A DNA stretch of 64,000 bases from Ylistrum balloti (lineage: Eukaryota): contig NW_026782299.1 of assembly GCF_031769215.1 (NCBI RefSeq), forward strand, positions 2,542,001 through 2,606,000, read 5' to 3'. Of the stretch, positions 1-64,000 are shown in pieces (within the stretch, counting starts at the first letter, position 1; the number at the start of each line of letters is the position of its first letter). The translations under genes and the position numbers were made by a program. Below the pieces are notes generated by a model. The model had not been told where the DNA came from. It worked only from the letters and a program-made list of their open reading frames with translations, and did not search any database.

Positions 1-42
1 ATCCATTACTGCTTCAAACTGAGATTCTTCAATGTCTGATGT

Positions 43-235
43 CTTCTATAAAGCAGTTCCTCTATGTCATGTGACTTCTATAAAGATGTTCCTTTATGTC
101 ATGTGACCTCTATAAAGATGTTCCTCTATGTCAGGTGACCTATATAAAGCTGTTCCTCTATGTCATGTGACCTCTATAAAGATGTTCGTCTATGCCAGGT
201 GATCTCTATAAAGAGGTTCACCTATGGCAATTGCT
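43..235. repeat. Short tandem array, about 32-bp unit, about 6 copies
   Basis: Recurring TCTATAAAGATGTTCCTCTATGTCATGTGACC-like unit. Confidence 0.85.
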
Positions 236-536
236 CTCTCTAACGAGGTTAGATCAGTGTCGATAGGATTATAGCACAAGTACTTGTGGACTCAAATTTA
301 ATAGCACTGAAAAATAACAAGCCACACAATAGCCTTATACACACTAAAATATTATAAGGCTATTTTGTGGTTTGTTATTTTCATTGGCTACCTATCCGCG
401 ACTTTAGAGATAGTCAGAACCCTTCGGCCTACTTAGAGTCTCATCAACGGGTATCTGTGTTCTGACCTATATTATCCCCTTGAGCCGTGAACATGCAGTT
501 GTATCCGGATGCATAGTGGACAGGATTTTACTAGAG

Positions 537-3500
537 ATGTTTAAAATCCAGATTCACGTGCCAGTGAACCGTGGTAGGTGTAGGTCGGTCAGGTAGCTTT
601 TCACTGTCTTACTAGGATTGAGGATTCTATACACAAATAGGAAGTCTCGCTGAGATTTAATAAAATGATTATAAGCCAAGAGAAAATATACAGAGCAACT
701 GCAAACATCATATTACTTACAACCACGATGTGCAACCACGCGTTTCCTGTTTACATTTTTTGACGGGGCGCGTTCGATACGCAACATGGAAATTAATATG
801 TCGTCGTATTTTTGTCATTTTCAATATCAAAGGTATTTCTCCTCCTTTAATGTCGATCTGATGTATAGATATCGTAATGTCTTATTGTGGAAATCGATAC
901 GGACATATTTATGTAAGAATCTTATTTTTAAAAAAAGTTTTAAACATTAAAAATAAGAACGGTATACTTCTCTTGTAATAACCGGCGTCTTTTCCCATCA
1001 AATAATGCGTCCATTATTTTTTGCTCAACGGTTGCACAATTTCACCTGACTGTCCAAATACTTAAGATTATTTTTGAAAATGGATAATTAATTAATAACA
1101 TTATAAATGTTTTTTTGAGAAGCAACACTTGATGCTGTAAAGTGAGATTTTCGTAAATGATTGCCAGATAAAACTTGCATCTCCTGTAGACTCCAGGGAC
1201 CTGAATTTGAGGCAGTCGATCGAGTACATATCACAGTAAAAAATGTTGTTTTATTATTATTATTTATTTAATTATTATTGAGGTCGGGGGATGGAATCTC
1301 CCTGGAAGAACATGTTTTAGTTACCAGAGAAGATTTTGGTTGGGATAATGAAATACAGTCCAGTTAGTTCCTAGACTTAATACATGACGTGATACATGTA
1401 AAAACACAACCAAATAAATACTACGATGTTTAGCCGAACAGACGCAGCATTTTGCAAATGACGTCATAATTGACGGCACGTGTCTCTATAACAACGGCAA
1501 TGCAACATGCATAGCAGCTGGAAAGACAAACGCAGCAATTATTATAAGCCTAATCATTATACCTTTTAGACCTGAAATAGACATACGACTGACGACAGAA
1601 ATCAACATTTATAAGGTAAGTTTATTAAAGAGGAGAACATCTACACCATTGCATTTTTTAACGATTCCTACTCGGGTGGCTTGCGTTTCTTGTCATCAAT
1701 TAGACTGCTGTACCCCCGAGTTTCCCTCCCACATGATATCATTTAGACTGCTGTACTATCGAGTTTCCCTCCCACATGTCATCAATTAGACTGCTTTACT
1801 CTCGAGTTTCCCTCCCACATGATATCATTTAGACTGCTGTACTATCGAGTTTCCCTCCCACATGTCATCATTTAGACTGCTGTACCCCCGAGTTTCCCTC
1901 CCACATGTCATCATTTAGACTGCTGTACCCCCGAGTTTCCTTCCCACATGATATCATTTAGACTGCTGTACCCCCGAGTTTCCTTCCCACATGTCATCAT
2001 TTAGACTGTTGTACTATCGAGTTTCCTTCCCACATGACATCATTTAGACTGCTGTACTATCGAGTTTCCCTCCCACATGACATCATTTAGACTGCTGTAC
2101 ATCGAGTGACATCAGTTAAACTGCTGTACTATCGAGTTTCCCTCCCACATGACATCATTTAGACTGCTGTACTATCGAGGTTCCCTCGCACGTGACATCA
2201 TTTAGACTGCTGTACCCCCGAGTTTCCTTCCCACATGACATCATTTAGACTGCTGTACTATCGAGTTTCCCTCCCACATAACATTTAGGCTGCTGTACTA
2301 TCGAGTTTCCCTCCCACCTCCCACGTGACATCATTTAGACTGCTGTACCCCGACCCCTTCCCACATGACATCATTTAGACTGCTGTATTAGACTGGTGTA
2401 ACCCCCGATCATCATTTAGTTTCCTTCCCACATGACATCATTTAGACTGCTGAGTTTCCTTCCCACATACATCATTTAGACTGCCGAGTTTCCTTCCCAC
2501 ATGACATCATTTAGACTGCTGTACTATCGAATTTCCCTCCCACATGACATCATTAAGACTGGTGTAACCCCGAGTTTCCTTCCCACATTACATCATTTAG
2601 ACTGCTATACCCCCGAGCTTCCCTCCCACATGACATCATTTAGACTGCTGTACTATCGCTGTACAGTGTCCCTCCAACATGACATCATTTAGACCTGTAC
2701 CGAGTTTCCTTCCCACTTGTCATCATTTAGACTGCTGTACCCCTGAGTTTCTCTCCCGCATGATAACATTTAGACTGCTGTATCCCCGAGTTTCCCTCCC
2801 ACGTGACATCATTTAGACTGCTGTACTATCGAGTTTCCTTCCCACGTGTCATCATTTTGACTGCTGTACTATCGAGTTTCCTTCCCACATGATATCATTT
2901 AGACTGCTATACCCCCGAGTTTCCTTCCCACATGACATCAGTTAAACTGCTGTACTATCGAGTTTCCCTCCCACATGACATCATTTAGACTGCTGTACTA
3001 TCGAGGTTCCCTCCCACATGACATCATTAAGACTGGTGTAACCCCGAGTTTCCTTCCCACATGACTTCATTTAGACTGCTGTACTCCCGAGTTTCCTTCC
3101 CACATGACATCATTTAGACTGCTGTACTATCGAATTTCCCTCCCACATGACATCATTAAGACTGGTGTAACCCCGAGTTTCCTTCCCACATTACATCATT
3201 TAGACTGCTGTACTATCGAGTTTCCCTCCCACATGATAACATTTAGACTGCTGTACTATCGAGTTTCCTTCCCACATGACATCATTTAGACTGCTGTACT
3301 ATCGAGTTTCCCTCCCACGTGACATCATTTAGACTGCTGTACTATCGAGTTTCCCTCCCACGTGACATCATTTAGACTGCTGTACTATCGAGTTTCCCTC
3401 CCACATGTCCTCATTTAGACTGCTGTACCCCCGAGTTTCCTTCCCACATGTCATCATTTAGACTGCTGTACTCCCGAGTTTCCTTCCCACATGACATCAT

Positions 3501-6500
3501 TTAGACTGCTGTACCCCCGAGTTTCCTTCCCACATGTCATCATTTAGACTGCTGTACTCCCGAGTTTCCTTCCCACATGACATCATTTAGACTGCTGTCT
3601 ACTATGTACTATCGAATTTCCCTCCCACATGACATCATTAAGACTGGTGTAACCCCGAGTTTCCTTCCCACATTACATCATTTAGACTGCTGTACCCCCG
3701 ATTACATCATTTAGACTGGTATACCCCCGAGCTTCCCTCCCACATGTCCTCATTTAGACTGCTGTACCCCCGAGTTTCCCTCCCCTCACTATCGAGTGTC
3801 CCTCCAACATGACATCATTTAGACTGCTGTACTATCGAGTTTTCCTTCCACATGACATCATTTAGACTGCTGTACTCTCGAGTTTCCCTCCCACGTGACA
3901 TCATTTAGACTGCTGTACTATCGAGTTTCCCTCCCACGTGACATCATTTAAACTGCTGTACTATCGAGTTTCCTTCCCACATGACATCATTTAGATTGCT
4001 GTACTATCGAGCTTCCCTCCACATGACATCATTTAGACTGGTGTAACCACGAGTTTCCTTCTTACATGTCATCATTTAGGCTGCTGTACTATCGAATTTC
4101 CCTCCCACATGACATCATTAAGACTGATGTTCCACCGAGTTTCCTTTCCACATGACATAATTTAGACTGCTATACCCCCGAGCTTCCCTCCCACATGTCA
4201 TCATTTAGACTGCTGTACTATCGAGTTTCCCTCCCACATGATAACATTTAGACTGGTGTAACCCCGAGTCTCTTCCCACTTGTCATCATTTAGACTGCTG
4301 TACCCCATGACATCATTTAGACTGCTGTACTATCGAGGTTCCCTCCCACATGACATGTACTATCGAGTTTCCCTCACATGACATCATTTAGACATGATAA
4401 CATTTAGACTGCTGTATCCCCGAGTTTCCCTCCCACGTGACATCATTTAGACTGCTGTACTATCGAGTTTCCTTCCCACGTGTCATCATTTTGACTGCTG
4501 TACTATCGAGTTTCCTTCCCACATGACATCATTTAGACTGTTGTACTGTTGAGTTTCCTTCCCACGTGACATCATTTAGACTGCTGTACCCCCGAGCTTC
4601 CCTCCCACATGACATCAGTTAAACTGCTGTACTATCGAGTTTCCCTCCCACATGACATCATTTAGACTTGTACCCCACATGACATCATTTTCCCACATGT
4701 ACATCATTTTAGACTGCTGTACTATCGAGTTTCCTTCCCACGTGTCATCATTTTGACTGCTGTACTATCGAGTTTCCTTCCCACATGACATCATTTAGAC
4801 TGCTGTACTATCGAATTTCCTTCCAACGTGACATCATTTAGACTGGTGTAACCCCGAGTTTCCCTCCCACATGATATCATTTAGACTGCTGTACTATCGA
4901 GTGTCCCTCCCACATGTCATCATTTAGACTGCTGTACTATCGAGTTTCCCTCCCACATGATATCATTTAGACTGCTGTACTATCGAGTGTCCCTCCCACA
5001 GAACATCATTTTGACTGTTGTATTATCGACTTTCCCTCACGATGATTATATATGGTTACTCCCTCTTACCAAGTCTATGTCATCCGTTTACACCTTCGAC
5101 TTTGCTTGGTGCTAAAATGACCTACACCGAGGTTGAATCTTTATCATCCATCCGGCGTTGATATGCGGTAACCATGTAGAAATGTTTCACTATGTCAGTG
5201 GCAGACACATATTGCAATATGTACTTTACATGCCTCCGAAAATTTCATTGCCAGTCAAATCATTCATGTTCCGGGAGTTGAAACCATTTACTGCAATTTG
5301 TCCATAGTCCATTATATCTTCCAGGGAAAAAGTTCTGTTAGATTGTTGAGAATGACCGCCTCCACTGAAAAAAGTTTATACAAGGATATTTCGAACGGCA
5401 ACACATTTGCCACACTTAAGTTATGTACAAACGCGTATTCTTTGTAAACAATTAATAACATGAAACGGTAACATTAACATTTGAGATTTAACATTCAAAC
5501 ATACAATGCGGTAACGTGCTGGCTGAACAAAGCACGCCCTTTGTGTACTATATTTGTGCCAAAATAACGATATGATATTTGTTCTGGTTTCTGTCTGTTA
5601 ATCCTTTTTTGTTCTCTCTTTCCGTTCTACGTTATCTCATAGAACTTGATTCATGATATTGTCAAAGCATCGTTTCGCTCCGTGAGTAAAATATCGCCTA
5701 ACATAAATAACCCAAAATCGGCAGAAGATATCTGCATAGAAAGGGTAAAGTTAACTAATTGTGACGTTCTTTTGATTTCTATCTAAAAAAAACTCGGACA
5801 AAACGTCAGAATAACTGTATTAAGATAAAAAATGAACGTGTTCCCTAAAATTGATTGTTGATATTTGTAGAAATATGAATGTTGCTGACAGAACGGCGAC
5901 ACTTGACAGAAAGTCACTGTATTCTTCGAGCGGTCGGTCAAGTGAGGACAAGAAAGTAGGTATAGATGATGAAATATGTAGATGTTCCTTGTAGACACGG
6001 AATGCGACTTCATTACTGTTTCAATCCCTATTGCTTCAAGATTTTCGCGGGAAATAAGCAATGATTGATGGATTATGACAAAAACGAATCAATAATTCAT
6101 TTCAGAAACAGGGGGAACCCCCGTGTCCAATAAACTTGAAGGGTCCTGAGCTTGTTAAGAGGATCAGTGAATGGCTTGCGTTTGTAAGACGTGAAGTAGA
6201 TGAACAAAAACTGCAAATTGCTGAGGAAACTTCCAACAATCATTATGGACGACCAAAAAAGGAAAAGGATATTTCAGTTTGCATATATGACCATCAAAGT
6301 CGGAGTATTAACCATTACGACCGCCCCAGCGTAGAGAAAGAGTCGGTTCTAAGCCACGACCGATTCGAAAACCCCAATAACAGATATAACCAGCTGGCTC
6401 CGAGCAATAACGAGTTTGGCACTGACAGTTGTCAAACTAACCCAGACTATTGTCAGTTAAGTAACAATTGCAACAAACCACATAGCGACTACAATGCATT

Positions 6501-6759
6501 TGGTGTAGTATGCACTAAGTGTAACGAATCAGTTACACACTATCGACAGGCAGATAATTGCTTGAAAGAAACTGAAACCTGGTTCAGATCACCAATTGCA
6601 GACCCTAAACCGCCAAATGCAGGCTTCAATCAACAAAAACGTTATATAGGTAGCAGACAACGAAACAAAGATTGCAAACAACGAAATTATGTTACAAACA
6701 ACAAAGTACAGGTTATGAACAACAAAATGCAGGTTTCAGACAAACCTTTATTTCCATAA
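537..6759 (+). CDS. Candidate spliced gene of unknown product (possible exons 535-573, 1190-1235, 1570-1615, 5643-5681, 6106-6759)
   Basis: AG/GT-bounded segments with phase-compatible open frames join into MFKIQIHVPVNRDSRDLNLRQSIEYISQPEIDIRLTTEINIYKNLIHDIVKASFRSKQGEPPCPINLKGPELVKRISEW and then the 6136-6759 ORF (which starts at TTG, consistent with an internal or terminal exon). Strong donors are AAG|GTAAGT at 1615 and CC|GTGAGT at 5681. No domain recognised. Confidence 0.3.
1692..5040. repeat. 43-bp minisatellite/satellite array, about 75-80 copies
   Basis: Unit CATTTAGACTGCTGTACTATCGAGTTTCCCTCCCACATGACAT with variants (TACTATC/TACCCCC, CCCTCCC/CCTTCCC). Confidence 0.97.
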
Positions 6760-9700
6760 ACAGAATATATTTCAAAGCAGAACATCAGTCAGAAGTCGAA
6801 AACATGCTTTGCACAACAAACTACAGTTATCATGGGATGAAAGATAAGGAAACGAAACCACACTGTCTATACAACAGGATGACGGGAATGTTGGAGTTCC
6901 TGAAAACTTTCATATCTTACAACACAGAAAACGACTGTTAGCAAATTTTTGAACTGAATATAGGTAAACAGATTCTGAAATTTCATTCAGAATTTTTCTC
7001 TAAATGTAACAAAACGGTGTGGATCTATTATATCATAAATAACCTTTATCTTACTGGCTTCTCATGTACTGCTACAATTTTATATGAGTTGGGTGAAATA
7101 TTATAATCATATGGGAAAAGTACAAAGGTGAATCCTAATCTAAGTACGATTCATGATAGTGGTAGTTATTTTTACCGAATTACATTACATTGTGGCTTTA
7201 TTCTGTTCGTTTCTTCGTTTCAGTTTCTGTAGCCACACATTGGCATATTTTATATGATTTTATTGATAGCGCGGACAAGTAAATATATATATATATATAT
7301 ATGTTTATGTAAATAAATAAAAGCAATAAAAAGTGCTGAATAATTATCATAAAAGTATATCAATGTTTGGTCCATGATGTACAATGCCGTGCAATGTTGC
7401 AAACGTCCAGTGACAACATATTCCAGGTACATAATCAGCAGTCTCCACGTGTTAAATGTAATATAATTCTGATTTAATGTTTGATTCAAATCGACCATCT
7501 GGATATATTTAAGCGTCAATTTAGCTTTGAAAGGGCGTAGTTGTTTATCGGCAATCTAAACTTTGCACTAACCACTGGCTAAATCTAATCTTTGAGCCTA
7601 ATGGGGCCTAACGGTCATCTGTTAGTGTACATTTTTGTGGTATGAGTTAGTCGTGAATGAAAGTTCCACTCCTAACTCTTTTGGAGAACAGTTCTCATTT
7701 TTAACATATATGTATCATGATGTTCATGACGTTTTTCCAAAACCACCAAAACATACAAGTTGTAGATATATTGATATATGGGATTTTATATTCTTGTTGC
7801 TCTGTCTTGGTATCGATTTTGAGACATCAACATTCCAAAATGTTGGCAGAGCCATCGATGTTAGTTTCTACTCATATTTTGTTTTTTCAACTCTTCTTCA
7901 TGTTTATGATTATTTTTTAACACAAATAGTCTGTATGTTTTTTTATCACATCACAAAATAACAGAAAAAATTAATGCATACGTATTGTCTTTGTTTGCTT
8001 TCCATATTTCACCTACATTTAATGTATTTGAAGGTTCTAATATAGTATTAATTCTAGGAAAGCTTAACATGTTTAAGTATCATGCAGTTGCAAATTTAAC
8101 TGCTGTCCATGGATTATGAAATATTGTAAAATCACCATCTCTGTAATGCTAAGAAATAGGTTTATAATTTACGTATTGACTTTCATGGTACAGTTCGGCT
8201 CATTTTTTCTGTACAAAATCTATGAAGAAAAGTCATCCTCAAAAACTAAATATGCAGTAGACATCATCTACATAGAGTAAAGTAACCGCTGCGATTACGA
8301 AATATCATACGAACACAGAACACAGACAAAACGTAAAGACTGACTCAAAGAGATATGATGTCATAAATGCATCAAAGAGAAGACATGAGCAATGCAGAGC
8401 ATGAAGAAAATGTGAAAATTGCATCAAATACAAAATATGAGAGCAATGAAGAGCATAGGAAAAACGCAAAAATAAATCATAAAAAAACAGCATTAAGGAG
8501 TCGGATGATAAAAAAAATATCAAGAAATGACTGCGAAAAACAGAGACATGTTATACGTGTTGTAATTAACACGTTTATAAAAGTTATTAAGGACTTTCCA
8601 GGTCACAATTTGTTCCGTCTGTCATAAGTTATTGTTGAAGAAACAGGTCGAAAGATGTAACAAAGATACAACAAATAGGGGGAATAATGTATTGAAGTAG
8701 CGTGACAATGTATCACTGAGCGGTATGTCAATCCTTGTTCAACCGAGGTAAACCATCAGTGTTCGTGTACTGTATGGATTTGTTTTATCTGTCACAGGAA
8801 ATTGTTAGCCGGGAACATTCCGTGTGAGGTTGCAATACACCATGCGAACTTCAGTGATTAAATCCCATTGAAACTCAGTTGACATCAGTTATTGTACCAT
8901 TTACGAAAATGATACTTTCGCCGAAGGGTGGATAGCATGGAGTTTATGGTTCAGTTGTATGTGTCCCTGCAAATATATGCACGTCTATCAGAAGTTTACC
9001 TAGATGTGAACGCGATAGCAATTCGATTCAAGTTAAATTAAAGAGGAAACTGTCATATTAAAGTCAATATGGCTATCGTTGTGTGAATACTGATCGTCTT
9101 GAGAAGGCAATTAACTTTTTGAAAGAAAAAATAACAAATGTGGTACGGCAATGTGAAATTGGAGGAAGTTTGGGAAAACCCAATAGATGAGAACAAAGAC
9201 AGTGAAAATACACAAAACGACTTGGTACAAAACGTAGAGAGTCTCCTTGATGCAGATAATGTCTTCAACCTCTAGATATAGGACAGGAAATTCTCGGTCG
9301 GTATTTCGGCAAAATATTTTCTGTGGCTAGACAGGATCGAAATATTTGATATCCCGTTTTAGGTATAAAATACTTAGTTAACTTGCTATTACGTTACACT
9401 ATGCTTTTGGTATATAAAGTTGACAACAGATGCAAATCTTTGCTCATTTTTCCATTAAGTACCTAAAACTTAACACATTTTAGTTAGATATTTTTACAGT
9501 GAATTGCATTACACTAATCTTTTACTTTCGTTACAAAACTAGAGATGGATTTTTTTTAAACTTTTGCCATTATAACTGTTCTCATCCGAGGATTTCCTTT
9601 CAGTAGAAATATTAGAAGAAATCAGTTTTTAAACATTTTGTAACCGACAGGTAATTTTTTTCTTGGTAATACCATACTGGATATGTATCCGATTATCATT

Positions 9701-11863
9701 ATGTACATATATGAAAATAACTAATATTTCATAGATGTCAACCCGAGACATTTCTACTCAGCTATTATTTTTCCATGACTTTTGTTGAGTACTACCAATA
9801 TTCTGCAGACTTTTTCCGTAGAGTATTGGCATACATTATTTGCAGACTTTGTCTCGAAATCGATGGACACCAAAGAAAAATATCCATAGAATTTGGAGAG
9901 CATTGGCATTGCACATATATTCGACCCCATCAACCATTGTCAATGGACTTAGTCAACATTTTCCACAGACATAACAGACATTTGTCATAGGCAAAATAAA
10001 CAATTTCCACAGATCTAGTAGAAATTTTCCAATAATGTGACAGATTTTTTTTTAAAACCTTACGAAAGGACGGTTACTGATAAAAAAGGAACTCCGAGAA
10101 AAAAGTGTGGGAAATTCTTTAACACGGACAATATCCGCTGATAGCGTTCATTTTCCATGTAAATTTGAACTTCTATTGGATTCCATGGAATTCCCCGGTA
10201 ACAACAAACAAACTCATGCTTAGTTGATTTCCCATTGATAATTAATCTACAGCCAGAATGACATATTTATGTTTGTAATGTCTGTGTTGTTTTAAGATGT
10301 ATTATTATTCAAATCAACAATATTGTCTCCAAATTACAATCAGACACATTTAATGAAGACACAATGGTTTAATTGTCACTTTCTTTATGCGTATCCAAGT
10401 CTTATATCAGATTTGTATAATTAGGGATGTATACTCCCACGTGTTTCTGCCTTCTTTTATTTAACATATTTATGTTTTGCGTAAGAGTGAGTTTTATATC
10501 AATTTTAAGGTTTGGTATGGATTTACACGAATGTAAATTTATGTATATATAATATGATAACATTGTTGCTGCGCAATGATGCACTCCCTTTCTCAATCCA
10601 TATTTGAAAGAAAATAGTGAAAAAGAAAAAACGTAAGAATCCTTGCGTGAAATTAAAAAATAAACTGTATTCACGCAATCTCTTTTACATTTTACCTCGG
10701 TATACCTAGTTAATGATAAGCCTTTAGACCTTGCAGATTGAGATTTCGCATTTTTTACCAATTATTGACCCCGATGACATTGAAAGTGGATGAAGGTTAT
10801 TCATACTATTACTTAAGCATCTGACATATGGAATAACAATACTCTAGAGTTTAAGGAACTTGGAAAGAAACATTTTTCATTTTTTATCCTAATCAGAGAC
10901 AGAGTTTACTCTCTATCTATATTAAATTTTTTATGTATTTGTAAGCTTGATGTAAACGTAGGAAATAAATTTATATGTCTATAATTGATATTTCCACTCA
11001 TTCTAATTTAATAATCAAAAATATAAGGAGAGTATTCTCTCGTAACTTTTATTCAAATGTTATACACTTTGGTATGTGCTTGTCCTGTTTTAAAGCCACA
11101 ATATACACAAATGAGCTAAAAGAGAGAAAAAGCAATATCTTAAAACAATTCCTCTAAGAAATACTCGAGACGATATTGTGCTTCTGTATTGATATAGATG
11201 TAGTTGAAATTTACTCTTTGTAAACATCCCTCCATTTACGATCATTGCTGAATCGAAGTCTGAAAATCATTTAGACGTTTCCGTGAGATGACACATTTAC
11301 GATATCATGTGCGTCCTATTCAGACTACACAGCGAGCCCTCGAATGTACACCTGCATTCTACTAGTAATATGAGTTCAGCAACAACGCACAACACTTGAG
11401 ACATTGTACCTTGTAATTTTTCGTGACGGCTTTCTTCACATGGACTAGTGGGAATCACTGTATGGTATTGTGTGTGGTAATGCGAAACCAACGATCTTCA
11501 GCTGTCGATCCTACATTTTTTTCATCAAATAAATAAACATCCCTTATTTTGGTAAGATCAGTAATAACAAATCTTCAATGTGTAATGTTGACTTGAAAAA
11601 AAAGAAAGAAATAACAGAAATTACATAATAATACATCCTATTTATGTAACTAATTATATAGTTTACATACAATTTGCAATGACATGATTCAACATAATTC
11701 ACATAGTTATAATTTTCATAACATCATCTCCAGTCTTTGATATGATCGTCATGCATAAGCGCGCATTTTTTCTAATACCACAGCCTACCAAACACTTCCC
11801 GCTTACCTCCTATTCTTAAATAATAATTACTTCCTTTCCTATAATTTCCTTTCCAGTTTCTAG

Positions 11864-11866
<3 letters not shown>

Positions 11867-11934
<68 letters not shown>
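11867..11934. repeat. (TC)34 microsatellite
   Basis: Uninterrupted TC run. It explains the ERERER ORF at 11816-12163. Confidence 0.98.
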
Positions 11935-11939
<5 letters not shown>

Positions 11940-11954
11940 GAGAAAACCCTAATC

Positions 11955-12024
11955 GGTTTAGGGAATCGAACCCCGATCGGCAAAGGGAAAGACGAGTGTG
12001 TTACCACATCATACGACCACCACA
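11955..12024 (-). mobile_element. tRNA-derived SINE head, truncated
   Basis: Minus strand GTGGTAACACACTCGTCTTTC...GGGGTTCGATTCCC (B box), similar to the SINE head at 49410-49512. Confidence 0.55.
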
Positions 12025-12896
12025 TAATGATGGTGATGGTGATCCTATGACGTCTACAAGAACATGAAGATGACAATGATAACGTAACATCACGGTGATA
12101 GATCCGTGTTAAAACATTTGTATTTGTGGCTATGTTGGCGAGTGTCTTCTTAAAATCTTTCAAAAAACCAAATTAAATAAAAATGAAACTTCAGTGAAGC
12201 CATAAATCATACAGATCAAAATGATGATCAACTTGCGGTCATGTTCATACAGTGCCGATTTCATTTCTTTTAAAAAATTGTTTCGATATCCACACAAAGA
12301 CTTTGCTAATATATATACCGCTCAGATTAGTATGTTTGTGAGCATCCAGTGCAGCCGGCCTTTCCAATTTTCTGCATTATGAAATCGTACAGGTAAAACA
12401 AATGTGTACTTAGTGATATCTGAGACCTCTTTGATTTGATCGAAGTACTTTCTGGAGAAGATCATCTTTACACAGACTATTGGTCCGATTTCAGTCATAA
12501 TTAGACAAATACGTATACCGATATATGATGTTGAGTAGGTGAGGCTATTTATGTGTGACACTAAGGAGAGGAAACCCCTCTCAAACTTAGTGCTGATAAA
12601 GTTACGTAATAGTTTTGAAAACAAGGTAGTTCATTTTGTAAACCCGAACACAAAATGGCGTGCAGAAATAACAACGACAGGCTTTCAGAATTGGATTTTG
12701 TTATGGGTGTGGTTTAAATTATGATTTTGGTAACACGAGTAACTGATACAGCCATGCGTGCAGGAGACCGCCATTTCGGGCAAGTATTGCGTTTCAAAAA
12801 ATCTTTACAAAAAGAGGACAAAACAAAAAACTGATATTATAAGATGTTACCTTTTACAAGAGTATGTATTACAAACTACCCTTATAAAACACAACA

Positions 12897-15547
12897 TCAA
12901 ACTGAAGTTGTCGCACGTAAAGAAATCGATGACGCTAATTCGTCCCAAAACACAACATTACCATGCAAGTCACCACGGGGATACTCGATATAGGTTTTGC
13001 TCTCAATAATATCCAGTAACGACAGTGGTAAATCTCGAGGCGGAATATCCTCATAGAACACCAATAAAAGGACAGAGTCGCCTCCCCTAGAATATATACT
13101 CTCCATTCGAGCCATGTTAAATTCGAAAATACACCAGTACGAATTAAGATAGTTCCGGGAGAGTATGATAACAGTTTTCCTGCTTTGGTGGATAGCGTTG
13201 GTGATGTTCTGGGCTATGTCTTCCCCTGGTATGAAGTCTCTTTGGTGCAGACAAAGTCGCAGCCCGTGATTGTCTTCCAAATGGATCAGCATCTCCTTTA
13301 CCACGAACATATAATCATCTGAACAATATGATATAAATGCATCATACAGGTAGTCATCATCGTCTTCCGCATTAACGACGGGTCTATAACCACGATACTG
13401 GGTCTTCGCCATGTAAAACAGATAACGCAGTTTCCACCTGTAGCGGTAGATCATACCAGAAATCACAAAGGTTACCGACAACAGAATCACTGAAGCACAC
13501 ACTGCTATGATACCTATATAACTATCACACGACTTACTTATTTCCAACAAGGTTGTATCAAAATTGGAAAACGTTATTTCTGTTCCGTTGGAGAAAGCAC
13601 ATTTGTATGTTAGAAAATGTTCAAACAAATCTTTGTTTCGACCTAACCATTTAAGGAAATCGAGTTCCTCACACGAGCAGTCCATACGATTCCCTTGCAA
13701 ATTAATGGTTAAATTGTTGTCCTTTAAGCTATCTATCTGGTCTCGTTGATCCCGATTTATTCTTCTAAGCTGATTATGGGTAAGATCGATATATTGTAGA
13801 TGTTTCATATGTGATATATCGAGACTTAACTCATTCAATGCGTTGTTACTCAAATTCAGTATCTGAAGTTCATGTTGGTTTCTGAAGAGCAGTGCCGGTA
13901 ATGTATATATGTGATTTCTAGATAGGTTGATAATTTTCAAACTCTGAAGAGTCTTGAATATGTTGCCGTTAACATCTTCGTAGAGCACCAACCCTAATAA
14001 ATTGTTTTGAATTAATAGTGTCTCTAAGACATTTTCGACCATAAAGAAATTTTCAGAGATGTGAGTACAGTAATTATTTGATAAATCGATATATTTCAAA
14101 AATGGCACGTTTACTATTGTCCCTTTCCATGAATGTAAGAAATTATTACTGACATCAATAACTGTGAGATTAATATTTCTAAAATCAATTGCACCGATTT
14201 CAAAATCAAAAGCATTATAACTATAGTAAAGTTCTCTAAGCGAAGGGGGCAGAGGATATGTAGATAAAATATGACTGTCATGATGCAATTTTAAGAGAGG
14301 GTTCCTGTTACAGTCGAGTAACTCTGTCGATACGCTGAAGGAAATTTTCTCATCTGACGATGGTGGTGCCCGCCAATCTTTACAATCACTTTTACCCGAT
14401 TGCAAATTGTGAGAATACTTTTGGTAATCCGCATGTACTATTTGAATACTTGGTAAAGACGACATTAGCTCAATAATGTATATGCCAAATGTTAGGCTAT
14501 TATATTTTGCTGATATGAATTCTAATGTTTTAGGAATTAATCCTGCCACGCCAACATCAAGCATAACCAAACGATTATTGTCAATGTACACATGTGTTAA
14601 GTTTGTGTTTTTCAGGTGTATAACATCTTCCCTGTATATAACTGTACTAGGTCCAAACGTACAATGTAAACCACTAATGTCTAAAATACGAATACGAGTA
14701 TATTGTAAATCATGTGTAACGTTCGGAAGTACTCGAAATGTCAGACATTCGTTGAAAGAAATATTTAGCGAATAGAGATTTGTCAATCCACGAAAAGTTC
14801 CAATGTCAATTTCATGAATATTGCAACTGGAGATATCTAAATATTTGATATTTGACATGTTTTGAAAGTAATCGAACCTTAATCTTCCTAGGTGACATAC
14901 TCCGCTGTTCCCAGATAAATCAAGGGTCCTCAACTTAGTCATCTGCAAGAACCTTCCGTCAAATCCGGATAAATCCACTCCATCTAAAAGTAATGTCTCA
15001 AGCATATTCAGTTTTGAAATGCTTACTGGGAAATGTAAGTTTCTTGATACATAATGAATGTTATTCTGTTGTATGTTCAAGTATCTTAATTGAGTCAATC
15101 CCTCAAATATATTTTCGGAGTAAATTGCGTTAGTATATCGAAGTTTGTTATCACTTAAATCTAAATATTGTAATTGTTTCATATCCTTAAAAGGAAATCC
15201 GATGAACATGTCTAAGTTGTTTCTCGATAGGTCCAAGTATTTAACCGTATCCGGAATTCCTTCACCTGAAATATTTTTTATATTGTTTCCATTCAGATGG
15301 ATCACAGTGACATTAGGATGAAACGTTGGAATCGCATCGATATTCAGATATGAACAGTCTGCCACTATGCTATTATCTTTAGAACTATGGCAATGACACA
15401 AGTCCTTAGATGTGCAATGGAATATAGAGATTTTTGAGGAAGTCGGTAATGACGCCAACGAGCCTGTCGTTGTATTCAAGTTATCCTTGCTGACATCAAA
15501 CCCTTGTATTTCTTGTACACTAATACAGCCAACGTACAACATAATAC
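12897..15547 (-). CDS. TLR: Toll-like receptor A, main exon (exon 2): LRRNT, LRRs, single LRRCT, TM, TIR (sccTLR type); 891 aa with exon 1
   Basis: LxxLxLxxN repeats, LRRCT GNRMDCSCEELDFLKWL, TM IGIIAVCASVILLSVTFVISGMIY, TIR box1 YDAFISY and BB loop RDFIPGEDI. Acceptor TTTTCCATTTCTAG| at 15548. Confidence 0.96.
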
Positions 15548-15702
15548 CTAGAAATGGAAAACAAAATTAAAAATGAGTTTATTGGATTAAGGGTCTATAT
15601 TTACTGTGTAATATTTCTAAAGTTGTCGGAAAGTAATACATATATACATCTATAACGTTGACATAGGATTCAGTCCGAGTCAAGGCCAGTATTTGTACTT
15701 AC

Positions 15703-15727
15703 CACAGCATATCTTTAATAAAGCCAT
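15703..15727 (-). CDS. TLR: TLR-A exon 1 (25 coding nt, MALLKICC-G), start of signal peptide
   Basis: ATGGCTTTATTAAAGATATGCTGTG|GTAAGT. The phase-1, 155-bp intron joins in frame to give MALLKICCGIMLYVGCISVQEIQG. A homologous exon lies upstream of TLR-B. Confidence 0.88.
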
Positions 15728-16714
15728 ATCGCTGTAACTGTGGACCTATCCCGAGAAAAACACTGGAAATATACACCTCTGTCAGTCAACCCGTTTTTAT
15801 TGTCGACAATCTACATATTGCTGAAAACAACTCCAACTTGACGTCGAGCCACACTCATGATGATTTCAGTTGCCAAGACAATAACAAGTGTGACACAATT
15901 TGCTTTTCCTTTTGTTATTATTTGACCATGAATTGTATGTATTGAATGTTGATAAGAAGAATGGAACATTTGCACACTTCACTATGTTGACTCTTTAAGG
16001 AAGCCTATTCAAATCACTGACAACCTGTTTTAATCCACAGCTTTTCTATGTAATCAATAAAGTATATGTTGACAAAAAACAGTCAATCCGAATGCCTACT
16101 TCAGGACGAAGGTACTTCAAAGAAAAATCCATATCATTCTCAATGTTACTAATATGTTGCACATATCACATGAAACCAAATAATTTATAATCTGTTAGGA
16201 GCTGAATCTGATATCATTTCGCTACATACCGCCACAGAATTATCCATTTTGACGTGTGATTTCACCAGATGTTAAAATGATATAACAGCCTGTGAACGCA
16301 CTACGAACAACATGCGTGACTAAAAGGGTCTTTTAAAATAGGTATACGAGCTATTGCACCCAATTACTGTAAGCTTTAAAAGCTATGATGAAACATGTTT
16401 CATAACTTTAATATAGTGACACGATGACTTGAAGTTGTTTAGACAATGGGTTTGTGACCGATTACTATATTTGTCCTTTCTTTTTGCCTTGTCGTATCTT
16501 TGATAATAATTTATAAAACTACATTAATGAATAAGGAAACATTTACGAATATGTTATGCTAGTATGAATTACGTCCTACTTCATGCATCTTGCACATGTG
16601 TGCCAGTAATTGTTCAAATTCAATAAGCTTGCTAATGTATGCCAGTAATTGTTCAAATTCAATAAGCTAATATGCATTTAGATAACATCAGACTTTAAAG
16701 TAAGACGGTGCGAA

Positions 16715-17030
16715 CGTTTGTATGTTGTTATGAGGTGTGACTTTGAAAGATGTTTGTGATCTTAGGAGTATGACTGGGAGAGGTGTTTGTAATTGTAGGG
16801 GTGTTTGTATGTGGTTGTAAGGTGTGTGTGACTATGAGAGGTGTTTGTGATTGCAGGAGTATGACTTGGAGAGGTGTTTGTAATTGTAGGTGTGTTTGTA
16901 TGTGGTTGTAAGGTATGTGTGGCTGTGAGAGATATTTGTGATTGTTGGTGTTTTTGTATGTGGTTGTAAGCTGTGTGTAGTTGAGAGAGGTGTTTGTGAT
17001 TGTAGGAATGTTTGTATGTGGTTATGAGGT
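16715..17030. repeat. Degenerate GT-rich tandem repeat upstream of TLR-A
   Basis: Recurring GAGAGGTGTTTGTAATTGTAGG/GTATGTGGTTGTAAG motifs. Explains the His/Thr-rich ORFs at 16762-17056. Confidence 0.8.
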
Positions 17031-18086
17031 ATTTGGCCTTGAACATTCCCAATCAAACTTCATACGAAGGTGTTTCTCCTACGTTGTCTAAGGTCTCCTT
17101 CTGAGTGTTTGATTTGGCTATATTGTATCTTTTAATGAATATATTTTTTGACTATTGGTTATAGTTTTTTCCTGTTGGCAAGATCATAATATAGTGCCGA
17201 TAAAAAAAATAGAAAAGTAACTTGATAAATATGTTGCGATTTCATTGTAATTTGTGTTTAAGCTTATCTTGGTAACCACTAAATAATTACTAAGTGTGCA
17301 ATCATATCATTGTCACGAAAACAACCCTACATAAGCATATTCTATTATCAAAATTACTGTATTGACGGTATTTGACGAACCAAACAGGTATACTAACGAG
17401 CACCAGACACCTCAAATTTCTTATCGCATAAATAGAATATTTCCCAATGTGATCGAGATGACAACAATAAAAGTTCCCTTTCAACGTGAGTTTGAGAAGA
17501 AAAATGGAGGAATATCGAATCAACTGTGACGTGTAAATACTGAATGATTTCGATGCAGGAATATTCATCTCCTGAAATGGAAAATTTACAATTGGAAATT
17601 GAAATCTTCATACTTATCATATAGCTTGTTTAAAAATGTCCCTGCTAATTTTGTCGCAAGAAAATATTTACGTAGGCAGTTGATGTGAAAGGATCGGGCA
17701 TGTTCTTGATTACCAATTCAGAGGAGTATATGTAATGGAAATTGAAGTATAAGAGTTATGTCCCTTGAATATGACTTGTGTAGTGGAAATTGAAGTATAA
17801 GAGTTATGTCACTTGAATATGATAATAGCTAATTACATAGGTTAATTTGTTCATCTAATGATTTTTGTCGATTAATACAAATGTTTATAATTCTGTAGTA
17901 AGATATGGAAAGGTATTCTGTACTATGTTAATATTTTAGTATGCATCATTTATGGTAAATTAAATACCAACGATTGACACACCTAATTAAAGAGTTTATT
18001 ATACATGTAAATAGAAATTACTTTGAATGATTGCGAGCGCTGTTATACTGACTGTTGGTAAAGCTTTCAGAGATACACAGACGACG

Positions 18087-18147
18087 AAACACTTCCTACC
18101 AAGTTTATGAAACTAAAAAAAAAAAAAAAAAACACTTCCTACCAAGT
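18087..18147 (+). mobile_element. Tiny retroposed insertion: 10 nt plus poly(A) between 18-bp direct repeats
   Basis: AAACACTTCCTACCAAGT (18087-18104) - TTATGAAACT - A run - AAACACTTCCTACCAAGT (18130-18147). Confidence 0.7.
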
Positions 18148-18371
18148 ACATAACACCGTTATTTGCAACAGGTGGTGGGTGAAAGTCTGAAATAGTGGCT
18201 TTTCCGAAACCGCTTGTCAAGCTGGTGCGAGGGCTGTTTAGTTCTCACCGAAGCTTGGACTTTTGACTGTGGATAGCTAGCGATAGGGTTAGGTTAGAAT
18301 ACGAGCAAGGGTTGACTTAGTTGGTAGGACAACCTAGTGCTTAGTCAGGACTGACTATATTGTTCGGTGAC

Positions 18372-20927
18372 TAGTTCAGTAGTTGGAACTAGGGTTAGGT
18401 GAAGTCACTGGGTGTCGAGCTTGCACTCACGCTCACATGCTAGTCGGAACAGTCTGTGTCGGGACAGCAGTCCATGTGAATACTAGTTCGTTCGTTAGTT
18501 TTATTGTTAACTCAGGTAGAGTTTGCTGTTACACGCTATATGTATATATCGGCATTTGTTAGCTAGTATCTCTGCAAGGAATCAAAGACTTACCCACCGT
18601 GTGCAAAGTTAGGCTGCACGTTACATATATTCGATGGACATACAAATAAATTTCATGTTATCAAAAAACAACACATCAACAATATATTCAATATATAAGT
18701 GACATTGAAGGACTTCGAAAGGACTTCACGATCAAATTTGTTGAGCACCTTTATAAATTCAGTCTCGTGGAAAACAAAAACAACTTAGTCAAAAGAGGGA
18801 CGACGTTTGTTCCTATTGGTATTTAAGTAGCCTGTTGGAAGATCTTACCACAAAAATCGATGAATGTATTGTTAACCATGAACTCAATCATCTTGATGAT
18901 CTGCTCTTCCGTTTATGAGTTGGACATGTTTTTCATTAAATAAGCTTACGTATAGGTCAAAACCATAGTAATGCTTCTTTGGAAAAGAAAAAGGGTCATC
19001 ACAAGAGAACGAAGGCGTTCCTTCAGTTTGAGCATGGTAGTGTACAGAGTAGAAAAAAGTCAAATATTCTTATAAAAGAAATGTTCTGTTTAGATGAACG
19101 AACCCGGACTATTTAGTCTATTTAGTCACAGTTTCCAAGAACCACGGAATGACCTAAATGGATATGGTGTAGTATGTACTGATTGTAAAAGCGAAAATGA
19201 TTGCTTGAAAGAAACCGAAACCTGTTTCAAACCACCAAATGCCGGCTCAAAGCTCTAAATGCAACGTTCATGCAACAAAGTACGGGTTGCAAACAACACA
19301 ATGTGGGTCGCAAACAACAAAGTACTTGTTTCAAAAGGAGATATCAAACAACCAAATCCATACTTCAAACAATATCATAAACAGTTGCATCAATGAAATA
19401 CGGGTTATATTCAAATAAAATAAAATTAAAAGCAATAAAAAAATCGCCGTCGAACACTTGCTTCGCATAGATGTTGTCTTGAGCGGGAGATTAGCGTACC
19501 GTCACGATAAATATTTTCACACACACTGAACCCCAATTTTCTATTGTTCAATTGGAAAATTGATTGAGTATACTGTATCAATGTTAGAGTTCCTAAAAAA
19601 CACTTTTATGATTTATTTATGATTTTATTTCTCAGAAAAACAGTTTCCTGGAACAATATATAAATAGACATTCTAAATTAAGAATTCTAAATATTTTCTC
19701 GAAATGTACCAACAACCTGCTGATGTATTATAACCTATAGGGGCATTTTCTGACAGGCTGTTAACACGTCTGTCATACCACATTTATGCTAAAAAATGCA
19801 TTAGTATGTTTCCGGTAATACATACAATATGTGCATATTTTACTCGATTCTGATTTGCTATAATGGTCTTATTTCAAACGAAACTTCAACTTCAAAGCTC
19901 AATTGATTGGTGCAAATAACATTTATTTGCAACTCATGTTCAAAAGCATATTGTGATCGTCTTAAATAACTTCTGTTCGTGATCATTCTGTTATGTTTAA
20001 TAACCCGAATAAGAATAACTTTCTTCTGTTCGTTTCTTTGTATAGAGTTTTGTAGCTGAGAACATTGTATTCTTCTTACACGTGAGGATATTCCTTTACA
20101 ATTGTCTTAGGTAGGACATAACATCTGCCTGTCACTGATGACAGTATCGTGGCTTGTACATTCACTACATTTTAGTTGGAGAAGGATCGCATTTAATACG
20201 AAATTCGGATTTACTACATGGCCTGCATGCGTATAAGCCTAGAAAGAAGCAATATGACGGACGCAAATACAAAAAGGCGACGAGGACCAAAAAGTGCCAG
20301 AAAGCGTAAGAGGAAGGAGTCAGACCACACAGGGCCCCACTAGTTCAGCGCCCGCTATTCACATAGATATTTCTCCCACAACAAAACGAATTACTAAGAC
20401 TGATTGTTAAAACTATATATCATGACTCCATAGAATCATTTACTGCAAACAAGAATTAGTAGAAAGGCGCAAAAGCAAGTGTCATACATAAGACATGTGC
20501 GTTTGAATGTTTTCATAATTCACACATGACTAGCCAGATGCATATATTTCGAGTGCCAGTTTTGCTTTGAAAGTCCTTGTGTTTTTAGTGGCATATATTT
20601 GATTATTATCGAATCGTTGCTTAACTCTAACCAAAGTTTGAGAAACTGGGATGTGGTTGTTATCTGTTATTCGAAACGTTTGGTTGAGCAATTTGACTTT
20701 GTGCTAATAATTAATTCGTGAACAATTGCTTTATTCCCTAAATTCCATGGAGCAGTTTGTTTAGTATTTGGATGTAATTATAATGTTATCTACGACCTCC
20801 TCCTTTCCCTTCAATCAAAACAGCATACAAATTAGGTCTGTTCAGCGTCATCGACGAAAGCAACCATATAAACATTGGTCAATCCAAGTAAGTAATGCCA
20901 CGCTCGCAAATGAGAACAATGCATACC
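18372..20927. repeat. Segmental duplication copy 1, left part (continues after the LTR element at 27950-28625)
   Basis: Near-identical to 32755-35199 and 36092-36186. One 17-bp indel; about 890 bp present only in copy 2. Confidence 0.95.
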
Positions 20928-21376
20928 TGTGATGTCGAGTGAGTCCAAAGAAATACAAACTAAACGCCTTTAATGAGTTCCTTTATTACATATACAAAGT
21001 TCCCAGTTCCTATAGCCATAGTTCACAATCATCACAAACACAGTGTAGGGGTTCTTGGTTGCACCTAGCTTGCGCCCCAACCTGCGGTAAAAAACTGAAA
21101 AATACAGAAATTAACCTGTCCTTAGCACATATTTTGCCTTTAGAGCCACAAAACAAACATATTTCAACAAAATTAATCAAATTTCAAACGTTTAAACCGT
21201 ATTAAAGTTACCTCATGGGTCACCTAAGCCTTGCTAAATCCGTAAGTCTGTTTCCTTTGGACTTTCACGTAAACATATCCCATGATGCATTTTTCCACGA
21301 TGTACAAAGAATGAACTCTGAACCCTGACCTGACTACCAGAGCAGACGGACAATATAAAACTAGCGTTTCACTACA
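20928..21376 (-). repeat. 3' LTR of BEL/Pao element
   Basis: 449 bp; three substitutions seen versus 27501-27949. The 20939-21205 ORF is an LTR by-product. Confidence 0.97.
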
Positions 21377-21542
21377 TTCCTCGCCTGATTGCTAAATCAC
21401 TACTACATTTAAACCCTGTAAACATTCATATTATTTATAACCCGATGAAAATATATAATATCAAAACTTATCTGAATAACAATAAACTAAAGTTTCTAAG
21501 CAATAAAATTCACTTGTCGCTGTCAATGTTCAACACAATAAT

Positions 21543-24500
21543 TCACTCTGCCATCAATAGTACTAACTGAGTAATAGGACGGATATACGAAACCGATCGT
21601 CCATTACGAATTGTCTTAACTCTGACTTTACGAACAAGACCATCGTGACTAGGAAAAACACATTCAACAATTCCCATTGGCCAGTCATTACGATGAGAGT
21701 CATGATCCTTCAGCAAAACAATGTCACCTTGTTTCAAGTTTGAACGTTCGTGATTCCACTTTTGTCGCGTTTGTAGCGATTGTAGATAGTCTCTTCTCCA
21801 CGCGTTCCAAAATTTCTGGGCCAATACCTGAACACATCGCCATTGGGATCGAAACATGTCTTTCACTGAGAAGTCTACCAAGGTTAGATCTACATTTGGA
21901 ACGTCAGTCTTTTGCGTAATGAGAGTACTTGGCGACAATACCACTGGGTTTTCAGGGTCGTCAGATACGGGTACCAGTGGTCGCTGGTTCACTATAGCAC
22001 ACGCTTCGGCTAGAAAAGTCGTAAGCACTTCATGCGTGAGGTGTTTAGTGTCAGTATTACGCAACATGTTGTCCAGAATCCTTCTAACGGTACCAATAAG
22101 CCGTTCCCAAGATCCGCCCATATGGGAGGCATATGGAGGATTAAAAGTCCATGTGATGCTTTCCTCTGAAAGAAAGTCTTTTACGGCTTTGTCCTCGACG
22201 TCAATAACATTCAAGTTAAGTTCCTTAACGGCTCCTACGAAGTTAGATCCTTTGTCCGACCTAATGTGCTTTACCGGTCCTCTGAGCGCGATGAATCTCC
22301 GCAGTGCGTTAATGAAGGAAGATGTGCTCATCTCCTCTACGACCTCAATATGTATCCCTCTCGATACCATGCAACAGAATATTATAGCCCAACGTTTTGC
22401 GTTAGCTTGTCCTCCCCTAGTTTTTCTCGCGCGCACATTCCATGGTCCAAACGCATCCAATCCAATGTAAGTGAAAGGCGGACATGGTGTCAAACGATCC
22501 TGCGGTAAAGTACACATTTTTTGTTCCACAAACTTTCCTCGGAGTTTCCTGCACACGACACAGTGATGTAAAATAGAGGAAATTAATCGCTTTCCTCCCA
22601 CTAGCCAATAACCAGAAGAACGTATTTTACCCTCCGTAATATGTCGGCCTTGGTGTTCCGATTTCTCGTGATAATGTCTCACGATTAGAGTAGCCACGTG
22701 ATGTTTTGCTGGGACAATGATCGGATCCTTTCCAGGTAAGTCAATGTCACTATTCTGAATCCTACCACCAATCCTCAGGAGCCCCTCGTCGTCTAGAAAC
22801 GGCGACAATTTCAACAAAGAATTGTTCCTGTTTAACGGCAGTCCTTTCTGCAAACAGTCGATTTCCATCGAATAAAACTCTTGTTGAACAACCTTCAGTA
22901 TGAGGTTCTTTGAATCGTTAGCAAAACGCAACACGTCTGGATTGTCTGTTCCGTTGTGATGACGATGCGCGACTTGTTTCAGTAAGGTTATTGCACTAAC
23001 CAACCTAGTCCATGACGAAAATCTCGCGAAACGGTCAGGATCGAGAGCGAAGTCCTTCCGAACGTGAGTTTTCATGACATTTGTTTCGTTGACGAACGTT
23101 ATTTCACCGTCGTCGTTACCGATCAACGGAAATACTTGGTCTCTATACGAACTTTGCAAATCACTCATGACGTCAACGGGTCCGTTCAACCACACTGACT
23201 TTCCAACGTCTTTCGCACGCATTGGCCTAGTCGCACTATCGGCAGGGTTACATTCACTAGAAACGAAACTCCACTGCTGTTTGGAAGATAACTTCAGAAT
23301 CTTGTCAATCCGATTAGCAACATAAACGAAGAAACGGCGCGTGTCGTTAAATATATACCCTAGTACTACCTGACTGTCGGTATAGTAGTAGGTGGCGTCA
23401 AACACAACATCGACGTGTTCGGATATAAATAAACCGAGTTCAGTAGCAAGAACAGCCGCGCATAGTTCTAGTCTTGGAATGGTATGTCCGTGGGAAGGCG
23501 CTACTTTCGATTTGCCAAGAACGTATCCAACAGAAGCATTTTCCTGTACGTCATAAATTTTCATGTATGCTACTGCGCCTATGGCATCCTTTGACGCGTC
23601 TGAGAATACGTGTAGTTCACGACGAATTGCCTTTTCCAATGACGAATTGGAGTAACATCTCGAAATTTCTAACTGTTCCAGATCTTTAAGCGAAGACCTC
23701 CATTTTTTCCAATCAGAGTTCAAGTCCGGAGGTAAAGGGTCATCCCAGTCAAGATCCTTTGACGATAACACATTTCGCATTAATAGTCTGCCTCCGAGAA
23801 TAACTGGTGCCACAAAGCCGAGGGGGTCGAATACACTATGTATTGTAGAAAGTACGCCTCGTTTGGTGAACGGTTTCACCTCATCAGAAACACTAAACGT
23901 GAACGTATCACAACCGACTTTCCAACGTAGTCCGAGACTCCTATGAACGATATCATCGAAGTCCATATCGCAAATTTCGCTGGTATCCTCTTTTGGAAAC
24001 TGCTTTAAAACATCAACACTGTTCGACGAGAACTTGTGCAAGTGAATGTTTCCGTTTTGCCGTAATCGAGCTTGAGTGTCTCTCAACAACTGCACTGCGT
24101 GACCTTCGTCAGATACAGAGGTCAACCCATCGTCAACGTAGAAGCTCTCTTTGACGAAACAACACACCTCGTCGCACGCGGAAGAATCGATATGGTCGCA
24201 AGCAGATTTCCTTAATCCAAGTGTGGCAATACACGGAGAAGACGAGTTGCCAAACACATGCACGCACATACGAAATTCCCTTAGCGGTTGTGTGGGATCA
24301 TTATCTTGAAACCATAAGAAACGTAGAAAGTTTCTGTCACGCTTGTGCACATAGAAGTTGAAGAACATCTGTTCAACATCGGCCATAATCGCAATTCGTT
24401 CCTTCCTGAATTTCATTAACACACCAACCAAATTGTTTATGAGATCCGGACCTGTCATGAGAATGTCGTTAAGCGAATGTCCATTAAACTTTGCCGCCGA

Positions 24501-25748
24501 ATCGAACACGACTCGGATTTTGTTGGGTTTTTGGGGATGATAAACCCCGAATATCGGTAGATACCATGCTTCCTCGCCGTCTTGTAACTCGGGAGCTACC
24601 TCTGCATGCTCCTTGTCAAAAATGTTTTGCATAAACGCACAAAACTGTTCGCGCTTAGTAGGATTTTTCAGTAACGACTTTCGTAGATTTTCTGCGCGAT
24701 GCCTTGCCTGATCCATATTGTTTGACAAAGTAGGTCGTTCCTTTTTTAGCGGTAACGGTGCACTCCAATTACCGTACTCGTCCTTAATAAACTCCCCTTC
24801 CATGACACGCATGAATTCCTTATCCTGTTGCGAGTAACCAGGAATATCATCGAATTTTGTTCTTTGAAATATGTCCATTCCAATTGGCAACTTATCGGAT
24901 TTTTCAAACTGAGCCTTGAAGTAATTCGGACACGGATCCATGAGAGTAGGTCTGCCATCCGGTAAAACGACCGTTTTGCTCACAGTTATGACCGTAGGTT
25001 TGTGAACGAGACCTAGGCACGATTCTCCTACAACTACCCAACCGAATTTTAATTTCTGTGCATATGGTTCACGTTCATGTCCAGTTCGCTGTTCCAACAC
25101 ATGATGCGCCGAAATGAGATCTCTGCCAACGAGAAGCAATATGGGCGTATCGTTTTCATACTCTGGGATAAGATGAGCAATGTCCTGCATGTGACTATAG
25201 TGTCGTGCAACTTCCGGTGTAGGTATTTCCTGTTTCACATTCGGAATATGATTGCATTCTGTAATCAACGGTAATTTTAATGAGTATTCCTTGTCCAATG
25301 ATTCCATTACGTATCCGCTGCCTTGCCTCCCGGTTACCTGAATTTCACCGGCACATGATGAAAGTACGTATCCGGTTTCCGTAGAATGATCTCCAAAATA
25401 ATCGAAGAACTCACTTTTGGCCAATGTCCGATTGCTCTGCTCATCTATAATGGCATAAGCACGCAACACATTATTAAGTTGTCCGTCCTTGTAGATATTT
25501 ACTAACACCGTTTTTGCACACGATTTCCCCACGAAGGGACCGGTTTCACCGCACAACTGTGTACACTTGGAATTTATCTTACGATTGTCTCCCCTGATAC
25601 TTGTCCTTTCCTCGCCGTGAGACTGACGGGGCTGATATTTGTCATCATGAAACATAGTGCAATGCGATGAACCTTTACACACAGTACAGATTACTTTTTC
25701 TGTACAGTCCTTGGCCAAATGTTTGTCCTTACAACACTTAAAGCACAC
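21543..25748 (-). CDS. pol: BEL/Pao pol region: Cys-His knuckles, aspartic protease, RT, RNase H, integrase
   Basis: CFKCCKDKHLAKDC (CX2CX4HX4C), protease IIDEQSNRT, RT YVDDGL, RNase H LHVFSDAS...IPRLELCAA...DSQVVLGYI, integrase HHCC plus GLDAFGP/SDKGSNF/WERLIG. The ORF start is a GTG at a frame break, not a true start. Confidence 0.96.
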   Translation of the reverse strand: MCFKCCKDKHLAKDCTEKVICTVCKGSSHCTMFHDDKYQPRQSHGEERTSIRGDNRKINSKCTQLCGETGPFVGKSCAKTVLVNIYKDGQLNNVLRAYAIIDEQSNRTLAKSEFFDYFGDHSTETGYVLSSCAGEIQVTGRQGSGYVMESLDKEYSLKLPLITECNHIPNVKQEIPTPEVARHYSHMQDIAHLIPEYENDTPILLLVGRDLISAHHVLEQRTGHEREPYAQKLKFGWVVVGESCLGLVHKPTVITVSKTVVLPDGRPTLMDPCPNYFKAQFEKSDKLPIGMDIFQRTKFDDIPGYSQQDKEFMRVMEGEFIKDEYGNWSAPLPLKKERPTLSNNMDQARHRAENLRKSLLKNPTKREQFCAFMQNIFDKEHAEVAPELQDGEEAWYLPIFGVYHPQKPNKIRVVFDSAAKFNGHSLNDILMTGPDLINNLVGVLMKFRKERIAIMADVEQMFFNFYVHKRDRNFLRFLWFQDNDPTQPLREFRMCVHVFGNSSSPCIATLGLRKSACDHIDSSACDEVCCFVKESFYVDDGLTSVSDEGHAVQLLRDTQARLRQNGNIHLHKFSSNSVDVLKQFPKEDTSEICDMDFDDIVHRSLGLRWKVGCDTFTFSVSDEVKPFTKRGVLSTIHSVFDPLGFVAPVILGGRLLMRNVLSSKDLDWDDPLPPDLNSDWKKWRSSLKDLEQLEISRCYSNSSLEKAIRRELHVFSDASKDAIGAVAYMKIYDVQENASVGYVLGKSKVAPSHGHTIPRLELCAAVLATELGLFISEHVDVVFDATYYYTDSQVVLGYIFNDTRRFFVYVANRIDKILKLSSKQQWSFVSSECNPADSATRPMRAKDVGKSVWLNGPVDVMSDLQSSYRDQVFPLIGNDDGEITFVNETNVMKTHVRKDFALDPDRFARFSSWTRLVSAITLLKQVAHRHHNGTDNPDVLRFANDSKNLILKVVQQEFYSMEIDCLQKGLPLNRNNSLLKLSPFLDDEGLLRIGGRIQNSDIDLPGKDPIIVPAKHHVATLIVRHYHEKSEHQGRHITEGKIRSSGYWLVGGKRLISSILHHCVVCRKLRGKFVEQKMCTLPQDRLTPCPPFTYIGLDAFGPWNVRARKTRGGQANAKRWAIIFCCMVSRGIHIEVVEEMSTSSFINALRRFIALRGPVKHIRSDKGSNFVGAVKELNLNVIDVEDKAVKDFLSEESITWTFNPPYASHMGGSWERLIGTVRRILDNMLRNTDTKHLTHEVLTTFLAEACAIVNQRPLVPVSDDPENPVVLSPSTLITQKTDVPNVDLTLVDFSVKDMFRSQWRCVQVLAQKFWNAWRRDYLQSLQTRQKWNHERSNLKQGDIVLLKDHDSHRNDWPMGIVECVFPSHDGLVRKVRVKTIRNGRSVSYIRPITQLVLLMAE

Positions 25749-27489
25749 GCCGTGTTTTAAGAATTTCCCTCTTTTCGTCCTTGGATTTCGATAGAAACAG
25801 GTGGCAATCTGATAACAAATGCTTCACTTCTCTCGCACTGTCATGAAGTGGGCACAAAAATGCTGTAGGCACATTATTAACTTCCGTTTTCTTTGAAAAG
25901 ACGTATGCATTCCTACTTCCGGTAGACGCAGTACGACGTTGTTCTTTGCTGACGCTAGGTACCGCAGTACCATCGGTGTAATTGAAACTCGGGTTGTTCA
26001 TTCGCGAGCTCATTTCCTGTATGAACCTCTCGAAAACACTGAATTTCGGATATGTAACATTGTGCTCGGTTTGATATCTGCACGCATAGTCAGTCCATTT
26101 GTTTTGTATGAACACGGGTAACTTGCAAACAATTGGGTTTATACCGCTGGACGAATCGTAGTACGCCATTATCGAGCTGAACGCCGTGTTTTCCTTTACT
26201 GCCTGAATTTCCGCCAATATGTTCGAAAGATCAAACAATTTCTGACCATCTCGGTTCGTTAATTTCGGGAATTTGTTTAGCCTTTCCCTCAAAGATAACT
26301 CAATTTGCTCGGGCGCGCCGTACTTCTCACTGAGCCTAGTCCAGATTTTACACAAGGCTTGGGGTGGGTCGTGTATGTTTGCAGCACGTAGACTTACAGC
26401 CTGTTTTCGAGATTCTGGCCCCAACCATTTCGATAATAAGTCTAATTGTTCTTGAGGGCTTACATCAAGTTCCTTTACAACATTTAGGAATGACATTTTC
26501 CAGACACGATACTCCTCGGGTTTATCAGTAAACTGAGTGAGTCTACCCATAAGCAAGTCTTTCTTTAGCATAAATTTGGTCAAATCATTCAGTCCAGTTA
26601 CACACTGACCTGGGGTGAATTCTCGAGCCTCAACGTTTAACGGTACTTTATGTGAATAGGGGTCGAATGTTTCATAACCGGTGTTCAAATTTTCGGCTTG
26701 ACTTTGCACAAATTCAACTGTCCTAGACTTCCTGTGTAACTCCTCATCATCCGACGGTGCTTGTGAACAATGTCTGATAGGGCTACCAGTGTCAATAACG
26801 TCATCCATAGCCTTAAGCTCGGCTGCTGCCTCGTCCAGTTCTCTTTGTGATTTTAACAGCTGAAGGGATTTTTGCAATTCGGCCTCTTTCTCAACAAATT
26901 TTAGCCTCACTTTGGCCGCTTCCAATTTCGCTCGTTGTTTCATATATACTGAACTGACCCTGGAGATGTTAGTTATGCTAGAACGCACTGAGGTTTTACT
27001 TGTTTTCGACTTTATTGACATAATATCCGAAACGCCGTTTTTATATTCACTTACACTATGCCGAGGATTTTCCTCGACTACAAACCCCTGTGAAATGTTA
27101 TCGACCACAGATACAGTTTGAACTGGTTTTATTTTGTCAATAAATGATTGAATTTGGTCCAAAACCGTGTCACACTGGGATTTTAATGTTTCCACAGCTG
27201 TCATATGAGATAATAATTCTTCCTGGCCTTGTTCCGTTCTACTTTCTTCCAAATATTTACTGAATTTGGTTGAAACTTGTTCATAGGATTCATATGATTG
27301 GGTAATGTCTGATGCCAAGGATTTTAATTCATCCAAGTTCATATTTTCATACTCAATATCAGTTATGAGACAATCTAAATTTCTGTATAAATTTAACAGT
27401 CTATGTTTATACTTGCCGACTGTGTCCTCAAATGCCTGATGTGCCTTTTCCGTCATTTTGATGGTTCTTTTTCCCGGGTTTTCAGCCAT
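25738..27489 (-). CDS. gag: BEL/Pao gag region
   Basis: The first ATG (MAENPGKRTIK) lies 11 nt past the 5' LTR. Coiled-coil N-terminus, FTDKPEEYRVWKMSF gag core, first knuckle CPLH...H....C. Ends out of frame with pol. Confidence 0.9.
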   Translation of the reverse strand: MAENPGKRTIKMTEKAHQAFEDTVGKYKHRLLNLYRNLDCLITDIEYENMNLDELKSLASDITQSYESYEQVSTKFSKYLEESRTEQGQEELLSHMTAVETLKSQCDTVLDQIQSFIDKIKPVQTVSVVDNISQGFVVEENPRHSVSEYKNGVSDIMSIKSKTSKTSVRSSITNISRVSSVYMKQRAKLEAAKVRLKFVEKEAELQKSLQLLKSQRELDEAAAELKAMDDVIDTGSPIRHCSQAPSDDEELHRKSRTVEFVQSQAENLNTGYETFDPYSHKVPLNVEAREFTPGQCVTGLNDLTKFMLKKDLLMGRLTQFTDKPEEYRVWKMSFLNVVKELDVSPQEQLDLLSKWLGPESRKQAVSLRAANIHDPPQALCKIWTRLSEKYGAPEQIELSLRERLNKFPKLTNRDGQKLFDLSNILAEIQAVKENTAFSSIMAYYDSSSGINPIVCKLPVFIQNKWTDYACRYQTEHNVTYPKFSVFERFIQEMSSRMNNPSFNYTDGTAVPSVSKEQRRTASTGSRNAYVFSKKTEVNNVPTAFLCPLHDSAREVKHLLSDCHLFLSKSKDEKREILKTRRVL

Positions 27490-27500
27490 GAGTTTTTTAC

Positions 27501-27949
27501 TGTGATGTCGAGTGAGTCCAAAGAAATACAAACTAAACGCCTTTAATGAGTTCCTTTATTACATATACAAAGTTCCCAGTTCCTATAGCCATAGTTCACA
27601 ATCATCACAAACACAGTGTAGGGGTTCTTGGTTGCACCTAGCTTGCGCCCCAACCTGCGGTAAAAAACTGAAAAATACAGAAATTAACCTGTCCTTAGCA
27701 CATATTTTGTCTTTAGAGCCACAAAACAAACATATTTCAACAAAATTAATCAAATTTCAAACGTTTAAACCGTATTAAAGTTACCTCATTGGTCACCTAA
27801 GCCTTGCTAAATCCGTAAGTCTGTTTCTTTTGGACTTTCACGTAAACATATCCCATGATGCATTTTTCCACGATGTACAAAGAATGAACTCTGAACCCTG
27901 ACCTGACTACCAGAGCAGACGGACAATATAAAACTAGCGTTTCACTACA
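27501..27949 (-). repeat. 5' LTR of BEL/Pao element
   Basis: Direct repeat of 20928-21376. AATAAA on the minus strand at 27560-27555. Confidence 0.97.
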
Positions 27950-28491
27950 ATACCACAACGGCACCAACAGGCAAACTAACGAACATCTAACACGTTCAGC
28001 TTTATGTCGCATAAAGAAGTAGGATATTTCTCAGTGCGATCACTATGGCGACCATAAAACTTCCCAATAATTATCATCAATCTGCATTTTTGGAATCCTT
28101 GTGTTACTGTATACTTTTACGGGAAGGAACTATAACAAAAATTAAAAATCATCCTCAGGTAATTTTATCTCAATTAAACACAGCTGACGATTTTTGCATG
28201 TCGCTAAGTTACAATTTTACAAGTTAATACAAGCAACACAGAATACAGAGACCCATATGTTATTATGGTGTACTTAAAACTTAAAACCGTCGGTCGAAAA
28301 TTTCAACTCGGTTTAAATTATGACTTTTTTAACACGAGTAACATACAACCACGTGTGCATGAGACCGCCATTTCGGAAAGGTATTGCGTTTGAAAAAAAA
28401 ATCTTTACAAAAAGAGGACAGAACATGTCTGATATTATGAAATGTTACCATTCACAAGAGCATGTATTAAAAATAACCCTCATAAAACACA

Positions 28492-31160
28492 TCATACTGT
28501 AGTTGTCGCACGTGAAGAAATGGATGTTGCTAGTTCGTCCCAAAACACAACATTACCATGCAAGTCACCACGGGGATACTCGATATAGGTTTTGCTCTCA
28601 ATAATATCCAGTAACGACAGTGGTAAATCTCGAGGCGGAATATCCTCATAGAACACCAATAAAAGGACAGAGTCGCCTCCCCTAGAATATATACTCTCCA
28701 TTCGAGCCATGTTAAATTCGAACATACACCAGTACGAATTAAGATAGTTCCGGGAGAGTATGATAACAGTTTTCCTGCTTTGGTGGATAGCGTTGGTGAT
28801 GTTCTGGGCTATGTCTTCCCCTGGTATGAAGTCTCTTTGGTGCAGACAAAGTCGCAGCCCGTGATTGTCTTCCAAATGGATCAGCATCTCCTTTACCACG
28901 AACATGTAATCATCTGAACAATATGATATAAATGCATCATACAGGTAGTCATCATCGTCTTCCGCATTAACAACGGGTCTATAACCGCGATACTGGGTCT
29001 TGGCCATGTAAAACAGATAACGCAGTTTCCACCTGTAGCGGTAGATCATACCAGAAATCACAAAGGTTACCGACAACAGAATCACTGAAGCACACACTGC
29101 TATGATACCTATATAACTATCACACGACTTACTTATTTCCAACAAGGTTGTATCAAAATTGGAAAACGTTATTTCTGTTCCGTTGGAGAAAGCACATTTG
29201 TATGTTAGAAAATGTTCAAACAAATCTTTTTTTCGACCTAACCATTTAAGGAAATCGAGTTCCTCACACGAGCAGTCCATACGATTCCCTTGCAAATTAA
29301 TGGTTAAATTGTTGTCCTTTAAACTATCTATCTGGTCTCGTTGGTCCTGTTTGATTCCTCTAAGTTGATTATGGGTAATATCGAGATATTGAAGATGTTT
29401 CATATGTGATATATCGAGACTTAACTCATTCAATGCGTTGTTACTCAAATTCAGTATCTGAAGTTCATGTTGGTTTTTGAGAAGTAAGGCTGGTAAGGTG
29501 TATATGTGATTTCTAGATAGGTCCAAAGTTTTTAAACTCATAAGGTGCCTGAATATTTTACCATTAACATCTTTATATAGCACCAATCCTAATAAATTGT
29601 TCTGAACTAGCAGTGTTTCTAATCTATTTTTATCCATTAAGAAGTTATCAGAAATATAGGAACAATAATTATTGGATAAATCAGCATGTTTAAGGTGTTT
29701 AAGATTAAGTAGAGGTCCTTTCCATGAATGAAATAAATTATTACTGAAATCCATTATTGTGACGTTATTGTCGCGGAAATGAACCCGACCGATTTCAAAA
29801 TTCATTGCATTATTACTGTAGTACAATTCTCTAAGTGATTGTGGAACCCTAATTTGTGTGATTGTATCTTTGTTTTTAGAGCTCTTTATATGTAATAATG
29901 GATTTCTATTACAACTGAGCAATTCAGTAGTTTGTCCGAAGGTCACCAAGTCACGTGACGGTGGGGCACGCCAATCATGACAATCACTACTTCCAACTTC
30001 CAAATTATGAGGATTTCCCTGATGTTCTGCGTGTATTATTTCAATATTCGGTAACGAGGACACGAACTCGATATAATATAGCCCATATGATAGATCATTG
30101 TCTTTAACTGATAAGAAAGTCAATGACTCAGGAAGTTTTCCTATCGCGCCTATATCAAACATAGATAACCGATTGCTCTCTAGGTATAAATCCGTTAAGC
30201 TGGTATTTTTCAAATGAATAATATCGTTCCTGTATATAACTGTACTAGGTCCAAACGTACAATGTAAACCACTAATGTCTAAAATACGAGTACGAGTATA
30301 TTGTAAATCATGTGTAACGTTTGGAAGTACTCGAAATGTCAGACATTCGTTGAAAGAAATATTTAGAAAATGAAGTTGTGTCAATCCACGAAAAGTTCCA
30401 ATTTCAATTCCATGAATATTGCAACTGGAGATATCTAAATATTTGATATTTGACATGTTTTGAAAGTAATCGAACCTCAATCTTCCTAAGTGACATACTC
30501 CGCTGTTCCCAGATAAATCAAGGGTCCTCAACTTAGTCATCTGCAAGAACCTTCCGTCAAATCCGGATAAATCCACTCCATCTAAAAGTAATGTCTCAAG
30601 CATATTCAGTTTTGTAATGCTTACTGGGAAATGTAAGTTTCTTGATACATAATGAATGTTATTCTGTTTTATGTTCAAGTATCTTAATTGAGTCAATCCC
30701 TCAAATATATTTTCGGGGTAAATTGCGTTAGTATATCGAAGCTTGTTACCACGTAAATCTAAATATTGTAATTGTCTCATATCCTTAAACGGAAAATCGT
30801 GAAAATTTTCCAACTGGTTTCCAGATAGGTCCAAATATGAAATAGTTTCCGGAATTCCTTCACTGGAAAAGTTTTGGAGATGATTTCCCTGAAGATATAT
30901 TTCTGTAACGGTGGGCTTAAATTGGGGAATTGCATCGATATTCATGAAAGAGCAGTCTGCGACAAGAACGCCGACTTTAGGACTGTAACAGCGACAGATA
31001 TTTCCGACTGTACAATTTTCCCTCAATGTGGTGTTTTCTGTTCCGATCAATTGAGTTGGGTTTGTTATTGCAGTAACATTCGTTCTGTTCGATTTATATC
31101 GATTGGGGAGCCAACTTTGTACTCTGTTCATCTTAAAACATCCAATAAAAAGGAGAATAC
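28492..31160 (-). CDS. TLR: Toll-like receptor B, main exon (exon 2), sccTLR; 897 aa with exon 1
   Basis: Same architecture as TLR-A. Acceptor TATTTTTTCAG| at 31161; the exon opens with GILLFIGCFK ahead of the ORF-track Met at 31131. Confidence 0.96.
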
Positions 31161-31670
31161 CTGAAAAAATACGTGCATTAGATTTTACGATAAAAACAAT
31201 ATTTTAGAAACGAATTTGTTTACTGTGAGGTAGCTGTTTATTTATTAATGCACTTATATATCACAATTGATATATTTATGTGCTTCGGTAGTTATTCAAC
31301 AACAATTTAATAAGTCGCAAAATATGAAGGACACTATTGAATGTCATATCGCAATTCTTATCAACCTTTTCCCCAGGAAAGATAAATGGTAATGCAGTTA
31401 CATAGTCATGCAATCAGTGCTTGATTTCAAATGATAAATGATTACGAATGACGCCCTAAGAATATCGCTGTATGATGTTTTGGTTATGAATAGAAGTCGT
31501 TAACCCACCCAATGGTGTCCTTTTTCCCTCGATTACTTTTCATGAGGTATTTAAACTTCCTGTGTGCATGGGGCTTTAAGCACTACACGGTAAAGTAACA
31601 ACGTTCTGACAAAACATATTGTATATTAATGACAAAGTAATTTCAACCTCAAGGATGTTACCTTACTTAC

Positions 31671-31695
31671 CAAAGCATATCTTCAATAAATCCAT
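31671..31695 (-). CDS. TLR: TLR-B exon 1 (25 coding nt, MDLLKICF-G)
   Basis: ATGGATTTATTGAAGATATGCTTTG|GTAAGT; phase-1, 510-bp intron; homologous to TLR-A exon 1. Confidence 0.88.
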
Positions 31696-32154
31696 ATTGC
31701 TGTTAATGTTCAAACGTTTCTGTCGAAAGGCTACTCTGTTGATAATATGTATATCCTACTTGAATGATGTCAATACCTATATAAGTATAAAAGCAGTGTA
31801 ACAAAGCAAATAATCATTCAGAAAGATAATAGTTCGCCCGCCAATCTGCGGCTGCCCTAGTTTAGGCTAAACATTCTTCAGCACGAAAAAAAAAAGTTTC
31901 ATGACTGCCGTGTATTACCTGCAATAACACGCAACATTAATTTAGAACAAGAAGTGTAATGGAGATGTGGAATACAAGTCAGTTTTATTGTCCTTGGCGA
32001 TTTTACACTTCCTCATTGTCGTCCTCTTTAGACGAATTACATGTGTTTACTTCATGTTTCCTGATAAAGTAGTAGATAAACAACATTCCTTCAAACACGA
32101 TGTAATGTTATTAGAATATCCTTATTCATTGTACTGGTTTCTATATAGGATATG

Positions 32155-32500
32155 ATTGCGAGTGTCTGGATGTAAAAATGATGTGATTGTGAGAGGTGTA
32201 CGTGGCTATTAGATGGATGTAATTGTCAGAGGTGTGTGTAGCTGTGAGAAGGATGTGACTGTTAGAGATGTGTGTGTGTTGCTGTGAGAAGGATGTGTGA
32301 TTGTGAGGTGTGTGGCTGTGAGAAGGATATGTGATTGTTAGGTATTTGTGTAGCTGTGAGACGGATGTGACTGTGAGAGATGTATGTACAACTGTGAGCA
32401 GGGTGTGTGATTGTGAGGTGTGTGTGACGGTGAGAAGGATGTGTGATTGTGAGGTGTGTGTAGCTGTGAAAAGGATGTGTGATTGTGAAATGTGTGACTA
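32155..32500. repeat. Degenerate GT-rich tandem repeat upstream of TLR-B
   Basis: Recurring GTGTGATTGTGAG/GCTGTGAGAAGGAT motifs. Confidence 0.8.
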
Positions 32501-32754
32501 TGTCGATATATTAAAGGATCGTAAATAAAACATTTCTCACTTCTCGTTCTAACCTTCAGGTTTCACACGATCAACGATAGGCGTTGACCTAAAAATTAAC
32601 CTTGGCTATAAATAGATATTAACAAGGAAGAAGACACGTATTTGTAGAAAGGGGAACATAAATAGTAGGTATGTCAATACCTGGCAGTATGTATCCCAGA
32701 AAACAGAAATAAAATTAGTTGTCACCAACAATGTGATATGTTACTCTTACCATA

Positions 32755-35700
32755 TAGTTCAGTAGTTGGAACTAGGGTTAGGTGAAGTCACTGGGTGTCG
32801 AGCTTGCACTCACGCTCACATGCTAGTCGAAACAGTCTGTGTCGGGACAGCAGTCCATGTGAATACTAGTTCGTTCGTTAGTTTTATTGTTAACTCAGGT
32901 AGAGTTTGCTGTTACACGCTATATGTATATATCGGCATTTGTTAGCTAGTATCTCTGCAAGGAATCAGAGACTTACCCACCGTGTGCAAAGTTAGGCTGC
33001 ACGTTACATATATTCGATGGACATACAAATAAATTTCATGTTATCAAAAAACAACACATCAACAATATATTCAATATATAAGTGACATTGAAGGACTTCG
33101 AAAGGACTTCACGATCAAATTTGTTAAGCACCTTTATAAATTCAGTCTCGTGGAAAACAAAAACAACTTAGTCAAAAGAGGGACGACGTTTGTTCCTATT
33201 GGTATTTAAGTAGCCTGTTGGAAGATCTTACCACAAAAATCGATGAAGATATTGTTAAACATGAACTCAATCATCTTGATGATCTGCTCTTCCGTTTATG
33301 AGTTGGACATGTTTTTCATTAAAAAAGCCTACGTATAGGTCAAAACCATAGTAATGCTTCTTTGGAAAAGAAAAAGGGTCATCACAAGAGAACGAAGGCG
33401 TTCCTTCAGTTTGAGCATGGTAGTGTACGGAGTAGAAAAAAGTCAAATATTCTTATAAAAGAAATGTTCTGTTTAGATGAACGAACCCGGACTATTTAGT
33501 CTATTTAGTCACAGTTTCCAAGAACCACGGAATGACCTAAATGGATATGGTGTAGTATGTACTGATTGTAAAAGCGAAAATGATTGCTTGAAAGAAACCA
33601 CCAAATGCCGGCTCAAAGCTCTAAATGCAACGTTCATGCAACAGAGTACGGGTTGCAAACAACACAATGTGGGTCGCAAACAACAAAGTACTTGTTTCAA
33701 AAGGAGATATCAAACAACCAAATCCATACTTCAAACAATATCATAAACAGTTGCATCAATGAAATACGGGTTATATTCAAATAAAATAAAATTAAAAGCA
33801 ATAAAAAAATCGCCGTCGAACAATTGCTTCGCATAGATGTTGTCTTGAGCGGGAGATTAGCGTACCGTCACGATAAATATTTTCACACACACTGAACCCC
33901 AATTTTCTATTGCTCAATTGGAAAATTGATTGAGTATACTGTATCAATGTTAGAGTTCCTAAAAAACACTTTTATGATTTATTTATGATTTTATTTCTCA
34001 GAAAAACGGTTTCCTGGAACAATATATAAATAGACATTCTAAATTAAGAATTCTAAATATTTTCTCGAAATGTACCAACAACCTGCTGATGTATTATAAC
34101 CTATAGGGGCATTTTCTGACAGGCTGTTAACACGTCTGTCATACCACATTTATGCTAAAAAATGCATTAGTATGTTTCCGGTAATACATACAATATGTGC
34201 ATATTTTACTCGATTCTGATTTGCTATAATGGTCTTATTTCAAACGAAACTTCAACTTCAAAGCTCATTTGATTGGTGCAAATAACATTTATTTGCAACT
34301 CATGTTCAAATGCATATTGTGATCGTCTTAAATAACTTCTGTTCGTGATCATTCTGTTATGTTTAATAACCCGAATAAGAATAACTTTCTTCTGTTCGTT
34401 TCTTTGTATAGAGTTTTGTAGCTGAGAACATTGTATTCTTCTTACACGTGAGGATATTCCTTTACAATTGTCTTAGGTAGGACATAACATCTGCCTGTCA
34501 CTGATGACAGTATCGTGGCTTGTACATTCACTACATTTTAGTTGGAGAAGGATCGCATTTAATACGAAATTCGGATTTACTACATGGCCTGCATGCGTAT
34601 AAGCCTAGAAAGAAGCAATATGACGGACGCAAATACGAAAAGGCGACGAGGACCAAAAAGTGCCAGAAAGCGTAAGAGGAAGGAGTCAGACCACACAGGG
34701 CCCCACTAGTTCAGCGCCCGCTATTCACATAGATATTTCTCCCACAACAAAACGAATTACTAAGACTGATTGTTAAAACTATATATCATGACTCCATAGA
34801 ATCGTTTACTGCAAACAAGAATTAGTAGAAAGGCGCAAAAGCAGGTGTCATACATAAGACATGTGCGTTTGAATGTTTTCATAATTCACACATGACTAGC
34901 CAGATGCATATATTTCGAGTGCCAGTTTTGCTTTGAAAGTCCTTGTGTTTTTAGTGGCATATATTTGATTATTATCGAATCGTTGCTTAACTCTAACCAA
35001 AGTTTGAGAAACTGGGATGTGGTTGTTATCTGTTATTCGAAACGTTTGGTTGAGCAATTTGACTTTGTGCTAATAATTAATTCGTGAACAATTGCTTCAT
35101 TCCCTAAATTCCATGGAGCAGTTTGTTTAGTATTTGGATGTAATTATAATGTTATCTACGACCTCCTCCTTTCCCTTCAATCAAAACAGCATACAAATTG
35201 TGGATTGTCATATGGAGTGCTTATTTCTTGTTGGTCCATTTCAGTATTAATAGTATTAAATACAGAGTCATCAACATTTCATAATCATCACAAGAGCAAT
35301 GATGGTATATACATCAATAGATATTGCCTATATAAACCCTTCATATATAGTTTTTCGTCAAATGAATATCATATTTTATCACATCACAAAAACCAGTAAA
35401 CAAACCATGCGTAGGCTTTTTCATGATTTTATTTTCCATATTTCACTTCCATTGTACATGAATGTATTCATTCTACATAAAGTTGGAGATGTTTTAGTAT
35501 CCATTTCATTTTACAACTCAAGGGATCTAGTGTGGTTGACACTACTAAACCTCCTGTTTAATTTATACAGACGATTTGTGTTTTTTATACGAAGGTAAAT
35601 AATTTATGAACATATCTCGACCAACCACAACAAGTTTGTATTTACAATTTTAAAATGCTTGAGTTAACCAGGATCACAAAAAATCCCAACATACAATATT

Positions 35701-36856
35701 ATAAATCGCCATCACTGCGATACTAAAAGTAGATTTAGAATTTTGGTATTTATGAGAACGGAATTGAAGTATGATACAGTTCGAGTCATTTTTTGCAAGA
35801 ACAAAATCTAGTTTCGTTGGAAATGGAATCCTGGATACGCAAATTACTATTCTGACTTTCTAATCAACTAATAAAGATAAATAAAAAAACATAACAAACA
35901 TACAACTTCTCATGTTTATTTAAATATTTTTCGTTATTAAATAACCTCAGGTAAAAAGAGTATTTACAATACATATATCTCAGATCTTACGATGTTTCTT
36001 CAAATATCATTTATTTATTTGCTTGAATACTAATAAAATGATTGAACAATATATAAATACTAAATTACCTCAAACGTGCTCATTATTTATATAGGTCTGT
36101 TCAGCGTCATCGACGACAGCAACCATATAAACATTGGTCAATCCAAATAAGTAATGCCACGCTCGCAAATGAGAACAATGCATTCCACAACGGCACCAAC
36201 AGACAAACTAACGAACATCTAACACGTTCAGCTTTATGTCGCATAAAGAAGTAGGATATTTCTCAGTGCGATCACTATGGCGACCATAAAACTTCCCAAT
36301 AATTATCATCAATCTGCATTTTTGGAATCTTTGTGTTACTGTATACTTTTACGGGAAGGAACTATAACAAAAATTAAAAATCATCCTCAGGTAATTTTAT
36401 CTCAATTAAACACAGCTGACGATTTTTGCATGTCGCTAAGTTACAATTTTACAAGTTAATACAAGCAACACAGAATACAGAGACCCATATGTTATTATGG
36501 TGTACTTAAAACTTAAAACCGTCGGTCGAAAATTTCAACTCGGTTTAAATTATGACTTTTTTAACACGAGTAACATACAACCACGTGTGCATGAGACCGC
36601 CATTTCGGAAAGGTATTGCGTTTGAAAAAAAATCTTTACAAAAAGAGGACAGAACATGTCTGATATTATGAAATGTTACCATTCACAAGAGCATGTATTA
36701 AAAATAACCCTCATAAAACACATCATACTGTAGTTGTCGCACGTGAAGAAATGGATGTTGCTAGTTCGTCCCAAAACACAACATTACCATGCAAGTCACC
36801 ACGGGGATACTCGATATAGGTTTTGCTCTCAATAATATCCAGTAACGACAGTGGTA
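32755..36856. repeat. Segmental duplication copy 2 (TLR-B downstream region without the LTR element)
   Basis: Matches 18372-20927 plus 27950-28625. Empty insertion site ATTCC at 36182-36186. Confidence 0.95.
36723..36856 (-). pseudogene. Truncated TLR 3' end (last 44 codons plus stop), TLR-B type
   Basis: No difference seen from 28492-28625; breaks off at the inversion junction. Confidence 0.92.
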
Positions 36857-37222
36857 GCACCAAAGAGACTTCATATTAGGGGAAGACATAGCCCAGAACA
36901 TCACCAAGGCTATCCACCAAAGCAGGAAAACTGTTATCATATTCTCCCGGAACTATCTTAATTCGTACTGGTGTATGTTCGAATTTAACATGGCTCGAAT
37001 GGAGAGTATATATTCTAGGGGAGACGACTCCGTCCTTTTATTGGTGTTCTATGAGGATATTCCGCCTCGAGATTTACCACTGTCGTTACTGGATAATATT
37101 GAGAGCAAAACCTATATCGAGTATCCCCGTGGTGACTTGCATGGTAATGCCGTGTTTTGTGACGAATTGGCGTCATCCATTTCTTCATGTACGGCAACTA
37201 CATGGTGATGTTGTGTTTTATA
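36857..37222 (+). pseudogene. Inverted TIR-domain fragment (HQRDFILGED...SSCTATTW-stop plus start of 3' UTR)
   Basis: Plus-strand copy of the TIR C-terminal part with no 5' part. Mostly amino-acid-changing substitutions (P>L, N>K, L>F, G>D, I>N, V>A, W>C, R>C). Confidence 0.92.
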
Positions 37223-37224
37223 TA

Positions 37225-38380
37225 TGGCCCATTCCTATCTACCAAAGTTACTGTCCTGTCGTCGTATAGGTTGGTAACCGGTGGGTGCAGATTTACTTCC
37301 CTCATGTGGCCCTGCCCCTCCTACTCTTTGGGACCTCTCAGGCCCCAGAGGTTGAGATCAACTTTTTACACAAATTCGACTATCTTAGGAACAAAATACC
37401 TACATCATAATAGAAAAAGATCCATTTTAGAGCTAAAGTTTATCCCCCCATCCTTGAGCACTGTCTCTCTAGTCCCACAAACTTACCATTTATACAAAAC
37501 TGATTCTCCTTCCCCCATGGATGCTTCAGACCAAATATGAACAAAATGCAATCATTTCTACAGCAAAAGGAAGATTTAGAGAGCTATTCAAATTTCTCAG
37601 TTTATGTCCCGCCTGTAAGGCCCCTTGAGGTCTAGACACAACCTTTGCACGAAATTGATTCCCCTCCTAAGAAAATACTTCAAACCAGATTTAGTCAAAA
37701 TTTGCTAAGTTATTTATGACTAGAGGCAATTTAAAGGGAAAAAGGTTGAGAGAAAATAGAAGATAGGCTGACGCTGACGACAGACGCTTTGTCATGATAT
37801 AAGCTAACAGGTCCTTCAGACCAGATGACCTTATAATAATAGTATTTTACATAGAGATTGGGTTGCTAATGCAGCTTGGTTAAAACCTTTCATCTCGTTT
37901 TTAGATCACCTGGTCCAAATTTCGTCTAAAGCATTCTTGGGTGAAGTGGAATTGATATTGTATAAACAACAAACCTGAAACCCTTAGGTCGGAGCCCAAT
38001 ACAGCAAATTGTTTAAAATCCTACTCCTCCAGCAGGAATGTTTGGATTTTGCCCAAATTTTGTCTGAAGCATTTTTGGGTGAATGGGATTCATTCTGTAT
38101 AAAAGGTGCGTCTTGAACCCTTGGGGCAGGAGGAGCATAACTAATCTAATTGAAAATAGAACAAATTATTTAAAATCCTTCTTCAGTAGGAATAGCAGCA
38201 TTATGTCTCAATTTGATCTAACATGAATGGGCTCTCTAGGAACTGAGCCCGACAGGGAAAATTGATATGTTGTGTACTGAATGCTTGGATACTTGGAATT
38301 CCTTTTCCTTCAGTTTTGTTTCGAAGAAATAATTTCAGCCAAAGCCAGGGGAGTGATACATGCCCTATGGTCCTCTTGTT
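37225..38380. mobile_element. Two mollusc-type non-autonomous elements (Helitron/Helentron-associated HINE-like)
   Basis: Terminal motifs GACAGACGC...CATGATATAAGCTAACAGGTCCTTCAGACCAGATGACC (about 37833), TTTTTAGATCACCTGGTCC (37898) and GATACATGCCCTATGGTCCTCTTGTT (38380) resemble, from memory, ends of common bivalve elements. Confidence 0.4.
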
Positions 38381-40930
38381 CTGTATTCAGCTAGAGAAGC
38401 TTGCATGACATAACAAATATCTGGGATTTGAGTTATAACTGTTGGCCAATATTAGAACAACTTTGACATAAATTCTATGTATCTTTTTATAAAAAGAATT
38501 TTTATTTCATAAAAACAAATAAAAACATGATATGGCACATTGATGTCTATAATACTGAGGTCATTCATCAGTTTTTGTAAATACATCTGTGATTTTAAAT
38601 GGAAATTGATTCATAAATAAACATTAAGCCATTTTTTAAGAAAATCTTATTGTCTCTACATGTATAGCATTATGCATTTTAATTGACATAACAATTAGTC
38701 GGTTCCCATTTTCCCATTTACACTGAGGACACTATGATAAGAGGCAGTTGCCACCATAGTCTATAATACCCTGTGCCTAAGCCTACAACATACTGACAAA
38801 TAGCTTTGACATTTTTTATCAATTTGGAAATGTATTCTGTATATTCAATGTCAAATTTACAAAATTAAATACTTAAAGAAAGAAATAAAAAGTGTTGGTT
38901 ACTTTGTTTTTCCACACACTTTTTCTCACAGCTGGATTTTTAGCCATGTGACATTCGAAGATTAGTGGTATTTTTTACAATTATCAGTGTCATAAAAAGG
39001 GCAAAAACTCTGTAGTTTTTATTGGATAATTTTTGGGACTTCAGAGTCAAAGAACTATCATTCAGTAACTGAAAAATGCAACATAAAAAATCATATATTC
39101 CATTTTCCAAAACTATATAAACCCATAAAGTTTTGTTGGCTTAAGTAAAAATCACAAATGAATTATGATATAGGTAAAACATGTGAAACGGTTATATGAA
39201 ACAGTAACTTCAAATTATAACTGTCACAATCAAAGATGGATACCTGTCTGCCATATTTTTCATTAGAGTCCAACTGAACAATGTACAAGTAGGGATCCTG
39301 AGAAAGTAGGTATAAAATATGAGAAAATTCATCCAGTAACTCTCAAGTAATAGCAATTAGAAATTGTAATAACAAACTATCATATTGTGTGTACTGTACT
39401 GCCAAAATCCAAGATGGCCACCTGTCTACCTCTTTGTTTCTGAATCAGTCCCAAAATTGGACAATGAACAACTTGGGGCCAAGGAGAACCTTCATAAGAA
39501 ATTTGAAATGTCCATCAAGTACTTATCAAGGAATAGCAATAACACAAACTGTTTAAGTACAAATCAACCATGGACAACAGATCACCAACCATGGACAACA
39601 GATCACCAACCATGGACGAAGAGTGAATAAAACAGCCCATCTTCAGATGATAATAATAATTACTTCAATACAAAAAGTCCAATCAAGTTATGATTTTGGT
39701 GATGTTGGAATAATGGAAAATATGGTCAATGCAATGATAAAAGATAGTGTAACAAACAGCCATGTCATGTCTTATGATATAGGATGATAAGATTTAGCCA
39801 ACAGATCACAGTCCACAAGGAAATAACTTTGAGTGACAGTCTAGTACTGTGATAAGTCAATATAATAATAGTTGTACACACAGATGTGACAGTTGGAAAT
39901 TAATCTGATCTTTTCATGTGTATAAAATTTAAATCAACATATCTGATGAAACAAGGCCAAAATATGCAAACAAAATAACTATTTACACAGCGACTGAAAA
40001 ATGTACAGTCGAAATGAAACCAAGTATACTGAAAGGGTAAAAATTTTCTGCTTCATCACTGACACCTGTCCTGTACACCTTGATCAATCTAAGTAATGTC
40101 ACTCTCCTCAAGGGAGAGTACAGTAAACAACAACAAAACCACAAGGAATACTAATGAGCATTTAATATGTCACACAAAGAAATATAATATTTCTTAATGA
40201 AATCATTATGGCAACCATATGTACCATATGTACATGTTCATTTTAATGTCTCTACACAAATTAACTATAGGATAACAAGAAAACCAAATATCAACTTCTT
40301 ACTCTAATCGCTCAGTGTATTTTGCTACACAGAATAAAAGGAAATTACACCCAAAATTCAAACATCCGAACAAAATACTGAACAAAAATTTTATGTAAAA
40401 CATAAATAGATATGAGATGTAAAAGATAAAAAAAAAATTCTAATATAACTAACTTGACATTTTCTTTTAGACCACATCAAGTGTGATCTGAAGCTTTACA
40501 TACAATACTAAAACGATTAGATGTTGTGACTTTCCAAAATTAAATCCACGAAAAAACAATTACAGTAAAAATTATTGAATACAATCCAGACTAAGTAAAA
40601 CTTTCAATTCTACAGAAACTACAAGGACAATTATAATCCTTGAAATAAACAATAAAAATAAAGATATAACAATTTGGCACAATGGAACCCTGCAGAATTT
40701 GTATTACCTAATTGGATATTTTAACACAATTGACTTTTATGCTTTAAAAGATAAGAGATAAAAGATAAAGAAAAGGGTTGTAGTGAAAAATACATTAAAA
40801 AGACATACACTTTATTTATTTTACAATAATTGCTACAACAAGTTTTTCCAACATTCATTAACCCTCTTCTGAAACCCATTACTGAAACAAGCATATCTTG
40901 GCTAATAATAAAGATATAAAAATGGTCCAC

Positions 40931-41400
40931 TTTAGTCGCCTAGGGTGGCCTGTCTGCATGTCGACTTTAGTCACCTACGGCGGCCTGTCTACATGTCAAC
41001 TTAAGTCACCTACAGCGGGCTGTCTGCATGTCGACTTAAGTCACCTACAGCGGGCTGTCTGCATGTCGACTTAAGTCACCTACGGCGGGCTGTCTGCATG
41101 TCGACTTAAGTCACCTACGGCGGGCTGTCTGCATGTCGACTTTAGTCACCTACGGCGGCCTGTCTGCATGTCGACTTTAGTCACCTACGGCGGCCTGTCT
41201 GCATGTCGACTTTAGTCACCTACAGCGGGCTGTCTGCATGTCGACTTTAGTCACCTACGGCGGCCTGTCTACATGTCGACTTTAGTCGCCTACGGCGGCC
41301 TGTCTGCATGTCGACTTAAGTCGCCTACGGCGGCCTGTCTGCATGTCGACTTAAGTCGCGTACGGCGGCCTGCCTGCATGTCGACTTTAGTCGCCTATAG
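40931..41400. repeat. 35-bp GC-rich tandem array, about 13 copies
   Basis: Unit TTTAGTCACCTACGGCGGCCTGTCTGCATGTCGAC. Confidence 0.95.
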
Positions 41401-41415
41401 CACTGAAAGGGTTAA

Positions 41416-41599
41416 TGACTCTAGTTGGCCCGAATGGAAGCATGCCAGGGGCCTTACTGTAGGAGGAAACCGCAGTACCCAAGGAAAACCCACATGGTCT
41501 TGGCAGGTGACCCCTTACCTTTTGATAATTGTTTCCGGAAGTGAACCCAAGATGTCTCTGTGAAAGGCGAGTGCATAACCACTGTGCCACCTTACCACT
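41416..41599 (-). mobile_element. tRNA-derived V-domain SINE
   Basis: Head GGTGGCACAGTGGTTATGCACTCGCC...GGGTTCACTTCC followed by V-domain-like GTGGGTTTTCCTTGGGTACTGCGGTTTCCTCC. Confidence 0.75.
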
Positions 41600-41686
41600 C
41601 AAAAATATACATACAAATGATAAAAAACATGTGTCTACTTTCATGTGTGATAAAACATTAAATCATAAAAATCAAATGAACAAAAC

Positions 41687-42810
41687 TTAACAACAAAGAC
41701 AATACACTTCAAAAATATAGGTGTAAAACATGAATGTATACTTAAACATACAGTAACAACAAGGACAATACACTTCAAAACAATAGGTGTAAAACATGAA
41801 TGTATACTTTAACATACAGTAACAACAAAGACAATACACTTCAAAAATATAGGTGTAAAACATGAATGTATACTTAACAAACATACAGTAACAACAAAGA
41901 CAATACACTTCACAAATATAGGTGTAAAACATGAATGTATACTTAAACATACAGTAACAACAAGGACAATACACTTCAAAAATATAGGTGTAAAACAAGA
42001 ATGTATACTTAAACATACAGTAACAACAAGGACAATACACTTCAAAACAATAGGTGTAAAACATGAATGTATACTTTAACATACAGTAACAACAAAGACA
42101 ATACACTTCAAAAATATAGGTGTAAAACATGAATGTATACTTTAACATACAGTAACAACAAAGACAATACACTTCAAAAATATAGGTGTAAAACATGAAT
42201 GTATACTTAAACATACAGTAACAACAAGGACAATACACTTCAAAAATATAGGTGTAAAACATGAATGTATACTTAAACATACAGTAACAACAAGGACAAT
42301 ACACTTCAAAAAAATAGGTGTAAAACATGAATGTATACTTTAACATACAGTAACAACAAAGACAATACACTTCAAAAATATAGGTGTAAAACATGAATGT
42401 ATACTTTAACATACAGTAACAACAAAGACAATACACTTCAAAAATATAGGTGTGAAACATGAATGTAACATACAGTAACAACAAAGACAATACACTTCAA
42501 AAATATAGGTGTGAAACATGAATGTATACTTTAACATACAGTAACAACAAAGACAATACACTTCAAAAATATAGGTGTGAAACATGAATGTATACTTAAA
42601 CATACAGTAACAACAAAGACAATACACTTCAAAAATATAGGTGTGAAACATGAATGTAACATACAGTAACAACAAAGACAATACACTTCAAAAATATAGG
42701 TGTGAAACATGAATGTATACTTAAACATACAGTAACAACAAAGACAATACACTTCAAAAATATAGGTGTAAAACATGAATGTATACTTTAACATACAGTA
42801 ACAACAAAAA
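41687..42810. repeat. 66-bp tandem array, about 17 copies
   Basis: Unit AACAACAAAGACAATACACTTCAAAAATATAGGTGTAAAACATGAATGTATACTTTAACATACAGT. Produces the 22-aa periodic Cys/Tyr ORFs. Confidence 0.97.
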
Positions 42811-43339
42811 ATATTACAGGGTACTGAACAAAGCATTGATAAGAATCACAAGAAGATCTTATACAGTGTTTCAGGTATTCAATTTCTTGGAACAAGATTT
42901 CACACAAATGTAAGAAAAATGTTCAATTAAACTTGTAAGATTGAATTAAAACCACAACACCACACACATACACAAAAATAAGAATAAATTATTCCTATAA
43001 AAAGAAACTTCAAAGTGTAAAAAACAATTATAGACTCTGTCATTCTCTATGCAATAAATTGACCTATAAGATAGAAATTCAGAAAGCCATGGTCTTCATT
43101 CCTAATGAAAGGTTATAATCACTATCCAATACATCCAGCTGGTGAGAAAATATGAGTATTATATTGAAATACTGGTAGGTAAAAACAGTTAATATCTGCA
43201 CAATATGTGTTGGTAAATAATACTTAATATACACAGTATATCATTATAACAAAAAACCCTAACAAAAGTGTGGGATTACATTTGTTGTTTGTTAGGTTTA
43301 TCACCCTGGAACATACAGGATTATTTGGAATTGGTGTCT

Positions 43340-43445
43340 CCTTATAGCTGGTGACTACCTTACTGAATAACATATGGAGGGCCCATCATATGATATCCAG
43401 AGCAATTAAAGTTAACTGTCTTGCTCAAGGACACAACCATGACAC
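43340..43445 (-). mobile_element. CORE-SINE fragment
   Basis: TGTCTTGCTCAAGGACACAAC core motif. Confidence 0.5.
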
Positions 43446-45013
43446 TTAACCCTAATTCAGTGTTTAACCCTTTAATAACGTATATGTAGTTGTTTGATTA
43501 AGAAGGGCTAGCAATTTGCGGTGATAACAGCAAAGGTGCATACATGGGTACTAAATTTTGGGCATGTCAATTACATGGCTATTCTTAGGCAAGCAACATA
43601 CATTTCTTTATACTCTGATATATGTCAAATGTTTGCTAATCATTTAATTTTGTTCTATCTTTGATGGCTGGGCATATCACAAGTACCAATCCCCTGCTAA
43701 TATTACCAACTATACAGGCTGAAATGAGAAAATCATGGGTTTGCAATACTGATGAAGTGTAGTAATATATAAATTTTACAATCACCTGAGCATAACAGTA
43801 CCTGTGGCTATTGTGAAATGGAAGTGAGGTGAACTTCAGCCCTCCCCAAGTCATAAAGGCAGCATTCAATTCACTTTATCCAAAATCAATAATAAAACAA
43901 AAAGAGGCCTAAAGGGCCTTAACAGTCACACAAATTCTATATATACCGTTGTTGTTCTAGTAACGTCATAGAAATCATCTTGTTAACAAAGTCAGACAAC
44001 AAGAACAACATTGTCCATATAATGAAAATGTAAATTCAACTCAACATCACATTAACTGCCATCCTGTATAAAGAATGTTGTTTTCCTTTATAAACAAGAT
44101 TACACAAAATGTGACATTATCCTCCGAGCCCCACTGTTTAAAAGAAAGACACACAATCAAATATATACATTAATATTACAACAACTTTAATTTCTATTTG
44201 TTATTTTTAATTGTTCTACACAAGGTATCATGCCTGAGAAAAGTTTTGAGTACCAGGTAATTACCTTGAATGGTTTAATAGAACTGGTCTGAAAAAAACT
44301 GAGCTTTGTAATTTGGCATATCTGTTTCCATGGTAACAGAAAACAGCAATGGTACAGAAAAACTGAAATTTGTGATGAGAGTTATTTGTGGTAACAGGAA
44401 AAAATTTGACTAGAGCACTAATCTACTATATAAACAGAGTTTCGTGCAGTTGAGTGGAATGGTTTGGAAGTTATAGCCCGGAAAGGAAAGTTAACACTAG
44501 CTTTTAGTTTTTTTAATATGTTTCCATGGTAACAGAAAAAGTATAAAGAATCAAATATTGACTTAAGTTAAAAAACACAGCTAACACACTTATTTCATAG
44601 TTTTGTGAAGTTGAGTTGAACATTTTTGAAGTTATAGCCTGGAAAAGCAGAAGAGAAGAATCAAGATTTTTTAAATTTGAGTAAATTTGATTCCTTTTGA
44701 ACCTGCACATCAGATGCTGGAGGTTAGTTAGGTTGATATGTACATACCATCAAATTGTCATCCTATACTTACAACTCTAACCAAATTTGAATTATTTCAA
44801 ACTTTGAGGGGAAAATCTGAGACCCTTTGATAATATTTTTTTCATGAATATCGTAAGATACTTTTCCAGCCATTAAAGAATACATGCAATTGATTCTATT
44901 ATATCTGACTTTTGTATGAGACCATTTGGGTCCAATTGACTGGACCCATTTGTCTCAGGTTGTTCTACCAACTTAGCTATTACAGCCCTTATGAAAAATG
45001 AGATGATAATCAA

Positions 45014-48000
45014 TTAAGAAGCATATACAGCTTCCCAGTAGGATGGAGGGGCATCTTGATCAGAACACTGGGGTCCTAAAACTGGTTGCAATTCACTTAA
45101 AGGAGGCGCTGATGGCTGTGATAGGGGTTGATGGTTCCCTAAGGATTCTATCTGTGATTCTGTTGAAGGCTGAACAAGGCGGGCATGCAATACCTCAACG
45201 TCCTGTCCTGTCCGATTTGAACATTGTCCCTGCGTCAAGTTTGACCTGTGACCTTCCATCTGGCGTGAACTGTAGTCGGCATTTATATATTCTGTTTTAG
45301 ATCTATATATTAGCACGGATATACAAATTACTATTGTACCAACAGCCAGTGCACCACCAATTATTATCCAGATCAGTTCTCTAAACTCGAAGACAGGACC
45401 TTTTCCAACTAAAAACAAAAAGAAAAACCAAAAACATGTTTAGTCATAAGCTGCATTTAAATATATCATATTTATCCTGCAAAAACACCAGGGATCAATG
45501 CATTATTTCTAAGAAGGCAGACTTATTACTGGACAATAAGCTCACAGAGCTAACATATTACCACAGACACAAGTCAGGGAATGGGCTTATTACTAGACAA
45601 TAAGCTCACGGATCTAATATATTACCACAGACACAAGTCAGGGAATGGGCTTATTACTGGACAATAAGCTCACAGAGCTAATATATTACCACAGACACAA
45701 GTCAGGGAATGGGCTTATTACTAGACAATAAGCTCACAGAGCTAATATATTACCACAGACACAAGTCAGGGAATGGGCTTATTACTAGACAATAAGCTCA
45801 CGGAGCTAATATATTACCACAGACACAAGTCAGGGAATGGGCTTATTACTAGACAATAAGCTCACGGAGCTAATATATTACCACAGACATAGTTTTACTG
45901 CTGAGGAACCATAAAACCATGGGTGAATTTCATATCGACAATATCAGTGACCTGCTCAAATCCCACTGTTTAATTAAATTTGATCATAATTAAGGACTTA
46001 AAAACTAAGTTTTGGAAGTTTGAAATATTGAACTAATGTTAATTAAAATCAAAGAATGCCACTTAAATGTATGAAATACAGGATACAGTATCATTATAAC
46101 GAAAAAAATGATCAGGCATGATGACGTTTTAGATCATACCTTGATTTTCGAAGACATCGTAAGTAGGAGTGTTTTCAACATTAGCCCTGACAAGCCACAC
46201 CTGTTGAAACTGGTCAACAAGAAATAAAGGTATACCACTTAACTAACCTCTAAAGGTGGTTAATGTTGAGAACACTTCTATTTATGATGTCTTTTTAATA
46301 ATATTGAATGACTCCCTGCATACCTGATTGTACCCATTCTCCAGCGATTAAACTATCTAAGGACCCTACTAATAAAATGGACTAATGTTGTCTCTTTCCC
46401 CCTTTTCGTTTTTTATTTTGAAAGGGTAAAACCAGATACAAAGGTACATTATTTACACCGACACTGGATACAGCCGAGACAAAGTCAAATGTATGTTATT
46501 TTCTAATAACACAAGGAACTGAAAAGCGTGGCATTATCCCCCACACCTTGTTGTTGGTGTAAATTCCAAGTATGATATATGTACACCAGTATAACAACTT
46601 GTGACTTCACTCAATGATGTACCGCTGCTATCACCTGCAGATCTAATTCAGTGCAAGCGAAAGTGCAAAATGTAACATCTTTTTTTTGTCAATTATCAAT
46701 TAAATTTCTTTGTATCTGCTCAACTCTAACATCTTATATATCTTCTATATATCAATCATATAGTAAGAGTTTATATCTTGTTGTAGATCCTGTGTGTTTG
46801 ACTGCTGATATTTGAATAGAGCCTGGTATTGTCCATAAACAAATTTATGCAACACCTTATAGGTTCTGGAGTAATACAAGAAGTCACAGAAAATTGAAAA
46901 ATTTTATTAGGAGAAAGATGAATAATAAAATGTCCTCAATAACAAAAGGCACAACTACAGCACTAACCTGTGGAGTTGATTCTAAGTTGTAACACTGAAT
47001 TGGGTTCTTTTTTTCCCTATGTTTCCATGGCAACAGAAAAAATGTAACAAAATTCAATGGGCACAACTAGAGACCAAACGGAACCTACATATGAAATTTG
47101 AGAGAGATCCATCAGGAACTTTTCAAGAAATAGCAATTTAACAGAGAAAAAAAATGTTTTTAGTATACCTAGGAAACTACATGTATTGTGTTCAATGTCT
47201 ATATTAATTAGGTTGCCCATGTCAACAAGGTTTTCTCATGAAACAAAAGCTGTCCCATCAACTGACAATATTGGTGTATGACCTTTTCTTACCCCCTTCT
47301 TCTTAAAAACATTGTCTGAATGTAAAATGTAAATATGTGGATTAGTAATTAGAGTTTTTATATTCACTGGTATGATATACAAAGGCTTACCTATACATAT
47401 ATCTAACGGTGTGTATTATACATAGGTAAGCAAATATATCTTACAAACCATTGAATGAAGAAATCTTTTACCTGATCCAAAGATAATCACTTTAGATCAG
47501 TGACACTAAAAATACATACCATAATTTGTGTCCTCTGTTTGTACCAAATGGATGTACTTGTCCTCTGTTAAATACAAGATAACAACAGTGTATCAGTTTT
47601 ATTACTGCCTTCCATTTGCACTTTCAGAAATCATTACATGTTATACACTGTGATATGATAGAGACCTAAAGTGTTAAACTGAGGCTCCACTTCAAAATGT
47701 AAAGATACTCAACAATCTCCACCCTCACAATAACTACATGGCTATTTTCTTCAACCTAAAGTTCTGAATTTGTTTCCGATCTCTATCAATTCTTAATCTT
47801 TTTCCTTCTTTCCTCTGCTATGCCCAACTTGGAACCAAAGGGAATATTCATATATTTGAGAATGTTCTAGAACTCCTAAAGAAACAGCTGTAACAAACTA
47901 TAATTTTCGAAATCCAAAATGGCTTTTTATTTTTCTGATCAGTCCTAAAATAGACTACGAAAATTTTGCTATCAAGGGGAACCTACATTAGAAGTATGCA

Positions 48001-51000
48001 GAAGAATGATCTACCCAGAAGCTCTCACAAAATAGTAATATACTATCAGGGCTATCAATCTGCCAGGTTTGGGGCAATTCCCAATGCAAAATAGTATCTT
48101 TTTTTCCCAATTTAGACCCAAAGTTTTCCCAATTCTAAGGAAAACACTATTATTTTTCCCGATTCTAAGGGCCCCGTGCCCCAGTCTCAAAATGGGGTGT
48201 GAGAGCCCTGACTATTATTGTTGAAATCCAAGATGGCTGCCTGAAAGCCATTTTCTTCTTCGAAGAAAACCAAAATCAGTATTTCTAAAGGATCAGTGAT
48301 AACAAACTTCAACAGTCAAAATCCAAGATGGCTGCCTTGCAATCAGTCCCAAAATTTATCACGAACGACTAAGGAACAAGGGAAGTCAACACATGAAAAT
48401 AGAGATACTTTTATATGATCCTTTTCATAAAATATGGATAACCATCTTCAACTTTTAAAATCCACTATGATAAAATGGTTCTTATGGACTTTTAGAATAT
48501 CATTACAGTATATGTTATATGCCACAGTCAACTTTATTTGCCACAGTATATATTATATGATATATGCCACAATACAAGTTCTACACCATTCTATAAATGT
48601 TAAGATGATGTTTACCAAGGTATAGCTGACATATGTAGAAGTGAGTTTCGTCACAGCTCACTACTTTGTAAGACTGGGAGTGAACACTCATCAAAACGCA
48701 GTTCTTGTTCTTGTCATTGACAGAAGACATCCTATTAAAGAAAACAAGATTTATTGTAAATCAGTTTCTCACAAATCATGTAAAATCTATGAATCCCACA
48801 CAATACCGGACATCACATAATGACCATCAACAGCCATACCTGTCTATAAAGGTCACTCATGGAAGCATATGATTGCTAGCCATTATATGGAGATTCAATA
48901 TCATCATATACAGGTGACCTTTATACAAAGGTTCAATATTACAGATAAGTAACTTTTATTGAATTATATGATTTATAAATTATAAAAGAGGACATCTATA
49001 TAGGGTTTCAATATTAACATGTACAGTTGGCCTTTACAAAGAGATTCAATATCATAATACACAGATGGCCTTATAAAGAGGTTCGAAATTATCGTATAAA
49101 TGTGACCTCTGTAGAGAGGTTTAATACTGTTACACAGAGTAGAGAGTAGAGCCAACACTATGATTTTTAGTAAAAGTGTATTGCGTTCCTGATACCCTTC
49201 ACTCGGATACATTCACCGGTACGCAAGGCAATGAGGAATAGGAGCAAACAGTGATAGATATCAAATGTAACAAACTCAGGGTAAATGGTGGGATATTTAT
49301 TGGTTTTGTCGACCGGTTTAGCGTGAACTTATGTGGGCTTCATTGTTACACCAATTCTACAAAAAATCTCGCCTAAAGTACATCAAATGTTTATGACGTA
49401 GATAGTAGAATCACATGAAACACATGACCCCATACTTTCACCCCTGCCGGGAATCAAACCCCGGACTCCTATGTGAAAGGCAAGTGTGTTACCAATGCGC
49501 CACCTGACCACCTGGATTTCCAGAAAAAGACATTTATTAATCCAACTTTCACATGAAATTAATGTATTACATAGGTCTTGTAACTCATTAATGTGAAGTA
49601 TAAATTTTAAGTACACATTAAGTATGTAATTTTCCACTGACCACATACAATAATTATTGAAAGAATCGAGTTAGAGAGTACAGCAACATTAATGCTTACA
49701 GGCTCTCACTAATGGGTAATTGGTCGAGTATAATGACTGAAGACGTACTGCTGAAATTTAAGGATTTGACTCCCTGGAACGAGTATGTGTATAGATATGT
49801 TTGCTGGGTTTGTCACCCTGTGAACAGAAAGGGTCATTTTGAGGCTGGGTCTCCTTGTAAGGCTACCTCTTAGAACAACATCTGGGCGACCGGATAAATC
49901 CCATCGAGAGCATGTAGGATAAAGTGTCTTGCTCAAAGACGAAACCACATCAGCATAGACCAGCACATTTCTTAGCATAGGAGACACAATCTGCAACAGG
50001 TAGGGGGCGTAGAACCACACACCTCAGATCTTTACTTGAGGTTACATAGGCACAATGCTCTATCGACTGAGCTATCATACCCCACTGTATATGTGTATAG
50101 AAACCAGTAGTTACGATATCCTTGTCTGGATAACTTTACCTCAGTCAGCTTATATTTATGGCTTAATTCATCATTTTCAGAGATTACCTGGCCATGGAAT
50201 TGAATTTGGTGCCATCCAGCCACTCGAAAGTTCCCTCTCTTTTCTTATCTGTAAGACCTACCCACATGTAAAACACCAATCCATTTTTCTTTACTAAATC
50301 TGAAAATTAACATATCTTCAATTTACCATTTACATAGTGAAAGTTAATGTCCAAATTAAATCATAAGTCCTGTAGTATTTATACAAATCACAGAGAATGA
50401 TACAACACAATATGTACTAGCACACATATTCAAATTCACAGATATTATTATACATTGAATAAAGGTAAATCTAGGTTATTTTAATGAAATAAAAACTTGT
50501 AAATTGTGATGCACTGTATGACATAATTGTAGGGAAAATTCACAGGGTAAAACATCACACCAATTACTGGATCTGAATTTTGAAATTTTTATATAGTACT
50601 GAGTGAGCAGCTTTGGTTGAAATTTACTGAGTACAAAATCATAGAGATTATCAAATATTTTCCTAACCTGGTAGGTTTTGGATGATACTTACCAATCACA
50701 AAATCAAACATATTTTTGGTTCTCATCCTAACCAGGTTACTTTGGCTGTAGGCACAGAAATTCTGAGCTGAGAGGAAGTCCATCCCACCAGCTGTGCCTG
50801 TCTGGAAACGGAAACAGGTCACTGTGGGTGCATGTAGATAGATATCAACTGGACCATTTATCCAATCAGGTGGGCACTCTGTCCGATCTGCGACATCAAT
50901 ATCAGTGTTAACTTTTCTTACATCTTGTTTCTCCCACATCATGCCAAGTGGGCCATTTAGAGTAAACAATCTTTTTCATGTCCAGAAATTATTTACACAA

Positions 51001-54000
51001 AATTAAAAAAAAGTCATTATTTGTAACCAAGGCAACTTAATCGCCACAGGAATAACATGAACAAAGACTTAGCACAGTAAATCATATCATAATGCCTGAA
51101 ATTATCATTGCTAAATTGTTGTAATGAGAAAAAATTGTGAAAGTTACTAGCATGCTAAAGACAGCTGGTTTACGATACTGGGTATCGGGTTATTATTACC
51201 AGCTTACTGATTTTCAAATAAATTCTACATCAAAAGGTATTTACAGTTTGGGGAGATGTCACACTTGGACATAAGTCCTGCTATACATGTAATGATTATT
51301 TAGCAATGTACATATATTGTCAACTTTGTATTCAATGACAAGATGATATTATCATAAGATTAAGTCTTAAGATTAAGTCATAACACACATACGAGTCTTG
51401 TACTTACTGAAAATCTCAAATTTCATCTCAATACCATCATGATTCAGGAAGTTATTTTGATTGGACTTGAACACCAGTCGAAGATAACCATATCTACTTA
51501 TGACTTCATAGGGATTAGTTTGTCCAGGGCAAACCTTCAGTGTGATGGGAGAAAACTCATAGTAACCTAAAACAAGAACATACATATACATGTACTGTAT
51601 CTTTCAGTAAGTCCAAGAGGACAACACTTCAACTTTGAGGGGTGGGCTTATCTAAGGATTTACTTTCTATTTTACAAGATAGAAAGATAATCCTTATATT
51701 TACAGTTTTTCTTCATCTAAATACAGTTTCTGTTTTTAATGATTTCAAAGTTTACAGACAGAATGATAATGAAAACATTTGGTTTATTGGCCTAAAAACC
51801 ACCATCATGGAACTGCCTATCGTTTCTGTCTTTCTGGTACCATAGCATCAAAATCAACATTAATTTCTTATACTTCACATACATATAATCGCATTTCATT
51901 TCCTAAATACAACATTCCAACACTTATTATTTTGAGATTCAGTTAGTGAAAACATTAAAAGTTTGACAAAGATTGGCATAAAGACCATATTTCAAACAGA
52001 CTTTATATTATTGAGACATTTTGAAATGCACAGAATTCAATCCCGGTGTGTGATGCAATTACATTATACCAGAGTCCTTCATTCATAACCTCATATCACT
52101 GTGTGCGTGATAGAGACTATCAATATCAGTGTGTAATGATAATTGCAAAAGTTATAGATTCAATTGCAAAAGTACCTATAATGAAACAGGATAAACTGAA
52201 TTTTTTTTGTAAGTTATTTTTACAGTAGATTGAAGGTAAGTGTATTACCAGACATGTACTTTCAATGAAAAAAGATTAATACACGTATTTGCTATTGAAA
52301 TTATGTTTTAATTTCAAACAAAGGTATAACAATGAACATGTCATATTTCTTACCTTCTTGTATACTCAGAAAGTCTCCATCTTCACAAGGTGATCCAGGA
52401 GTGAGTTGTTCCAAGTCAATTTTGGTAAATGTGATTCTAATTCTCAAAAATACTCCAGCATTAATCCTCCATTCACATTTCATGTTGTTTGAATAATGAG
52501 ATTCCCACGGCATTCGAGTAGTGATGTTTCCCAGATAATCATTCTCAATTTCCTCTAGCTTATGACTGCAGAAGTAGTTTTCACTTCTCACTAAAACAAG
52601 CAATAAACAGAATTCAAACATCACAAGTCAAACACATGCGTAACTATACTTTAACCTAAACAAGAAGGCCTGAAGGCGTTATTCCCCCTGCCCAGCTGTT
52701 GGTACGAACATCCAACATCCGTACAAACATACACATCGAGAATACATGGTCAGTGTCTTAAAAATATATATTGTATTTTGGTGAAGCTGAAGAAAGACTC
52801 TTTTGTCTTTCTGTCCCAAGCCAAAATACCATTTATTTGTCAAGACACTGACCATGTATTCTATTTACCCTGCAACATTGATTGATGATCAGACTACTGA
52901 AACTTCAACAGTTCTAGTATTCAATCTGTGTTACCTAACATCGACATTACGCTGAATTTTGCTTGATGACAGACGCCAAAATAATTGCTCCGCGTGGAAA
53001 TATAATTCCAAACTCCATCTAATATAACAGTGATTTTATGAATTTTTGTAAATCAACTTGTTCATTACAACATGGAAAATTGCTTATTTCAACAATTTAT
53101 AATTCTAAACGTAACATTTCAGTAAATTCAGAGAATAATTCAGTCAAATTACCTTAAGTGTTTAAATACAGCTGTTTTACAGTAGCAGTAGCAAGATAAA
53201 AATTATATATCTACTTTATAGTAAAATAATATTATAATGTAGATTGTGTTTTTCTTTACTGATGTTCAGCACACATAATGATCAGTTGATCAGTTTTCTA
53301 AGTGTAGCCAAGCAAACAGATGGACAGACGCACAAACCAAGGTGTAACAATACATACTTTTGAATTGTCTAAAGAAAACAGAAATCTTCAGACAATACCC
53401 TCTGTTGTATACAAAGTAACTCTTACATGTCTTTCCATGGAGGGAAAAGTGATGAGTAAAATTTTAAAATGGCCACTACAACCATTTAAAGTAAATATAA
53501 AGATCGTTACGGAGCATTAGTTAGATTCTTTTAAAGGGATGTTCTGCCCTCGTTGCACATTTTCTGGCTGTACTTTTCAAGAACTCATTCTGACGACTTG
53601 TTAAACTGTTGTTAGCATCAAAATATCTCTCTTGTGGTCAGTTTGGACAGGCGTAATTGGTGGGAATACTCCCAGCCAATATAAATTTAACCATTTAAAT
53701 ACAGTTTATCAGGAAATCAAGAACTGAAGGTTCACTTGATCATAGATATTATGCAGTGTATTGGGTAAATACACAAGTGTATGCTGTTCACAAAAATTTC
53801 TGCTGAGGTTACAATTTTATTACTTCCTTAGGCTTATTTCTGTAGATTTATAATTTACACAGATGTTACCTTCTGTCTGGCTAATAACAATACAAACCTG
53901 TTATGATGTAACCAGGGCTGCACAAATGTTTTTAAACCGATCCAGCTAACTCTATATAGAATTAACGCAAATGAAATATCATTTGTTTATCCACGTCCGT

Positions 54001-55154
54001 GGTTTATCTAAATAGCAAACTGAGGGGTACAACTTCCATCAGAACATATGCAGTATCAATACAAATAAAGAATAAGGAAAATACGTTATGAAAAAACATA
54101 CCTGCAGCCGACAAAATCACAAAAGACAGGAGTGCAGACAAAGGTCTGAAAAAGAAATTAAACAGATATTTCAGATCAACAAAATCACCATATCAATCAT
54201 CATTTCATGTCCTTGATTATTTTGTCTGATGAACAAAAAGCAAATACATTCACATGAAATTTCCTCCAAATAATCTTTTGGATTATTTTCTTCTAGTAAG
54301 TAATGTCAAAAGAAAAACAGTTCTAAAAACACAACTGGTAGAAAACAATCTCCATTCCAGATCAATAAATTGGTACCTACAGATCATTCCCAAGTAAACC
54401 CACCCACTAAAGCTTGTGAATTTCCAAGTTTCTGAAAAATAACTAACTTATGTGACAGAAATACCATTTACCACACTTGTTGTAACCTCTATATATTGGA
54501 CATATATTTATTAAGAAATAAATCCAAATGGAAATGGGACCAATTTTGGCCTAACAGATTTCAGAAAAAAATTAATTTATTGAAATTGAAAATATGATAT
54601 TAACCAAGGCATTTGCTTCTGTAGCTAAATAACAAGAAACTTTGACCAATAAAACCCAATTCAGTAATAATTTTGAATGTCAAAAGAGCTGGATTCATTT
54701 ATCAGTGAACAGGCAATCAAAGACCATACCACATAGTAAAATAATACCATTGACTGGGATACTTCCAAAGATCATAAACACCGTCTGAAAGTGCTGAGGC
54801 AAGACGGTTTGATCTGCTTCATTTTAACTCGAAGCAAATTATCAGAATGGTTGACAAATCAATTAACATGTTATATCCTCGTTTACATGCATTTTGTCAT
54901 CGACTCATTTGCCTGATGAAAGCGACAGGTTGTAACCATCGAAACGTCACACAATCTAAATTTGAGTCATCTCATTCTGGTATCGTCAGGACACATGTAC
55001 GTAAACGTCCTTCGTGTGATGTTTTATTTTGTTTAGGAAATGACACTTCACACTTCAACCTGACTGCGAGATGAGATTGGCTTTCAAGAGATGCGTGGGC
55101 CTATTGAATTCACCTGTAAACCTTATAGAGTTAATGTCAAACCTACCTGCTCAT
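45014..55154 (-). CDS. Type I membrane receptor, about 436 aa: signal peptide, CUB, C-type lectin domain, TM, PSAP/PPxY tail. Exons 55154-55147, 54145-54102, 52590-52354, 51566-51408, 50887-50693, 50299-50188, 48731-48616, 47564-47520, 45408-45014
   Basis: All introns are GT-AG and phase compatible (1,311 nt). Signal MSRPLSALLSFVILSAAVRS; CUB YSNNMKCEWRI...C..DFLSI...LRLVFKSN; CTLD CPPDW...AQNFC...WVGLTDKKREGTFEWLDGT...NCV...SC...YIC; TM LIWIIIGGALAVGTIVICISVLIY; tail PSAPP and PPSYWEAV. Confidence 0.85.
45523..45890. repeat. 64-bp intronic tandem array, about 5.7 copies
   Basis: Unit TTATTACTAGACAATAAGCTCACAGAGCTAATATATTACCACAGACACAAGTCAGGGAATGGGC. Confidence 0.95.
46151..46293. repeat. 33-bp inverted repeat with 77-nt spacer (MITE-like)
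   Basis: 46151-46183 pairs with 46261-46293 with 4 mismatches. Confidence 0.8.
48047..48210. mobile_element. 164-bp MITE with CAGGGCT termini and 5-bp TSD ACTAT
   Basis: ACTAT|CAGGGCTATCA...TGAGAGCCCTG|ACTAT. Confidence 0.75.
49410..49512 (-). mobile_element. tRNA-derived SINE head
   Basis: GGTGGCGCATTGGTAACACACTTGCCTTTCAC...GGGGTTTGATTCCCGGC (A and B boxes). Confidence 0.65.
49790..50075 (-). mobile_element. CORE-type SINE
   Basis: Head ATAGCTCAGTCGATAGAGCA and core GATAAAGTGTCTTGCTCAAAGAC (plus strand). Confidence 0.65.
52739..52862. mobile_element. 124-bp MITE with perfect 21-bp terminal inverted repeats
   Basis: AGAATACATGGTCAGTGTCTT ... AAGACACTGACCATGTATTCT. Confidence 0.75.
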
Positions 55155-57902
55155 GATCGGTTACGATCGTTGGACACTGCCCAATACAAGTAAACATACA
55201 TTTAGATGATTTATCATCATTATCACAGCCCCCTGAAGAGTTCCAACGTTGCGTGCTTTCCTTTATTTGGGTGAGTCGCCGTACGAAGAGTACGCTAAAT
55301 GGAATCATTTTGTTCCCTGATCATTACCACATCTAAACATTCATCAATATACACTGTGATGCGTTCTTACTACAAATGCTTTACGTTATATTTTCCTCAG
55401 GAGAAAAAGCAACATTTACATTTCGATAATGCACTACCATAAAGTGTTACTAAAAACATAATCATGCGATTTCGGCTAGACATGAATGGTAATCACCGAA
55501 GTTGAATCATCTCCGGGTAAAGATTATCCACATCAATAAAGTACACGCCGTCCAAAGTGTAGATCGCTTCGTATAACAGACATTTATATAGTGTACAACA
55601 ATAGAAAACAAGTTAATAAAGTCAGATGATACTTTGTTGCGCCCGTGTCCAGTTTAAATAGCTTTCCATTATATACACTCGTTCAATTAAATGCTTTTCA
55701 TATGAGATTTTATTAAACGACTGCTAGGAGATTTTAATTTAATTTTTTTATATTCCATCACATAACTCTGCGTAAAACGACGGATTTTAAAGTAAAACTG
55801 TCAACGTTGGGACAAAATCAAACAATGACTGTCATTTTGTTGCACAATTTCAACTCATGACGTAACAGCTTTGTCTATGTTAGAATTCTGCAGCATATTA
55901 TGAAAAACGCTTCAGAAAACACTTTAGTGCGAAGGGTTATGACCACAAGTCTGGTTTTCATTGCGGTCACATATAGTGTCTAGAGTGCAAAACATTTTTG
56001 ATATCTTAATCACCGTATCTTCCATATAATAACTGCGGATGGTTTTATCTGGAAATCTGGAGATAATTCTAATCATGGAACATGGAATAAAGATGATCTT
56101 TTTCTTTCTTTTTTTATTTTCAGTTAGTTAATTTATCTTGCACAAATTTATAGAATGTTGAAAATGCAATGTACTTCCATGACATCTCATAAAATGAGTT
56201 GAAATACGAAAGAGATCATATCAGGAGAGTCAAAAAAGGAAAGTAACCAGCAAAATTGACAGTTTCTGAAATCTTTGACAAAACTAGGATTGATATCATA
56301 TCCCACCAAATTACAAGTTACAGTGTTGTCTTGTGACTCAAACTTCACTTTAGTAATATTAGTAGCTCTCACCTTTTCTACAAGGATTATAAATTATTTG
56401 AATGTTTTTTAAAAATAGTCAACACTACCTTTTGTTTGTTTTATGTACATCAGAGAATAAAATTTGTAATATCAAACAGATTTGATGTACATGTGCAATG
56501 TGTGTGAATATTGTAAAACTCTACAGTGAAAGGGCTTTACATAAATTGGGAATTTTGCCAAATTCATGTGTGTTTATTTGATACAAACAGAAATATATTG
56601 AAGTCAAACCCAACAAATAGATTCTCGTTTTGTTTGTAGTTGTTTATCATTGTTGATAATCAGTGTTTACATCATATGTAAAAGAAATTGAGTATTGTTA
56701 TTTTTGGCAAAGAAAATATTACATGAAAGCAAATAAAATAAATATTTTCTATCCTTGCTGACTATAAAATAACCAGTATCTGTCTATAGCTGTAATATAG
56801 CGATGTAATCTAATTTCTTAAAAACTCTTTCATGAAATTTTCACTCGTATTTCGGTCAGCATTCGAAAATCAAGACAGAAATACTTTTGCATATGTAAAT
56901 CATAATAGATTTTAAAATCAAAGCCTCCAATATGCGAAAAACTAAACTCTAACAGGACGTTTTAATATAGAGTCGTCAGCACAAAAACCCACCCATAACA
57001 GAAATCTTAGTTGGTTGTTGGTTGGTATGAGAGTATTCGATGAAAGGAATAGAGATAAATATTTTCTGCCCCTGGTGAGTGTCGAATCCCTTTTAATTGT
57101 ATTATATAACCTAAAATGGAGGATAATAGTGATGAAGAGCACGGATTACAGGCGGTTTTCGGTAACGAGGAGGCAAGCATTCGATCTTTTTATTCATTGA
57201 AGTTAAAAATCTCTAGAAGATGTCATCAGAATTTGTATCGAATATCAGTTTGAATGAAATATTGTTGTAGTGGTCTATCCCCCCCTCCCTCTCCGAGATA
57301 CAACTCAAGGGAAGTAATCCGATTTCTGTACACACATTCCCCTTATGCACTCTTAGAATGTACTCTCTTTTCATCTCGATGTCCGGGTTCAACAAAAAAG
57401 GAACTTCTGTCGTACAAGAAAAAATCGTATATATTACAAAAGCAGTTGTGTAGATAACGTGTGTGACATCACTTCATAATCCTTTCATGATGCCACATAT
57501 ATACATATATGGTTACATGCACAAGTAAAATAAATTATGACGTGGGTGTATTCACCAAATACTTTATACTCCAGGATCTAATGCTAAAGATGGCATTTCT
57601 GTCTTATTTACTGTCACCCCCTCTCTCCTCTGAATCGTTATTGACGTTGAGAATCGGACTAAAGAAAGATCTCCGACAAACTAGATGTCATTTTAACATT
57701 TGAAAAATGCTGATTTTTTAAATTTTCGATCTTAATCACAAACACGTGACTCTTAAATGAGTCATATCCCACTTGGTTAAGAGCATGAATGTACTGCTAG
57801 TAAGATGGAAGAAAAAGACAGCAGACCAGTAAACAACCCTTTTTTAACATCATTTATTTTTCCACAGTTGCGAAACGAGTATTTTTTCTAAATTATATTA
57901 AT

Positions 57903-57939
57903 ATGCCAGGTGTCTTACTGTGGGAGGAAACAAGAGTAC
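57903..57939 (-). mobile_element. V-SINE fragment cut by the gap
   Basis: GTGGGAGGAAACAAGAGTAC resembles the V-domain motif seen at 41462-41493. Confidence 0.45.
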
Positions 57940-58146
57940 NNNNNNNNNNNNNNNNNNNNNNNNNNNNNNNNNNNNNNNNNNNNNNNNNNNNNNNNNNNNN
58001 NNNNNNNNNNNNNNNNNNNNNNNNNNNNNNNNNNNNNNNNNNNNNNNNNNNNNNNNNNNNNNNNNNNNNNNNNNNNNNNNNNNNNNNNNNNNNNNNNNNN
58101 NNNNNNNNNNNNNNNNNNNNNNNNNNNNNNNNNNNNNNNNNNNNNN
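57940..58146. other. Assembly gap (207 N)
   Basis: Run of N. Confidence 1.
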
Positions 58147-58213
58147 AGTGATTAGTTAATCATCACATAATGCCGTGAAACATATCGTGACGTTCCTAAA
58201 GAGAAAAGAAAAC

Positions 58214-58954
58214 TCATTTCGTTTTTACTGTTTCGTTCAAGGGTGTGTCACAATTGCATGTATCCCCTCCAGTTTCCAAAAATAAATTTCCGTTTTCCTC
58301 ACACCCTGCGTTGATGTTCAGCACCGTTGTTGGGTCAGCAGTAAAACGAACGTTGTCACAACCTTTCCACTGATCATCTGCTAAGTATTTAAAGTCACTG
58401 AAACATGCCTTCCGTTTCTCATGAAAACTTTTCCCATCGCGCCGGAAGTCTTCAACGAATGCGACGCAATCGCAAATCAATTTTCCTTGTGTCAAAGTCT
58501 TAAGAGTGGCAATGTGGAACCACTCATTCTTCCTCTGGTCAAAGTAATGACCAGAGTACGCCGTCCATGTTCCGTCCGTCTCCGAATCCACTCTGAAGAT
58601 TGTCTTTTCATTCAAGGCCCAGTCGTATGGTAATAAGCACCTCAGTCCTGTTCCTTCCCCTCCAAACCTCTGAATGTCTACACCTTGACCTTGGTAAGTC
58701 GCCTTTGCCTGTCGGTCAATCTCTGGATCGTCGTCGGTTTTATTGTCCCAGACGGAAAATATCACTACCTTTTTCCCGTCGTAGAGCTCTTGAATTCCCA
58801 TGTATCCACACCGGAAGTTGATAGCGCAGAAGTATGTACCGGTTTGAGAAAGACTGACGCTTACTGTGTTCTGAGCGGAAGTGGCGTGATCAGGCACTCT
58901 GTATCTCAGGTGGACAGATCGAGCGGCATTCGGTTCCACACATCGGTCAGCCAT
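58214..58954 (-). CDS. Intronless DUF3472-family protein (about 246 aa from MADRC; a Met 6 codons upstream at 58972 is also possible)
   Basis: Motif series ARSVHLRY, GTYF, GYMGIQ, VIFSVW, GQGV...FGGEGTG, YDW, W.HIA, AFVEDF and RFTAD...NINAG...FLETGG matches, from memory, bacterial DUF3472 proteins. The track's upstream extension (58978-59083) lies before an acceptor TTTTGTAATCCAG|. Confidence 0.8.
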   Translation of the reverse strand: MADRCVEPNAARSVHLRYRVPDHATSAQNTVSVSLSQTGTYFCAINFRCGYMGIQELYDGKKVVIFSVWDNKTDDDPEIDRQAKATYQGQGVDIQRFGGEGTGLRCLLPYDWALNEKTIFRVDSETDGTWTAYSGHYFDQRKNEWFHIATLKTLTQGKLICDCVAFVEDFRRDGKSFHEKRKACFSDFKYLADDQWKGCDNVRFTADPTTVLNINAGCEENGNLFLETGGDTCNCDTPLNETVKTK

Positions 58955-60241
58955 CGTGCAAGCTGCAAACATATAATCTGGATTACAAAATTTGAAAAAA
59001 AAGCTGTATAGCATATGTATCTGTTTTGCATTTCCTCTGTAAATACTTTCAGTTACCACTGAGAATCTTAAAATGACGTTCATTTTGTTGTTGTGGTATC
59101 AGAAAGACTGAAACAATAGCCTGTTCCATGATGGAAGTTTTCAGGCTGATTAACTGAATGTTTCCATTATTTTACTATCTGTAAACTTTTGGAGACGACT
59201 AAAAAAACTGTATATATAAGGATTAACTTTTTAAATGTTGTTAACGTTATCTGGCGGGACATAACTACAATTGTCCCGGAGTAAATTGAGTAGTTTGCCA
59301 GCTATGTAAAATTTTACTGAGTTCAAATTGTAGTTATCGACCGATAAACCGAACAAAAGAGAAGATTAAGAAATGAATAGATGTATATATAGTATTGATA
59401 AAACGTTCTTTTTATATGACGTCATCGGAACAATGACGTCCGTCGGTGAGACGATGCCTGGACACAGAGGGAGTTGAAGATACGACAAACCTTTCAACTA
59501 ATCAACAAAACTCTCTTTGTCAGGTGTTTAGGCGCTAGAGATAGAAAGAAGTCACTGGATCGCTGACGTGAAGGATATTTTGCCTCCAAGAAGTTCAATG
59601 TCGACTTGAGAAAACGACGGTCGTGTACATAGTCCGTCGGGGACATTGTTGTGTAAATCGATGATCAATGTACGGGATCTCAATGCATTTATCTATTGTT
59701 TTGGGACAATTAAGTAAGCTTTATGAAACACCCAATTTGTTCTGTACTAACTATAATAACTAATACCACATAATAATTTGTAAATACGAAAATATGTTAA
59801 ATATTATATTAAATATAACAAAATTGGGGCAAACATCCAATTATTTTGTAAACGTTGCTGATTTTAATAGCCCTTTTAGAGACATCTTTTGTTCATTCAT
59901 TAAATCTTCCTGTAATAGATTTATAGTGGTTGCTATTTTTCTATTTTACCTATTATCTGTAAGGCTACCTTACTAAACATTGCCTAGTGTCTGCTAGTGT
60001 TACTTTGCACCGTTTTTCACAGGATGTACCGAACTTTTAAGGGTATTTATTTCAGTATGCACCTAATAGAAATACACGCAGTTAATGTGTTTAGCATAAC
60101 CCAAAACACCGGTACAAATGAACAAGCATGTCAATGATCAGATGTACGACAATGCGTCTAGCAAAGAGAATGCGAGTTATTCTGTTCATATCGTCATGTA
60201 ACCATAGCATGCTGTGTCCACCACCAGAAATGGAGTCTTAC

Positions 60242-60299
60242 CGGGTTGAGTTCCGTGTCAATAGTAAACAGGTGTCGAGGGAGAAAATGCCCTTATATA
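60242..60299 (-). promoter_or_regulatory. Candidate TATA box and non-coding first exon of the DUF3472 gene
   Basis: TATATAAG at 60299-60292 and donor CCG|GTAAGA at 60242/60241. Confidence 0.3.
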
Positions 60300-60589
60300 C
60301 ATAAGTACACGTCACTTCATGGAAAGTAAACAAACAATACTTGTTTATCTTAGTATCAATGACGGGCGTAAATAATGTAACAAAAGTTCTAATATAAATA
60401 TAAGATAGCACAGTATTTATGATGGACTTTTAATCAATCGCCTGGAAGTGCCACGTAATGATATTAACGTCACCTGAATCGTAATAATTAACAAAATGTA
60501 AGGAATTCCAAGTTAAATTAGATGCTTTTGCTTGTTTGGTGAATTAATTGAGTCATGAACAGAAAGTGGCATTGATTCTGCCCTACTGA

Positions 60590-60760
60590 ACAACATGCGG
60601 GAGGTCTATCGTATATTGTCCAGGACAACTGTGATTACGTGTCTTGCTAGGGACTCAACCACGACAGCAGATGTCTGATCTCCGCCTCAAAATTCAGTAG
60701 CACAAACCACCACGAGTTAGGGATCGAACCACACACCTGAAGTCCTCAGTAAGCTGCCAA
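60590..60760 (-). mobile_element. Degenerate CORE-like SINE
   Basis: GTGTCTTGCTAGGGACTCAACCACGAC and GGGATCGAACC (B box on the minus strand). Confidence 0.4.

Positions 60761-64000: not shown

What the first reader, a model, noticed from the sequence alone, without database searches (positions are those of the whole stretch)
12897..31160. TLR-A/TLR-B mosaic: two homogenised tracts flank a protected divergent block
Seen: A 12942-13880 vs B 28537-29475 (late LRRs, LRRCT, TM, TIR) and A 14631-15190 vs B 30229-30790 are almost identical even at third codon positions. A 13880-14630 vs B 29475-30229 and the N-terminus differ heavily, including synonymous sites. Established: vertebrate TLR1/TLR6 and avian TLR1/TLR2 pairs show gene conversion that spares the ligand-specificity LRRs. 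Inference: a convergent invertebrate system that keeps signalling and dimer surfaces matched while recognition diverges.
Basis: partly seen in the sequence, partly recalled or inferred. Interest (0 to 1): 0.7.

Follow-up and report, generated by a model that had tools for sequence, protein, structure and literature searches.

The report
Partial gene conversion between scallop TLRs
Two neighbouring immune-receptor (Toll-like receptor) genes of a scallop are old duplicates that have recently copied two stretches of sequence from one another while the tip and the middle of the sensing part stayed different. This repeats in a mollusc a pattern known from vertebrate TLR1/TLR6.

Summary
Observation confirmed; interpretation partly supported. 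The window is from the scallop Ylistrum balloti. TLR-A (exon 2, 12897-15547) and TLR-B (exon 2, 28492-31160) are intact LRR-TM-TIR genes on the minus strand, 15.6 kb apart.

Synonymous divergence (dS) is about 0.05 in two tracts: A 14631-15177 (LRR3-9) and A 12939-13881 (last two LRRs, LRRCT, TM, TIR). It is 1.45-1.5 in the central block (A 13882-14630, LRR10-17) and above 2 at the N-terminus. A versus its Pecten maximus orthologue is uniform (1.3-1.6).

A permutation test, block trees (A+B 100/100 in the tracts; A+B rejected in the central block, AU p=0.02) and unalignable introns and flanks all point one way. These are ancient paralogues recently homogenised by interlocus gene conversion, probably A into B.

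The same two-tract pattern recurs in a second Y. balloti pair and an Argopecten irradians pair. All three share a boundary near residue 300.

Whether the central block is "protected" by selection is untested. Conversion tracts also coincide with the more conserved DNA, so homology dependence alone could explain the pattern. No read-level check of the assembly was possible. The scan earlier noted part-gene conversion in another gene family of this genome (s1-244098). This is a new member of a known kind.

The parts
15703..15727 (-). TLR-A exon 1 (ATG plus 8 codons of the signal peptide, MALLKICCG; donor GTAAGT)
   Evidence: The RefSeq protein P0001 (891 aa, Ylistrum balloti 'toll-like receptor 4') starts here.
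12897..15547 (-). TLR-A exon 2: rest of the signal peptide, LRRNT, about 19 LRRs, LRRCT, TM (aa 678-698 of the ORF), TIR, stop
   Evidence: ORF; Pfam LRR_8 and TIR; acceptor AG at 15548-15549; AlphaFold2 model with pLDDT 84 that matches TLR3/4/5/8 ectodomains.
31671..31695 (-). TLR-B exon 1 (MDLLKICFG; donor GTAAGT)
   Evidence: Found by similarity to A exon 1. Joining it to exon 2 in frame gives an 897-aa open product.
28492..31160 (-). TLR-B exon 2, same architecture as A, intact
   Evidence: ORF; Pfam; acceptor AG at 31161-31162.
14631..15177 (-). Converted tract 1 in A (LRR3-LRR9, aa 123-304); partner in B is 30229-30775
   Evidence: 18 differences in 547 nt; dS 0.049, dN/dS 0.64. The HMM low-divergence state covers residues 118-304.
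13882..14630 (-). Unconverted central block in A (LRR10-LRR17 plus a 30-residue low-confidence loop at aa 397-426); partner in B is 29477-30228
   Evidence: dS 1.45-1.49, dN/dS 0.19. A groups with Pecten maximus P0002, and the A+B clade is rejected with AU p=0.0195.
12939..13881 (-). Converted tract 2 in A (last two LRRs, LRRCT, TM, TIR; aa 555-868); partner in B is 28534-29476
   Evidence: 16 differences in 943 nt; dS 0.048. A+B form a clade with 100/99 support.
13728..13797 (-). Small divergent patch inside tract 2 (last LRR): 10 differences in 70 nt, flanked by an 84-nt stretch with no differences
   Evidence: It is either an unconverted island or the junction of two conversion events.
12711..12938 (-). 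Last 13 codons and 186 nt of the 3' flank of A, about 83-87% identical to B 28310-28533. Intermediate divergence, probably the trace of an older and longer conversion.
   Evidence: (tail dS 0.42). No similarity is found beyond 12711.
15178..15547 (-). Unconverted N-terminal part of A exon 2 (signal peptide end, LRRNT, LRR1-2); partner in B is 30776-31160
   Evidence: dS 2.3 or more, with an intermediate zone (dS 0.5-0.6) next to tract 1.
20927..27949 (-). BEL/Pao LTR retrotransposon between A and B, 543 nt downstream of the B stop codon. It raises the A-B distance from about 8.6 to 15.6 kb.
   Evidence: 450-bp LTRs 99.3% identical. Target-site duplication (TSD) ATACC, with the empty site preserved at about 36180. 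Pfam Peptidase_A17, rve, RVT_1, DUF5641 and DUF1759.
32755..36856 (-). Recent (98.5-99.4% identical) second copy of the spacer downstream of B plus the last 134 nt of the B coding sequence: remnant of a third, B-derived TLR copy
   Evidence: Self-BLAST: 18372-20924 plus 27950-28625 match 32755-35199 plus 36092-36856. The fragment is 100% identical to B at the 3' end.
36857..37222 (+). Inverted TIR fragment abutting the truncated copy (fold-back), about 3.5% diverged from A and B

Best explanation
TLR-A and TLR-B are old tandem paralogues. Their duplication is about as old as, or older than, the split of Ylistrum from Pecten.

Shown: two stretches of their single large coding exon have recently been made nearly identical by interlocus (ectopic) gene conversion. 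These are LRR3-9, and the stretch from the last two LRRs to near the end of the TIR domain. The signal-peptide/LRRNT/LRR1-2 part, the central LRR10-17 block, the extreme C-terminus, the intron and the flanks were not overwritten in the recent events.

Inferred mechanism: a double-strand break in one gene is repaired with the paralogue, 8.6-15.6 kb away on the same strand, as the template. Each tract ends where the two sequences become too different to pair. Regions that keep converting stay similar and so can convert again. Regions that once escaped diverge for good.

Inferred with moderate support: the tracts are of the A type, so B was the acceptor.

Consequence, shown at sequence level: the two receptors have virtually the same TM and TIR (signalling) module and the same LRR3-9, but different N-terminal caps and central LRRs.

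The process is recurrent in this scallop TLR subfamily. Two other paralogue pairs show the same two-tract map.
For: - dS for A-B by block is 2.3+ / 0.049 / 1.49 / 0.048. dS for A versus the P. maximus orthologue is uniform at 1.32 / 1.61 / 1.27 / 1.48.
- Permutation test: A-B concordant runs of 80, 74, 68 and 60 sites against a permutation maximum of 31. Orthologue pairs are not significant. Chi-square p = 2e-52.
- Trees: in the tracts (A,B) has 100/100 support and is sister to Pmax_P0002 (87/88). In the N-terminus plus central block, A groups with Pmax_P0002 (84/86) and B lies outside. AU rejects A+B with p = 0.0195 and 0.027.
- Similarity stops at the coding region. The intron and 5' flanks do not align. 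The 3' flank is only 83% identical for 186 nt and then unrelated. This excludes a recent whole-gene duplication.
- No other locus in the 648-Mb assembly is closer than 69% (nt) to either gene, so there is no donor for the divergent blocks.
- The 6 residual differences in the tract 2 core are all at third codon positions. That is expected of real evolution, not of random error.
- Recurrence: Y. balloti C211/C645 (flanks unrelated) and A. irradians P0007/P0008 (800 kb apart, inverted) have low-divergence segments at residues 145-296 plus 453-825 and at 233-306 plus 644-876. For A/B they are 118-304 plus 553-881.
- The locus is recombinationally active: there is a 98.5-99.4% identical partial third copy and a fold-back fragment.
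Against:
- B has no clear orthologue in other scallops and its position in the central-block tree is unresolved. The A+Pecten node has only 84-86% support, and the AU test was run after the tree had been seen.
- dS in the unconverted blocks is near saturation, so ages are only rough.
- With one genome per species, conversion cannot be separated from double unequal crossing-over.
- Expression of B is unverified. RefSeq models it as a chimera with the downstream retrotransposon.
Confidence: 0.85

Rival explanations
1. Selection-maintained modular concerted evolution. Conversion in LRR3-9 and in LRR18-TIR is favoured because both receptors must fit the same partners (each other, a co-receptor, MyD88-type adaptors). 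Conversion of the N-terminus and the central LRRs is removed by selection because those parts carry different ligand specificities.
For: The same two regions are homogenised and the same central region spared in three independent pairs from two genera. They share a boundary at residues 297-307; a crude estimate puts chance coincidence at about 1-2%. The central block is kept under purifying selection in both genes (dN/dS 0.19), so both versions are in use. The map is close to that of mammalian TLR1/TLR6, where this argument was made (PMC2077338).
Against: The converted tracts are also the most conserved DNA of the subfamily. The shared boundary sits exactly where baseline identity falls from about 75% to 63%, so homology dependence alone predicts it. 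The other tract limits differ between pairs (118/145/233 and 553/453/644). No enrichment of A/B differences on the concave-face LRR positions was seen (crude, small numbers). No ligand, partner or expression data exist. This reading adds to the best explanation rather than excluding it.
Confidence: 0.3
2. Assembly or polishing artefact. The two genes are really diverged throughout (or moderately diverged in the tracts), and reads of one copy were used to build or polish the other.
For: Bivalve genomes are highly heterozygous and repeat-rich. The 98.5-99.4% identical spacer copy nearby shows that the region is hard to assemble. Reads could not be examined.
Against: - The tracts are not identical: they hold 34 scattered differences, with a third-position bias in the tract 2 core (6 of 6).
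- The mosaic boundaries are sharp and lie inside one ORF that stays intact in both copies.
- The same pattern occurs in a different assembly of another species (A. irradians GCA_041381155.1) and between two other contigs of this genome.
- Polishing cannot turn 67% identity into 98%.
Confidence: 0.04
3. Recent tandem duplication (dS about 0.05), followed by replacement of the N-terminus and central block of one copy by sequence from a third, divergent paralogue. Alternatively, runaway divergence of those blocks.
For: The cluster does duplicate: there is a B-derived truncated third copy. TLR families in bivalves are large.
Against: - Introns, promoters and 3' flanks of A and B are unrelated, which a recent duplication would not give.
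- No donor closer than 55-61% (aa) exists for either central block.
- Divergence of the blocks is at synonymous sites too (dS 1.45), with dN/dS 0.19, so it is age and not accelerated protein evolution.
Confidence: 0.04
4. Reciprocal unequal crossing-over within a formerly larger tandem array, rather than non-reciprocal conversion, assembled a chimeric B from pieces of A-type and B-type genes.
For: Remnants of further copies and a recent unit duplication lie next to B. Unequal exchange and conversion share the same intermediates.
Against: Two separate internal tracts need at least three or four exchanges, all in register and all leaving exactly two intact genes with their own flanks. The non-tandem pairs (different contigs; 800 kb apart and inverted) show the same map and cannot arise by simple unequal crossing-over.
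Confidence: 0.07

Closest known systems
Gene conversion between mammalian TLR1 and TLR6 (Kruithof et al. 2007, PMC2077338) and within the vertebrate TLR1 family, including avian TLR1A/B and TLR2A/B (Huang et al. 2011, PMC3125219)
   Same: - Tandem TLR paralogues, with paralogues more alike than orthologues in a defined segment.
- The homogenised 3' segment covers the last LRRs, the C-terminal cap, the TM and most of the TIR.
- The extreme C-terminus and the N-terminal and central LRRs escape.
- Independent recurrence in several lineages with similar limits.
   Different: - A protostome (bivalve) TLR subfamily with no orthology to TLR1/6.
- A second, separate converted tract in the ectodomain (LRR3-9), so the unconverted recognition part is split into an N-terminal cap and a central block.
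- The pattern also occurs in pairs that are not adjacent (800 kb apart and inverted; different contigs).
- No known ligand, heterodimer partner or domain-swap data.
Part-gene conversion in other clustered gene families of this same genome (scan note s1-244098: pore cassette of acetylcholine-receptor-like channel genes)
   Same: A short, functionally constrained module is kept near-identical among otherwise diverged clustered paralogues in Y. balloti.
   Different: A different gene family with a much shorter tract (about 210-250 nt). That note was not re-examined here.
Vertebrate single-cysteine-cluster (V-type) TLR ectodomains (TLR3, TLR4, TLR5, TLR8 structures)
   Same: Horseshoe LRR ectodomain with LRRNT and LRRCT, one TM and a C-terminal TIR. 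Foldseek E-values are 1e-15 to 1e-21.
   Different: Only 15-19% sequence identity. RefSeq's name 'toll-like receptor 4' is an automatic label, not orthology. A low-confidence 30-residue insertion lies between LRR12 and LRR13.

Membership tests
Toll-like receptor (LRR ectodomain - TM - TIR) | Extracellular leucine-rich repeats with N- and C-terminal caps | tested here: met
   Pfam LRR_8, LRR_4 and LRR_14 in both proteins. About 19 LRR motifs were found. The AlphaFold2 model is a horseshoe that matches TLR3/4/5/8.
Toll-like receptor (LRR ectodomain - TM - TIR) | Single transmembrane helix followed by a cytoplasmic TIR domain | tested here: met
   Hydrophobic segment at aa 678-698. Pfam TIR and TIR_2 with E = 1e-18 in both proteins.
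Interlocus gene conversion | Sharp heterogeneity of synonymous divergence between the paralogues, while orthologue dS is uniform along the gene | tested here: met
   A-B dS is 0.05 against 1.5 to above 2. A-Pecten dS is 1.3-1.6 in all blocks. Chi-square p = 2e-52.
Interlocus gene conversion | Significantly long identical fragments (GENECONV/Sawyer-type test) | tested here: met
   My own implementation: 0 of 2000-5000 permutations reach the observed runs. Control pairs are not significant.
Interlocus gene conversion | Phylogenetic incongruence: tracts group by species, unconverted parts by paralogue | tested here: met
   Tracts: (A,B) 100/100. Unconverted parts: A+Pmax_P0002 84/86, with A+B rejected by AU at p=0.02-0.03. 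Support is moderate, and no B-type orthologue was found.
Interlocus gene conversion | Non-coding flanks and the intron not homogenised (this excludes a young duplication) | tested here: met
   No alignment upstream of exon 2. The 3' flank is 83% identical for 186 nt and then unrelated.
Interlocus gene conversion | The two copies are real and separate in the DNA of one individual (reads span each mosaic) | not testable with these tools
There are no independent contigs.
TLR1/TLR6-type conversion that spares ligand-specificity LRRs | Converted region comprises the last LRRs, C-terminal cap, TM and most of the TIR; the extreme C-terminus is excluded | tested here: met
   Tract 2 is aa 555-868. The last 13 codons have dS 0.42. 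Compared with PMC2077338.
TLR1/TLR6-type conversion that spares ligand-specificity LRRs | Independent events in several lineages with conserved boundaries | tested here: inconclusive
   Three pairs in two genera share the boundary at residues 297-307, but the other limits vary. A fourth pair (P. maximus P0009/P0123) is homogeneous apart from its N-terminus.
TLR1/TLR6-type conversion that spares ligand-specificity LRRs | The spared block determines ligand discrimination, and the paralogues share a dimer partner | not testable with these tools
   No ligand or partner is known for these scallop TLRs.

The most novel reading that the evidence does not exclude
In the scallop TLR subfamility examined here, paralogues are held as modular receptors by selection. 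A common chassis (LRR3-9 plus LRR18-TIR) is repeatedly re-synchronised by conversion, even between loci hundreds of kilobases apart. Two specificity modules (the N-terminal cap and LRR10-17 with its variable loop) are kept distinct, with a hard boundary at residue ~300 conserved across genera. This would be an invertebrate, independently evolved counterpart of the TLR1/TLR6 arrangement. It would also point directly to the ligand-discriminating parts of mollusc TLRs, which are still unknown.
Probability: 0.25. Interest if true: 0.65.

Novelty: new member of a known kind. Interest (0 to 1): 0.45.

Why it matters
Bivalves have greatly expanded TLR repertoires, and almost nothing is known about what the individual receptors recognise. 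A conversion map that recurs in independent paralogue pairs divides the protein, without any experiment, into parts that are kept alike and parts that are allowed or required to differ. It therefore nominates the N-terminal cap and LRR10-17 for domain-swap and ligand-screening work.

It is also a practical caution. Trees built from TIR domains or whole proteins will make such paralogues look like young species-specific duplicates, when their recognition parts are as old as the genera. Full-text searches found no report of TLR gene conversion in molluscs. The vertebrate precedent makes the phenomenon itself expected rather than surprising.

Tried and rejected
- Independent contigs holding exactly protein A or the B ORF: none on record.
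- A donor for the divergent blocks in the same genome: none closer than 69% nt or 55-61% aa.
- A B-type orthologue in other scallops: a search restricted to B residues 1-552 gave the same set of proteins as A, none specifically B-like.
- Haplotig explanation for the second Y. balloti pair: rejected, because only the coding region aligns.
- Synonymous-site constraint as the cause of low dS: rejected by the uniform orthologue dS.
- Enrichment of A/B differences at concave-face LRR positions: a crude motif-based count showed nothing clear, and no claim is made.
- Foldseek against the PDB gave generic TLR ectodomains only and no specific assignment.
- Literature on TLR conversion in molluscs or echinoderms: nothing found. 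The sea-urchin TLR paper PMC3367398 does not mention conversion or recombination. The amphioxus preprint uses GENECONV for LTRs only.
- Complex prediction was not used. The TIR domains are virtually identical, so an A-B TIR pair is a homodimer question, and I make no binding claim.

Full report
**What is there.** The window is G000:C442:2542001-2606000 of a 648-Mb assembly. The best protein hit, 100% identical, is RefSeq 'toll-like receptor 4 [Ylistrum balloti]', a scallop (P0001).

Two long ORFs lie on the minus strand, 12897-15542 (881 aa, TLR-A) and 28492-31131 (879 aa, TLR-B). Both have LRR_8/LRR_4 and TIR/TIR_2 Pfam domains. Each is the large second exon of a two-exon gene:
- A exon 1 is 15727-15703 (MALLKICCG, donor GTAAGT) and exon 2 starts at 15547. 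This reproduces P0001.
- B exon 1 is 31695-31671 (MDLLKICFG, donor GTAAGT) and exon 2 starts at 31160, giving an open 897-aa product.

All database searches used exon 2 alone, by reference. The joined exon 1 plus exon 2 products were only checked for frame continuity inside a script and were not sent to any search tool.

An AlphaFold2 model of A (pLDDT 84) is a TLR horseshoe with TM and TIR, plus a low-confidence 30-residue loop at aa 397-426. Foldseek finds TLR5/8/4/3 at 15-19% identity. The RefSeq name 'TLR4' is therefore a label, not orthology.

A global alignment and the list of all differences give the following map.

| Segment | A coordinates | B coordinates | Result |
|---|---|---|---|
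| Tract 1 | 14631-15177 | 30229-30775 | 18 differences in 547 nt |
| Central block | 13882-14630 | 29477-30228 | about 68% identical, two in-frame indels |
| Tract 2 | 12939-13881 | 28534-29476 | 16 differences in 943 nt |
| Last 13 codons plus 186 nt of 3' flank | 12711-12938 | 28310-28533 | 83-87% identical, then nothing |
| Upstream of about 15178 | 15178-15542 | 30776-31160 | identity falls to 50-75% |

In tract 2, only 6 of the differences lie in the 789-nt core, and all 6 are at third codon positions. The intron and 5' flanks do not align.

dS is 2.3 or more at the N-terminus, 0.049 in tract 1, 1.49 in the central block, 0.048 in tract 2 and 0.42 in the tail. dN/dS in the central block is 0.19. 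Third-position differences across blocks give chi-square 243, p = 2e-52.

By LRR motifs, tract 1 is LRR3-9 and the central block is LRR10-17. Tract 2 is the last two LRRs, LRRCT, TM and TIR.

**Why this is conversion of old paralogues.**
- *Orthologue control.* I fetched the DNA of the closest orthologue, Pecten maximus P0002. dS between A and this gene is uniform: 1.32, 1.61, 1.27 and 1.48 in the four blocks. Low A-B dS is therefore not synonymous constraint. The A-B central block (1.45) is as diverged as the two genera.
- *Permutation test.* In a Sawyer-type permutation of polymorphic sites, A-B has concordant runs of 80, 74, 68 and 60 sites against a maximum of 31 in 2000 permutations. None of the orthologue or distant-paralogue pairs is significant.
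- *Block trees with 14 scallop TLRs.* In the tracts, (A,B) has 100/100 support and is sister to P0002 (87/88). In the central block, alone or with the alignable N-terminus, A joins P0002 (84/80 and 84/86) and B stands apart. The AU test rejects an A+B clade (p = 0.0195 and 0.027). Caveats: support is moderate, B's exact place is unresolved, and the AU test followed inspection of the tree.
- *No recent duplication, no donor.* The flanks are unrelated, which excludes a recent duplication. No locus in the genome could have donated either divergent block. The next paralogues (C645, C211) are 69% identical in nt and 51-61% in aa.
- *Direction.* Because both tracts are of the type found in A's orthologue, B was probably the acceptor. 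This is an inference.

**Fine structure suggests repeated events.**
- Both tracts have the same third-position divergence: 7 of 182-187 sites and 12 of 314-316 sites, about 3.8%.
- A 70-nt patch in the last LRR (13728-13797) carries 10 differences next to 84 nt with none.
- A 12-nt cluster lies at 14769-14780.
- Zones of intermediate divergence adjoin the tracts on the outside: codons about 90-135 with dS 0.5-0.6, and the tail plus 3' UTR at 13-17%.
- This looks like older, longer tracts overlain by younger ones.
- Tract 1 has more replacement changes (dN/dS 0.64) than tract 2 (0.22), on small numbers.

**The neighbourhood is recombinationally active.**
- A BEL/Pao LTR retrotransposon (20927-27949) lies between the genes. 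Its LTRs are 450 bp and 99.3% identical, its TSD is ATACC, and the empty site is preserved in the duplicate spacer. Without it the genes were about 8.6 kb apart.
- The spacer downstream of B plus the last 134 nt of B recur at 32755-36856 with 98.5-99.4% identity. This is the remnant of a third, B-derived copy.
- That remnant abuts an inverted TIR fragment (36857-37222) that is 3.5% diverged from A and B.

**The pattern recurs.** Sliding pS and a two-state HMM on third positions, in residue numbers of A, give the following low-divergence segments.

| Pair | 5' low segment | 3' low segment |
|---|---|---|
| A/B | 118-304 | 553-881 |
| Y. balloti C211/C645 (flanks unrelated, so not haplotigs) | 145-296 | 453-825 |
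| Argopecten irradians P0007/P0008 (same chromosome, about 800 kb apart, opposite orientation) | 233-306 | 644-876 |

Both extra pairs are significant in the permutation test. All three share the 3' limit of the first tract at residues 297-307. By a crude count of possible boundary positions, that coincidence has a chance of roughly 1-2%. The other limits differ. A fourth pair (P. maximus P0009/P0123, 8 Mb apart) is homogeneous except for its N-terminus.

**What remains open is the reason for the map.** Among pairs that do not convert, baseline DNA identity is 69-71% in the two tract regions, against 62-65% at the N-terminus and in the central block. It drops from about 75% to about 63% exactly at residue ~300. 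Homology-dependent conversion therefore predicts the same tracts and the same shared boundary without any selection for 'matched surfaces'.

Conversely, the central block is maintained by purifying selection in both genes. The map is also very close to that of mammalian TLR1/TLR6, where co-evolution with shared partners was proposed (PMC2077338). The two readings are not exclusive and cannot be separated with one genome per species.

**Limits.** Arguments against an artefact are indirect:
- scattered differences that respect codon position;
- intact ORFs in both copies;
- the same map in another species' assembly and between other contigs.

Expression is unknown. RefSeq models B as LOC132554958 (P0135), a chimera of B's C-terminal half with the retrotransposon's gag-like ORF. 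That model is either an annotation error or read-through transcription.

**Verdict.** It is interlocus gene conversion between ancient tandem TLR paralogues, in two tracts, and it is recurrent in the subfamily. It is a new member of a known kind (TLR1/TLR6-type partial concerted evolution) in a mollusc. I found no earlier report for molluscs. The same scan has noted part-gene conversion in another gene family of this genome (s1-244098, not re-tested).

Noticed in passing
G000:C211:817446-819880 and G000:C645:793841-796313 (loci L010, L011): A second Y. balloti TLR pair on different contigs shows the same two-tract mosaic. dS by block is 0.50 / 0.25 / 0.33 / 0.09, and low third-position divergence covers residues 145-296 and 453-825. 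The flanks do not align, so these are not haplotigs.
   Followed up: partly
L024:10001-12634 and L025:10001-13100 (Argopecten irradians CM084265.1, about 800 kb apart, opposite strands): Paralogues P0007 and P0008 have near-identical TM/TIR (third-position difference 0-0.12 over residues 644-876) and a second low-divergence segment at residues 233-306. Elsewhere the difference is 0.3-0.6. Conversion therefore seems to act over long distances and in inverted orientation.
   Followed up: partly
window 25741-29754 (-): RefSeq protein LOC132554958 (P0135, 831 aa) is a chimera. Residues 1-~410 are the C-terminal half of TLR-B (29754-28495). Residues 409-831 are the gag-like ORF of the downstream LTR retrotransposon (27009-25741). 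This is either a mis-annotation or read-through transcription. The full B gene is not in the protein database.
   Followed up: partly
window 20927-27949 (-): An apparently intact BEL/Pao LTR retrotransposon with 450-bp LTRs (3 differences), TG..CA ends, a 5-bp TSD (ATACC) and ORFs of 597 aa (DUF1759) and 1401 aa (Peptidase_A17, RT, integrase, DUF5641). It inserted after the spacer was duplicated. Described only.
   Followed up: partly
window 36723-37222: A truncated B-derived 3' end (36723-36856) abuts an inverted TIR fragment (36857-37222), giving a fold-back of about 134 nt arms plus extra sequence. It is the subject of scan note s1-258834. The inverted arm is 3.5% diverged from A and B and so comes from an older or different copy.
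   Followed up: partly
window 14265-14354 (-), aa 397-426 of TLR-A: A 30-residue stretch of very low model confidence lies between LRR12 and LRR13, inside the unconverted block. It is flanked by cysteines and is highly variable in the family. It may be an exposed loop, with a position reminiscent of the insertion loop of TLR7-9. No function was tested.
   Followed up: no
window 35199-36092: An insertion of about 890 bp is present in the second spacer copy and absent from the first (20833). It was not characterised.
   Followed up: no
window 63403-63768 (-) and L023:11364-11732: A translated match (51-59% aa) links an ORF at the right end of the window to a stretch 2 kb upstream of the P. maximus orthologue's coding exon. 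It may be a conserved neighbour or a shared repeat.
   Followed up: no
window 1689-5038, 40925-41401, 41688-42808, 45522-45889: Long tandem-repeat arrays are visible in the self-comparison: a 3.3-kb array of about 43-bp units at 1689-5038, and arrays with units of about 35, 66 and 64 bp.
   Followed up: no
L026 and L027 (Pecten maximus LR736850.1, 8 Mb apart): TLRs P0009 and P0123 are nearly identical at third positions from residue about 81 to the end but unrelated at the N-terminus. P0123's locus has an 832-codon open frame that is longer than the annotated 556-aa product.
   Followed up: partly

What the first reader, a model, noticed from the sequence alone, without database searches (positions are those of the whole stretch)
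58214..58977. Bacterial-type DUF3472 gene embedded in animal DNA: horizontal-transfer candidate
Seen: an intact intronless coding region, visibly more GC-rich than its flanks, without a signal peptide, and contiguous upstream with SINEs, microsatellites and a LINE. From memory, the motif chain matches uncharacterised DUF3472 proteins mainly of Bacteroidetes and Planctomycetes type, with scattered eukaryotic members. Inference: a domesticated bacterial gene of unknown, possibly carbohydrate-related function near immune receptors. Caveat: it ends 67 nt from an assembly gap.
Basis: partly seen in the sequence, partly recalled or inferred. Interest (0 to 1): 0.75.

Follow-up and report, generated by a model that had tools for sequence, protein, structure and literature searches.

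The report
Scallop gene of bacterial mucinase family
A scallop carries an intact, selectively maintained gene that looks like an old acquisition from bacteria and belongs to a family whose bacterial members cut sugar-coated mucus proteins; similar transfers of this family into other animals are already published, so it is a new example, not a new kind of event.

Summary
On the minus strand, 58214-58954 is an intact single-exon gene for a 246-residue protein. It matches Pfam DUF3472 (now labelled BPSS1860) at E 1.5e-60.

It is not contamination. A separate DNA run of the same species covers the gene and its flanks at equal depth. Single-exon orthologues sit in chromosome-scale assemblies of other scallops, pearl oysters, true oysters and one starfish.

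Among scallops only the coding part aligns, and dN/dS is about 0.1. All 14 animal copies form one clade. They lack the bacterial signal peptide and share a 3-residue deletion.

An exhaustive search found no other lineage inside this clade. Its nearest relatives are two signal-peptide-less proteins from unidentified gene-dense microbes, then Lentisphaerota/Kiritimatiellota proteins, inside a Planctomycetota-dominated subfamily. Branch supports favour nesting in bacteria, but AU tests do not exclude the alternative.

The predicted fold (pLDDT 95) matches the Bacillus cereus di-glutamate mucinase HC7 at Z 28. HC7's catalytic Glu200 and a second invariant Glu are conserved, so a hydrolase acting on glycosylated substrates is the likeliest function.

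Transfer of DUF3472 into animals is already published for centipedes. This is a new member of a known kind. Expression in this species is untested.

The parts
58214..58954 (-). Single-exon coding sequence of a 246-aa DUF3472/BPSS1860-family protein (stop TGA at 58214-58216, ATG at 58952-58954)
   Evidence: ORF list. Pfam E 1.5e-60. 100% identical 246-aa gene model on a 4.06 Mb contig. dN/dS 0.07-0.10 against two other scallops. AlphaFold model with pLDDT 94.9.
58655..58657 (-). Codon of Glu100 in the RFGGEGTG motif, the candidate second catalytic glutamate
   Evidence: Invariant in 119 aligned family members. Aligns to Glu131 (FGGEGTG) of the mucinase HC7. Coordinates. Its catalytic role is inferred, not verified.
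58451..58453 (-). Codon of Glu168 in the FVEDFRRD motif, equivalent to catalytic Glu200 of HC7
   Evidence: The wild-type HC7 chain (8pmu) reads FQEDW and the Glu200Ala mutant chain (8pn3) reads FQADW at the column aligned to the family's FvEDf motif. Invariant in 119 sequences. Coordinates.
58963..58978 (-). Pyrimidine-rich tract ending in CAG (AG at 58964-58963), 8 nt upstream of the ATG: putative 3' splice site of a 5'-UTR intron. The coding exon would then begin at 58962.
   Evidence: The same pyrimidine tract plus CAG sits at the same distance from the ATG in Pecten maximus and Mizuhopecten yessoensis, although the flanks otherwise do not align. A 990-nt contig from a fourth scallop has purine-rich sequence there and an in-frame TAG upstream, as a spliced mRNA would. 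No RNA evidence from this species.
58955..59083 (-). Upstream in-frame extension of the ORF (43 codons), judged non-coding
   Evidence: Absent from the database gene model. Not conserved at DNA level in other scallops: alignments start at 58939 and 58985.
58147..58213 (-). First 67 nt of the 3' untranslated region, cut off by the assembly gap
   Evidence: Sequence. No AATAAA within it. An independent contig of run X1 runs 47 letters further into the gap; I did not read or use those letters.
57940..58146 (.). Assembly gap (207 N) between the gene and the TLR-bearing part of the window
59323..59518 (.). High-copy interspersed repeat upstream of the gene
   Evidence: Summed contig depth is 219 in run X1, against 7.6 on the gene and 7-8 on unique flanks.
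60852..61128 (.). (TTGTG)n microsatellite, 56 copies
   Evidence: Tandem Repeats Finder. It also accounts for the GC-skew spike.

Best explanation
This is a genuine, single-copy, functional scallop gene. Its ancestor was acquired by horizontal transfer from a microbe carrying the PVC-type (Planctomycetota / Lentisphaerota / Kiritimatiellota / Verrucomicrobiota) single-domain branch of the bacterial DUF3472 family.

The transfer predates the split of scallops, pearl oysters and true oysters, and the gene was inherited vertically afterwards. The one starfish copy is probably a second hop.

Compared with its bacterial relatives, the animal gene has no secretion signal and carries a 3-residue deletion. 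It has drifted towards host base composition and has probably gained a 5'-UTR intron.

The protein is a one-domain jelly-roll of the same fold as the Bacillus cereus di-glutamate mucinase HC7. It keeps the glutamate equivalent to HC7's catalytic Glu200 (Glu168) and a second invariant glutamate (Glu100). It therefore most likely works as a two-glutamate hydrolase that cleaves glycosylated substrates, either an O-glycopeptide bond or a glycosidic bond. Because it has no signal peptide, it probably acts inside the cell.

Shown: presence in host DNA, orthology, selection, fold, and residue conservation.
Inferred: direction and timing of the transfer, the intron, catalysis, substrate and location.
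For: In the host genome:
- Gene model on a 4.06 Mb contig.
- An independent DNA run of another individual covers the gene at depth 7.6 and unique flanks at 7-8. One contig joins the CDS to 158 nt of upstream flank.

Orthologues:
- Single-exon copies in Pecten maximus (44 Mb chromosome), Mizuhopecten, Ostrea edulis (75 Mb chromosome, inside a cadherin intron) and Patiria miniata (19 Mb scaffold, no gaps within 10 kb).

Selection:
- Between scallop genera only the CDS aligns.
- dN 0.12-0.14, dS 1.2-1.7.

Distribution:
- The profile search lists 14 animal sequences at 325-459 bits, then bacteria at 288 bits or less.
- The exhaustive search of 1.84 billion representatives gives one representative for the clade at 429 bits, then 279.

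Tree:
- Animals form one clade: 85/99 with 97 rows, 99/94 with 59 rows.
- Animals plus two microbial proteins (P0258, P0323) plus four Lentisphaerota/Kiritimatiellota proteins group at 98/97 and 100/98, inside Planctomycetota-dominated bacteria.
- The gene tree among bivalves, scallops | (pearl oysters | oysters), fits my recollection of the accepted relationships among these groups, which I did not check here.

Shared derived traits:
- The 3-aa deletion, loss of the GNGW motif and loss of the signal peptide.

Composition:
- 47% GC against a bacterial median of 58% (GC3 49 against 71).

Function:
- Model pLDDT 94.9.
- Structure matches: 4QHW Z 29.9; HC7 Z 28.1 at rmsd 2.5 over 226 residues; then glutamic peptidases Z 13-16 and GH16-type glucanases Z 14.
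- Glu200 of HC7 aligns to Glu168. HC7 is described as a di-glutamate mucinase (PMC13003899).
- Close bacterial relatives are fused to BNR (sialidase-like), GH16 or M60 modules.

Precedent:
- DUF3472 transfer from bacteria to animals, several times over (PMC7864903).
Against: - AU tests do not reject a tree in which the close bacterial subfamily is one clade and the animal/eukaryote-like rows lie outside it: p 0.365 with 97 rows and p 0.179 with 59 rows. Rejection at p 0.002 came only when Daphnia was included in the constraint.
- The distant outgroups sit on saturated branches, so the root is insecure.
- Without the Lentisphaerota/Kiritimatiellota group, the animals attach to the bacterial backbone with support of only 65.
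- No RNA run of this species was found, so expression, the intron and the transcript ends are untested here.
- The role of Glu100 as the second catalytic residue is my inference; the primary HC7 paper is not in the library.
- The one family member with genetics, BPSS1860, is described as a surface adhesin, not an enzyme.
- A cytosolic location is hard to reconcile with mucin-type substrates, which are made in the secretory pathway.
- Absence from mussels, ark shells and other starfish rests on protein databases, not on searches of their genomes.
Confidence: 0.7

Rival explanations
1. The immediate donor was not a bacterium but a signal-peptide-less microbial lineage of unknown kind (compact eukaryote, giant virus or unusual bacterium), which itself had the gene from PVC bacteria. 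Loss of the signal peptide would then predate entry into animals.
For: Two unnamed proteins, P0258 and P0323, lack a signal peptide and carry a C-terminal SH3-like tail. They are sister to the animal clade at 98/92 and 95/61. They lie on gene-dense 6 kb contigs next to a GNT-I glycosyltransferase. The nearest clusters of that enzyme are all eukaryotic, and its best named relative is a haptophyte at 35% identity.
Against: Another neighbour, a PLP enzyme, looks bacterial. Gene spacing of 10-90 bp would also suit a bacterium. Both proteins sit on long branches (1.3-2.2), and the tree tool warns that they meet each other directly. A sister position does not show who gave to whom.
Confidence: 0.25
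2. The gene is an old eukaryotic or animal gene inherited vertically and lost in nearly all lineages; the likeness to bacteria reflects common ancestry rather than transfer.
For: AU tests cannot reject animals lying outside the close bacterial subfamily. A starfish and bivalves share the gene.
Against: The clade holds three bivalve families and one starfish and nothing else among 1.84 billion representatives. The starfish sits inside the bivalves rather than outside them. Daphnia groups with Verrucomicrobiota, and Seison stayed unresolved on a very long branch, apart from the bivalve clade. Animal-to-bacterium identity (40-48%) is about the same as scallop-to-oyster identity (48-52%). All deeper branches of the family are bacterial.
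Confidence: 0.05
3. Bacterial contamination or a mis-assembled bacterial fragment next to an assembly gap.
For: The gene ends 67 nt from a gap and is more GC-rich than its flanks.
Against: Depth equals that of the flanks in an independent run of another individual. Upstream of the gene the DNA is gap-free to the end of the window, 64000. Orthologues lie in gap-free stretches of three other chromosome-scale assemblies. The best bacterial identity is only 47%. There is no signal peptide. GC3 is 49% against a bacterial median of 71%.
Confidence: 0.02
4. The protein no longer cuts anything. It is a glycan- or surface-binding module, like the Burkholderia adhesin BPSS1860 that now names the Pfam family.
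For: BPSS1860 mutants lose 90% of host-cell attachment and the protein is on the bacterial surface (PMC7998038). Jelly-roll folds are common in lectins and CBMs.
Against: Both candidate catalytic glutamates and the motifs around them are invariant in all animal copies and in 119 family members. An oyster-like fragment that has lost both (Glu to Gln twice) is truncated. An intracellular protein cannot be a surface adhesin. No biochemistry on BPSS1860 excludes catalysis.
Confidence: 0.2

Closest known systems
HC7, the di-glutamate mucinase of Bacillus cereus (PDB 8PMU, 8PN3, 8PN5; Narimatsu et al. 2024 Nat Catal, cited in PMC13003899)
   Same: Same Pfam family: the depositors name the chain 'DUF3472 domain-containing protein'. 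Same jelly-roll fold, Z 28.1 at rmsd 2.5 over 226 residues. Catalytic Glu200 and the FGGEGTG glutamate are conserved.
   Different: Only about 20-23% identical. HC7 is a 659-residue secreted multidomain enzyme with a carbohydrate-binding module that tunes its activity. The scallop protein is the bare 246-residue domain with no signal peptide. Activity is untested.
BACCAC_02064 of Bacteroides caccae (PDB 4QHW), 'putative two-domain sugar hydrolase' (DUF5077 + DUF3472)
   Same: Best structural match, Z 29.9 over 243 residues at 24% identity. Profile E 5e-59.
   Different: It has an extra N-terminal DUF5077-type domain and a signal peptide. Its function was never determined. The FVEDF motif reads FLENF.
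Secreted single-domain DUF3472 proteins of Planctomycetota and other PVC bacteria (for example loci L002-L081)
   Same: Closest sequence relatives at 40-48% identity over the full length, with all motifs shared.
   Different: They carry a signal peptide of about 30 residues, 3 extra residues after the WD..DP motif and a GNGW motif. GC is 58%. Many are fused to GH16, BNR or phosphatase-family modules.
Centipede venom DUF3472 proteins acquired from bacteria (Undheim and Jenner 2021, PMC7864903)
   Same: Same family and the same kind of event: bacterial DUF3472 genes fixed in animal genomes. That paper states that transfer to animals happened several times.
   Different: According to the paper, many of the DUF3472 sequences it analysed have the N-terminal DUF5077 domain, some centipede proteins are found in venom, and the Strigamia loci have introns. 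I did not compare centipede sequences with the scallop gene. The scallop clade is a single domain with no signal peptide and a single-exon CDS. No bivalve name appears in that paper's text or held supplements.
BPSS1860 of Burkholderia pseudomallei (surface attachment protein, PMC7998038)
   Same: The look-up of encoding contigs tables label PF11958 'BPSS1860', so I take it to be a family member; I did not align its sequence.
   Different: It is a surface-exposed virulence adhesin with a signal sequence. Its enzymatic activity was not examined.

Membership tests
Pfam PF11958 (DUF3472 / BPSS1860) | Score above the curated gathering threshold over most of the profile | tested here: met
   205.5 bits against 24.8, profile positions 9-255 of 269.
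Pfam PF11958 (DUF3472 / BPSS1860) | Jelly-roll fold of the solved members (4QHW, 8PMU) | tested here: met
   Model pLDDT 94.9. Z 29.9 and 28.1 at rmsd 2.5. TM by query 0.87 and 0.79.
Di-glutamate mucinases (HC7 type) | Glutamate equivalent to catalytic Glu200 of HC7 | tested here: met
   Glu168 in FVEDF aligns to the residue that differs between the wild-type (FQEDW) and Glu200Ala (FQADW) chains. Invariant in 119 sequences.
Di-glutamate mucinases (HC7 type) | Second catalytic glutamate | tested here: inconclusive
   Glu100 (RFGGEGTG) is invariant and aligns to HC7 Glu131. I could not read the primary paper to confirm which residue is the second catalytic one. I could not measure the Glu-Glu distance because model coordinates are not exposed.
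Di-glutamate mucinases (HC7 type) | Secretion signal and accessory carbohydrate-binding module | tested here: not met
   No signal peptide. A single domain fills the whole 246 residues. HC7 uses a CBM5.
Di-glutamate mucinases (HC7 type) | Cleavage of mucin-type O-glycoproteins | not testable with these tools
   Needs recombinant protein and glycopeptide or mucin-reporter assays.
Horizontally acquired, domesticated gene in an animal | Physically part of host chromosomal DNA, not a contaminant | tested here: met
   Equal depth of gene and flanks in an independent run. 4.06 Mb contig. Orthologues in other assemblies.
Horizontally acquired, domesticated gene in an animal | Patchy distribution in the recipient group | tested here: met
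   Only Pectinidae, Pteriidae, Ostreidae and Patiria in the clade. Limit: these are protein databases; other genomes were not searched by tblastn.
Horizontally acquired, domesticated gene in an animal | Recipient sequences nested inside donor diversity | tested here: inconclusive
   Branch supports of 98/97 and 100/98 join the clade to a Lentisphaerota/Kiritimatiellota group inside PVC bacteria. AU tests do not reject the alternative, p 0.365 and 0.179.
Horizontally acquired, domesticated gene in an animal | Purifying selection after transfer | tested here: met
   dN/dS 0.07-0.10 among three scallop genera. dS is near saturation, so the ratio is approximate.
Horizontally acquired, domesticated gene in an animal | Expression and host-type gene structure | tested here: inconclusive
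   No RNA run for this species. A conserved acceptor-like motif and a probable spliced transcript from a fourth scallop. Ostrea contigs of about 2.2 kb from separate runs begin and end within 7-14 nt of each other, which suggests a transcript.

The most novel reading that the evidence does not exclude
After entering an early pteriomorph bivalve, the already 'animalised' gene (no signal peptide, 3-residue deletion) moved again between animals, from the oyster lineage into the bat star Patiria miniata. That would be a gene of bacterial origin passed on by animal-to-animal horizontal transfer, perhaps through feeding or a shared parasite or virus. The gene-dense microbes that carry the SH3-tailed sister proteins would be candidate shuttles.
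Probability: 0.3. Interest if true: 0.7.

Novelty: new member of a known kind. Interest (0 to 1): 0.45.

Why it matters
Three things would follow if this holds.

First, it adds a well-documented and very old case to the short list of microbial genes kept by animals. It is shared by scallops, pearl oysters and true oysters.

Second, it extends the published finding that DUF3472 genes entered animals repeatedly. That finding currently covers centipedes, and here also Daphnia and a rotifer.

Third, the family was linked to a defined chemistry in 2024: two-glutamate cleavage of mucin O-glycoproteins. The bivalve protein is therefore a cheap, testable candidate for an animal-encoded enzyme of this type. 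Mucus handling is central to feeding and defence in bivalves.

The starfish copy nested among bivalve copies, and the unidentified microbial sister proteins, give a concrete lead on how such genes travel.

It is not a new kind of system, and its position near Toll-like receptor genes has no shown meaning.

Tried and rejected
- **RNA evidence.** The one search for RNA runs returned only a DNA-like run with flat depth and no joints. The transcript, the first exon and the poly(A) site could not be mapped.
- **Upstream exon.** I searched for it with the 52-nt leader of the probable transcript L090 in the window and in two scallop loci. Only chance 7-11-mers matched.
- **Synteny.** Scallop flanks do not align outside the CDS. 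The fetched loci (10 kb either side) are too short to reach the TLR genes, so synteny was not settled.
- **Rooting with Bacillus plasmid homologues.** The branch saturated at length 10 and the Bacteroidota outgroup fell inside the ingroup. That root is unreliable.
- **Removing the Lentisphaerota/Kiritimatiellota group.** The animals then attached to the backbone with support of 65.
- **AU tests.** Starfish outside the bivalves, p 0.118. Bacteria as one clade, p 0.365 and 0.179. None decisive.
- **P0079.** It looked eukaryote-like because of its short N-terminus, but it lies on a plainly bacterial contig.
- **The contigs carrying P0258 and P0323.** Cluster look-up gave no names. Neighbour genes point both to eukaryotes and to bacteria. 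Left unresolved.
- **ORFs flanking the starfish gene.** No Pfam match.
- **NCBIfam.** Nothing for the protein.
- **Literature.** The Nat Catal 2024 paper on HC7 is not held. No held paper's main text names DUF3472 in bivalves.
Full report
**What is there**

Bases 58214-59083 hold a 289-codon open frame on the minus strand. The public gene model that matches the window exactly is 246 residues long, starts at MADRC and sits on a 4.06 Mb contig. The coding sequence is therefore 58214-58954, with TGA at 58214-58216.

The 43 extra upstream codons are not conserved in other scallops, so I treat them as non-coding. The protein matches Pfam PF11958 (DUF3472; the contig tables label this accession 'BPSS1860') at 205.5 bits, E 1.5e-60, over nearly the whole profile. 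NCBIfam has nothing for it.

The gene is 46.7% GC (GC3 49%). Its flanks are about 30-39% GC, and the two intronless LRR-TIR (Toll-like receptor) ORFs at 12897-15542 and 28492-31131 are 36%. A run of 207 Ns (57940-58146) begins 67 nt after the stop codon. I did not fill it.

**Host gene or contaminant**

The window comes from a scallop. The best relatives are Pecten maximus (80% identity), Mizuhopecten yessoensis (79%) and a fourth scallop known only from a 990-nt contig (77%).

The only public run found to hold the stretch behaves like low-coverage DNA of another individual of the same species. Depth is flat at 7.6 on the gene and 7-8 on the unique flanks. About 1% of flank bases differ, one base differs in the CDS, and there are no joints. 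One of its contigs covers 58147-59112, which joins the CDS to 158 nt of upstream flank. The next contig continues to 60834. That first contig also reaches 47 letters into the gap, and I did not read or use those letters.

Stretches at 59323-59518 and 63047-63830 are high-copy by depth. Microsatellites lie at 60852-61128 and 63250-63322.

Orthologues are single-exon genes in four other assemblies:
- Pecten maximus, on a 44 Mb chromosome.
- Mizuhopecten yessoensis.
- Ostrea edulis, on a 75 Mb chromosome, inside an intron of a cadherin gene on the other strand.
- The starfish Patiria miniata, on a 19 Mb scaffold.

The Pecten, Ostrea and Patiria copies have no gaps within 10 kb. Contamination can be set aside.

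**Is it maintained**

Between scallop genera only the coding part aligns, at 77-79% DNA identity. The flanks do not align. Nei-Gojobori estimates are dN 0.12-0.14 and dS 1.2-1.7, a ratio of 0.07-0.10. Because dS is near saturation the ratio is approximate, but constraint is clear.

In the other individual the single CDS difference changes His147 to Arg.

All three scallop genomes have a pyrimidine tract ending in CAG exactly 8 nt before the ATG. In the window the AG is at 58964-58963. The contig of the fourth scallop has purine-rich sequence at that point and an in-frame TAG further up. That is what a spliced mRNA with a non-coding first exon would look like. I could not find that first exon by similarity, and no RNA run of this species was found. 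The intron is therefore an inference.

In Ostrea, contigs of about 2.2 kb from separate runs begin and end within 7-14 nt of each other and are colinear with the genome. This suggests an unspliced transcript there.

**Who else has it**

A profile of ten animal sequences recovered 14 animal proteins:
- Four scallops.
- Two Pinctada paralogues, plus a Pinctada-like sequence (69% identical to one of them) from an unnamed assembly.
- Six oyster sequences.
- Patiria miniata.

These score 325-459 bits, and the next hits are bacterial at 288 bits or less. The exhaustive search of 1.84 billion representatives gave one representative for the whole clade (429 bits), followed by 279 bits. No other lineage belongs to this clade in those data.

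The closest bacteria, at 40-48% identity, are mostly Planctomycetota. Verrucomicrobiota, Lentisphaerota, Kiritimatiellota, Abditibacteriota and Acidobacteriota also appear.

Animal proteins have 6-16 hydrophilic residues before the conserved RSVHL motif. Of 168 bacterial or metagenomic relatives, the median is 31 residues and 94% have a hydrophobic stretch there. All animal copies also share a 3-residue deletion and lack the GNGW motif.

The bacterial genes have a median of 58% GC and 71% GC3, so the scallop gene has moved most of the way to host composition.

**Trees**

With 97 rows, the animals form one clade (ultrafast bootstrap 85, SH-aLRT 99). The order is scallops, then pearl oysters, then starfish plus oysters. 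The Bacillus outgroup branch is saturated, so that root is unreliable.

Among signal-peptide-less representatives from the exhaustive search, Daphnia pulex/pulicaria and the rotifer Seison turned up. Daphnia groups with a Verrucomicrobiota protein (98/67) and is a separate acquisition. Seison is unresolved on a very long branch.

Two unnamed proteins, P0258 and P0323, have no signal peptide and carry a C-terminal SH3-like tail. They are sister to the animal clade at 98/92, or 95/61 without Daphnia. Together, these 16 rows join four Lentisphaerota/Kiritimatiellota proteins (DUF3472 fused to a BNR sialidase-like module) at 98/97 and 100/98, inside Planctomycetota-rich bacteria.

The two proteins lie on gene-dense 6 kb contigs. 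One neighbour is a eukaryote-type GNT-I, whose best named relative is a haptophyte at 35%. Another neighbour is a bacteria-like PLP enzyme. The organism is unresolved.

The AU tests are not decisive:
- Close bacteria as one clade is not rejected: p 0.365 with 97 rows and p 0.179 with 59 rows.
- It is rejected at p 0.002 only when Daphnia is part of the constraint.
- Starfish outside all bivalves is not rejected: p 0.118.

My reading is as follows. Transfer from a PVC-type microbial source into an ancestor of scallops, pearl oysters and oysters is strongly favoured. The grounds are the distribution, the shared derived characters and the branch supports. It is not proven by topology tests, and the last donor may not have been a bacterium.

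**Function**

The AlphaFold model built from 119 sequences is confident (pLDDT 94.9, pTM 0.91) and all-beta. The structural matches, in order, are:
- 4QHW, a Bacteroides 'putative two-domain sugar hydrolase': Z 29.9.
- 8PMU/8PN3/8PN5, 'HC7' crystallised with O-glycopeptides: Z 28.1, rmsd 2.5 over 226 residues.
- Glutamic peptidases (neprosin, eqolisins): Z 13-16.
- GH16-type glucanases: Z 14.

HC7 is described in PMC13003899 as a di-glutamate Bacillus cereus mucinase that cleaves mucins bearing Tn and T O-glycans. The primary paper is not held.

In the profile alignment, the wild-type and Glu200Ala chains of HC7 differ at FQEDW/FQADW. That column is the family's FVEDF motif, which is Glu168 in the scallop protein. 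HC7 Glu131 (FGGEGTG) aligns to Glu100. Both residues are invariant in the ten aligned animal copies and in 119 family members.

The context of bacterial relatives points to breakdown of glycoconjugates. They are fused to BNR, GH16, M60 and phosphatase-family modules. A Bacteroidota member sits next to SusD, and a Bacillus member sits next to an M60 peptidase.

The only family member with genetic data, Burkholderia BPSS1860, is a surface attachment factor.

I therefore favour a two-glutamate hydrolase acting on glycosylated substrates. Because it lacks a signal peptide it is probably intracellular. I put about 0.5 on catalysis of this general kind and much less on mucin itself as the substrate. 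A purely binding role is the main functional rival.

**What is already known**

Undheim and Jenner (PMC7864903) showed bacterial DUF3472 genes in centipede genomes and venoms. They state that the family entered animals several times. Their text and held supplements name no bivalve, and no held paper's main text names DUF3472 in bivalves.

This is therefore a new member of a known kind. It belongs to a distinct, signal-peptide-less, single-domain clade in pteriomorph bivalves. Two open questions remain: the starfish copy, and the unidentified microbial sister proteins.

The TLR genes are 27 kb away and beyond the gap. I found nothing that links them to this gene.

**Limits**

- There is no expression evidence from this species.
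- Absence in other animals rests on predicted-protein collections.
- The root is insecure.
- Catalysis is untested.

Noticed in passing
L085:10001-10729 (Patiria miniata scaffold JADOBP010000014.1): The only echinoderm copy sits inside the bivalve clade as sister to the oysters (100/98; 62-67% identical to oysters, against 47-51% to scallops). It lies in gap-free DNA of about 40% GC whose flanks resemble no bivalve locus. The AU test does not reject a position outside the bivalves (p 0.118).
   Followed up: partly
L093:1772-2749 and L094:1144-2166 (Logan runs SRR22388005 and DRR438522): Two DUF3472 proteins without a signal peptide and with a C-terminal SH3-like tail, on gene-dense contigs, are the closest non-animal relatives. 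Neighbour genes look partly eukaryotic (GNT-I) and partly bacterial (PLP enzyme), so the organism is unknown.
   Followed up: partly
protein P0125 (189 aa, ENA; oyster-like): A truncated oyster-type copy in which both candidate catalytic glutamates are glutamine (FGNQGTG and FVQDF). It is probably a decaying or catalytically dead paralogue.
   Followed up: no
proteins P0234/P0341 (Daphnia pulex, D. pulicaria) and P0329 (rotifer Seison nebaliae): Further animal DUF3472 proteins without signal peptides. Daphnia groups with an Opitutaceae (Verrucomicrobiota) protein and so looks like an independent acquisition. Seison is unresolved on a very long branch.
   Followed up: partly
L086:10001-10735 (Ostrea edulis chromosome OX387712.1): The oyster orthologue lies inside an intron of a cadherin gene on the opposite strand. 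Contigs of about 2.2 kb from separate runs share nearly the same ends, which suggests an unspliced transcript of that length.
   Followed up: partly
window 58515: The other individual (run X1) carries C instead of T. This changes His147, a residue invariant in the ten aligned animal copies, to Arg. A few bacterial relatives have Arg or Lys at this position.
   Followed up: partly
window 12897-15542, 28492-31131 and 21543-27531 (all minus strand): Two intronless LRR-TIR (Toll-like receptor) ORFs of 881 and 879 aa flank a BEL/Pao retrotransposon with intact-looking gag-like and pol ORFs (597 and 1401 aa).
   Followed up: no
proteins P0005 and P0124 (Pinctada imbricata): Two paralogues are reported with the same longest contig (71.2 Mb). 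One of them (P0124, 270 aa) is on a long branch with a longer N-terminus.
   Followed up: no
window 63382-63939 (minus strand): A 185-codon ORF with no Pfam match, overlapping the high-copy stretch seen by depth at about 63047-63830. It is probably part of a repeat.
   Followed up: no
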